Source: Takakia lepidozioides
Lineage: Eukaryota > Plantae > Bryophyta
Direction: 5' to 3'
DNA: 64,000 bases
Assembly (NCBI GenBank): GCA_030704615.1
Contig: CM060731.1
Coordinates: forward strand, 71,734,001 to 71,798,000
Each line of letters begins with the position of its first letter. The first letter of the stretch is position 1. The notes beneath the pieces are model-generated. The model worked only from the letters and a program-made list of their open reading frames with translations, was not told the origin of the DNA and did no database searches. Of the stretch, positions 1-64,000 are shown one piece after another. Position numbers and translations under genes: made by a program.

Positions 1-444
1 ACTACGCCTTCGTCCCGAGGCTACACGATTATAGTACGTGAACGGAAGCACGTAGCTTCCGCGTTAGCCCGCACTACAAGGCAACCCCCTCGGTAACGCA
101 GTTATAGTACGCGCATGCGCCAGGTGCGCACTAGCACGTGAACTCCCAAAGAAGTCGCAAGTTTCCTTGCCCCTTGGATGGGGGTCACCCGATTTCGGCA
201 CTACGCAAACACACGATTAACCCAATTTACCTCTCCCACTTTTATAAGCTAGCATGCATTCTACACACTAGCCAACCATACCATGCATCACCATTCCAAA
301 CAAAATAGGATGCACAACATTTGGAACCCATTTCCTTTATAACAAATTTTTGTACAATACAAGTTTTTGTAATCGGATTCCTAAGCTAGCTAAGCCGGAC
401 TAAGCATGCATTTCCTCCCCCACGCTCCAAGGTTGATGTCCCCA

Positions 445-3400
445 TCAACGTTTCTTCCGCTTTTGAGGTCGCCCTTCGAAAGCTGCAACCGCCTCGGATG
501 CGTTTCCCATTTCTGAGGCACGCACCCAAGATGCCTCCACATGATGACAGCCCTTCCATTTGACGAGATACTCCATTTCTCGGTTCCTGAACCTCCTCGA
601 CTTAAGTATTGCCTCCACCTCGTACTCAGGTTCATTTTCATGATCCAACAGCATAGGTGGCGGACGCAACACTTGATGCCGATTCGGACGCGCTTCATCT
701 TTGAAGTAAGGCTTCAAAAGGGAGACATGGAATACTGGGTGCACCTTGCTGTTTGCCGGCAGCTCCAATTCATACACATCCTCATTCATAACCTTCCGAA
801 TGCGAAAGGGTCCCGCATACGGAGGTACGAACTTCGGACTCACTTCCGGAGGTAGTCGGAAATTCTTGATGTTCAACCAAACCTCTGTGCCTGCCTCAAA
901 CTTCACTTCCCTCCGCTTCCGATTCGCCTGCCTTTCATACCGTTTCCTAGCTTTGGCAATGTTGTACTTTGCGAGCTTCAACAAACGCTCGCGTTCTTCC
1001 AGTACCGCCGCTACTGCCGGTTCTTCGACGTCCTGGGCGGCCCAACTTGTCGGCACCAAAGGTGCTTTTCCATAGACCAATACGAAAGGGGAAACTCCCG
1101 TTGCGGAGTGTTATGTGTTATTATAACAGAACTCTGCCGCGTCTAAGTGTTCCATCCAGTCTGATTGGTCTGCCGACACGTAATTCCGCAAGATCTGCTT
1201 CACTATGGAAGTCACCCTTTCTGCTTGGCCGTCGGTCGTAGGTCGGAAGGTGGTGCTCATCTTCAGCCTCGTCCCCATCTTCTTCCAAAGTGCTCTCCAG
1301 AATTTACTCGTAAACTTTGGATCGCGGTCCGAGACAATATCCTTCGGGACTCCATGATGATTTAAGACGTGGGCGAAGTAAAGTCGCCCTGTCTCCTGCG
1401 CCGTTGCCGTCTCCTTGGTGGGGATGAAATGGGCCATTTTACTGAACCTATCTACCACCACCATGATTGCATCGAATCCTTTGGACAGCGGCATAGCAGT
1501 CATGAAATCCATCGAGACGCTTTCCCAAGTCCCCTCTGGAATCGGCAAGGGTTGTAACAGCCCCGCTTGCTTTTTGTACTCGCTCCGATTTTGTTGGCAT
1601 GTGGTGCATGTCTTGACATACTCCTCTGCCTCCTCCCTCAGTTTGGGCCAGAAATACTCTTTCTTCAAGAGTGCCGCAGTGCGCTTGGCTCCGCCGTGGC
1701 CCGCAAGCGGGCTATCATGGCATTCTCTCAAGAGGCTATCTCTGATCCCTCCCTTCGGCACGTAGAGACGTTTTTGCTTATACCGGAGCAGTCCATTTTG
1801 CAAGTGGAACTGCGATTTAACCCCCATCCTCAAGTCCTGCATCACGGACTTCGCCAGCTCATCCTTCCGGCAAGCCTTCCGGATCTTCCTTTGGAGCGCC
1901 GTCTCGCCCTTGTACACCAACAAGAGCTGCTGCTTTCTACTTAAAGCATCGGCCACCACGTTGTCTCGTCCCGGTTTGTACTGGATATCCACGTCGAACA
2001 CCGCCAAAGTATCTTGCCACCTAAGTTGTTTTGGGGACAACTTGGGCTGCGTGGCAAAATACTTCACCGTGACATTGTCCGTGAACACCTTCACTGGGTT
2101 GGAACCAACATAGTGGCGCAGAAGCTCAAGACAGTGCACCACCGCCTTCATCTCTTTTCGTGCGTCGGCCACCGTCGCTCCACTTCATTCAGTTTCTTAC
2201 TTTCGTAAGCCACTGGACGTCCATCTTGCATCAGTACACCCCCAATCGCGAAGTCCGACGCATCTGTATGTATCTCGAACGGACGATCGAACTCCGGGAT
2301 TTTCAAGACTGGAGCTTCCGCCATCCGCTGCTTCAATTCAGCAAAAGCTTGGCCACAAAAGGTGTTCCATGCCCAGACTTTAGATTTACACAGAAGGTCT
2401 GACAGCGGCCCCGCAATCTTGGCAAAATTTCTCACATACTTCCGGTAATAGGAGGCGAGTCCTAGGAAGGATCGCACTCCCGGGACCGAAGTCGGAGGCT
2501 CCCAGTCCAAGATCGCCCTCACCTTTCTGTCATCCATTTTGATCCCATCCTGTGTAATCACATGCCCCAAGAACTCCACTTTCGTGACCCCGAATTCGCA
2601 CTTTGAAGCTTTGGCGTACAGCTTCCCTTCCCGCAACTTTTGGAACACCCTTTTGAGGTGCTCCAGGTGCTCCTCCTTTGTTTTCGAGTACACCAAGATG
2701 TCGTCGATGTACACGATCACAAAGTCATCCAACCACTCCTAGAAAAGGTTGTTCATCAGCGTGCTAAAGGTCGCAGGTGCATTGGTGAGGCCAAAAGGCA
2801 TCACCAAGAACTCATATGAACCATACCTTGTCCTGCACGCGGTCTTCTCCTCATCTCCTTCCGCCACCCGAATTTGGTGATAGCCGGAGCGCAAGTCGAT
2901 CCGGCTGAAATACTTCGCTCCTGCCAACCGATCGAAGAGGTCGTCGATCCTTGGCAAAGGGTACCGGTTTTTGATAGTCACCTTATTCAGAGCCCTGTAA
3001 TCGACACACATCCGCAGCGTCCCATCCTTCTTGTCTGCAAATAGCACCGGGGCTCCGTAAGGTGACTTACTCGGCCGGATGTACCCCTTTGACATTAGAT
3101 CCTTGAGCTGAGTCTTCAGCTCGACCAACTCTCTGTGGCTCAACCGGTAGGGCGCCTTGGCAGGCGGTTCCGATCCCGGTATCACCTCAATCTTGTGGTC
3201 AACTCCTCTTCGCGGTGGCAAGCCGCTTGGTAAATCCTCCGGCATCACATCCTATATTTCTCCAAAATCCCCTTGATCCAATCTGGGCTCGGCTCCCCAT
3301 CGCCTTCTCCTTTCACTTCTCTAATGTAAAGCAAAAACTGGGGCTCGTGTGCCTCCTCCACGGCCCACTTCCTTGCTGATAGAATGTTTATTCGCCCTCC

Positions 3401-4941
3401 CACGGATTTGGGCGTTTCCGACACTCGTAAGACCTCGCCACCATTCCCACATGGCAGCGTGACTACTCTCTTGCGGTCATCTATGACCGCTCCGGATTTG
3501 CTCAAAAAGGTCATCCCCAAAATGAGATCCACTCCATCGATCTCGCAGATGGTGAAGTTCTCACGTCCCTCCCAACTCCCCAGTTGAAGAGGAACATCAA
3601 ACGCCAACCTTGTCGCCATCTGTGGTTCTCCTTTGGCAGAACGCACCTCTATAGAGGCCCCCACGTTGCTTGTCGGGAGTCCCAACTTTCGCGCCGCCGC
3701 CGGCGTCATGAAGGAGTGCGACGCTCCTTGCAAGTCCTGGCGACCACCGCTTCCACCAAGCGACTGATGGTATCTTCCGACAGCTCCGTGGTTGCCCGAG
3801 TCATGTTCAATTGTCGGGGTTTCGTGCACTTCTTGGCCATGTGCCCGGGCTCTCCGCAATTGAAACACACTCCATCAAAGGTCGCCTTCTGTCCGCTATA
3901 AGCCGCTCCACCCGCTTTTCCTTTCGAAGCACCGGGTGCCGCCTTGACGTGTGAAGGCCCTCCCTTCGATTTCCACGTGCCATTGTCGCCGCGTGGCCTA
4001 TCCCACTTCTTTTCCGGTCGGAAGGAGTCACCTTCCCGCCGGGTCTTCTTGTGGTTCAGCTCCGTACGGCCTTGTCTCTCACCCCTAGGGTCATCTGAGA
4101 AACATTCGGCCCTCTCAATTGCCTCGTTCAAAGTCTTAGGTGGCTTCTCGTCCAACTTCCGCCTGGCCCATGGGGCCTGTCCCGCCACAAAGTTGAAGAC
4201 CATTTCCGGTTCTGCCATGTCCACGACTTCGAGCAAAAGCACATTGAAAGCCTGGACATATCCCCGAATGTCGTCTGTTTGCTTCAAATTCCTCATCTTG
4301 TCCCGGGCAAGCCAGGACGCGTTGAGAGGCATAAACTGTCTCTTCATCAATTCCTTGAACCCACTCCAGTTCAAGGTTTCCAGGCTTGGACCTCGGTCGT
4401 GAAGGTGTTTCTGCCACCATTGTTGAGCATAGCCCCTCAAATAGGTGGGAGCCACTTCCACCCGATCCTCGTCACTCAACTTGGCCGCCCGGAAGTACTG
4501 CTCTAGCTCCAGGAGCCAGGTGTTGAGTGCCTTCTGATTTCGGACGCCCTCGAAGGTGCCGGGTTCCTTAGGCTTCACTTTAAACTTTGCCTTAGTGGAA
4601 GTGGCATCAGCCGCCTTCAACACGTCTTTCAACGTCCCGCCAAACTGCGCCAACAACCCTTCCCAAAATGCTGCCGGCATGGGAGGCATCTGTTGGTCGG
4701 TCGGAGCTCTCACGGATTCCTTGGGCTCCGACTCCTCGGATTCCTTCCGCTCTTGAGCGGCCTCGCTTTCAGAAACCTGCGTCGCTTCCTCAAACGGCCG
4801 CTTCGGTGACACGTCGCCCCCATCGGGCTCACCAGGATCATCATCTTTTGGGCCGTTCCGCTTTCGCTTTGGCTTGCCCGACCCCAAGATGAGGCCAATC
4901 CCAAGGACGATCGCGTACTGAACTCTAGGCTCTGATACCAA
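445..4941 (-). pseudogene. gag-pol polyprotein with frameshifts and stops
   Basis: Gag zinc knuckle CFNCGEPGHMAKKC. Protease remnant GASHSF lacks the catalytic Asp. RT motifs [24 protein letters not shown]. RNase H TDASDFAIGGVL. Integrase HHCC plus SMDF/VSDRD/GQAE. Chromodomain EYEVEAIL..EYLVKWKG. In-frame stops near 2739 and 1111; frameshifts near 3245 and 2160. Confidence 0.95.
4929..4940 (-). promoter_or_regulatory. Primer-binding site complementary to tRNA-iMet
   Basis: TGGTATCAGAGC on the minus strand, 2 nt from the LTR end. Confidence 0.9.
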
Positions 4942-4942
4942 C

Positions 4943-5672
4943 TGTCGCGCACCTCACTTCGGTAAGCTCCCCTTCAAGTCATAGTTACTCGCTCTGATGC
5001 GCGCGCTTGACTCCCAACCTGGCCGCCGGGCCAACTTGGAGCTTCGGCTGCTCACCGGGACATAACGGTCCCCCTTCGCTCTCCCACTAAACCCTCCACC
5101 TCTTTGGGCCTAGTGGAATTTCCTTTGGTAGTTGGCAGTCCGGAACAGCTCCTCACTCTTTGGACGCTTTCCGGCTCGCTCGCTTACTCACTAGTTTTTG
5201 GTCACCAACGGGCTTGCACCGTTCTCGGGGTCACTACTCCCCCTTATATATACTTTTGTAGCTGTCCGCGGGGGTTTCACAGCCAGCCATGCCATTTTAT
5301 GGCGAACCACCACGAAAATCCTCGACTCCCGGTGATGAGTCGCGGTGAGTCTTGGCCCACTCACCACGGCCCCTCTGGACCGTGATGAGTCCCAAGACTC
5401 CCCACGACTCCCACCACGAGGTCTCCGCCCCCATGGTGAGTCCTATGCCACCCCCACTAAGTCCCGCTAAGCTACCACCACCCCTTGTGGAGCCACCCCC
5501 ACCGCAACCCGGTGTGCGGGGCTCCACCTAGTGAGCGCCTCCGCCTCCTTGAGTGCCTTGGGCACTCAAGGGTGCTTCAGCCCCCCCATACCTATCGCTG
5601 CCGCTGCCCCCACCACAGGGGCAGTCCCTCATGTGTCCCGACCCCCTGCCCTCAAGGCAAAGGGCCGCGACA
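4943..5672 (-). repeat. 5' LTR (730 bp)
   Basis: Inverted termini TGTCGCG...CGCGACA, adjacent to the PBS. Confidence 0.88.
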
Positions 5673-6368
5673 GAATGTCTGTTGGATTACAGACAGTAGC
5701 AGATGCAATGGAGCATAGGAACTAGAGTGAGAAGTTGAGTTGGGTGTTTCCTAGAACAAATGTAGGCTGTTATTGTCAGCTGCTACTAGCAAGGCAAGGA
5801 TGTATGCATGATTTGTGCAGAGGTACATTGGATAGCTGAAGGAGCAGGGATAGAGTGTGGGTTCAGATTCATCCAAGAGGGCCACATTTCAAGCACAACA
5901 TTGCCTATGATTCCTTGTGGAAGGATAGCTACAAGAAACTTGCATGGGTAGATGGTCAACTGGAAGCCGTAGCGGCAGCGGCACAATTGGTAAAATCAGG
6001 CGATGAGGGCACCTTCTTCAACACATTTCACCCTATTTTTCCCTCTTATCAGAATCGGCCCTAAATTTCCATGTTGAATTCTGTGAGTTAGCTGGTTGAG
6101 TGAATCTTTGATAGATTGGATTGACTTTGACATGATACTGCCAATGTGACAACAGGAAAGTATCCAAAAACAGGTACAAGAGATGATGAGAAGGTGTGGA
6201 ATGAATACTTTTCTGATCCCAGTCAATGGTGGGACAACCGAGGCAAAAAGGTGAATGCCTGTCAGATTACCAGATGTCATTCTGAACACTGCCCTGGTGG
6301 AAATATATGCCAAATGTGGGTGCATTGAGGATGCCAAGGGAGTGTTCAACACTATGGCTAAACGAGAT
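5673..6368 (+). pseudogene. Inverted partial copy of the OSB-PDF/PPR pseudogene
   Basis: Reverse complement of 27359-27650 joined to 9821-10231. Encodes PRGPHFKHNIAYDSLW..WVDGQL and WNEYFSDPSQWWDNRGKK. Confidence 0.8.
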
Positions 6369-7699
6369 CACTACTACAGAAACCGGTTTTTCCAACACCA
6401 CCCATAGTTCACACCTGGCACTTTGAACAGCTCCTCTTACACCCATGTGAGAGGAGGCAAGGTGTGATCTGGACCATTGTAGGAAAACCCACATGGTGTT
6501 ACAAATTTCACACTCGAATGACACCCATACGGTCAACGGGTGTTGACCAAGATAATGCATATGGGGCATTTGACATGAGTGTGAAATGAGTCATGGAGTG
6601 TGAGGTTAGTGTGAGATGTCCTACAGGAATTTGGGGCAACTATATGGCGTGGCACATTGACCATCCAGGTGGAAGATAGATGGATGAAATGACTTCCACC
6701 TCTATTCAACATGCCTTGGACGACATAACACATAGACTTTTGTTTAGAGAATTTAAAAGTTCAAAAATGTTATTAGGGTTATGGGGTCTGCATGTAGAGG
6801 GTTGTGGGACTTGTAGTTTTTCTTTGCCGGCTCGTTTAGAATCTGAATGCCCACCAGTGCAGGCCATCCATTTAAGTTGATGCCAAAATGCATTTTCATC
6901 CAAACATCAAAGCTCTCAAAATAGACAACCTCAAGTAAAATGAGAAGGAGATCGGCAGAACCGAAAGGGCATAGAATTCTCTTCAATATTGAACACTGCC
7001 TGCAACTATTGGCTATAACTTGCCCTCTGTCCTGTCACATATAATCCCTTCAGGAACCAGCAATCCAAAAAGATGCACTGCTCATGCAGCTGACGACAAT
7101 ATCGTTATGAGAATGTCACACTATAATCAACAATGTACAACAATTGCTTTGAGAAGCTATAGATAAAACTACCTCATGTCGTCTCAGAGATTTGTGAGCG
7201 CCAAAAATGTCAATCCCATTTCTGTCCAATCAACCTTGACACGCAGTTCGGGACACGCAGCAGAGAGGGCGTAGGCGCATGTGCACAACAACCCTAGGCC
7301 CCTCACAATGAGACAGTCTGAAGCTAAGCTGAGCACGAATTTCAATCTCTACTAGTCCAACCGTACTAGAGAAATATCCAGTGATCCTCAGACAAGGCTT
7401 TCTTCACCACCTTACAAAAATTGTTCCCAATGACTACCTCCATGTCCACATTGTTGCTTGATGTCGAGAAGCTTGGACAAAGTGCCTTGCTCTTTGTGAC
7501 TCGCTCCCTTTTTGAGACAGCAGGGTTTTTTTTTTACGGGTGTACTTCACTCACAACCGTCTTTTTTACACTACGTCCGGGATATCAATGATCGCCCTAG
7601 CCTGAATTTTGCCCCACCCTATCAAGCGCCAGTGTTTTTTAACTAGTGCTTTTCAACTCGTCTGCTTAGGGCCCCACTTTCTCCCCTCTATTGGTACAT

Positions 7700-9250
7700 G
7701 TCAAAATCACTCCAAGAGCCACAGTGTTGGAAAACTGCCTTCGCATCCTTGATGCTCCCACATTTGGCATACATGTCCACAAGGGCACTGTCCAGAATCA
7801 CAATCAGGTACAATTCCAGCTTTGACAATGAAACCATGGACCTGATCTTCCCTTTTCCAGAGCTGGCAAGCTTGCCCTTGATGCTCCCACATTTGGCGTA
7901 CATGTCCACGAGGGCATTGTTCAGAATCACATCAGGTACAATTCCACCTTTGACAATGAAACCATGGACCTCTTCCCTTTTCCAGAGCTGCCAGGCTTGC
8001 CCTTCATGCTGACACATTTGGCATACATGTCCACGAGGGCATTGTCCAGAATCACATCAGGTATAATTCCAGCTTTGACAATGAAACCATGGACCTCTTC
8101 CCTTTTCCAGAGCTGCCAGGCTTGCCCTTGATGCTCCCACATTTGGCATACATGTCTACGAGGGCATTGTCCAGAATCACAGTCAGGTACAATTCCAGAT
8201 TTGACAATGAAACCATGGACCTGATCGGAACCTTTTCCAGAGCTGGCAGGCTTGCCATTGATGCTCCCACGTTTGGCATACATGTCCACGAGGGCATTGT
8301 CCAGAATCACAATCACGTTCAATGCAAGCTTTGACAATGAAACCATAGACCTGATCTTCCATTTTCCAGAGCTGGCAGGCTTGCCCTTGATGCTCCCACA
8401 TTTGGCGTACATGTCCACGAGGGCATTGTTCAGAATCACATCAGGTACAATTCCACCTTTGACAATGAAACCATGGACCTCTTCCCTTTTCCAGAGCTGC
8501 CAGGCTTGCCCTTCATGCTGACACATTTGGCATACATGTCCACGAGGGCATTGTCCAGAATCACATCAGGTACAATTCCACCTTTGACAATGAAACCATG
8601 GACCTCTTCCCTTTTCCAGAGCTGCTAGGCTTGCCCTTGATGCTCCCACATTTGGCATACATGTCCACAAGGGCATTGTCCAGAATCACAATCAGGTACA
8701 ATTCCAGCTTTGACAATGAAACCATGGACCTGATCAGAACCTTTTCCAGAGCTGGCAGGCTTGCCATTGATGCTCCCACATTTGGCATACATGTCCACAA
8801 GGGCATTGTCCAGAATGACAATCACGTACAATGCAAGCTTTGACAATGAAACCATAGACCTGATCTTCCCTTTCCCAGAGCTGGCAGGCTTGCCCTTCAT
8901 GCTCCCACATTTGGCATACATGTCCACGAGGGCATTGTCCAGAATCACAATCACGTACAATGCAAGCTTTGACAATGAAACCATAGACCTGATCTTCCCT
9001 TTCCCAGAGCTGGCAGGCTTGCCCTTCATGCTCCCACATTTGGCATACATGTCCACAAGGGCATTGTCCAGAATCACAATCACGTACAATTCCAGCTTAG
9101 ACAATGAAACCACGGACTTGATCTTCCCTTTTCCAGAGCTGGCAGGCTTGCCCTTGATGCACCCACATTTGGTATCCCTAAAGCATGGACCTAATCTTCC
9201 CTTTTCCAGAGCTGCCAGGCTTGCCCTTCATGCTAACACATTTGTTGTGG
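7700..9250 (-). repeat. Tandem array of ~118-123-bp PPR-derived units (about 12 copies)
   Basis: Recurring gggcattgtccagaatcac..tttgacaatgaaaccat..ttttccagagctg..ttgcccttgatgctcccacatttggcatacatgtccac. Confidence 0.9.
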
Positions 9251-10454
9251 TCGGGCTTCATCCCTTCCCCCATCATTTGGTCATGATAGGTCTCCAAAGG
9301 CTCCATCCCACTTCACTGATGTGCACATCCTGCAAGCATCGCGCTCCACGACACCACATCTTGTTCAGCCATATTGTTGAACACTCCCTCCGCATCCTCA
9401 ATGCTCTCACATATATTTGGCATACATGTCCACGAGGGCATTGTTCAGAATCGCATCTGTTACAATTCCAGCTTTGGTGATGCAACCATGCACCACTTTG
9501 CCCTTTTGCAGGGCTGCCAGACTTGCACACGCACTGCAAACGCACAATCTTGTTCAACCATAATGTTGCATCCTCAATGCTCCCACATTGGGCATACATG
9601 TGTCCACCAGAGCAGTCATGTTCAGGATGACATCTGGTACAATTGCAAATTGTCACGATGGATCTCTTTGCCCTTTTCCAGGGCTGCCAGGCTCCCACAC
9701 TCACTGCCAACACACACAAATGTTATGTGGTCGGGCTTCACCCTTCCCCCATCATTTGCTCATAGGTCTCCAAAGCCTCCATCCCATGCCCCTGCAAGCA
9801 TCGCACTCCACGACACCACATCTCGTTTAGCCATGGTGTTGAACACTCCCTTGGCATCCTCGATGCACCCACATTTGGCATATATTTCCACCAGGGCAGT
9901 GTTCAAAATGACATCTGGTAATCTGCCAGGCATTCACCTTTTTGCCTCGGTTGTCCCACCATTGACTGGATCCGAAAAGTATTCATTCCACACCTTCTCC
10001 TCATCTCTTGTACCTGTTTTTGGATACTTTCCTGTTGTCACATTGGCAGTATCATGTCAAAGTCACTTCAATCTGTCAAAGATTCACTCAACCAGCTAAC
10101 TTGCATAATTCAACATGGAAATTTAGGGCTGATTCTGATAAGGGGGAAAAATAGGGTGAAATGTGTTGAAGAAGGTGCCCTCATCGCCTGATTTTACCAA
10201 TTGTGCCGCTGCTGCTGCGGCTTCCAGTTGATGGGGGCTGCTATTTCATGAGCGGCATGAGCATGAGCGGAAAAAAAAAAAAGCATGAGCAGACCATTGT
10301 GAGTCCACGGAAATAGGGTTAGGAGGCACGGAAATAGGGTCATGTGAAGTTGGAATGTGGCACCAGTGGACTTGAAATGCAACATTTTATTGCAAATTTT
10401 GTGGCAAGCCACGTCTATACAAGTGTGTTCTAACTGTCATAGCCGGAATGGGCA

Positions 10455-13400
10455 CTACTCTTCTACACCCTCCGAGGAACTTGCCCCACCTTCTTCCTCA
10501 TCCCCCTCATCCCCCTCATCCTCCGAGCTCTGTGATGCATCAGTTCCACTATGCCTCTCAAAAATCCCGTCCTCTCCTTGGGGGACTATCCACCTCACCT
10601 CCTGGGAATCTTCTGCGTCTTCTCCCCCACTTTCCTCAGCAGAATCCAAGACAAATCTACGAGCCCGACGGGCTCTAATAGCTGTTGCCTCCTCCCTCAT
10701 CTTCATTTTCTTGAGGCTTGCCTCGTCTAAAATCTGCTGTACACGACTAGGTTCGGAACACCTCCTAATGGACACCGAAGCAAGCCGGGCAGCATAAGTA
10801 GGAAGGATGTACTCCCTTTCTGGACTAGGCATGAAATCCCCCCTGGCAAAAAAAAGCACGTTCCTCCTGCCCATGAACTCCGGTGTAGACGTTCCTCCGG
10901 CAGTACTTGGCATCCTACAGTAAGAACAAATCCACTTGAAGAATGTCAATACCAGCACAACCAGAAAGGGTTTTCAATGAAATAAGAGAGCGGAGGGAGG
11001 TGCCTCACGAAATCTGGAGGCAACTTACAATGCCACCACTTACTCGTAAACCGGGGGCTCCTCGGCCTCGATCCCAACTTCCTCCCCCTGCTCCTTCTCG
11101 GATTTTTCCTCATCCTCCGAGGATGCCTCTTCCTCTTTCGGCAGACGTTCAGCCGCTGCAAGTTCCGAGTTGTGGAGGGCAGTATCTGGCTCGAAGGCGA
11201 ACACATGCCTGTCGGACAACGTCCCTGCCCACATTGAAGCACCTGAGGAACAAAGCGGGCGGTTAATAGCTTGCGGCATGCAATTGCAATCGGGCCAGGG
11301 GACAAACTGAGCACGTGAAGGCTTACCCGTGCTGCATGTGAGGTCCAGAATCCGCCCTTGGACATCCGAGCACGTCTCCATGAGGGTTTGGATGAAAGCA
11401 GGGCTCCGGGTCTGGCTGTACCGCCACGGTTTGCCTGTCTTTGTGTCCTTTGGCATACTGGAGTGGGGCACATAGTTGTAGAGGACATCGTAGGTTACAG
11501 GGTCCACAACGGCATCAACAAGACGACCGTCGTTGCGGAATTTGAACGTAGACCCTCTCTTCACAAAGCAATATGCCTCAAACACCAATGTCTGCACATC
11601 CAACAAAGAAGGGATCAACTCCAGGGTCTACTTAACATACACCACAATATGAAGTGAATGCAATAGATTGATAACTTACACTTTGGCCCTCTGTTCACAA
11701 CCCCTGTGTACTGATGCAGAACCATTTTCTGAGGAGGACCGGGGTGACACTTTTCGGTGTCCACCTTGCCACCGCATTCTCTGTGGTCTTCCCTCTCGTG
11801 GCAAGGACAACCACACATCCACCGTCATCCAGAAGCATCCCCGTCAGCCCAAACCCGGCTTTCCAGTAGTCCTCTGTAAACCTGTTCCAGGTGGGCACAC
11901 CATCCAGGCCCTCCAGCAGCTCCCCATCTGGAATGTCAAGGAGAATCATGTCGCAAGCTCTCTCCACCTCAACCCCCCCCCCCGAGTGCTCTTGCAATTC
12001 GTGCTCACAGTCGTGAAGAATTCCATCATGGCTTCAAAACCAGGGGTGTCTTTAGGCTCTGTACCGCCAGCCCTCTTCTTGGCTTTCCCCTTCTGCTCCG
12101 CCAGAGACTTGCTGTGTGCCACCTTCTTCGCCCTGGCAGCAAGAGCGTCAAGGAAGCTCTCATTGACGCATTGGATGATGGTTGGAGGTTCTAGTTTTGG
12201 CCTGTGCGTAAACGTCACCGCCGAATACCGGCGTGTAGGCTCGCCCTCAAATGCCAACTTCTTGGCAGAGCCAGTCCCACTCCGAACTGACTTGGGAACC
12301 CGGACGACCGGTGACTGGGTAGGAGCAACAGCAGTCGCAGGACCTTGAACACTCTCTTGGGTCCCCTCCTGCGCCTCCTCCGATGCCCCGATGGTTTTCT
12401 TCTTTTTGGGTGTTACTGCACTCACCTGTTTCCTTGTCCTTTTCCTTTGGCCTTTACTCTTCTCATGCAATTTCTCCTGAATTCCTGCCTGAGCAAGCTC
12501 TGCCGCTTTCCTGGAGTTCGCAAGCGCTTTTGCCACTTTTGCACCCAACGGAGGCAGCGGAGCCCGGTTTCGTCGGAATTCAGCATCCAGCTTCAATTGA
12601 AACTCCGATGGGTCGAGCGAGCCGGGCGGAAGGTCCACATACCAAGGGCAATCACGCAAATGTTCCAGATGCCACTCCTTCACAATATCGTCAGTGTACA
12701 TGGAGTCAACCCCAGGGTTCCTCCATGCCAGGAAGAATGGTGGCTCGAAAGACAGATGACCTTTCTCCAAAAGGGAGAACTTGCAGTACCTGCATTCATG
12801 AAAAACACAATGAGGTCCCTGAAATGCATATTCGGCACCATTTTCCCAGGTTGGGGCGGATGTGAGTGGGCCTAGAAATGGAAAAATGGCGCCGAATTTC
12901 CAGTTCCGGGCCAGCCACCCTAGGGACTTAGCCCGAAAATGGCTAAGTCCCTGAACGGCAATAGGGCCTAGAACTGGAAAATGGCGCCGAATTTCCAGTT
13001 CCGGGCCAGCCATCCTAGGGACTTAGCCCGAAAATGGCTAAGTCCCTGAACGGCAATAGGGCCTAGAACTGGAAAATGGCGCCGAATTTCCAGTTCCGGG
13101 CCAGCCACCCTAGGGACTTAGCCCGAAAATGGCTAAGTCCCTGAACGGCAATAGGGCCTGGAACTGGAAAATGGCGCCGAATTTCCAGTTCAGGGCCAGT
13201 TCAGGGCCAGCCAGTCTAGGGACTTAGCCATTTTCGGAGCCCTGACTGGAAATTCGGCGCCATTTTCCCTAACACCACATGAGGCCTCTAACATCCTGAA
13301 ATGCAAGGACTTGAAAGAAAGGCAGCGCGTATGTACCTGTACAGAAGGCGCATTGCTGCTTTGTTCGCGTTCGGCTGGTCGGTGAACTCGTGGCTCCGGC

Positions 13401-14330
13401 GAGCATCTGCTATCTCCCGAAAGAATAGGTTGGTTTTGTAGAGCAGAAAGTACCTCATCACATAGTCACGTAGGCTCTCTGTTGCAGGAGATATCTCCAT
13501 CTTGAACTGATGTGCTTGTGTGTCCAGCTGCTCTTGCGCATTGGTCGTCACCTGTGGAGATTCTCCATCAGATAGCTTTCCTGAAAAAATACAATGAATC
13601 CACCCCCTACTAGAGTAGAAGCCCCAAACGAAGCGTGGGGAAGTACCTGAAACCACCATGTCATGCGGTTCATCCACATGTCGAATGTGGGGTCAGAGAG
13701 TTGTCCGGTTTGGGGAAGCTCCACATGTCCCTCGTACTTTGGGAACCATTCCAGATTTGGAGCCACCGGGTCTGTCCAACCACCCAGCATATTCGTAAGC
13801 GCCAAACTCCACAAAAAGGAGTTGTTGCCACCACAATTTGGTTAAGAATGTATCACCTTTTCTGTTGCATCCACACAGGATGTGGCTAGACGATGGAGCT
13901 TCTCCAATGTCATCGTGGGCTTCAGAGCGCGAGAGTAGTGCTTCCCCACCTCCACCAGAAAGTCGGCACCAAGGGCGGGATCAGCTATGGCCACGTACTT
14001 TACCATCCGCGACTTGTACTTTATGCGGGCCCTCACCTCCGCAGCTTTGACATACGATTCGAGTTCCGGGAGGGTTGGATTCTTCTCCTCTGGCTCCATG
14101 TAGAACCTCCGCGCATGTGCCAAATCCTGCTGTATTTTCGTCTGTCAAGAATGCGCACATAAGATTAGAGATCCTGCTCAACACAATTTCTTCTATTGGG
14201 GGAGGAGATTAGAAATCACAGTGAAGACCTTTTCTTCTATTGGGGGAGGAGAGACAGATTAGCTCAACAAAACTGTCAGGAGCTTTACCCGAAATATGTA
14301 GTCCACCATGGCGTCGACGCTTAGCCTATA
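10455..14330 (-). pseudogene. Duplicated 3' part of the ParB-MTase-like gene (includes the MTase-like exons)
   Basis: Exons with DMILLDIPDG, RSPAFIQTLMETCSDVQGRILDLTCSTG and ASMWAGTLSDRHVFAFEPD. Introns include 11628-11679 and about 11244-11326. In-frame TGA at 11695-11697. Confidence 0.7.
12865..13270. repeat. Intronic 95-bp tandem repeat with two palindromes (about 4 copies; about 6 error-ridden copies at 16940-17545)
   Basis: Unit holds CTGGAAAATGGCGCCGAATTTCCAG and the stem-loop GGGACTTAGCC-N7-GGCTAAGTCCC. GGCGCC at 12888, 12983, 13078, 13173, 13256. Confidence 0.92.
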
Positions 14331-14571
14331 CCAGGTTCTGTCTGCCTTTGGGGGGCTGCTATTTCATGAGCGGCATGAGCATGAGCGGAAAAAAAAAAAG
14401 CATGAGCAGACCATTGTGAGTCCACGGAAATAGGGTTAGGAGGCACGGAAATAGGGTCATGTGAAGTTGGAATGTGGCACCAGTGGACTTGAAATGCAAC
14501 ATTTTATTGCAAATTTTGTGGCAAGCCACGTCTACACAAGTGTGTTCTAACTGTCATAGCCGGAATGGGCA

Positions 14572-17500
14572 CTACTCTCCTACACCCTCCGAGGAACTTG
14601 CCCCACCTTCTTCCTCATCCCCCTCATCCCCCTCATCCTCCGAGCTCTGTGGTGCATCAGTTCCACTATGCTTCTCAAAAATCCCGTCCTCTCCTTGGGG
14701 GACTGTCCACCTCACCTCCTGGGAATCTTCTGCGTCTTCTCCCCCACTTTCCTCAGCAGAATCCAAGACAAATCTACGAGCCCGACGGGCTCTAATAGCT
14801 GTTGCCTCCTCCCTCATCTTCATTTTCTTGAGGCTTGCCTCGTCTAAAATCTGCTGTACACGACTAGGTTCGGAACACCTCCTAATGGACACCGAAGCAA
14901 GCCGGGCAGCATAAGTAGGAAGGATGTACTCCCTTTCTGGACTAGGCATGAAATCCCCCCTGGCAAAAAAAAGCACGTTCCTCCTGCCCATGAACTCCGG
15001 TGTAGACGTTCCTCCGGCAGTACTTGGCATCCTACAGTAAGAACAAATCCACTTGAAGAATGTCAATACCAGCACAACCAGAAAGGGTTTTCAATGAAAT
15101 AAGAGAGCGGAGGGAGGTGCCTCACGAAATCTGGAGGCAACTTACAATGCCACCACTTACTCGTAAACCGGGGGCTCCTCGGCCTCGATCCCAACTTCCT
15201 CCCCCTGCTCCTTCTCGGATTTTTCCTCATCCTCCGAGGATGCCTCTTCCTCTTTCGGCAGACGTTCAGCCGCTGCAAGTTCCGAGTTGTGGAGGGCAGT
15301 ATCTGGCTCGAAGGCGAACACATGCCTGTCGGACAACGTCCCTGCCCACATTGAAGCACCTGAGGAACAAAGCGGGCGGTTAATAGCTTGCGGCATGCAA
15401 TTGCAATCGGGCCAGGGGACAAACTGAGCACGTGAAGGCTTACCCGTGCTGCATGTGAGGTCCAGAATCCGCCCTTGGACATCCGAGCACGTCTCCATGA
15501 GGGTTTGGATGAAAGCAGGGCTCCGTGTCTGGCTGTACCGCCACGGTTTGCCTGTCTTTGTGTCCTTTGGCATACTGGAGTGGGGCACATAGTTGTAGAG
15601 GACATCGTAGGTTACAGGGTCCACAACGGCATCAACAAGACGACCGTCGTTGCGGAATTTGAACGTAGACCCTCTCTTCACAAAGCAATATGCCTCAAAC
15701 ACCAATGTCTGCACATCCAACAAAGAAGGGATCAACTCCAGGGTCTACTTAACATACACCACAATATGAAGTGAATGCAATAGATTGATAACTTACACTT
15801 TGGCCCTCTGTTCACAACCCCTGTGTACTGATGCAGAACCATTTTCTGAGGAGGACCGGGGTGACACTTTTCGGTGTCCACCTTGCCACCGCATTCTCTG
15901 TGGTCTTCCCTCTCGTGGCAAGGACAACCACACATCCACCGTCATCCAGAAGCATCCCCGTCAGCCCAAACCCGGCTTTCCAGTAGTCCTCTGTAAACCT
16001 GTTCCAGGTGGGCACACCATCCAGGCCCTCCAACAGCTCCTCATCTGGAATGTCAAGGAGAATCATGTCGCAAGCTCTCTCCACCTCAACCCCCCCCCGA
16101 GTGCTCTTGCAATTCGTGCTCACAGTCGCAAAACCAGGGGTGTCTTTAGGCTCTGTACCGCCAGCCCTCTTCTTGGCTTTCCCCTTCTGCTCCGCCAGAG
16201 ACTTGCTGTGTGCCACCTTCTTCGCCCTGGCAGCAAGAGCGTCAAGGAAGCTCTCATTGACGCATTGGATGATGGTTGGAGGTTCTAGTTTTGGCCTGTG
16301 CGTAAACGTCACCGCCGAATACCGGCGTGTAGGCTCGCCCTCAAATGCCAACTTCTTGGCAGAGCCAGTCCCACTCCGAACTGACTTGGGAACCCGGACG
16401 ACCGGTGACTGGGTAGGAGCAACAGTAGTCGAAGGACCTTGAACGAAGTCGTTGTCCGAGTCACTCTCTTGGGTCCCCTCCTGCGTCTCCTCCGATGCCC
16501 GATGGTTTTCTTCTTTTTGGGTGTTACTGCAGTCACCTGTTTCCTTGTCCTTTCCTTTGACCTTTACTCTTCTCATGCAATTTCTCCTGAATTCCTGCCT
16601 GAGCAAGCTCTGCCGCTTTCCTGGAGTTCGCAAGCGCTTTTGCCTCTTTTGCACCCAATGGAGGCAGCGGAGCCCGGTTTCGTCGGAATTCAGCATCCAG
16701 CTTCAATTGAAACTCGGATGGGTCGAGCGAGCCGGGCGGAAGGGTCCACATACCAAGGGCAAATCAGCAAAATGTTCCAGATGCACTCCTTCACAATATC
16801 GTCAGTGTACATGGAGTCAGCCCCAGGGGTCCTCCAGCCCGGAAGAATGGGATGGCTCGAACACAGATGACCTTTCTCCAAAAGGGAGAACTTAACAGTA
16901 CCATGCATTCATGAAAAACACAATGAGGGCCCGAAAATGGCTATTCCCTGAACGGCAATAGGGCCTAGAACTGGAAAACGCGCCGAATTTCCACTTCATG
17001 GCCAGCCAGTCTAGGGACTTAGCCCGAAAATCTAAGTCCCTGTGGACGCAATGGGCCTAGAACTGGAAACGGCGCCGAATTTGCAGTTCCCGTCCCCGGC
17101 CAACAGTCAGGGACTTAGCCCGAAATGGCTAAGTCCCTGGACGGCAATAGGGCCTAGAAACTGGAAAACGGCGCCGAATTTCCGTTCCGGGCCAGCCACC
17201 CTAGGGACTTAGCCCGAAAATGGCTAAGTCCCTGGACGGCAATAGGGCCTCTAGAACTGAAAACGGCGCCGATTTCCAGTTCCCTCCGGTCGCCACCCGA
17301 GGGACTTAGCACACGAAAATGGCTAAGTCCCCTGGACGGCAATAGGGCCTAGAACTGGAAACGTCGCGAATTTCAGTTCCCCGGGCCAGCCACCCTAGGG
17401 ACTTAGCCCGAAAAATGGCTAAGTCCCTGGAACGGCAATAGGGCTAGAACTGGCAAACGGCGCCGAATTTCTCAGTTCCGGGCCAGCCCTTCTAACGGAC

Positions 17501-20252
17501 TTTCAAATTTTCCGAGCCCTGACTGGAATTCGGCGCCATTTTCCCTAACACCACTTGAGGCCCCTCTAACATCCCTGAAATTGACAGCACTTGAAAGAAA
17601 GGCAGCGCAGTGTATTTACATACCTGTACAGAAGCGCCTTGCTGCTTTGGTCCGCGTTCGTCTGGTCGGTGAACTTCGTGGCTCCAGCGGGCATCTGCTA
17701 TTCTTTGTCCGAAACAATAGGTTTGGTTTTTGTAGAGCAGAAAGTACCCCCGTCGCACATAGTCACGTAGGCTCTCTGTTGCAGGAGATATCTCCATCTT
17801 GAACTGATGTGCTTGTGTGTCCAGCTGCTCTTCGCGCATTGGTCGTCACCTGTGGAGATTCTCCATCAGATCGCTTTCCTGAAAAAATACAATGAATCCA
17901 CCCCCTACTAGAGTAGAAGCCCCAAACGAAGCGTGGGAAGTACCTGAACCACCATGTCATGCGGTTCATCCACATGTCGAATGTGGGTCAGAGAGTTTGT
18001 CCGGTTTGGGGAAGCTCCACATGTCCCTCGTACTTTGGGAACCATTCCAGATTGGAGCCAACCGGGTCTGTCCAACACCCAGCATATTCGTAAGCGCCAA
18101 ACACCACAAAAAGGAGTTGTTGCCACCACAATTTGGTTAAGAATGTATCACCTTTTCTGTTGCATCCACACAGGATGTGGCTAGACGATGGAGCTTCTCC
18201 AATGTCATCGTGGGCTTCAGAGCGCGAGAAAGTAGTGCTTCCCCACCTCCACCAGAAAGTCGGCACCAAGGCGGGATCAGCTATGGCCACGTACTTTACC
18301 ATCCGCGACTTGTACTTTATACGGGCCCTCACCTCCGCAGCTTTGACATACGATTCGAGTTCCGGGAGGGTTGGATTCTTCTCCTCTGGCTCCATGTAGA
18401 ACTCCGCGCATGTGCAAATCCTGCTGTATTTTCGTCTGTCAAGAATGCGCACATAAGATTAGAGATCCTGCTCAACACAATTTCTTCTATTGGGGGAGGA
18501 GAGACAGATTAGCTCAACAAAACTGTCAGGAGCTTTACCCGAAATATGTAGTCCACCATGGCGTCGACGCTCAGCCTATACCAGTTCTGTCTGCCTTTGC
18601 CTCCGACTTGCGCAGGAGGTCGGCACTGAGGGAATTGACAAACTCTTGCACCCCCTGCTTCCCGACATCCTTCACTCGGAAGAGCATATGGGACAAGTTG
18701 GTGGCAATGAAGGCATTCTCAGTCACCCTGCAGTGCCACATTTCTATCAAACAATACTGAAATGGGAATTTTCATCATATATAAGGATTCGCAATGAAAT
18801 GACTTCCAAATTCAAGTCCAAAAGCGAGAGGGGTTGTAGCTTACGAGTTGATGTCGGCCATTGCAGCTTTGAAAAGACTACGATCTTTGGGCCCGCAACC
18901 TTCAGCACAACACAATCCACGGCGAAATGCCAATCGAGGTCGTTGGGGTAGGCTTGGGCAATGTGCTCCATCCATGCCAGGAGGCGATGATTGCCGTCCC
19001 ACATGTAGAACATCTTACCGGGACAAGTGCTGGAAAAGAGGATCACTAGCAATCGATCTCTCGAACTCCTCATTTCGCGTTTGCCAATGGGGACCCCATT
19101 TGTCCACCTCATCGGAAGTGTGGGCACGGGAAGCTCCGTGGTCGTTCTCAATGGAAACGTAAAAGGCGGCAGACCCCATTCGATATCCATCCCGGAAAGA
19201 GAATTTCAGCTTGTTGATATCGCCTGGGAGGGCAGGTCTCACCACCTGCAATGACACCAAGCGGCAAAGGGGAATTCGAAGCTTGGCCGGGTACACCATC
19301 CCCCCCAGCACCCTGCCAATGTTGCTGTGGGTTGCCTCCAACATCTTGGCAGCGGCCAACTTCATATCCGCCTCAGACATGACGTTTGCTGCAGAGGGGT
19401 TTTCCGGCAGCCCACCAGGACCGCCAATCCAGCCTGTATGCTCCGGGTTTGGGGCCTGGGGATGTCCGGGAGGATGTCATCCTGGTCAGAAAGCTCCCTG
19501 TCGTCCTCCTCAACAGGGTCAGCCACCTGCGAAACCACCTCCAGCACTCTCCCCGTCTCTACTGCCCTCTCCCTGGCTTCACCTCGAACTTGCACAATCC
19601 GTGCTCTTTCAGGTGTTCTTTCCTCTCCTCCACTCTCCACCGTATGGGTAATTGCGGGGGCTGCTCTTGCCCGCGATGGTCTAACCGGTGTGTTACTGCC
19701 TCTCTGTGGTGTCTTGGAGGGATCCATCGTCTCTGTGCGTCCCTCGCTTACATTGGCATCTGTCATTTGGGCACCCCTGGCCTCTTCAACTGCCTTTTCT
19801 CTTTCCTCCTGGCTAGCATTCTGTCTCGTCTGCTCTTTTGCCCTCTCTTTTGCCCTCTCACGGGCTTTCTGTTTCTTACTAGGGCTAGCAGCAGGGGAGC
19901 CCTCCAGGACGACCACCTTTGATTGAGGCGAACTGACACCCTTGCGCGCACTGCTCACTCCCCCCTCCGCAGCCCGTGACTGCTCTCTCGCCGGGGATTG
20001 CATGTGCTTAGCTTTCTTCTTTTTCTTTGCGTGGGCGGGCCCTACTGCATGTGCATGAACAACCTCCATTGCCGGATCTGCTGTCCTCATGTCCTCACGC
20101 CCTTCACCTGCCATGTCGCCTGCACCAACCTCCCCAATGCCATGCAACAACAATGAAAACAAATGCAACCATTGCCTGAGAATGACATGCACAAGCAGCC
20201 TTCTCCAGAGCTGCCGGATTTGCACACGCATTGCAAACAATCTAAGGTTCAT
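14572..20252 (-). CDS. Multi-exon accessory gene: low-complexity N-terminus, ParB/Srx-like domain, beta-class N4/N6 DNA methyltransferase-like domain, acidic tail; disrupted as assembled
   Basis: ParB-like: LRIPLCRLV..VVRPA..DINKLKFSFRDGY..FYMWDGNHRLLAW (about 18900-19290). MTase motif IV-like DMILLDIP precedes motif X/I-like SPAFIQTLMETCSDVQGRILDLTCSTG..RHVFAFE. GT-AG introns join in frame. Start codon uncertain; several frameshifts and one TGA. Confidence 0.68.
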
Positions 20253-20759
20253 TCAACTATCTAAAGTTCACTCATACAGCGAAGCCAGGATGAAGATGCA
20301 AAAACAAAGCGAGGTAACAAAGCGAAAGCAAAAAAGAAATCGAACAAACCGAAAGCAGAAGTGGCTTGCCTGAGAGTACTCGGCTTCAATTGGCACAGGT
20401 TGTGAGCAAGACACTGGAATCTCCTGCTGGAGCTTCAGTTTGGCCATGCGAGAGATTGGCCGTCGTCCGTAGTACAGAGCTTTCAACTTCCGTCGCGGTC
20501 TGGATGTGAGGTCTCTCTCAGGAGAGCCACGCCCTTCAGGCGGCATAAGTCCCAGCCAAAAAGATCTCCTTTTTTGGGGTACATGCCTCGAATAGCATGT
20601 TAAGCCAAGATTAGCATGAGATTTAGGGTACGTGTCCAGGAAGCCATGCGTCGCTAGCCCGAATGATAACCGACGGCGGTCGACATTTATTGCCCAACTG
20701 CGCAATTAAATGTCGGATGAAGCCCTCCATGTCGGATGAAAATCGACGTAAACAGTCCC

Positions 20760-22660
20760 GGAATTTCCAACGTAGAGGTAATTCGGAGCGCTGCACGATG
20801 GAATTCCGGCGCCGGATTTCCATCCTGCAGGTAATTCGGAGCGCAGCAGGATGAAAATTCAGCGCCGAATTTCCATCCAGCAAGGTAGGCGGCGCTGGAA
20901 ATTTCCCTCACGCAGGTAATTCAGAAGCGGGCGGATGGAAATCCGGCGCCGGATTTCCATCCGCGCAGGTAGGGCGTCGCGCCAAATATCCCTCACGGAG
21001 GTAATTCCGAAGCGCGCGGATGGAAATCTGGCGTCGAATTTCCATCCGCGCAGCTCGGGCGGCGCGCCAAATTTCCCTCACGCAGGTAATTCGGAAGCCT
21101 GCGGATGGAAATCCGCCGCCGAATTTCCATCAGCGGAGGTCGGGCGGCGCGCCAAATTTCCTCACGCAGGTAATTCGGAAGCGCTCGGATGGAAATCCGG
21201 CGCCGAATTTCAATCCGCGCAGGTCGGGCGGCGCGCCAAATTTCCCTCACGCAGTTAATTCGGAAGCGCGCGGATGAAGATCCGGCGCCGAATTTCAATC
21301 CGCGCAGGTCGGGCGGCGCGCCAAATTTCCCTCACGCAGGTAATTCGGAAGCGCGCGGATGGAAATCCGGCGCCGAATTTCCATCCGGCATGTAATTCGA
21401 ATACCGGGTGAATGGAAATTCGGCGCCGAATTTCCATCCAGCAGGTAAGTGGAATCCCGGATGGATGGAAATTCGGCGCCGAATTACCATCCTGCAGGTA
21501 ATTCGAATCCCGGATAAATGGAAATTCGGCGCCGAATTTCCATCCAGCAGGTAATTCGGATCGCTGGCGTATGGATATTCGGCGCCGAATTTCCATTCGC
21601 CATGTATTTCATCGCTCAGAATTACCATCCTGCAGGTAATTCCCAGATGAGAATTACCTTCCTACCGGCATCGATAGGAATTACCTTCCTGCAGGTAATT
21701 CGCATCTGGGAATTACCTGCAGGAAGGTAATTCTGAGCGATGAAATACATGGCGAATGGAAATTCGGCGCCGAATTTCCATTTATCCGGGATTCGAATTA
21801 CCTGCAGGATGGAAATTCGGCGCCGAATTTCCATCCATCCGGGATTCCACTTACCTGCAAGATGGAAATTCGGCGCTGAATTTGGATCCATCCGGGATTC
21901 CACTTACCTGCCGGATGGAAATTCGGCGCCGAATTTCCATCCATCCGGGATTCCACTTACCTGTAGGATGGAAATTCGGCGCCGAAATTCCATCTGGGGG
22001 ATGGTCTCTGTCGGAGAGGTGCCGCCTCTCCGCCGCTCTGTTGGATATTCGGTGCCGAATTTCCGTCCGGGGGTTGAAATATGACGGCCAGGTGCCGACC
22101 TCTCCCCCCTCCCCGACTGCATTGGAACGGCCCCGGATTGAAATTCGGCGCCGTTTTCCCATCTGGGGAGGTTTTTATGTCGGCCAGTTTTCGGTCTGAC
22201 CCCCCGACAAGACTTCCTTTGGAGGGGCCCGGATGGAAATTCGGCGCCGAATCTCCATCCAGGGGATGCTCTCTGTCGAACACGTGCCGACCTCTACGCC
22301 CGAGGCGACTTCATCCGGGCGTCCCCTGTTCGATATTCGGTGCCGAATTTCCGTCCGGGGGTTGAAATGTGACGGCCAAGTGCCGGCCACTCCCCCCTCC
22401 CCGACTGCATCCGAACCGCCCCGGATGGAAATTCGGCGCCGTTTTTCCATCTGGGGATGTTTATATGCCGTCCAGTTTTCGGCCTGACCCCCCGACACGA
22501 CTCCCTTTGGGGGGCCCGGATGGAAATTCGGCACCGAATCTCCATCCAGGGGATGTTCTCTGTCGCACACACGCCGGCCTCTGCGCCCGAGGCGACTTCA
22601 TCCGGGCTTCCTCTGTTGGATATTGGGTGCCGAATTTCCATTCGGGGGTAGTAATGTGAC
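20760..22660. repeat. Composite palindromic repeat region between the divergent genes (85-, 53- and 96/288-bp units)
   Basis: About two dozen variants of the 30-bp palindrome GGATGGAAATTCGGCGCCGAATTTCCATCC. Large inverted symmetry centred near 21670. Confidence 0.92.
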
Positions 22661-23279
22661 GACACGGTGCCGGCTTCTCCCCTTCAGCCGTCATCATCCG
22701 GACGGCCCCCCACTTTCTGACTGCATACCGTTGGCAGTTATTGCGCAAAGACCAGGGGCCGCATTCCGGAGACAAGGTTCATTAACACTCTGACTGTGGA
22801 TTTTTCAGATAGTTGGCTCCCTGGATTTGGATCAGGCTTCGTCGCTCGGACAAATCGGCATCGCATTCATTCCCATCGCTGCACCCCCTTCTACCAGGGA
22901 GCTTCCCCGCACGCCATCCTGGCAGTCTTGTGTGCACATCTCCCATGGCGGAAACCCGAGCGCTACAGTGTACTGCCCTCCTCACGAGCATAGAGCTTCA
23001 TCGCCGTGCAGAGGGGACATCTGCCGGGTGATGGAGAAATATCTGTGCGTTCGATACCACCTGAAACCGGGGTCGGTATTTTTGGAGGAGGAAAGGAAGG
23101 ACTCTAACGGACTTGTTGTCGAGAGTATTGTTGTGCTCCACGATGATTTCGGCGATGGCAGGGAATGACGAGTTCCACCATCGGACAACGTCATATACAG
23201 GGCTGTTGGGGACTTCATTTGCCCGCCAAATGCACCTTCTATCCTGGCGCCTTCCACGAAACAATCCGCGAATCAGAGA

Positions 23280-26200
23280 ATGGCTACCTCAAAGAGAGAA
23301 GTCCGGAACGAAGTAAATCCAGAGCCGAACCCATCCATGAAGACGAGCGAGAACCGGGTTGTTCACAACCTGTCCGACTCAGACGAGGTCATGGAAGTTC
23401 CGAGGTCGTCCTGGAGATCAGGCAAGTCCTCAATGGACATCAGTGGAGGAGGGAGTCATATTCCCAGCACGAGCACCGCAGTTCGATCTATTCTTGAAAT
23501 TCTGCGAGGGCTTCACCTGGAAGGACACCGGTCGGAGCTGGCCGGGCTGGACTACAGCAAGTTCGCAATTAAATCGGTTACATGGCTTCCCGCCGACGTC
23601 GACGGTAATATCTTCTTTGAGTTCCCTCCTCGGGCGGACTACTCGAGGGCGTCCGGAATGTTGACAGATATGGATAGAAAACATGACGGTCATCCTTGGT
23701 GCGTTACCAAAACCACCAGCATGAAGATGCTCGATGGTGTGCGGGTGCGCTACGTTGTTTGTGCGGGCGCGTTGCAGTGTTTCTCCCCAACTTGCTTCCA
23801 CTTTAAATCCAGAGGTAACAGGAACGAGACCGATTGGACAGGCACAGCTCACCAACCATTTCGAGCTCAGGAGAAGGTTCCGAACTCCACATTTAAGTGT
23901 GCGCATTGCAAAGAACCACCACACTGCATGTCTGTTTGTAATGCCAAGCAGTTCTATATGTTGCACCGTTTCCTTGACCTCACCCGAGCTTGCATACACG
24001 TTGGTTCCCATTGTCACAAATTGGCGAGGGGGAACTCGTGGGAGGCTGCCCACGAAGCAGAGCAGCTCGTTCAGGAGGAGGTTAAGTTGAGACCGGGTGC
24101 CAAACCCAAACAGATACAGCTCCAAGCCGCCCATAAGATGGCATTGGCCAAAATTATGTCGGAAGACGGCTCCGATAGAGTTCCTCTCGACGAGAAGGAA
24201 ATGGAGGCATTGCTGGAGTCGGTGTCCCACGTATGTTCACAGAATGTCCGAAACCACATTGTCTCATGCAAACAGAAAATTGGGCGTGGCTCGGATATGC
24301 ACTCCATTCTGGAGGTGAAGCGACGATGTGGATATGACTACATTCATGGAAGTAGGTTTCCAGGACAAGGGACTGAGGCAGATCGTTGTTTCGTATTCAA
24401 AATGTCCACGTGTGGACCTGGCAGCGGCGTCGAACTGGTCGACAGGATGATGAGAGGGAACTTGTCAAACAGTTGGGTCATGTTCGACCATATCAAGCGA
24501 ATTACAAATCACCAGTGGGTGACAATGGGTGCACATGTCTACGACACCCACTGCAGGATGCTAATGACAATTGCTATTTGTGAGATGAAAGGAGAGGACA
24601 CACAATCGGAGATGCTTCTTTGGCAGGGAATAAACGAACAGATGGCCAAGGCGGGATTGCCCCCTCCCAATTTCCGTGGTTTCATGGCGGACTACGCACA
24701 AGCAAATTGGGCTGCCATCCGAAGGGTGTACGGGCAAGACCCCAATGTTCCCATGGAAGGCAAGGAGAGATCTTGTGGGTTCCATTTTCTGCAGAGCCTT
24801 TCGCAGTACACAACCAGGCTCGTGGCGCCAGATTTCAGAGAGGAGCACCGTTCCATGTGCCTTGCGTGGAAGCGCGCTCCCACCTTGGATGATGCAGAGA
24901 CACAGTTTGCATGCAGACGGGCTTGGTGGACATCGTCAAGTGCTGTAAGGAAATCAGACGAGGGAGCAATGGTCAGTTGGCTAGCATGGTGGCATTATCG
25001 TTTCCTCCAGTTCGGCGACTATATGCGGGAGGTGAGTTGCACGAATTCGCGTCCCGTTGAATATTATTCTTGGCCATATTTGTAACTTGCTTGTAACCTG
25101 AACATGTGCTTGTGCAGGAAATGTGTCTCGACTCCGACACCGACATGCCCACGACAAACATGGCCGAATCAGTGCACTTTTCCTGGCGTGCCTCCTCTGT
25201 GGCGCATCTGGTGGACATCCTCACTGCCACAACGGAGGACATTGTGAGGTCAATTATGCAACAATGCAGGTACAACGAGTTCTTGAAAGGGAAACAGTGG
25301 GGCTTGGGGCCGGACAGGCAGGAAATGCTGATGCGGACTGCCTCCAGATCGAAGAATCCTCGGAAGTGGGCGGCGGCCTTGCGAGAGGGCCTTCGGGACA
25401 CGCCATTGCTGCGAAGATGCCAACATTTGGAAGGAGATGTTCACACCTGTCCAGTGAGACGAAGACTTGACGAGGCACCTGGCGGAGAAGAGGATTCATG
25501 GCGAGCTGACAAGAATATTCGCACGCTCCCTCGTGGTCCGGTGATGTTGCCCGAGGAGGTCTCGTCGAGCACCGCAAGTCCTGCACGTTCAAGATCGCCA
25601 TCTCCTTTGAGCACAGGGCGCGTGCCCCGGCAACATAACGAGCCATCTGTAGTAAAGCAGTACAACATTCCCATTGTGGAGACAAGAGTGTCGGAGTCAC
25701 AGTGGAGAATTGCGAGGACATTGCCGGCATTTCGAGGGAAGTACTGCGCCATCCGGGTGGATACGAGAGCACGCTGTGGTGAGATGATTCGGAGAAACCC
25801 ACACGGTGCTGTACCTGCACCTTGTTTCAGCGGCAGATTTTTGACTCCCACATTTGCTCATGCCACAACGCAGACATTTTGGTTCTGTAGGCACGACATA
25901 ATGACCTGTGTATTTGGCAAGCCCAAGTACGGGATTCAGGGAATGCCGGAGCCTCCGGGCGTCTGGCCTGTTGCACCGGGTTGCAGCCTCTCTCAGAATG
26001 AGGCGGATGCTCTATCTACAGCAGGATTTCGAATGGTGCAACGCACAGACATCCCGGCCCACGCATTTCCGGTTCCTCAGACCCAGCCATTGCAGACTGC
26101 TCGGTCCAGTAGAGACGGATTGGACAATTCTGCACATCCCACAATGCGATTCGGAAGAGTGAAGAGACGACACCCTCCCAACAAGTTGAATGAGACTCGG

Positions 26201-26536
26201 ATTGCCAATGCTCTTGGGATGGCTTGCACTATTCAGAGCTCCGTGGACGTACCCCCACCCGGCCTTGGGCGTGTGTATCGGATGGCAACGGCCGGCTCGG
26301 CTGTACGCGACGATGTATACACAATTACGATTGGAGTGGAGCCGACTTGCAATTGTACGGACTTCTCGTTGATGGAAGCAAAGAAGGGTTCGAAGTATTA
26401 TCCGTGCAAGCATCTGTATTACATCTACCTGAAGAGGTTGAGGATGAACGTGACTATTGATGACTTTATTCAGGCACCGGCGTTGAGCGTGAACGAGCTG
26501 CACAAACTCCTCCTTAGGGATTCCAGAAATCATTGA
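23280..26536 (+). CDS. MULE transposase, two exons (23280-25031, 25118-26536), about 1056 aa, apparently intact
   Basis: DDE candidates VMFDH, FMADY and TTNMAES; CxxH motif CGFH; C-terminal SWIM finger CNCTDF..PCKH; N-terminal Cys/His cluster (WRKY/GCM1-like by inference). In-frame GTGAGT..TGCAG intron. Confidence 0.88.
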
Positions 26537-26689
26537 TGGGGCAAAGGGAATCCTCCATATGGATATTTTCAATTGCATTTTGCTGTATCAGACTTTTTTT
26601 TGCAGTGTAATGAAATGCACCCCAAAACTCCTGGAATGAGGCAATATTCCATTCAAACTGAGATCCAACAGAAGCAGTTGTGGGGCCAT

Positions 26690-27125
26690 TTCTGGAAAAA
26701 TGGCGCCGAATTTCTCTTTTTGGGGCCGAAAACTGGCTAAGTCCCAACATGCACTGGTACCTGTGTCTGGGAAAATGGCGCCGAATTTCTCTTTTTTTGG
26801 CCGAAAACTGGCTAAGTCCCAACATGCACTGGTACCGTGTCTGGAAAAATGGCGCCGAATTTCTCTTTTTTGGGCCGAAAACTGGCTAAGTCCCAACATG
26901 CACTGGTAAAGTGTCTGGAAAAATGGCGCCCAATTTCCCTATTTTGCGCCGAAAACTGGCTAAGTCCGAACATGCACTGGAAAAATGGCGCCGAATTACC
27001 TGTCATGAGGGGACCTATAGCCGCGGAATTCGGCACCATTTTTCGCCAGAGAGACCTATTACCGCGAAATACGTCGCCGTTTTTTCAGGTTACGGACCCT
27101 ATTACCGCGAAATTCGGCGCCATAT
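26690..27125. repeat. Right subterminal ~74-bp tandem repeat
   Basis: GGAAAAATGGCGCCGAATTT plus a GGCTAAGTCCC half-site. GGCGCC at 26702, 26777, 26851, 26925, 26987. Confidence 0.9.
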
Positions 27126-27861
27126 TTGCACATGTCGCTGGGAATTGGCATGAGCGGAAAACAAAATATCATGAGCACAACTGTCAAAACTGCAATTTTC
27201 CCTTCAAGGAGCCGAATAATATATTTGTTTTTCCTGACACATTGCATTAAATTATTGTTTTTTATTGTTTTTTATTTTCGAAATTTGTACTTCTGCTCAT
27301 GAAAACCGATTGTCTTACTACTCCGCTCATGCCGCTCATGCTCATGAAATAGCAAACCTCCAGTTGACCATCTACCCATGCAGGTTTCTTGTAGCTATCC
27401 TTCCACAAGGAATCATAGGCAATGTTGTGCTTGAAATGTGGCCCTCTTGGATGAATCTGGACCCACACTCTATCCCTGCTCCTTCAGCTATCCATGCTTA
27501 TTATTATAAATCATGCATACATCTTTGCCTTGCTAGTAGCAACTGACAATAACAGCCTACATTTGTTCTAGGAAACACCCATCTCAACTTCTCACACTAG
27601 TTCCTATGCTCAATTGCATCTGCTACTCTCTATAATCCAACATGCATTCACCTTTTTGCCACAATTGGCCCACCATTGACTAGGGTCAGAAAAGTATGCA
27701 GGCCACAACTCCATGACTGTTTAGGGTTCACTGTCACAAATGAAAGTGTGTTTGTCAGAATTTTTCCCACCCCAACAGCTCAGTCACTCCCACCCATGCA
27801 AGGTACCATGCTGTATCAAGTCTAAACCCTGGAAAAATACATGCAATAGTAGAAACCAACT

Positions 27862-30800
27862 CTAGACCATAGCACAACTGGCCTGGTACCTCCCATGTGG
27901 AGCTTGCCTCCGCCTTCTACCATTTTGCCTCTGCCTTGCAAGTGCATTCAAGTTGGCAATGGCCAATTCATCTGCCTCACTCAAAGGAACACAAACAACA
28001 AGCTCAGTCATGATGTTATGAGGAATTTCAGGAGGCACCATGCCTACATAAGTGTCTCCCTCACCCAGTGCCACTTCTGTAATATCGTGAACCACTCGTC
28101 GGGATCGAGGGTCCTTGTGAAGGACCACCTTCCAGTTCCCTCGTGAACTTTTTTCATCCGAGAAAAAAACTTGCTCCACCTGACTAGGGAATGTCCAGGG
28201 CTGCTCCATCCGAGGTAACATGCGACTGAAGTCAACCAAGAGAAAGCCATAATCATCTCGTTTCATGGTGGCATTCCAGCCCACCATGTGTGACCTCACC
28301 CATCTACACAAGAACAGAATTGGGTGAAGAATTCCGTAATCCAGTTGAATTATTTCTGTTACAACACCCACATATTCCAATTGGGATAACACTCGTTTGG
28401 ACATACCTGCTCTGTTTTTGCTTTCCTGATGGAATACTTGAGCAACTCCAGAATCAAATGTCACCCTGTCTGTGGCGCCAGTCCCATCACGTATTGCTCG
28501 AAAGTGATTGCCGTAAGCATACATGGACTTGAAGCCCAAGGACTGTACTGCTGGTGGTATACATATATGGCATATGTCCAAATCATAGGACTCACCTGAA
28601 CTCACCTTGCGTTGGACAGCACCTTCAATCCATTCATGGAATGGAGCCAGTAAGCGCATGTCTGTTGGGTATGGAATTTCTCCATTGTGGTGGTCTTGGT
28701 CTTGTCCACAAAGGAATGTTGTTCTGAACTCAGTGCGGGATGCTTCTATGAGTGCCATCTCCTCTTCATAGGCCCTGTCCAAATGAGAATTGCAAATTAG
28801 GATTACAGCTTATACCATTGGCAGAAATGAAACACACAGGATATGATAAGCAACATACTTACTCAAGGAATGGTTTCATGCAATCTGTGTTGTGCAAAAT
28901 ATACTCGTGTGCACTGTCTCGTTCTTGAATGGTGAGGACTCGTACACTTCCCAATCCTTGAACCACCTCCCTACTAACTGAGTCTTCTTCATTGGAGTCC
29001 CACACCCTTCGGCTTGTAGCATGAAATTCAGCCATATACTCAGTTAGAAACCCTAGGGCCTCATCCAAAGCATACCCTTCCGCCATGCTCCCTTCAGGTC
29101 GGCTCATATTCCTTACATAGCCTTTTAATGTCTTCATATACCGTTCCATAGGATACATCCAACGGCTAGACACGGGACCATATACCTCCAATTCGTCCAC
29201 AAGGTGTACAAGCAAGTGAGTCATGATATCAAAAAATGACGGAGGGAATTCTTTCTCCAGCAGACACATAGTGATTGCAACATCTTCTTTTAAGGCCGGT
29301 AGCTTAGTTGGATTAATGATCTTTGCACACACTTTTTGGAAGACTCGAGAAAGCCTCATAATTGCCATCCGTGGACCCTTTCCCAATACCCCTCGAATGC
29401 AAAGAGGTAAAATCTGCTGCATCATTACATGGTAGTCATGGGTTTTCATTGTAGACAGTTTATTGTCAGCCACATGTTTCTGGAATGTGGCAGCATAACC
29501 TGTGGGGGCCTTTACTGCAGCCAATGTTTCCAAAAACAACACCTTCTCATCTTCAGTAAGAACATATGGGGCCAAAGGCTTCACCAAGTTGTTCGGGTGA
29601 GAGGGATGGGGTCTCAACCACAAGTGTTCACGAATGACATTGAGTTCCATATCCTTCCTAGATGTGGCTGTGTCCTTCTCCCCAAGAATGGTTCTCAGCG
29701 CATTCTCACACAAATTTTTTTCACAATGCATCACATCCAGTGTGTATCGGATGAGGAAGTCTTTCCAGTATGGCAATTGGTTCAAAACAGTGACCCGTTT
29801 CATGCCATGTTCCTTTGAAGGGTCCTGTTTTCCCCCCTCAGCCCCTCCCATTGCGAGATACAACTCTCTGGTTTTAGCCCGGTCAAATTGCTCACTTGCA
29901 GTGACCACCATAGGAGCTGCTCTATGTTCCACATGTCCATTAAAGTGGGACGAGTTATTCCTATAGGGATGAACAGCAGGCAAGTATCTCCTATGACCAA
30001 GATACAAAACTTTTTTGCATGCCTTCAAGTACCTGGAATCAACATTAGGGCCGCAAGCTGGGCAGGCCTTGTATCCCCCGTGTGCGCATCCTGCTAGCAA
30101 CCCATAAGCTGGAAAGTCGTGGATTGACCACATCAAGATGGCCCTCATGCAAAATGACTGTTGCCCCACTAGGCTACTTCCATCCAATGCCTCCACACCA
30201 ACTTCCCACAACAATTTTAGCTCATCCACAAGGGGCTGCAGATAAACATCTGCATTGTCATTTCCCACAGATTGTGGTCCAGGAATCAATAAAGCCAACA
30301 TCGTGAAAAATGGCTTAGTACACAGCCAGGGTGGAAGATTATAGTTTACCAACATGACAGGCCAAGTTGACCATTTGTTTGATTTATCACTGTAAGGATT
30401 GACACCATCCCATGCGAGACCCAATCGCAGATTTCTGGGGTCCGCTGCAAACTCAGGCCATTTTTGGTCAATGTGGGCCCAAGCCTTGCTGTCTGCTGGG
30501 TGCCTAACCAAGCCATCCAGACTTCGATTCTTAAAGTGCCATGACATTAACTCTGAGATGGATTTGGCTTTATACATTCGAAGCAGCCTTGGAATGATAG
30601 GGAAATGTCGAAGGACCTTACGAGGTACTGGTGTCTTCGTACTCACCACATAACGACGTGCCTGACATTTTGGACAAACCTCCAAATTCTGAAGCTCCCT
30701 TCTGAACAACACACAGCCTTTCGGACATGCATGTATACTCTCGTAATGAAGCCCGAGTTCCATTATGAGTTGTTTTGCCTCATAGTGGGACTTTGGCAGG

Positions 30801-31671
30801 CAATTGTCTGCTGGCAACAGTTGTCTTCCTAACAATGTAAGGAGTTCATCGACAAAGGTGTTTGACACACCATGGGTTTGACAAGCATTTAACAGCAGTA
30901 AGGTAGCAGACAATCGAGAGGAAGAACTCCCTACATATAAAGCCCTGGATGCCTCGTGCTCAAAACGTAAGGCACTCGCTGCACCACGATCACCATCGCT
31001 CTTCAGTCCACCATCAGTCTGCTCTGGCACTCCATCTGTGTCCCATTGGCCCTGTGTTCCATCTCCCGGTTCCTCATGTGCATCACCAGTTTGCACCCCA
31101 TTATCTATAGTTGCGAATGTCTCCCGGAGCATTCTAAGCATGTCAAGATTACGATCCAAGGTATCAGGACCACTGCAGGGCTGGTTTCCGTTCTAAACCC
31201 CTCATGTTCGTCTCCAGAGTTTTCCTGCTTAGTACATATCAGACGCCACATGTCAATCCACTATAAGATGGGGAGTTTTTTCATTTGCAATAGTGGATGT
31301 GGAACGTGCCATTATACAGGCACGTGGCAATAGGAAAACGGACATGTACAATACTCTACACCTTACAACAATACCACTACCAGGAATTTGAACTGTTTCT
31401 TATAATTTCAAAGTATGCATCTGCAAAGGGAAGAGAATCCAGAGATATGCACCGGGAGTTCTCGTAAGTTAGGATCTCGCAAGTTCAAAAGCAGATGACG
31501 CTTAGCCCGGCCAATGGTTTGCCAGTTCCCACCATGACAGGCATTGCATGGACATAGAATTTTCCGAAGACCCAGTCTTCTTGCTCGCGCTTCCTCTAGT
31601 TTCCACAATCTGTCATCGTCATGTTCTGCTTGTGTCCGCCTTTGCAATCGATGGGCAGTAGGAGGGATCAT
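27862..31671 (-). CDS. CACTA/En-Spm Tnp2-type transposase (exons about 31408-31671, 28859-31250, 27862-28775)
   Basis: ILCPCNAC N-terminal motif; IHACPKGC; DPRNLRLGLAWDGVNP; HDFPAY; LDVMHCEKN; SRWMYPMERYM; DUF4216-like C-terminus (DDYGF..FPSQVEQVFF). Long open frames. No TIRs recognised. Confidence 0.9.
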
Positions 31672-31700
31672 CTTGGCGAGTGAGTGAGACTCGTCAGGAA

Positions 31701-32292
31701 ATGGAGACCCAAATAGAGTGTCCAGAAGTTACACCAGGGCGCAAGCCTACAGCGAGGGAGGTAGAACGAGCAAAGCGTCAAGCGGAGAACAAGGCATTCT
31801 TCGCACGACTGAAGATCTACGACATTGCAAAGAGGTCCAAACTTCGGTTTTTTTCATATCCCCTACCTAGCCCTAGCCATGAAACCGCATTAAAAGCTCC
31901 AAACCTGCAGAGAGGATATGTTAGGGTTTTGCAGCTGCTGACTTTGTCTTTCTTCTTCTTTGCAGCGTCGAAGAGAGCTTGAGTCGCCCTAAACGCCTCG
32001 TTGAGGAAATCCTCAAACACACAGGTCCTCCTCGCCGAAGTCACAGAGTTCAACTCCTGCACTCTACAATGTCACAACGGGAGAAAGAGGTAGAGCAAGA
32101 GGAGGAAGCGCAGGTTCAAGCGGAGTCAGACACAGAGGAGGCACGAGAGCAAGAATTGCAGCGAGACCAAGATTATGCCGCACATGAAGACTTCAATGAG
32201 ACCAGCTCGGAGTCAGAGATGGAAACGATGAAAGAAGCCCCAACAAAGACAAAGCGCGCAAAGCACCCTGCAAACTCCCCAACCCATCAGCA
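31701..32292 (+). pseudogene. 5' fragment of a probable CACTA partner ORF, head-to-head with the transposase
   Basis: EVERAKRQAENKAFFARLKI motif and an acidic second exon. ATG about 30 bp from the transposase start. Confidence 0.4.
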
Positions 32293-33068
32293 GGTTTGCG
32301 ATCTGCACCAAAGTTCTGTCTCCATGTGCATATGAAAAGGCAGTGAGGGTAAGAAACAATTGCAGCAAGGTTGTTGGGCATGAGTCTTGCATATGAATTT
32401 GGGTGGGAAAAGGCTCACCTAAATGTCAACTCCAGTTGCCTGCTTTCTGGCTTGGTCTGGATTGTAATGAGGCCAACAGTTGTGGGGGTCATACTTCTTC
32501 TTCAACAAAGCCAGATAGACAATGCAACACTAGAGGCACTTGAAGTCCTTACCCCTAAACCCTCCAACATCTCTTTGCCAATTCAACTTGTGGACCATGT
32601 GCCTTTGTTTTCAGCAATGTGAGTGTTGGTACTCTTATGGTATGCTTGACTCTCCTTCATGATGGTATATAAATGTTGCCTCTTTTTCCTTTTTCATCTT
32701 GAACCCATAAACTGAGAATAGTGGTTTTGACTTGGTGATTGTCTCTCACCAATCCATGGACCAAGAAGAAGAACAACATGAACGGTAGTGACAAGCCACT
32801 TTGTCTAACTTCATTTTCATCATAGAGAGAGAGATTGTACTCATAAGACGTTGTTTGCTGTAGCCTTGTGGACATTGACCCCGCGCCCAGTTTGAGCGGG
32901 AACAAAAGGGACAGAACCTACCTCTGTCAGGGGCTGACGTTGGTAGTAAGACTTACCTTCATATATAGAATTAATTCGGGTTTTCCAGATATCCTCTAGA
33001 AATCCTTCTTGTATAGATTGACAATGACGCCCTGTCACCAGCGAAAGGGATCGTTTCAGTCTTCTAGA

Positions 33069-34441
33069 TCAGGTTAAAGAGGAGAAGTAGGGATTGAATT
33101 CTGTCTTGAAGTTGATGGATTGAACCGTCTCTGCCAACGCCTGATTTATGTTGACAACCCGCATGGGATCGCTACCGTGCTTGATAAGCTTGTTGACAAT
33201 ACCATCAGGTCCACCAGCTTTATATCCATTTAAATGTTCAATTGCTTCCACAATCTCAGAAGGACTAATGGGAGCGTTATAAGCCATTGAAATATACTCC
33301 AGTTCATCAGGGCTGTTTTGCATCATAGGAACAGTTTTTCCAACTGTGTCCCTCCATTCAGTAGAAGACCCCTCATTGTTAGACCTAGAAGTTATGCCAA
33401 GGATACTGTAGTTTCAAAGGTTTTGACAATGTCAACCGATGAAGTCACCACTGCACCTTTAGTAGTCTTCAGCGCTTGTTCTTGCTGACCATTTTTCGGC
33501 TTGTACAAATGTTGAAGGGCCAACCAGAATTTCTTGTCATTACCACCATGGTGGTTTGAGTTTATTTCACTGTATAACTTGTCCCAGTATAATTTCTTCT
33601 GAGACCTAACAAGCTGTTTGATATCTTTACGGAGCTGGTAGTACCTCGCCCACAATTCTCTGTTGGTTTCCAAATTGCAGCACTCTTTATAGAGGGCTCG
33701 TCTCTCAGCTATCTTGAGTTTAATCTCATTGGTCCACCAATTAACAGCTCTACCATAGACAATTAGTTTCATCCCAATGATCTTGTCAACCACGGAGGAA
33801 ACGAAACTCTCCCAAGAGTCCCCTGCTCTTTCGACTTCATTTCTTGCGTTATCAGAGCGAGACTGAAGTTCTTGGAGTGATTGGACAAAATAAGGGAGAG
33901 CCTCTTGCAAGGGCTGGACATACTCAGCCTTGACCTCCTCATTATGGAGTTTTTCTATGCGCCACTTCCGAATCGAATGTTTCACATATCTCTTGGTGTT
34001 GGGAAAACACCTTTTGATCTCATTCCAAACCAGGAAATGGTCAGAGGTACCAATATCAGTTCTGTCGATCAACACATTGGCACACTGGGGGAACAAATTT
34101 TTGTCCATTATGATATAATCCACAATGGAACGTTCCCCAGTTTGGGATTTCTCACGAGTCCACTGCACTTGGTCACCTCTTGTCCTGTTATTCAAGGTCA
34201 AAAGCTGAAGATCTTCTAGACAATTAATTAACCGTCTGCCATTAGAATTCAGTTCGTCCTCACCAAAAGGTCCAATGATATCGTCCTGATGGAGCCCTTT
34301 GCCCACCCGGGCATTGAAGTCACCCAATAGCACCACCTGACCTTTGGCAAGGAACGAAGCACAGTCCAGCTTTACATCTTCGAAGGCTTTGTCTGCATCA
34401 GCACAAAGCGTCCCCTCTGTGGGCATGTAAACACAACCCAC
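33069..34441 (-). mobile_element. LINE ORF2 fragment: AP endonuclease, linker and start of RT
   Basis: VYMP, LLGDFNARVG, SIVDYII, SDHFLV, then KAGGPDGI. Frameshifted and truncated. Confidence 0.88.
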
Positions 34442-34467
34442 AAAGAGGTCCTTCGTCCTCGAGACTT

Positions 34468-34470
<3 letters not shown>

Positions 34471-34517
<47 letters not shown>
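34471..34517. repeat. (GA)n microsatellite
   Basis: About 23 GA units at the LINE truncation point. Confidence 0.95.
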
Positions 34518-34520
<3 letters not shown>

Positions 34521-34619
34521 GTGCACTCCTGAGAAGTTGCTTATCATAGCCTTGTGGCCACAGACCTTGCCCGTGCCCAGCAGAACAAGAGGGAACAGAC
34601 ATGAGGGGCTCACTCCAGT

Positions 34620-35010
34620 AGTAGGACTTACCGTGTTATAAACATTAGTTCAGGCTTTCCAGATTCCTTTTAGAAAGCCCTTCACACAAGCATCAATATG
34701 TTGTATGTGGGCTACCAAGCAATGAGACCCCAACAAGGCCACCGCTTTAGACTCAGCCTTGAGATATTGAAAGTTGGTGAACAGAGGTGTAGGGACTATG
34801 TTCTTGATGGTCCTGAAGAGGGTCGCTCTCTGATGAGAATACCCCGGACTTGTATCAGAAAATGGACATTGTCTTCAGGCCACCCACACCAGTGAGCATT
34901 GACAATCTCCCTTTCCTCTCTGCATCTGTTTATTGTTCAAAGGTAGACTCCCCATCCTGAGGTAAAATTTTCAGTCTAGTGCCAAGGGTAGGTCTGCCCT
35001 TCAGATCATC
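34620..35010 (-). mobile_element. LINE 3' fragment (related pieces at about 32900-33010 and 56450-57830)
   Basis: Shares tgtatcagaaaat, tttcagtctagtgcc and gggtag..cccttcag with 57253-57618. Confidence 0.6.
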
Positions 35011-35011
35011 C

Positions 35012-36818
<1,807 letters not shown>

Positions 36819-37060
36819 TCAGGTCCAGAACCATATGTACATACAAAATGTCGTCTAGAAGCAACATTTGACCCATTCTGTGGCAAGTAACGATTTTTCC
36901 CTGCTAAGAACTATCACCAAGCTGATGCATACATGCTATACCTCACTTCTCAAGCTTTCAAAAATTCAGGAAAATTTCGCTCGAGACACCAATTTTCTCT
37001 CGTAGTCCTGAATACCGAGGTACTATGATCAACAAGTAATAGACGACCCAGCTTACAGTG

Positions 37061-37727
37061 ATGGGTGGGAAAGGTCTTGCAGGCCAGCGAGGGCGAAACA
37101 AGGAGGTGATCGTGGCGTCGTATCCAAATGGATTGGTGAAGGAAGAGCAGGAGAGCGAGCTGGATCTGACAGTCAAGGAAGGCTCAGACAACGTACTATT
37201 GAAGGTTTTGTACCTGTCGTTGGACCCTTACCTTCGAACGCTCATGCAAGAAACGAAAGCTACAGCCTTCCGACCCTTGGAGTTGGGCAAGGTCCGTGCG
37301 TCCCTCCCCTTCTGCAATTTCTCCCCTAGAGGTATATGTGGACCATGTCCAATGTAGCTCAAGTGTAGTCCAAAGAGGAACGGAAGAGGGTCAGTACAGT
37401 GAGAGAATGTGGCGAATTACAGGAATAATGAAAGATGATGGCCAAGGGAGAGTAATCTGAGAATTTTTTGTGTCGTTTCATGGAGCGTAGTGTTACAGTT
37501 GGTGATGATAGAAAATTTGAAATCTTTCAGGATCTTGTCATGGATGGAGCCACTTGTTTCGAGCGGGATAGCAAAGGTTATTTCTTCCGACAATCCCAAG
37601 TTCAAGGTCGGTGATTTTGTGGGAGGTCTGATGGCATTTCGAGAGTATTCACTTGCTGTGGGGGGAGAAGGCCTTCAGAAAGTTGACCCCGATTTGGCGC
37701 CTTTGTCCTACTATCTCGGTGTCCTTG
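37061..37727 (+). pseudogene. NADP-dependent 2-alkenal/double-bond reductase, exons 1-2 (opposite strand to the rest)
   Basis: RNKEVIVASYPNG..VLLKVLYLSLDPYLR; GIAKVISSDNPKFKVGDFV..PLSYYLGVLG followed by a GTAAG donor. Confidence 0.85.
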
Positions 37728-38579
37728 GTAAGCCCCTCTGCTTCTCCGACGTTAAATGTGTGAGTAGAGGGGGACAGGGGAGGAAGAACTTGAAAGTTTG
37801 TTCAAGCTGTAGTAGAGAGATATTGAGGAAAATTTTAATGTTCAACACTCGACCTACGCTGAACAATGTGGGTTGCAGTAAGACTGCAGTGACGGCGAGC
37901 TGTTGCGCAGCCTGTGATTTGTTGAGAAGCACAGCGAGTGTGTGCTTTGCTTGTAGTCTTGTGACAGAGGGAGCAGCATTTTATACATGGTGATTGAGAT
38001 TGTGGGCGAGAGGCAGCTGCACAGGGAGACGATGGAGAAGCTTGCAGTGGAGTGCAGGGGTGAGGAAGGTGCCTGGGGACATTCGTGCTGCAGCACTGCT
38101 TTCCTGGCACCATCTCATTTTGCTACTTACAAACTTACTCCGTCCGTTGTTGCCCTCATTCATTCATTCATTCCTCCCTGCCCATATGTATCTTTCACAG
38201 GTCCCAATATGGATGTGGCTTGATTTTATGGCAAGCGTGTGAGCTGACAGGTACCGCCCGCGAGGTACAGCCGGGGAACCCCCTCCCGCAGCCTCGTCGG
38301 CGAGCTGGACGCCCCGTGTCAAATCATCCCCACCCCCTCCAACCTCCGCCCGCTGCGCCCCCGGCCCCGCGCTACTCCCCCCCCCCCTCACGCCCGCCCC
38401 ACCGCTGGCCACGCGGCGCCCCACAGCACCACCCGATCTCCAGTCACGTGGCGGCCCCCGCTGTGGATCCCCTCACTGGGTTGATCCCCCTTTCCAGTGC
38501 CGGAGTGATCCCCCAACCCACATCTCCAGCCACGTAGCGCTCCCCTGAACTGTCGATCCCCTCCCCATCCATCCAACCT

Positions 38580-39070
38580 CAATCAAATGGGGCGGCGGCC
38601 GGATGAAGGCACCATGACGCGTCCATCACCACGTGGCGCTCCCCCCGCCCTCAATCCCCTCCTCCCATCCACGGCGCGCCCCGAGACGTCGCCACTCCCC
38701 CGACATGCCTTGATCCCCCTTCCGGACCCGGATGATCCCCCAACCCTAATCACCCGCCACGTACGGCTCCCCGGACAATCGATCCCCTACGCATCCATCC
38801 AAACCTCACAAACAATGGATGATGTGGGTCATCGGCCCCTCATCCCCCCGCCATCCTCCCGCGTAGGGGATGGACGACGGCCGGATGAAGGGCCGATGAT
38901 AGTGATAGGCCACGTGCCTCTCCCCCACCATCGATCCCCTATTCCCATCGACGCCCTGATCCCTCGAGACGTCGTCGCTCCCCCGACGTGCCTTGATCCC
39001 CCTTCCGGACCAAGAGTGATCCCCCAACCCTAATCGGCCACCACGTGCGGCTCCCCCGGACCGTCGATCC
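38580..39070. repeat. GC-rich imperfect direct repeat (about 290-bp period)
   Basis: ggccggatgaagg..ccttgatcccc.ttccggacc..gatcccccaaccctaatc occurs twice. Confidence 0.65.
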
Positions 39071-41747
39071 TGTCAAGTTATTTTACCACTAGTGTGAAAC
39101 TAGCTAGGAAATAGTTAGCTTTTACATATTGACATTTGGGATTGGCCCAAGTGTCAATCCAGGGGTCAAGGCAGATTTAGGCCCTGGAGTGGTTATCTTC
39201 ACGGCAAGCGCGGGAGGCTTATCTTTCTCGAGTTGAGCCTCACCGCACCTAGCTATGGCGCCGTAGTGTGGATTCCCCATGGCGTGGGGTGCACTTGGCT
39301 TGACTTGTATTTGAGTGATGAGGTTATATATGCATGAGGTTATGCTTCAGCTTTGTGAGCTCGCATGAGCTTGTGCTTGTATTCTTCTTCTTTATCACTC
39401 GAGAAAGATGAGCTCGTATCTGTGAGTGCCAGATATGAGTTAGTTGTAGTACTTGTGGTTTTTGCTTGAGAATGAGAGAAACCGGGCTGTTATGCAAGGA
39501 GCACCGTGGAGCTCTTGGTTGTTAGAAGCGGAGGCGATGTGGGTTACGAGGTGGTGGTAGACCTTGGCATTCGATCTTCAGCTTCAGAGATGAAAGCACC
39601 ATGCCGCAGGATTGCAAGACCAAGCGAAAGGGCTGATTTGGCTTGGGGCAAATCAGTGCACTTTGTGGAGTATGTTGAGATTGGGTTTCAATCTCGAGCT
39701 TCAGCATTGAGAGGGCTCTTGTCATGGCAAGAGCAAAGCTAGAACAGGAGCTAAGAGGTGCGGCAAGGCCATGGAATGTGCACCTAGGGTTTCAGAGCTT
39801 GGAAGAAGAGTTCTTGCACCACAAGAGGAGTGTCTTGTGGTTGGAAATGTAAGCCTTAGGGTTTCAGGAGCTTGGCAAGGGCTGTGGAGTGCTTAGTCTT
39901 GTCTTAGAGAGCATCAAGGAGCTAAGGAGCCAAGATAGGGGGCTGATACCTCTTGTGTGAAGAGGTTGCATGTGTGGAGCATGTATTCAGCTCATTGAAG
40001 CTTCCATTGGAGGGCAAGCAAGGAAGAGGGAAGGGCTGACTTCCCTTATGTGAGAGCAATGCATGTGTGGAGCATGCTTTCAGCCTGTTGAAGGCTTGTA
40101 CTTTCAGGTTTGGGAGTGCAAGAAAGGAAGGAAGGGGCTGGTTTTCCTGTAGGGCATGTGTGGAGCATGCTTCCAGCCCGCTGAAGCGTGTATTTTCAGG
40201 TTGGTGGGTGCAAGAAAGAAAGCAAAGGGGCTGATTCTCTGGTGGTGAGAGTGGGGCATGTGTGGAGCATGCCTTCAATCCATTGGGCTTTTGTTTTCAA
40301 GCTTTAGAGATCTAAGAGAAGGTAAGGGGCTGATCTGCTCTTATGTGACAGTCCGACACTTGTAGAGGGTGTTCTGAGTTGGGGTTTCAACCTCAAGCCT
40401 AGATAGAGCATGGCTCTTGAAGTGGCAGGTGTAGGGGGCTGGAATAGGCTCTAAGACAGATGCTATGGCAAATGGAAACGCTTGAATAAGTGCTCACAAG
40501 GGCTGGAAACCAGCAAGGCTTGGTTGTTTGCCATTGAGTTTAGTGGTGTGTTTGGGGAATCTAAGTGAGAAAGAAGGCTTGGTTTTGTGGCAACCATCTT
40601 CCTCATGGCTTGGGCTACTATTGGTGGTGTGTGGGAGCCGAAAGAGCAAGAATACCTTGCTGATTTCTTCACAGCCACCATAGCTCGGTGCAAAGAAGCC
40701 TAGAGTCCAAGAGATACAAACCCTAGCTTGGTGTGGCTAAACCCCTTGGAGAAATGGCTAAACTGTCATGAGTGGCATGTGGGGGGCTGGGTGTGACGGT
40801 CTGGGAGGGGCTGTGACAGGCTTGTGCCCAGTGGCCTGTGGGCGCTGTGACGGGCTATGAGGGGCTGTGACAGACTGTGCCCAGTGGCCTGTGGGGCTTG
40901 TGACGGGCTGTGACGGGCTGTGAGGGACTGTGACAGGCTGTGCCCTGTGGCCTGTGGGGCTGTGATGGGCTGTGACGGGCTGTGACAGGCTGTGATGGGC
41001 TGTGATGGGCTGTGTGGCGGGCTCTGACAGGCTGGCCCTGTGGCCTGTGACAGGTTGTGGTGGGCTGGGTTGTGATTGTCCTTTCATCAACAATCAGAAG
41101 TCGACATAGTTGCTGACACACATTTGCAAAGAAGGTGGAGAGGCCATTTGGTGCTTCAAAGGAAATTGTTTAATAAGTAAAGATTCATTCCGACGAAGAA
41201 TATTCTGTGCTACTGGAGTCGGCGTCCAAAACGAAGGCACAACTGTCTATGAAGACACTAGCCCTGCTTTGAACAAAACCCTCTCTGTTTAAAAGCAAAC
41301 CAGGGGAAGAAGAGAGGAGACTAAATTCCGAAGCTGCAGCCTCCACATAACATGACAATTTAAAATCTACTTTCGGACTTGGGAAAAATTGCGGGTTTGC
41401 AAAGAAAGGGAGGAATCGTGACGACCTTGGGCTCCTGTACACACAAACAAACAATGTAAGTCCATATACATTCAGCTGGCCCAACTTGTGCAGGAAAGAT
41501 GGAAATGGAAGGATGCGCCGTCGTGTCAGTGAATTGCCACAACTGAACTAGCACTTACTCACCAGTGGGCAGAAGTTCACTCTAGAGGTAGGGGGATTTA
41601 GCAACCACTACTGAAAAATGCATCTTAGTTTTGCATTCATCTATAAACTACATTCATCCATGTACCATTCGTCGAACATCCTTTCATCCCCCATTCATAC
41701 ATCGTTCATCCATAACGATGAATGACGTATGCATGATATACTTGACA
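39071..41747. mobile_element. Putative solo LTR
   Basis: Inverted termini TGTCAAGT...ACTTGACA with flanks GATCC/GAACC (4 of 5 match). Non-coding, with internal repeats. An alternative end is at 41118. Confidence 0.45.
40780..41060. repeat. 10-bp minisatellite (CTGTGACGGG variants)
   Basis: Read directly from the sequence. A degenerate GCATGTGTGGAGCATG repeat also lies at 39950-40280. Confidence 0.85.
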
Positions 41748-42522
41748 GAACCCGCAGTAATAGGTCCTCTAGGCCGAATAGGTGTCCGCGGTTATAGGTG
41801 AGCACATGCAGATCCGTGAGCAGAATTCTGCTCACGGAATTTTCTGCTCACGGTTTAGCAATCCCCCTTCATGACACACCAGACCGTGGTTTGAACCCAC
41901 AACACATTCAGCGTGGTATGTGCCCATTACCACTGGGCTATGTCCTACATGTGGTCAGTGGGATCTGGCTCCTTGGTCATAAAATGCCTCCCTTCAATAT
42001 GGTGACATGTACCTCCCTCTTCGGGGCCCTCCGGCGAATCATGGGCCCACCAAATCAGCTTTTGGCAAAAATCCCTGAATTTTTCAACCTCATTTCCCTT
42101 GGAGGCTCCTTCCATGTGGGAGGAGCCAAGGGAAGTGGTATGTCTACCCTGGCCATTTTTGTCCGCTTCCTCCCTTATACATGGAAGCCCTGTCCCGTGC
42201 CAGGTCGAAATCTAGTGATTATTCGCCACGACGTCAGCATTGACATTACCGGGGGTAAGAAAGTCGTAGAGTATAACTTACTCCCGCGAGGCCCCAGCAA
42301 AACAGGAGAGAAGGGACGTTGCAGCATCAATCGCAATACTCACTGTTGCAGGACTGCCCATCTCAACACTCGCGAGGATTCAGCACTAGCAGCTTTCTTT
42401 GCAGGCACCATCGAGACACCACATGAGTCTGATCTAAGGCCATCTTCGTGAGTGGGATAATTATACTACAGTTGCAAGCATCGGTCTGTGATCGGCGTGA
42501 GCTCCTAGCGAAGATCGATGTC

Positions 42523-43584
42523 ATGGCTAATGCGGTTCTAGCTATGGCTGGGCTTCTCTGTATGTCGGCAATGCTCAACGGAGCTCAAGCATTAGTAAGT
42601 GCCCCTGCAACAGGTGGAAATTGTCACATCCTCCCTCATGTGTTTTGTTGTTGTTGATCTTACTCGACTAGTATCAGTGCAGCTAGTTGATGAACTAAGA
42701 AATGTAGTTATTGCTTATCGTACGTTGTGGAGTTCTAATCTGCTCCAGGAACCCCGTGATTCCGTGATTGTCCAGTGCTCTTGTTTTCTGTCACTGCTCC
42801 GCAGCTAACTGCTGATCTAAATCAGTACATTGTTTCCTCGCCATGCTCATGATTTGCACTCATCTTCATGCCTTGTAGTGGATCCTCGATAATCACCCTA
42901 TCCATTATTGTGGGTGCTTTTGGAGTTGGGTGTCATCGATATGGAGTGTGGTTTTCTAGGTGATGTACCTATGGCACTTTTCGATCAAATTTGATGAACT
43001 CATACCGCCCACATCACTCGTGCATTGATTTGTGCTGTTGGAATGACAAATATGCCCCTAATATGCATAGTAATTTTGATTTGTGCATTACTGTTCCACT
43101 TTCCAACGGACGACGATACAATGATTAACTCATGGATGTGTGTGTATGTGGTGGCGTTCAACACAGTGTGGTGGTTTTGCTGCATCGTGCACCGAAACGT
43201 CTATCTCGGGAAGCATCCTCTCAGCCTCCTGCAGAAACTTGATTGGACAGAGCGATTTCTAGTTTAGATCTCAATCCATTTCTAGGCAACAACAACGGGA
43301 CCTTGGTGGCGCATGAAGCCGGATTCGCGTTCACATGCACCTCACAAGGAACTGGCCTGCTTGGATCGGAATTCTATGTTTTTGCTCTTTGCAGGAAGCA
43401 GGATGGCACAAGTGGTATTACCTCCTACGACGTACAAAGCAATGTCATGAACAACGACGGGACTTTGGCCTGGAACAACAATTGTAGCCCACGCTCTTTG
43501 CTGGAATCCACGCCAGTTCATGCTGCTCACGAGGAGCTTGCGAATCAAGATCATTCTGCCCTAGGGAGGAAGATGCTCCAGTGA
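42523..43584 (+). CDS. Secreted cyanovirin-N homologue (CVNH lectin); one frameshift near 43250
   Basis: Signal-peptide exon 42523-42594 with GTAAGT donor. Exon 2 from 43167: CGGFAASCTETSISGSILSASCR, then SSLDLNPFLGNNNGTL..GFAFTC..ALCRKQDG..DVQSNVMNNDGTLAW, the two CVN half-repeats. Confidence 0.8.
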
Positions 43585-45979
43585 AGATCGAAACTCAAAC
43601 AGGCAAAGAAACGTTTAGTATGATGCGTGTATCCATGTCCGTGCTCGTTTACATGCTGTTGCATCTAGTTTAACTGTATGAAGATAGTAGCAGATACTTT
43701 GTGGGTTGTTTGAATGGTGAATACAAACAAGTTTTGCTAATTGCTATTCGTTATATCTCATAAAATGTGGTAAAGGCAGTGGAGCTTCATAAATAACTAA
43801 CTCGGGGTCAAATGTGGCTAGCGTGAAGACCCCACTGGGTTTGCAAGTTCGCCAATATCCAGCACTAGAGAGAGAGAGAGAGAATGTACTCATAAGACAT
43901 TGTTTGGTAGCCTTGTGAGAGAGAGAGAGAGGAGAGAGGAGAGAATGGTTATGGTCTAGTGTGGAGTATCCAGAAAGACGCAGAATGGAAGGGTGGGCAC
44001 ACTGTTTACATCTACAAAATTGCCAGGTCCCTGTGGAGAGGGGTGTCTGGGCAGTAACCCTGTGAATTTATACATGAATCAGTAACCAGTAGAGTAGCGG
44101 CAGGGCTTGGATTTGCATCTGACACCCAGGGCTCCCTTACTTTGTCATGGATAAGTGTTCTGTTCTGCTCCCTTACTTTGCTCACATTATTTGACTCTGC
44201 AGTTTCCATAGACCCTATCTATGGGGGGTGGGCAGGCACCTTGCTCCAGTGGGGCACGGCTATCACGTAGTCAACTGGGCAAGGCTGGTGATCCTGGCAC
44301 CTTGCTCATAGGACTCTGGAACTACTCTTCCAACTGGTCCTAAGTGCTGGTGGATTTGTCTTGGGATCAGGGGAATGGAGATGGTGTGCACAGGAGAAAA
44401 CACAGCCCTTCTTTGCTTTCTCAGCCAAGATAGGTTACAAATGCAGATATCTTCTCTTCTATCACAGGTAAACTATCAGGTAAAGGGGCACATGTGTCAG
44501 TCCCGCAGTATGGAACTATGTTTGGGCTGATGTATGGCATCAGCATCGAGCGCCCAAGCATTCAGCCTTTCTTTGGATTCTTCCTTTGTTCTGTACACAA
44601 GTGGCTGCTAACAATATATGTAAATCTTGCTGCATGCAGGTGGAAGTGACGGTGAAATAGTGTTTCATTTCATGTCCTTTCCTGTGTAGATCTGGTCTGA
44701 AATTCAATCGCTCTACAGGCACTGGAAAGGGTTGGAGACCCTGCAATTCTATCACTCAACATCTCAAATTCGTCCATTTGGCACTCCTGCCAGCTCTGAA
44801 ATTGTCTCAGAGTCCTTGCACTATGGGCACACCTGGAAAGCCAGGTGCTCATTGATATTCGACAACAAACCTATCTGCATCAAAGTCTCTCTAGGTAATT
44901 TTATTCTGACTTAGTGATTGAGGGGCCGAAAAAGTGGGGGTGGATCATGGAAACAGTATGCAGATGTTCTGAGAGCAGGAGGGTTGCCTTACTTGCGCAA
45001 TTTGATTCAGAATGGGGCCATCAAGGAACTGTGCGCCACAGGGAAGGAGAGCGAGCATAATGGACACCCGACCTCCAGTCGGCTGGGGAGTCACCTAACC
45101 ACTGGCAATCAGACCTGGAGGACAGAGATGTATATTGAAGACACCAGAAGAACAAGGGGATTCCAAAGTGCAAGCACATCTCAATTTGGAATCCCTGTGT
45201 CGGAAGCGGTGATGGAAGAATTCACAGAACTGTTCAGAATTCTACCCAATTTTGGATGTCTATTAGGTTTCAGAGTAGGAGTTTGCAATTAGATGCTCTA
45301 CTGTTAGCTATTGTGTCTTCCGGTGTTAGATTAGAGTGCTGCAGGAGGGCCTCGTTTGCTGACTCGACTGCTGCACTTGTAGCTACCAGGTTAGTTGTTC
45401 ATGCCCCTCAGGTCTTTCTTGTCTGTATCTCTACAGTGCTGGCTGCTTAGTCGTCTCGGGTTCTAGGTAGGTCCCCAGCTTACTGTGATGATCAGCGATC
45501 GTCTGGTTGGTTTCTTGTTTTTTGTGAAGTCTTGGTTCAAAGCTTACTGTTTTTTACAGTGAACCACAAAGAGTAGTAGAGCTTGCCCATGGTGGCTGGT
45601 TACTGGGTGCTACCTGATCTTCATTGATGTATGCAATTTAGGAAATGAGAACAACAAAGATACTGAGGGAGGTCTTGGAGTACCTAATTGTTAGTTCGTC
45701 CTAGATAGGTAGCTGAATTGTAGGATAGTGTAAATGAGTATGTTGACAATGGTTATTCTGGTGTAGTGACAGAATTGGTATGCGTTTCCCAATGACATTT
45801 AGGTTTGGGGTGGCAGTTTTCTACATTAGTGTCCTCAAATCTTTCTAAGAAAAACCATCAGTGGTTATGAGAGAGGATACTCCAGCCATTTATGGAGGCA
45901 AACAAAATTCTTTGATGAATGACTGAATGATGGTTACATTGCACACAGTTAAGCAAGATATGAGTTTGTGTAAGTGATA

Positions 45980-46822
45980 CCTCCTTGTCACCAGCTAAAT
46001 GTTTGTGATGCTCAGCACCCTTTTCAACCAGTCTCTCCTCTTCAAAAGAATCGAAGTGTGCCTGCAAAATCAAGAACCAAACTCCTATGTGTCAACTTAA
46101 GGCTTTCGCAATACTGACCAGCAATAACGAGTCACATGCTTGACCTCAACAAAGTTTCAAAACCCTTGTAGAATACAAAGCTTATCTCAATCTTACAGCA
46201 CTGGTCACAATACCAGCAAGATAGATCATACCTGAGGCTTAACCTCCATGCTGCCCCCCACAATGATCAGACCTGTATCTCCATGCTTCAGTGATAACAG
46301 ACCTGAATATCATCCTTCCGTATTTTCTTCAGGTTGTGATCAAATCACAGCCCAGCCAGCTGTTACCACCACAATCACTTGCTTTTTGTTTTCCCCAGTT
46401 GTGAAAGACCACTTTATGTTGCCTGTAGCAAGAGCAACAGGTCTCCATCCAGAACCCACTCGAACTTTATCTGGCAAGCAAGCAATATCTGCCAGCAACC
46501 GTGCTTCCGCAAAACCATCCTCTGCAAATGACACTCGTGGATCAATGACCTGACGATGTAAAGATGTCAGTGGCTGGATGGCTATTGATAGCTTCTCCAA
46601 GTTCATGAACTCGAAAGTTATTATCTTTATGCAAAGAAAAAAGAGAGGTAAACTGAACTCCTAACAGAGTTGGAGCAAGGAACTTTTATGCCGATAACCA
46701 TGGTGCTGCACTAAACCAGGTGCCTATGATGAAAAAGTCACCTGAAGCTGGACTACTAAGCGATGACAACCTTGTTGTGGCCATCTCCATTGAGGTCAGC
46801 AACAACCGTTGGTGGCAGCCGC
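45980..46822 (-). pseudogene. Fragment of an FG-GAP-repeat gene (NERD1/At3g51050-like)
   Basis: RLPPTVVADLNGDG; DGFAEARLLADIACLPDKVRVGSG..KKQVIVVVTAGWAV; LKHGDTGLIIVGG. Stops and an internal deletion. Family recognised from memory. Confidence 0.7.
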
Positions 46823-46866
46823 TAGGCCTCATGCATTTTTATTTTTTTTTGGAAAACTTGCTGGGA

Positions 46867-47821
46867 ATTAAGATGGCGTTGACGACACCTTAATCTGGCA
46901 CATTTGGGGGGGGAGAAAAAATAAATAAATCGTTTTTTTCTTTTCTTTTTTTGAAAACTTGCTGGGAATTAAGATGTCGTTGACGACACCTTAATCCCCA
47001 CCACTTGCACACACACCGCCATGGCTTCTTCGCCTTGAAAGTTTTTTGGGTTGAAATTTTTTTGGTTAATATTTTTGGAAAAAAAAATTCAGGGGATTTT
47101 GGTTTTTCCGTAAGCTGTCATGTGCCAACTCGTACTGGGAATTAAGATGTCGTTGACGACACCTTAATCCAGAGCACCTGTACACGCACCATGGTTCATT
47201 CATGTCGCTCATTTTTCATCCAAAAGTCATCCAACATTCATCCATTCATTTTTTCATTCATCTCAACCTGCAGCTTTTCATCGCACATTCGTACCATATG
47301 GTCGTCACCCATGAAGGATTCTTCCGTCGGATGGGGTGGAGATTGTGTCCGTACAGTGTAGTTTTTGTCCGTGGCAATAGGTCATCTTCTTCCCTCGGTT
47401 GTAGGCTCCCATTTACTAATCTGCTCACGTTTGTAATCTACTCACGCTTAAGGGATTCTACTCACGTTTACCACTTAAAGCGTGAGCATGCTCACGTGAA
47501 CTGCTCACACGGTAGCTACCCTCTTGCAAATGAGACCAGTCACTCTTCATGGATCCACTTTGTTCAAGTAAACCCAAACATTTCTCCATTTTTGGGCTTA
47601 TATATATATATATAGTGTTTTATCCTGTTTGGTGAAATTCCCAAGTCCAAACAGGGCAGGGGATTAAGATGTCGTTGATGACATCTTAATCCGTGCTTCC
47701 CTGAGCAGGATGACAACTCCCCCCTATGGTTTTTTCCAGGCAAGATTTTTTTTCTTGCAACGATTTTCATGGGTTCATTTCTCATGCATGCGATTTAAGA
47801 TGTCGTTGACGATACCTTAAT
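46867..47821. repeat. Five copies of a 28-bp near-perfect palindrome ATTAAGATGTCGTTGACGACACCTTAAT
   Basis: At 46867, 46968, 47141, 47663 and about 47795. Confidence 0.88.
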
Positions 47822-48425
47822 GTTTGGTCCATGCGCTTGCTGATCCCTCACGAGACATGCTCATACAATTGTCCATAGTCCCCTCATCTGGACAACTTTT
47901 CATCCGTGCTTCATCCAACGTTCATCCATTTCACTTTTACGTCCATCTCAAATCCATTCATCCGTGAATGTTTCATCGTGCATTCGTGCCACTTTGTCGT
48001 CATGGAGCCTTTCTATCTTCGGTCCGATGGAGCGGAGATTGCGTCGTTGTAGTGAAGTTGGCGTCCACGGCAATAGGCCCACTTGTTCCCACGGTTTTGG
48101 GGTCCGCATCAGAAATCTGCTCACGCTTTGAATCTGATCACGCTTCGGGGAATCTGCTCACGCATCCAGGAATCTGCTCACAGGTTTTGCTCACAGCTTT
48201 GCTGCCCTCGTTGTTGTGGACCTTATTGTAGATTGTGACATTCATTTTGATAATTCTCTTGATACCACATCTGTATGTGTTGCTCCAACATATTCATTGT
48301 CTCTGCCTTCTTTCTTGAAAGACTACCAGCCACAGCCATATTTGATGAATCATAGAAATAAAGTACAATATGCATGTACATGTACAATCAATCGAAGGGA
48401 TGGGTCCAGTTCGGTGCGAGAATTG

Positions 48426-51400
48426 TTATGTAGCTTTGATTTTGTGTCTAATCAACTTGAACATCATCATCTGCCTCTTCATCCTCATCAAGCTGCAAGT
48501 CTTCTTGGTCATCGGAGTCATTGTCATAAATGGTCTGGCCCTCAAAAGGCACCTCCGAATCATCCTCCACCTCGTTGTCAATGGCCGTGTCTTCGTCTCA
48601 TTCTCCAACATCCGTATCTTCTAGAGCTTCATCATATAGGGTCTAGGATGCATTGTCCGGGGCGTCATCATCCTCTTCTACCCCCTCTACCCAACCTCCA
48701 TCATCAGCATCATTATGACCAGTCTCTCCGTCCACCGTAATTGTCTCATCCCATGGAGATCCGAGACCATGATAGATACGTCTTCCTCTTGGCTGAGCAT
48801 GCACAACCACCTTCCAATTCCCCCCCTCTTGTTTTGTCATCGGAGAAGAAAACTTGTTTCATGTCTGAAGGCCGTGAAAAAGGCTCACCGGAGGGACGAT
48901 GAGTAGGGTTGAGCCTATCTGCATTGACGCGCATGAAACCACAATCATCTTGCACTAATGTTGCGAACGGCCCCACAAGATGTGGTTGGAACCACCTTCC
49001 CTTGAAGAGAAGAGGCCGGTACTTTGTATACTGAAATTGGAGTATGTTCTCAAACTCTCCAATGTACTCAAGTTTGCTCATACCAGGTCGTGTATCTCCC
49101 TTGCCCCACACGGAGTCTTGCCAATATGTGGCACACAAGCCAGAATCAAAGGTTGTTTTGCGCTTCATGTCAAGAGCACGAATGCGGAAATGACGACCGT
49201 GAACCCAAACCGCCGTGTATGAGGTCACGAATTGAGAGAGGCCCCTTGCAATGTCTTGCACCAAATCTGAAACCACCTCTCCTTGAGCAACGGCGTCATA
49301 AACTGAAGTCCAAAGCCACTGCTGGAATGAACTTAGAGGCTGCAATTCCATTTGTGAATGAACATTCCGGCGGCCCGCTCCTCGTCGTGGGCGTCTAGTA
49401 TCCGGCCTTGGATGGTTCCGCCTCCATGCAAGCGTCTCCTCCTCTCGTTACTGAACAAGATTATTGTATCTTGCTTCCCACTCATGTATGGATGGGGTGT
49501 TCTTCAGTATGAAGTCATGCGCTTGCTCAATCACCAAGGTTGGCAATTTTACCCTCTTCGATTTTTTGAGCAAAACGATGTCATTGGTTCGTGCATCCTC
49601 CTCTTCCTTCCACATCCGAGGGGCTTCCTCATCCACCCTTGCCATGTACTCCGTGCAATAGAACATAGCTTCTTGCAACGTATACCCCTCCGTCATGCTA
49701 CCCTCCGGGTGCGTCATTTGTCTTACAAATTCTTTCAAAGTCTTCATATAACGCTCAAGGAAGTACATCCACCGAGAATGAACGGGGCCGGCAATCGAAG
49801 CCTCTTCCACTAAGTGCACTACCAAGTGCACTTGGATGTCAAAGAAGGAGGGAGGAATGTGCATCTCCAACATACACATTACCTCCGTCGCCTCCTTCTT
49901 CATGCGTGGAAAATCTGCTTCTTCCAACTCTTTGGAGCAAATCCACCGGAACAAACCTCTCAATCTATAGATTGTCTCACGAACCTCGGGAGTCAATGTC
50001 CCACGTACTGCAATGGGCAAGATGTCTTGCAATAGATTGTGGTAGTCATGAGACTTCAAACCATGGACCCCGTCTTCTTCGCTGTACTTCGTACGGAGGG
50101 ATGACCCATAACTAGTTAGTGTTCGGACAACACTTATGGTGGCTATCATTTTTTTGTATTCCTCCTTTGTCCATTGCCAAGGTGCGCACTTATACTTCCA
50201 CCGTACAACACCCTTTGGGTCCACACCATTTTGTTCGGCCCATAGATGGCGCATGCGACCCTGCTCCTTAAGCTCCTTTCTAACACCGAGAGAATCTCCT
50301 TTTGCAGCCACTCCCTTCTTTGCCAGCGTGCCATGAAGAACCCGAAAACAGGACGAGCAGACATTCTTCTCAATATGCATGGGATCTAGAAAATGACGAA
50401 TCTTCAGGTCCTACATATAACCCCCACCCACAAAGACTTACACAAAAAAATTTACGTGAAAGTGACAATGCAACGCATACCAAATGTGCAATATCACATG
50501 CATGCATAGGGATATTGACGGTGTTTTTGTGGAATATGTACCGCCCAATATGGCAACTCGTAGAAGATTGAAAGTCGTTTCATGCCGGGCACGTCCACTT
50601 CACCGTCCGTGCCCGCATGGGCCTCCTTCCATCGGTCCTCCCAAAAGTGCCCGGACGGTGTCATAGGGGGGGGGACGTACTTCATCTTTGCCATCAAACA
50701 AGTGTTTTTCTATTCTTCTCCATCGATGGCTCATAGGAAGAAATTTGCGGTAGTTGGGATACACCATCTTGTGAAGATGGCGGGAGCTATGTGCATCAAG
50801 ATCATCGCCACAATGCAAGCATGCATGGTACCCTTTGGTGCTTAGCCCCGAGCAAACAGTTAGTCATGTACTACACATCCCGCCACATTAGCAAAAACAA
50901 AAAGTTGTCATGTGCATGGTCCATAATGTCATCTACCCCACTACGGTGCACAAGACTGTCGCCGCTACTTCAATCAATCCCAATTTTCATCGATATTATC
51001 TGTCATTGACAAGTGAATGTACGCGGGTTGTTCATGGGGAACATAATATACCTGGATAATCATGCATTGTCCAAAGCAAGATGCCTCTCATCTGAAAAGA
51101 TTGTCCGGCCATAGGGTCAAGTGAAGCATCCAATGTCGAGACCCCCCTCCATAGCTCTTTAAGTTCATCAACAAGAGGTCGTAAGTACGTGTCCATGTTT
51201 GCCACTTGTTTTTTCCCTATGAGACATTCACATCATTGTTTCAATGCTCCACCAATATGCAGATTATACTACAAAATGAATCACGCGTCTTACTCCATGA
51301 TTATGTCACTCATCAATCTTGCATCCAAATTGCGTCAAAGATCAGAAGTTTAATGTAAAGTCGAAGGCAATAATAAACATGAAATGACTACACTCACCTG

Positions 51401-52744
51401 GCACAATGGCAGCCAACATGATATGGTCTTTTTTAATTGAAAGATACGAAGGGATGTTGTAATTCACCTTGGTCATCGGCCAAGTGGAATGACTACATGA
51501 CTGGACAAAAAATGGGTTGACCCCATCCGAGGAGAAGTCGAGGTGGACATGTCGTGGGTCCTCCAAGAGAAAATGCCACATTTCTTCAATATGCCTCCAT
51601 GTTTGTAAATCTTGTGGCCCGCACACCTTTCCTGGGGGGCTCCGATGCGAGGCGTGCCATCTCATGAGTCTGGCCAATTTGGGGCTTCGGTATTGTGCCC
51701 TCAATCGCGGGATGATCGGAAAGTAATGCATTTTCTAGGATGAAATACCCCACGCCCCCCACATGTAATCATCCCATTAGCACACATAATACAACACCCT
51801 TATGCTTTTCCCTTTATGCAGCCTATCCCTCATTTGGGTGTGAATGGTCAAAACCAAACATCGCTTCTTCCACTCCTCACTCACTCCTTCCAAAACCACA
51901 ATCAGATCTTGCATGAGTACTACTCTCTAAACCCTAAACTTTGTGGAATACACTTTATATACATTGAGAAGATTAGAGAAAATAATCTCCATGCGAGGGG
52001 GAATGGCACTTATACCTTGCGTGGTACTTTTTTCCCTTGGACATCATCCCGATATCGATCTTTCTTGCACTTTGGGCACTTGGTGAGATGCGAATCCTCT
52101 CCGTAGTATAGGGTTTTATCACATGGACATGCATGAAAAATCTTATAGCTCATCCCCACAGAGTCCAAGACTTCGCGCGCCTCTTTCCGCGACCGTGGCA
52201 TCTTGGGTTTCAAGTGTGGAGCAAGGATATAGTCTGCAATAGTTCGCATTATGGCAAACATCCCAACATTACTTATGCCAAATCGAATTTGAAGATTGAG
52301 CAAAAGTAAGATTGTTGAAAGTCGACTCACTTTCGCCCCTTCGTACAAGAGAGTTCTCGCCTCCCTCTCCATGTCATTTGAGGGGGCCATTTCAGGATCA
52401 TCGATTGGTCGAGTTCCCTCTTCATATGATGCATCAACGCCCACATGATGCATTAAGAGATCCTCCATGGCTTACACATCCTCCTGGTTAATTCCATGCT
52501 CATTGTTGTTGACACTGTCACTATCACTGTCATCGTCATCATCGTCCGGTACCGTGGGGGCGGCGTCTCGCCCACGGCTCCCGCCTGATGTACTTGGGTT
52601 GTTTTCGGATGGGGTGCCAAAAGAAAAGACCGGGAAAGGGATGGACAAAGTCCTGATACGAACAAATAAACATATGGACATATTATAATGTGTCATTGCA
52701 ACCATACACTTCATTATAAGTGAAATGCAAACAACAACCTTCAA
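48426..52744 (-). pseudogene. Second CACTA/En-Spm transposase, intron-rich and frameshifted
   Basis: FHACPCD..CPKC; DPRHVHLDFSSDGVNPF; HDYPG; LDPMHIEKN; HSRWMYFLERYM; DUF4216-like QDDCGF..QVFF. Confidence 0.88.
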
Positions 52745-53655
52745 TATGTGTGTGCATCAAATATGTCATTCAATAATTACATGTATGTGCAAAACGTACA
52801 CGCATGCAAAGTTTCAAACCCAAACAAAATCATTTGCCCCCCCAATGACGCATTCACCCTATCAACCAATTTTTGTTTGTTAATGTGAAAGAAAAATCCT
52901 CTCATGCCATTGCACCCAACAAACGGATGTGGCTCAAGCTTCATTTTTTCCTACATGTGCTTAAATATGTGTGCAACACCTGTACAAAGATCCAGCAGGA
53001 AAAAAAATAAAAATAAAAAAATAAAAAAATTGCCTCCCCAACGACGCACTCACCCTTGCACCAATTTTGAATTAAATCGAATTTAAATGAATTTAAAATA
53101 AATATTTGCATTTAGATAATATATGATTGCAGTTTTGAGGGGCGTAATGATTTTATTTTTAGCTCTATTTTGTTTTGTGACATCGAGCTTTGCACCACTA
53201 CATCCATGCAAAAAATGGGACAAAAAAAAATGGAAAAAAATAAGTGTGTTTCTAGGGTCACTTTTGTAGAACTCTCTATGAAGAGTGCATGAAGTTGAAG
53301 ATAACTCAACTTTGGAGTGCAAATGAGAGAAAATCTGGTTATGGGTCCAAATGACTTTTGTTTACTCCCAAATTTTGCACGCACATTGCATATGCTATCA
53401 TTAAGCATATGGCTTGAAAATGGAATAAAAAAAAAATCATCTGCAGGCGAAACACAATTTTCCGTCTCTATGACACGTACCTGCGTTCAACACTAGAAGA
53501 CCCATTGAATCAACTTGGTTCAAGCTCATATTTGGTCCATATGTGCATAAGTATGTTTAGATCACATATACAAAGTTGCAACGCACACGAGCAACAAGAA
53601 AAAAATTTACATCAATCGATTAATCGGATGTATTCAAAGTACATCATGAGAATAT

Positions 53656-55330
53656 CTACAATGCCCCTCTACGCGATCCCTGTCTCAAATGAACCCTATT
53701 TCTATCATACACATCCCACTCACGCTGTAATCGAAGGTCCCAATCATCCCGGGAGAACTCGTATGATGCAAATAGTTCGCTGTCAGCCCTAATAGTCCTA
53801 CTAGCACATGTCATCACAAATGTGCATCCCCTCACAGCATACTGACGTATGACCACAAAAGCTCTCATGCCCATCACTTCGCTTGTCCCATACTACATTG
53901 GTTCTCCTAGGATGTCCAAAAGAACTATTGACCAGCCTAGCAACATTGCCAAAGATGTCGGGGTCACCATCACAAAATCTGATCTCAATGGGAGACAACC
54001 CCCGTCTACGTACATCCTGCCCGTTGACACACAAAATGTAGGGTACGATGTATAGGGCTTCGAGGCGTAATGTACGGAACTCCGCGGAGGTGTAGTATGG
54101 ACCATAGTAGGGAAACAAGTCCACCATGTTGTTTCTCCAAGGAGGAACCACAATATCATTGACCGTGAATAAACCCCGACCCATAGTAGGGTCTGTAGCG
54201 GCTCTCACAACATACAGTCTCCCCCAATACTCGAACTCCACATTTTCTCGGATGGGGGTGGGAGGGTCGAGATGATTCCCCCATCAACGAGGCTGGACGG
54301 TCCTCAATAACATAGTCTTATGCACTTCCCATCGGGGGCGAGGATCCGGCTCAGGCCGCCCAAGCCGAAGGGGAGGAAACCTAGGGCGAAGCCGACCCCT
54401 CCTAGGGGTTTGGGAGGCACATGCACGTGGAGTTGGAGGTCGAGGTGAAGGTGGTGGAGGTGGTGGTGGTACTGCTGGCGGAGGAGATGAAAGTGAGGTG
54501 GTTGAGGATGTAATGTCGGAGGTGCAGCCGGGGGCACAACGTCCGGATCAGGTACAACCGGAGGTGGATCAGGCAAAGAAACAGACGGGGGGGGGGGAGG
54601 CCACAACAGGGGACCACCTGAGGAAACTGGAGGGGGGGGGGGGGGGGGGGCCTGCTCGTCACCGGCCATAACGCCTACGACACCTACGATATCCCTCGAC
54701 CCTACGCATCTCATCTACGTGCTGCTGGGGGAACCAACTGGTCACATATGGCACATGCTCTGGCACAAATTCTGCAAGTAGACCGGCTCGAAATGCCTCC
54801 TGTGCAATGTGATTGCGAGCTTGGGCATCAAGTCGTGGCTGCAATGTGCGTAGTGAACGATGCATCAATAATTATGTCGTAAATTTGATTCATGTATGCT
54901 TACCAATTATACTACATTATTAGATAAACCTAAATGTACCTTAAATGAATGTTAATGAGAGGGGTGGGAAAAACACTCACCTTTGCCGCATCCGCAATCT
55001 TGTTCTCCTTGTAATGTTTTTCGACAACATGTCCGCCTCGGTGGTCTGGTGCCGCCCGGCGGTATCTGTTCCCAACACTTAGTGCACCAACACTCAATCT
55101 TGTCGGGGGGGTCAAAGGTGGACGTGGTTGGACGGGGTGGCCCGCAAGGGGGCAACCCGCGGCGCGCCCGACTCGATCCCGGAGTGTCAACATCCTCCGC
55201 ATCACCTGAAATTTGGCCCCGGTCCCTTCTGCGATTGTGCCCGGCAGCCTATATTGGATCAGCCTCGTCGCCACGAAAAATGGTCGCTCTAGGGCCACAA
55301 TCGATATGTGGTACTACCTCCCCATCCTCG
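53656..55330 (-). pseudogene. SET-domain-like ORF with an upstream Cys motif and Pro-rich linker
   Basis: MGRGLFT, PYYGP, DGDP..GNVARLVNSS..TNV and, after a frameshift, VMTCASRTIRADSELFASY. Upstream exon IECWCTKC..RRTCCRKH. Confidence 0.7.
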
Positions 55331-56449
55331 AGGGAGACGGGTCAATGTTTCCTCACCATCCCATCTTAATTAACACACACCACCAACACTTTCATTTCTC
55401 AAAAAAACCGTTGGCAAAAAAACCCTATGCCTCAGCCTCGGGGCTTTCAAAATTGGTAACCAAAGGCGGAGCATCCCTATGGTGCTAGAGCCCAAGACAA
55501 TAAATCCTTCCTCTCGTTCTATCTTCAGGATGCTCACACTATGGAAAAATTTGTTGAGACCCAACGCTTTGCGATTATAAGATTGAACCACATTTTGGGT
55601 ATGTGAATCCTAATTACACCGTTTATCCTTTTATCCCCAAGACCCACAACCAAAACCGCCAATCCAAAACCCAGCACCATAAAGAAAAGCAAACACCCTA
55701 ACCCAGTACCATATGAAAAAAAAATAAAATAAAATAAAAACTAAGAAACCCAAAAGGCCATAAACCCTAAATCCAGAAAGGCCGGCCGTCGCCTCCTGCG
55801 ACACTCTGGCGTCGCATTGGACGACGATTTTTTTTTTTTTTTTTTTTTTTTAAGCTGGGGGTCGCACCCCGCGATGGACAGCCGTCGCGGGGGCCGACGT
55901 GTTTTTTTATTTATGGGGCCGGGGGTCGCAAGAAACGACGGCCAGCCGTCGCAATCTTCATTTTTACATTTCAAAAAAGGGCGGGCGCAGGCGTGCGACG
56001 GCCGGGCGTCGCACGTGGGCGCCGCGCCTTTTTTTTTCCCTAAGTGCTTCAAGCATCTCTTTCCCCTCCCGTTTTCGTTTGTTCTCTGGGAGAGAGGTAG
56101 TTCAGAGAGTGGGGTTTAGGGTGGAGGAGAAACGCACCTGCTGCTAAGCCCGAGGTGGTCGCAAGGCCCCAAGGAGTTTGCCCCCAACGCCGCTCCAACG
56201 CCCAAGGTAAGCAGCACCTCCTTCCTCACTTTCTGTCTTTCTTTCTTGCCCTAAGCACAGGCTAATGTCTCTCTCCCCTGTGTGCTAGGAACACCGCGCA
56301 GAGACGCGACCTAACGAGCTGAAGAGAGAGAGAGCCGTGGTGAGCGAGGGAGAGACGCCCTGCAGCGGCGGGGACCCACGCCGCTGGCAGTCACGACAGC
56401 ACCGTAGCAGCTCACTTCAAGCACCAGCAGCAGCAGAGGTACGTCAGAA

Positions 56450-57830
56450 AAATTGCACTCTCCCTTTCCTCCCTGCTTCTGTTTACTATTCAAAGGTAGT
56501 CTTCCTGCCCTGACTTTAAATTTAGGTCTGGTGCCAAGACTGGGATAGACCCTTGAGCGCATCCATGATGTCCTCCCCCATGTCACAGATTGGAAACAGG
56601 TTTAGGGAAGTTTTCTTCCTAACTTCATTTTCATCGGACAATTTTTTGGTTTACAACAGACATGGCTTTGGACACTACAATCTCTAAGTCAGGTTTAGCC
56701 ATCAAGGTCAAGACTTGCGGGTCCAGATTCAGATCCTTGAGAATCTCTTTTACTCTCTTCTCCCAGGGCTCACCCTGTTTGACAAGGCGGTCCTGTTTCC
56801 AAGATACAGAATCGATTAACTTAGGATATCTGGTGTTGGACATATGTTGCAGCTGAACCCACCATCTGACCTTGAATTTAGGGTGTCGGGAGCTTAAAAG
56901 AGAGCAGCACAGAAGAGAGGGAGAGAGAGGGACAAAGAGAGGGCGTGAGAGGGAGACATCAGGGGGCAACAAAGAAAAGAAAAGAAGGTGGGGGGAGAGT
57001 GATTGAGCAGCTGCTACTGCTCAGTCACACCCCCCCCCCCCCCCCCCCATATTCTCTGTTTTTCTTTGTTGCCCCCTCTCTTGGGGAAACAAAAGGGACA
57101 AATCCTACCTCTGTCAGGGGCTGACGTTGGTAGTAAGACTTACCTTCACATATAGAATTAATCAGGGTTTTCCAGATATCCTCTACAAATCCCTTCACAC
57201 AAGCATCAATCTGCTGTGTGTGAGATGCCCATAAACTAGGCCTCAGAAGGGGCTAGGCTTTTGGCTCAGCCTCGACTTTTTCAAAGTTAGTAAACAGAGG
57301 TACATGCACAATTCCCTTGATAGATTTGAAGAGAGCGTCTCTTTGGTGAGAGAACCCCGGACAATGTATCAGAAAATGAGTACTGTCTTCAGATTGCCCA
57401 CACAACGGGCAATTGCACTCTCCCTTTTCTCTCTGCTTCTGTTTGCTGTTCAAAGGTAGGCTTCCTGTCCTGAGTTTAAATTTCAGTCTAGTGCCGAGAG
57501 TGGGTAGACCCTTCAGGTCATCCAAGATGTCCTCCCCCATGTCACTGACTGGAAACAAGTTCAGGGAAGTTTTTTGCCTAGCTTCATTTTCATCAGACAA
57601 TCTCATGGCAACAGACATGGTTGGATACTACAGCCTCTAAGCCAGATTTATCCAGCAGGGTGAAGACTTGCGGTTCCAAGTCTAGGTCCTTGAGAATCTC
57701 TTCTACTGTCTTCTGCCAGGACTTAGCCTGTTTGACAGGTCGGTGGGCGGTCCTGTTTCCAAGATATAGAGTCGATTAACTTAGGATATCTGGTGTTGGA
57801 CATATGCTGCAGCTGACCCCACCATCTGAC
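56450..57830 (-). mobile_element. Two LINE ORF2 C-terminal fragments
   Basis: KFKLRTGSLPLN..CPLCGQSEDSTHFLIHCP (CCHC knuckle). 56450-56880 resembles 57410-57830. Confidence 0.75.
56900..57085. repeat. Short foldback element (second copy at about 60865-61060, half copy at about 57830-57930)
   Basis: Purine arm, poly-G, GTGATTGAGCAG-loop-CTGCTCAGTCAC, poly-C, pyrimidine arm. Confidence 0.65.
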
Positions 57831-58384
57831 CTCCCCCCCCCCCAACCCATTTTTTTTCATTGTTGCCCCCTCTCTCCCTCTCCCTCTCTCTCCCACTCTC
57901 TCCCTCTCTCTTATTAACTTTTTCTACCCCCTCGTTCCCTCTGTGGTTTTTTTTTTTTTTGTGAGCAGCACGAAAGAGAGGGAAGATAAAATGTCTTGTC
58001 GAGACATGGACAAGACCAAACAAGGTCTTTGTCAATTTTTATGACAAATCAGCCTCATAACGAGGCACTATCAATCACTCTTCATTCATAAACCAGTCTG
58101 ATGACATAACAGATCCCACGGTTCATGAAATCTTTGGGTGGGGGGGTGGGATTATATAAAAATCCGCTTCAGACAGACAGGGACCCAATCAAGGGTATGC
58201 TTCAGATGGAATATTAGAAACAGATCATAGTAGGAAGATCATGTTTATCTTGCTAAGTTTACCACCCATGCTCACATTAATAAACTGGAGAAGAAGTTCC
58301 AGTTTTTATATAACATAATGGCCAGATTAGAGCAGTAAACAGTTTCTAAACCATTTACACATGAAGGGAATGTCCACACATCTT

Positions 58385-59700
58385 GTTTTTTGCCCCAAGA
58401 CCTGGTTTCAGTCTGGGGCCAGTGTATAAGTGGATTCAAAAGGTTTTGAGCAGCAAGTGATTACTGATTATCACAGACTGTTAAGAAATCCAGAAAAACA
58501 TAGGGCTTGCAGTAAACAACATACTTGGCCTAGAGCCTAATGGCTGGCACACAATATCACCCATGGTTACATTGTATTTGTGTAGATATTTCTAAGCAGC
58601 GTGTAAACAGGGAACATAACATAGGTTAATGTATTATGTTCCATAGCCTGGTTTCAGTCTGGGTACAACATACACATGCCCTAGCAAAGTGTTTATAAAA
58701 TCACAAAGCATCCATGTAAGTACATAGAGATACATCTGGGCTGCATAGGTTTAAACCCTGATGTCTTACAAGGTTTTAGCCAGATTGTCTGGGTTCCAAC
58801 AAAGACCTCATTACTGTGTTACTTGGTACAAGTCAAATCAGTAAAGCCAGCAAGGGTCATTTTAACACAACATGTAGAGTAGAGCTGTAACCAAATTGTT
58901 AATCAGCCTGTTATCCAGATTTAGACATTACATGTTTTGTCTTTAGTCCCAGAGCCTGGTTTAGTTCTGGGGTCAATCTGTGGCATTCTCATCAGGGTAT
59001 TTGTCTATCACAGACTGAAAGGAATCCCAAAAAAAACCAGAGGGCCTGCATTAAACATCATACATGGCCAGGAGTCCAATGGCTGGGATACCATACGACC
59101 TCCTACATTGCTGCTTGGTATGCTCCAAGTCACAATAGCAGGCCAGTATTGTAAACAGGGAACATAACATAGGAATTGTGTTATGTCCCATAGCCTAGTT
59201 TCAGTCTGGGTACAACATACACATACCCTAGCAAAGTGCTTATAAAATCACAAAGCATCCATGTAAGTACATAGAGATACATCTGGGCTACATAAGTTTA
59301 AACCCTGATGTCTTAAAAAGGCTTTAAACAGATTGTGTGGGTTCCAAAAAGGACCTCACTACTGTGTTACTTGGTCCAAGCCAAATCAGCCAGCAAGGGT
59401 CATTTTTAGTTTCACAACATGTATAGTAGGGCTGTAACCAGATTGTTAATCAGCCTGTTATCCAGATTTAGACATTACATGTTTTGTCTTTAGTCCTAGA
59501 GCTTGGTTTAATTCTGGGGGCAATCTGTGGCTATCTCAGCAGGGTATTTGTCTATCACAGACTGAAAGGAAATCCGGAAAAATAGAGGGCCTGCATTAAA
59601 CAGCATACATGGCCAAGAGCCCAATGGTTGGGATACCATACGACCTCCTACATTGCTGTTTGGTATACTCCAAGTCACAATAGCAGGCCAGTATTGTAAA
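58385..59700. repeat. Tandem duplication, about 548-bp period, about 2.4 copies
   Basis: aaacagggaacataacatagg at about 58606 and 59154, with collinear downstream sequence. Confidence 0.85.
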
Positions 59701-62700
59701 CCGAAAACAAGAGCACATAATGGGCTGTAAACAACAAATCCACCCCATGATAGAGTGTAGAATTCAAAAGTAAGAGTCTTTAAGAGAAAATATGTATTCT
59801 AGTAAAGCTCATCTAATGAACAATGCTCAACAAGGAAGGGTGGAAGCATAGCCAAAAGGTCAAAAATATGGAAGCAGATTTGAATTAGCTCCCTGAAGAT
59901 CAGTTGGAGTCGACATTGCCTCAATTGCTTGGATTCAATCAACTTCAAGCTTCATAAGTCATGTTAAGTGAGGGCCCTCACCTGGTCCCATCACATGCAA
60001 TCAAAAAACAATGAAGTTAGTGAAGATGTGGAACCCCAGGTGAATATCAGGCCTCACGCTTGTTATCGTTGTACAACATGCGTTCAAAAGCAAGAAGAGA
60101 TCAAAAGCAAAGCAAAGATAGTCCACAACCTTAAGGGTTTGTGGAAGAGGATTCGACATAGCTCCAAGAACTCGACAATCAACAGCACAAACAAACAGCG
60201 GTTTGCTGATTTCTACGAGCATTTTATCATGTGAAGAGACTTCCTGAAAGTTTAAGAGCGGCGCTGGATCTTAATGACCATTGAACGGATCGACAAACAA
60301 TCACAGCTTAGGGTAGATTGTCCGCCAAGGGAAGAGACAACCTCATTCAGGGAATTGAAGTTCTGCCGCCATTGCATACCCCAAGGGGAATCGAAAAGTA
60401 CTGGAAACTTGCCAGAGCACTTGCAGGCAGTCATAAAGCTTCTCCATAGCCATCAAATTCACAAGATTCATGTTTAAATGAACCCTCTGACACCATCTCT
60501 CAGCTCAAGCAGAATCAAAACGCACGAGTATCGTGCAGAGTTTAAGGGCGGAGGAAGAGATAGGGCAAACCTTCGCGATTTCATCCAAATTAGATGAAAA
60601 ATAGGTAATGAGATGTAAAGAACTTCCCTGATTCCGTCATGATGTCATCCAGTAGGGATAGCATCCAAAATAGAGTCTGGCTTTCATTAGGGTTAGTTCT
60701 CATGACCAAAATCATCCAAAGAACCCAGCTATCAGAGAATATTCTTTAATGGAATTCCTCCATTTTCATGATTATATCCAGTATGGATGAAATTAAAATA
60801 TGGTTTAGACAAAATTAGTCCAAGCCGTCCTGGGTTTTGGAAAAAATACAAGCAAGTTCCTTGTATAGAGGGAGAGGGTGAGAGGGAGAGAAGGACAGAG
60901 AGAGGGAGTGAGAGGGAGAGATCAGGAAACAAAAAGAAAAAGAGGAAGGTGGGGGGGGGGGGGAGTGATTGAGTAGCAACTGCTCAGTCACACACCCCCC
61001 CCCCACCTTTTTGTTTTTTCTTTGTTGCCCCCTCTCTCCCTCTGTCTCCCTCTCTACTGGGAATTGGCAGTTTGCTATCAGTATTGATTTTTTGTTTTCT
61101 CATCCTCTATCAGGCTTTTTCATCCATACCGGATGAGCCACCAGGATGGACACTGAATTACCTCTAGGATGGTTCTTTTGGCCTTTTCATTCCTCCTCTA
61201 TTGACTCTCATCCATACCGGATGAGTCACCATGGAAGAAAAGAATTACCTCTATGGAGGTTGCCAACAGCATCCTGTTTTTCCATCCGTACAGGATGAAA
61301 AATTACCAGGGTGATAATTTTTCATTCCTCTTTTATTGACTCTTGTTATCCATACCGGATGGTCTGGTAAGGAATGATAGAATTACCTAGATGGAGATAA
61401 GGCGCTGCCACGGATGATATTCCCTACTTTTTCATCCTGACACAAATGATCTATCTATGGATGATATGATTATGGCCTGGAATTGATCTTTACTACCCCT
61501 AATTATGATTAATTACGGTGGAAACCCTAACCCCTACCCCCAAAACCTATTTTTAACCTTGCTGCGGATGAAATCCGTCAGGGTATATGGAGTCGTCCTA
61601 CTATTTTTCATCCACGGAGGAATAATCGGGGGACAACCCTATGTTGTCTCTCCTGCTGTCAGAAGCACGCGATGACGAGCACCTGGGGGGGCGCGAAGGC
61701 GGCGCCTTGTCTCTCTTGTAGCGGGAAACACCGCTATGAACCCTCCTCTGGCTTTTTCTGTGCTTAGCAAGGATGCTTATGATGGGAAGTTCTCTCCCTC
61801 CTTTCTAGTGCCTTGCGATTGTGCCTACTTTGCTTCATTGCTTATGTGCTTTGTGGAGGCGGCTTGATGCGGGTGGTGATGGCGCATAACCCTCTTCCCC
61901 AATCGCTTAAGGTGCCTTTGGAGTTTAGGGATTCTCATGTTCTTATCTCTTTCTCTTGCTTTTGAGTTTCTTAATTGACATCGATGACAAGTGTGAGGGT
62001 CTGTGATTCACCTGGGGTTCCACAATCCTCACTAACCTGTTGGTTTTTGTGGGGGCTTGTGATGGGACCAGGTGAGGATCCTCACCTACTTTGAAGTTTC
62101 TTGAGCATGCAAATTGGGATATGGGCTGAGGAGACCTAGGGTTGTGCGCGTTGTGAGGTGGCTGCTGGCTACAGCCCCGATTTCAACACAACTGTCCTTG
62201 ACTTGATATGCTCCAGCCTGCGTTCTGGCCTTTGTCGTTCTGCCGCCGATGCGCAACTCGGCCTGACGGGCTTGTTTCCTGAGGCTTGCATACAAACCAT
62301 ACCCTCCCTTTTAATCTTTGACAGCAAAGCCTGTGGATTACTAAGCTAGGTTGTAAGTTATTTTGGCCAAAGAGGATCTGATTTTTGGTGGTATGTTTTT
62401 GGCGGTTTTGGGTAACTATGGATCTGATGGCCTTGAAGTTCGCAGCCTGGTAGGGTACTGCCCTGCTCCTTGTCAGGCCTACTTTTGATGTATACTGGAT
62501 CGTAGTAAGGTGTTCTTTGCATGTCTTAGCATGGAACTCTTGAAGGATGAGGATGGTAAGCTGCAATGGAATCCTACCTATTGTTTTGGATTTGTCATGA
62601 CATCAGGCCAATGACCTGCCATCTGTTTTTTTATACAAAAGATGATGGATCTCGGTTGTTCATGCTGTTTGTTGGTACAAGTCTTGAACCTGCAATCTGA

Positions 62701-64000
62701 CAGGCTGCATTCACATTCCCTTGATACCTTGTATGATCGCATGTCTCGGGGTGCATACAAATGATATGGAATCTACTTCATCTGGCTCAAGTTGGACTGC
62801 TTGGTGGGATACTGAGATTCTGACAAAATGCAGGCTGGTCCTTATGCCTTGGCTGATGCATGACCTGCCATAATTAATGGCTCAATTGGTAAGTTGCTGG
62901 TATATGTACAGGCTGAACCAAGAGGCCTTGCAGCATGCACAGGGACAACAATATCTTATCTTGTCCCACACAAGAACAAACCCCGCCCTCCCACCCTGTT
63001 TTGTCTTGGATGATTGGGTGGTGTCTTTTGGGATGATTTGACAAGACTGGAAATGTGAGATAGTGCCCTATCCAGGGCTGTTTATGTCTTTAATTGACAA
63101 TGACCCTTATGGGTCTTGTCTATGTCTTAACATGACGTGAATATCTTCCCTCTCTCCCTGTTCCAGTGTACTTAGTGGTGTTTGTACACACCATCTACCA
63201 TCTTCTTTTCTTGTTTCTGATTCACCATGGTATCATACTGACATGGTTTTTTTTGGCTGACCTGGCAGAAAGCCAGCAAGGTTGTGCTTCAATGGAAGGA
63301 TGAGCTTAAAGCACTTGGATATCAGCTGCCCCTACCGCTTCCAATTCCAGCGGTGCAAGCTACACTTGCACACATTAAACCAGGTGACTTCCATGCCACC
63401 TTACAAAAGCTGGAATTTGAAGCTTTCGAAGAAGCCAGTGATAACCGGCCTGTCTTTTTACTTGAGACCTTAGCTTTGGATGATTGAGTTGCTCTTGGCA
63501 TTTCAGCGAACAAGAATGGGAAGTGGTTGGAAAAAATCCAGAAGTACCATTCTAAGTTGATGGAGATTCTGGATGATGATACTACTGAAACCCTATTTTA
63601 ATTAATTCTGGACTTTTGGTTTAAATCCGGACTAAACTTAATATATATTTGTATTAAATTTAATTGAAATATTAATAATATCATGGCGTAATGTGTGATT
63701 GAACTTTGTGAAATTTCAAGTGATGTCATACTTGTTTCAAAATGTGTCATAGAAGAGGTCCATTTGACATTGAAGTGCTCATTGTGAAGTAGCAGTATTG
63801 AACAACGTCCACTTGGAAGTCGAATAAAATAATATTCCATTGCAGGTCATCATGATAAACAAATGGGTCGCATCGAACATGGGCCAAACTCGTACTCTAC
63901 CATACTCGATACAACTTGCTAGTAATTTTATTGATTGAATCTTCATATGAAACACAATGTTCACATACCACGCCATTGGAATGAATCATGTTTTGGATGT

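Follow-up and report, generated by a model that had tools for sequence, protein, structure and literature searches.

What keeps the copies of a palindrome at whole turns of the DNA helix in a plant transposon? The question is raised by a 64,000-nt stretch of the Takakia lepidozioides genome, here called the window, in which GGCGCC occurs 41 times against 9.6 expected, about a fourfold excess that none of 100 shuffles reached. GGCGCC is the centre of a longer unit, the perfect 24-bp palindrome TGGAAATTCGGCGCCGAATTTCCA.

Palindrome arrays in a Mutator-like transposon

Between 20808 and 22626 (region 20760-22660), 24 palindrome sites form a central intergenic array (20799..22640, unstranded like all arrays described here) with spacings of 53, 84-85, 53, 185, 53, 73 and 95-96 bp. 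A sequence-only reading of this DNA had given positions and spacings for the GGCGCC core, and every one of them was reproduced on remeasuring. Several of these positions hold variant cores, for example GGTGCC at 22051, 22339 and 22626 and GGCACC at 22530. The whole-turn spacing proposed there holds for 22 of the 23 central intervals (53, 84, 85, 73, 95 and 96 bp), which lie at most 1.2 bp from a multiple of 10.6 bp; the sole interval out of phase measures 185 bp. Further sites occupy an intron array of the element's second gene (first copy at 12825..13270 in a 547-nt intron, spacings 54, 95, 95, 95 and 83 bp; second copy at 16929..17550, with many single-base indels) and a right subterminal array (26693..27130; spacings 75, 74, 74, 62, 86 and 43 bp). 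Among these are in-phase intervals that had been overlooked: 54 bp (12834-12888) and the 86 and 43 bp of the right array, as well as 53 bp (20808-20861) in the central array. Within the 95-bp intron unit there is also a second hairpin, GGGACTTAGCC-N7-GGCTAAGTCCC (12920-12951 and repeats), and one half of this hairpin appears again in the 74-bp right array.

The description of these arrays as four independent repeat types was overstated, as alignment of the linkers shows kinship across types. The linkers fall into the groups 53L and 53R; 73, 96a, 96b and 96c; and 95, 83, 74 and 62, with weak links between groups (96b to 74/62, 53R to 96c), and the 85 and 54 linkers match no other linker in the alignment. 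The 83-bp unit consists of 72 bp plus an 11-bp duplication, and the lengths of related units differ by approximately whole turns (53/85, 73/96, 74/95, 72/83).

The 185-bp gap, singled out before as the clear exception, is indeed off-phase but not unique. It lies within inverted arms of 302 bp (21358..21994, unstranded) whose axis is near 21676, and is composed of 32-bp steps of a second palindrome, GAATTACC-N8-GGTAATTC, together with 15+15 bp and one 59-bp step that breaks the phase. This second palindrome has a half-site in common with the main one. When 12 values of the axis gap are compared, six fit 89+32n+53m exactly (185, 249, 249, 281, 302 and 334 bp), each about half a turn off, and the other six miss this series by 2-4 bp; the gap at the equivalent place in family E, a sister family introduced below, is 113 bp. 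The two halves of the central array face opposite ways.

The host of the arrays is a multi-copy Mutator-like DNA transposon, which we call family A (10233..27360, plus strand, including a duplicated left 4.1 kb). It is flanked by the target-site duplications CAGTTGAT (10225..10232, plus) and CAGTTGAC (27361..27368, plus), which match at seven of eight positions. Its termini (left 10233..10290, plus, repeated at 14350; right 27300..27360, minus) carry terminal inverted repeats (TIRs) that are short and imperfect, unlike the long MuDR type, and contain CATGAGC repeats; the terminal repeat of these elements (CATGAGC or GTGAGC) differs from the internal palindrome. No palindrome sites occur in about 2.6 kb at the left end. 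Family A has at least 40 copies at 99% identity in the genome, and lengths of 13.6-14.5 kb were measured for six further copies whose target duplications match. Mutator-like elements (MULEs) generate target-site duplications of 8-11 bp. The duplications found here, 8-9 bp in six of the seven family A copies with both ends found and 9-10 bp in six copies of families B, C and D with both flanks visible, agree with this range.

The transposase (23280..26536, plus) has two predicted exons around a predicted intron at 25032-25117. We take its N terminus to be a WRKY/GCM-like zinc finger and its core to be a DDE domain with CxxH after the second D; the alignment keeps MFDH, FMAD and C-x-F-H, with NMAES in exon 2 (motifs assigned by eye). 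A C-terminal SWIM domain is found by Pfam at E 0.0034, weaker than the curated cut-off. The Pfam MULE profile gives no match for the transposase in the window and matches a distant homolog, P0021, at E 0.18. The central array lies between the two divergent genes of the element, the transposase on the plus strand and the second, accessory gene on the minus strand. In ten further family A copies, one of them a hybrid, the number of units varies and the modal spacings are kept (53, 84-85, 63, 73, 96, 95, 72, 74, 62, 86 and 43 bp), alongside scattered one-off spacings; older subfamilies have 74/72 in place of 95 in the intron.

Several other features of the locus deserve mention. A single target duplication encloses two versions of the left 4.1 kb (10233-14349 and 14350-18600). 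They are 89-95% alike and differ by many single-base gaps, mostly frameshifting the second, and reflect either an assembly error or a tandem duplication. Elsewhere, a copy of family B (L025+L026) is inserted at most about 12 bp from the equivalent position in the same flanking sequence (window 27361-27385), a hint of target preference. The neighbours in the window, at 445-4953, 7647-9950, 27862-31192, 33392-34540 and 49448-50410, comprise a Ty3 retrotransposon, PPR-like 129-bp repeats (named by eye), pieces of a CACTA transposase and a LINE endonuclease.

Helical phasing across sister families

Is the spacing a peculiarity of one element? Searches with distant homologs in the same genome uncovered sister families B to H, with transposases 35-78% identical among families (that of G lacks the first exon). 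Each family has its own palindrome around CG-N4-CG. That of family B is AGTGTG-CGTCAACG-CACACT; families C (ACCTTG-), D (GAATGT-) and H (AGGTGT-) have the same centre, CGTCAACG, and the remaining palindromes read GAAATG-CGGCACCG- in E, CATCTC-CGCCGGCG- in F and GAATTT-CGGCGCCG- in G. The arms are family-specific, CG at +/-3,4 is retained at 80-99%, and four of seven families vary at the innermost base. Across families, these motifs are amplified in non-coding tandem repeats and restricted to non-coding DNA (introns, intergenic spacer and subterminal regions); none was found in the three coding stretches counted. Family E also has isolated single sites about 1.2 kb apart in its accessory gene, beside exons (L079:3473, 4733 and 5941). 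Family G (L094:1000-8100; a search with 601 bp of it matched at least 40 copies at 99-100% identity) resembles a deletion derivative, with pieces of both genes only, yet has about 30 phased sites. A candidate transposase-only element without palindromes (L035-L036) was rejected, being 96-97% identical to family B copies.

The tandem units of these families come in eight distinct lengths of about 42, 53, 64, 74, 85, 95.5, 116 and 137.4 bp, which correspond to 4, 5, 6, 7, 8, 9, 11 and 13 turns. With units that were hand-chosen and means read off earlier measurements, the largest deviation from a 10.57-bp period is 0.46 bp, and none of 20,000 random sets fits any period between 8 and 14 bp equally well. 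An automated scan covered spacings up to 300 bp with five mismatches and counted classes recurring in at least two elements; for family G, represented by one element, every class was kept. In families B to G, without A, 34 of 47 recurrent spacing classes lie at most 2 bp off whole turns against 20 expected, a number reached in 0 of 100,000 simulations. Two reservations apply: the classes are not fully independent, and some lengths may have been passed on among related families (95 and 116 occur repeatedly). Restricted to B, C, D and F, the scan has 21 of 27 within 2 bp (P 0.00025). The effect shrinks when singletons are included (45 of 78, where 33 are expected; P 0.0016) and when family A is added to these (56 of 104, where 44 are expected; P 0.0037). 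All 18 scans put the best period at 10.50-10.65.

The individual families differ in how clearly they follow the rule. Sites in family C are mostly dispersed among unrelated linkers, at 95, 95, 137, 157, 116, 83, 116, 87, 202, 118 and 42 bp, and ten of these 11 are within 2 bp at a period of 10.55 in a hand list that left out copy-specific variants (C 82, 168, 204 and 214; B 113; D 183, 209 and 218; the A 185 gap). Family F sites are mostly phased. Family D is weak, with five to seven of nine spacings in phase, 111 and 121 bp off-phase, and P 0.06-0.26. Family H came to light once the period had been fixed, and its unit of 137-138 bp corresponds to 13 turns; of its five non-tandem spacings under 300 bp at the cut-off used, four are off-phase (93, 163, 123 and 121 bp) and 127 bp is not.

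As a control, we used de-duplicated tandem repeats from all the DNA analysed, to which 20 stretches of 10 kb, placed arbitrarily, contributed. Repeats near sites are within 2 bp of whole turns in 18 of 24 cases (mean cosine 0.60), against 11 of 37 for repeats without a nearby site (mean cosine -0.15). Since the site-free repeats are unphased, the phasing goes with the sites and does not reflect a bias of the whole genome. Spacing in the sister families, with their different palindromes, is phased and not uniform, and the linkers are not 10.5-bp microrepeats, so neither of the two outcomes that would have spoken against the sequence-only reading was found. Its proposal that selection keeps the sites on one face of the helix is now well supported by the sister families and the control repeats, and we consider it very probable that the phasing itself is under selection.

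The DNA between the sites carries a further signal, absent from the earlier reading. When one element is taken from each family or subfamily, giving 66 linkers (4,143 nt) after de-duplication, and circular shifts serve as the null, AA/TT peaks at 26-27, 35-37, 47-48, 59-60 and 68 bp from the site centres, or 2.5, 3.5, 4.5, 5.5 and 6.5 turns, and is thus half a turn out of phase with the sites (Z -5.5; 0 of 1,000 circular shifts). By family, the signal is found in A, B1, C, D and E (P 0.003-0.05) and in G (P < 0.001), and is not significant in B2 (P 0.12) or F (P 0.40). By autocorrelation, the 95th percentile of random chunks is surpassed in only three of nine site regions. The base pattern suggests that the DNA between sites likely bends in a consistent direction.

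The accessory gene and the candidate reader of the sites

Which protein could read these sites? The whole accessory gene spans 14572..20252 on the minus strand, divergent from the transposase, and an accessory gene is found opposite the transposase in families A to F and H. Its ParB/Srx-fold exon (18844..19428, minus; WDGNHRLLAW) is frameshifted in this copy and open in others. The ParB GxxRxxA box is represented by GNHRLLA in five of five aligned family members; across 60 sequences, G, H and R of the GNHR box are at least 90% conserved and N is invariant. The exon, the first conserved one of the gene, belongs to a family of 917 clusters at E<=0.001. Its predicted structure (pLDDT 92.6) has Noc, Srx, PadC and ParB as top Foldseek rows (best E 0.017, so that no fold match reaches E 0.001), all eight structural matches with Z>=5 are ParB/Srx-fold (KorB: Z 8.0, rmsd 2.4, 90 aligned), and no unrelated fold exceeds Z 3. 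Neither the ParB nor the methyltransferase domain was named by Pfam and PDB sequence profile searches, in which the best relevant row was DndB (E 0.066, in 3 of 60). From the structural model, the second gene is predicted to encode a ParB/Srx-fold domain, a fold also common to sulfiredoxin and SerK.

The C-terminal exons (15160..16964, minus; DIPDG ... LDLTCGTG, recurring at 11043-12833) resemble a beta-class amino-methyltransferase with the motif order IV ... X-I and a SAM motif that looks intact. The nearest named Atlas clusters are N6_N4_Mtase; a model with pLDDT 53.8 gives weak Foldseek matches, with a best E of 0.005, to CcrM, MTA1 and RsrI, and a word-based homolog search found nothing. 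Beta-class enzymes have the catalytic motif (D/N/S)PP(Y/F/W). Here, motif IV reads DIPDG, DCPTG, ELPDG, EAPDG, DVPFG or DFPIG in every version examined, never DPPY or SPPY, which makes catalysis doubtful.

In the middle region, no DNA-binding module or HTH has a significant Pfam match, and a homolog gave only Atlas leads below 0.9. The accessory exons have no Pfam match to the VANC domains DUF1985/DUF287 at E<=1, and no ParA partner was seen in the element, which shows only two genes. Splicing of four CT..AC introns, one of them the 547-nt array intron (spliced joint 12785/13333), is visible in contigs from a run that is guessed to be RNA. The join of the ParB exon to the later exons is in no contig guessed to be RNA (X9, X10); the single homologous ORFs P0082, P0117 and P0128 hold both the ParB-like and the methyltransferase parts. 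In one family A copy (L136+L137:8824-10730), the ParB exon abuts the methyltransferase exons, apparently through an internal deletion of the middle exons and the intron array. A more divergent ParB-methylase lineage (L130-L135, L146-L147), beside which no MULE transposase was detected, has a sparse odd-length palindrome, mostly 186-356 bp apart and not found in L130-L131.

With moderate confidence, we favour an explanation in which the palindromes are family-specific sites held at whole turns, likely bound by dimers of the ParB-fold accessory protein that act cooperatively and keep the genes expressible. Accessory-protein dimers would bind the palindromes of their own family and align on one face of bendable DNA; the aligned dimers would build a cooperative complex in which the two divergent genes of the element stay expressible. 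Symmetric family-specific arms around a tolerant centre point to a dimeric reader that co-evolves with the element, and from the symmetry of the sites we infer that the binder acts as a dimer. Whole-turn spacing over 40-140 bp suggests, by analogy with the plasmid site sopC, that neighbouring readers interact on one face; contact between neighbouring dimers is likely and would explain selection on phase. The binder is probably the accessory protein of the element. The earlier comparison with parS-like arrays is apt in this respect, as the element encodes a predicted ParB-fold domain. Points that speak against this explanation are the weak phasing of family D, the mostly off-phase non-tandem spacings of family H, copy-to-copy linker indels that are not whole turns, the half-turn axis gap, the weak E-values of the fold matches, a middle region in which no DNA-binding module was found and the sparse sites of the more divergent lineage.

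Could the sites be read by the transposase instead, through its WRKY/GCM-like domain, with phasing aiding the looping or wrapping of a large element or activation of its own promoters? In one published case, a Mutator transposase on its own binds its cognate copies and activates them (bioRxiv 10.64898/2026.08.24.746577), and one array is subterminal. The motif also tracks the transposase no worse than the ParB domain: the identity matrices of the two are congruent and no transposase/accessory recombinant was found, and because of this congruence co-variation cannot name the binder. However, the sites are mainly internal, with none in about 2.6 kb at the left end of family A, and the separate terminal CATGAGC/GTGAGC repeat would be a more natural transposase site. 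Moreover, AtMu1 binding peaks at TIRs according to the same source, and Plavaka elements, from an unrelated superfamily, are described with inverted-repeat arrays beside ParB-like genes. The mostly internal sites, the separate terminal repeat and these arrays lead us to favour the ParB-fold protein and to consider binding by the transposase unlikely.

Another rather unlikely explanation is that DNA shape or host nucleosomes are what matters, the arrays being curved or rotationally positioning and the protein site riding on the exposed face. AA/TT half a turn from GC-rich centres is the pattern of nucleosome-positioning DNA, and the linkers have this periodicity, with the three site regions above the random chunks as further support. 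But long family-specific palindromic arms are not needed for shape, and family F lacks the linker signal though its sites are mostly phased. Nucleosomal DNA has a period of about 10.2 bp, at which 116 and 137 bp would be 11.4 and 13.5 turns; the observed 10.57 bp fits free B-DNA better than nucleosome-wrapped DNA. Shape effects and cooperative binding by the accessory protein can be compatible in part.

An accessory protein that is an active 4mC/6mA methyltransferase, with the arrays recruiting chemical marking of the element, would differ from the favoured explanation only in the effector step. The beta-class motif order, the intact-looking SAM motif, the N6_N4_Mtase clusters and the low-confidence matches to CcrM, MTA1 and RsrI are in line with such an activity, which has also been proposed for algal relatives (in the passages of PMC12477816). 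It is made quite improbable by motif IV, which argues for occupancy rather than catalysis. Finally, a neutral origin, from one short helical-turn repeat or from slippage or repair favouring such lengths, could draw on the partial kinship of repeat types in the window and the single 11-bp tandem duplication, but it is very improbable and largely refuted by the unphased repeats elsewhere in the genome, by dispersed sites with unrelated linkers that are still phased, by small copy-to-copy linker indels that are not whole turns (13, 9, 5, 6, 7 and 5 bp beside 11 and 22), so that mutation does not seem to supply the bias, and by CpG-containing sites that are kept while linkers diverge.

Known systems and the meaning of the rule

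We would like to place the favoured cooperative binding by ParB-fold dimers into the context of other transposons and plasmids. In the Ectocarpus element Sola1-1_Ec32, an accessory gene opposite the transposase encodes ParB-like and N4C/N6A methyltransferase domains, and its product is proposed to bind and modify its own element (PMC12477816, in the passages concerned). The Takakia element, compared by description, likewise has a ParB-like and methyltransferase-like gene on the strand opposite the transposase. In contrast to the algal element, it is Mutator-like and resides in a land plant, its motif IV is degenerate, and palindromes and phasing are identified; in the main text of PMC12477816, 'palindrom' and 'helical' occur 0 times. 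PAG3 of red-algal Plavaka elements has a ParB-like N-terminal domain, with adjacent tandem inverted-repeat arrays proposed as targets (bioRxiv 10.1101/2025.02.11.637652), and shares with the Takakia gene the proximity of a ParB-like domain to inverted-repeat arrays. Unlike the Takakia gene, PAG3 is fused to a 2OG oxygenase and sits in an element of the EnSpm lineage; a spacing rule is unreported in the passages concerned, and the main text is without 'helical' or 'palindrom'. ParB-methylase accessory genes and nearby inverted-repeat arrays are thus already published for algal transposons, and what is new is the helical rule across families. In the literature searched (main texts, mostly of openly available papers), there is no report of phased spacing in a transposon, and the consulted passages of PMC4738411 and a Marchantia 4mC preprint contain no description of this element.

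The closest geometric parallel is bacterial. In F-plasmid sopC, a 16-bp palindrome recurs every 43 bp, or four turns, on one face and is bound by a dimer of SopB, a ParB protein, for which a solenoid-like SopB/sopC complex has been proposed (PMC3177203, in part). The Takakia palindromes are similarly arranged in tandem units of whole turns, with a predicted binder. However, they belong to a eukaryotic transposon, have 4-13-turn units and dispersed phased sites, and no ParA or HTH was found. One tentative and, on balance, doubtful extension of this analogy is that the element has rebuilt a sopC-like system, in which a nucleotide-dependent ParB-type clamp or filament would load at phased palindromes and wrap the element in a superhelix that replaces nucleosomes, forming a private family shield from silencing.

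What would the element gain from such a complex? The VANDAL elements of Arabidopsis, which encode VANC, are Mutator-like, have an accessory gene and carry motifs specific to each family, which tandem repeats have multiplied in introns and upstream regions (PMC5735166, in part). The Takakia element is Mutator-like with an accessory gene and amplified family motifs in non-coding DNA, a likeness that is a works-like analogy only. VANC differs in having DUF1985/DUF287 and short non-palindromic motifs, and 'helical', 'periodicity' and 'spacing' occur 0 times in the text of PMC5735166. As the intron and inter-promoter placement mirrors VANC targets, anti-silencing by occupancy is the lead candidate for the function, and by this analogy self-recognition against host silencing has an even chance of being the purpose.

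For ParB-like genes of eukaryotic transposons, a role in reading their own DNA has been proposed, and tests of target or mechanism are absent from the literature examined. Candidate target sites are now defined for eight sister families in one genome. Their geometry follows a rule, n x 10.57 bp and linker bends offset by half a turn, from which one would predict that assembly is cooperative and confined to the same face. If true, this would be a second route of transposon self-recognition, independent of VANC, and a possible source of orthogonal DNA-targeting pairs. Should the sopC-like reading also be true, helical phasing would provide a sequence-only signature for such systems across eukaryotes.
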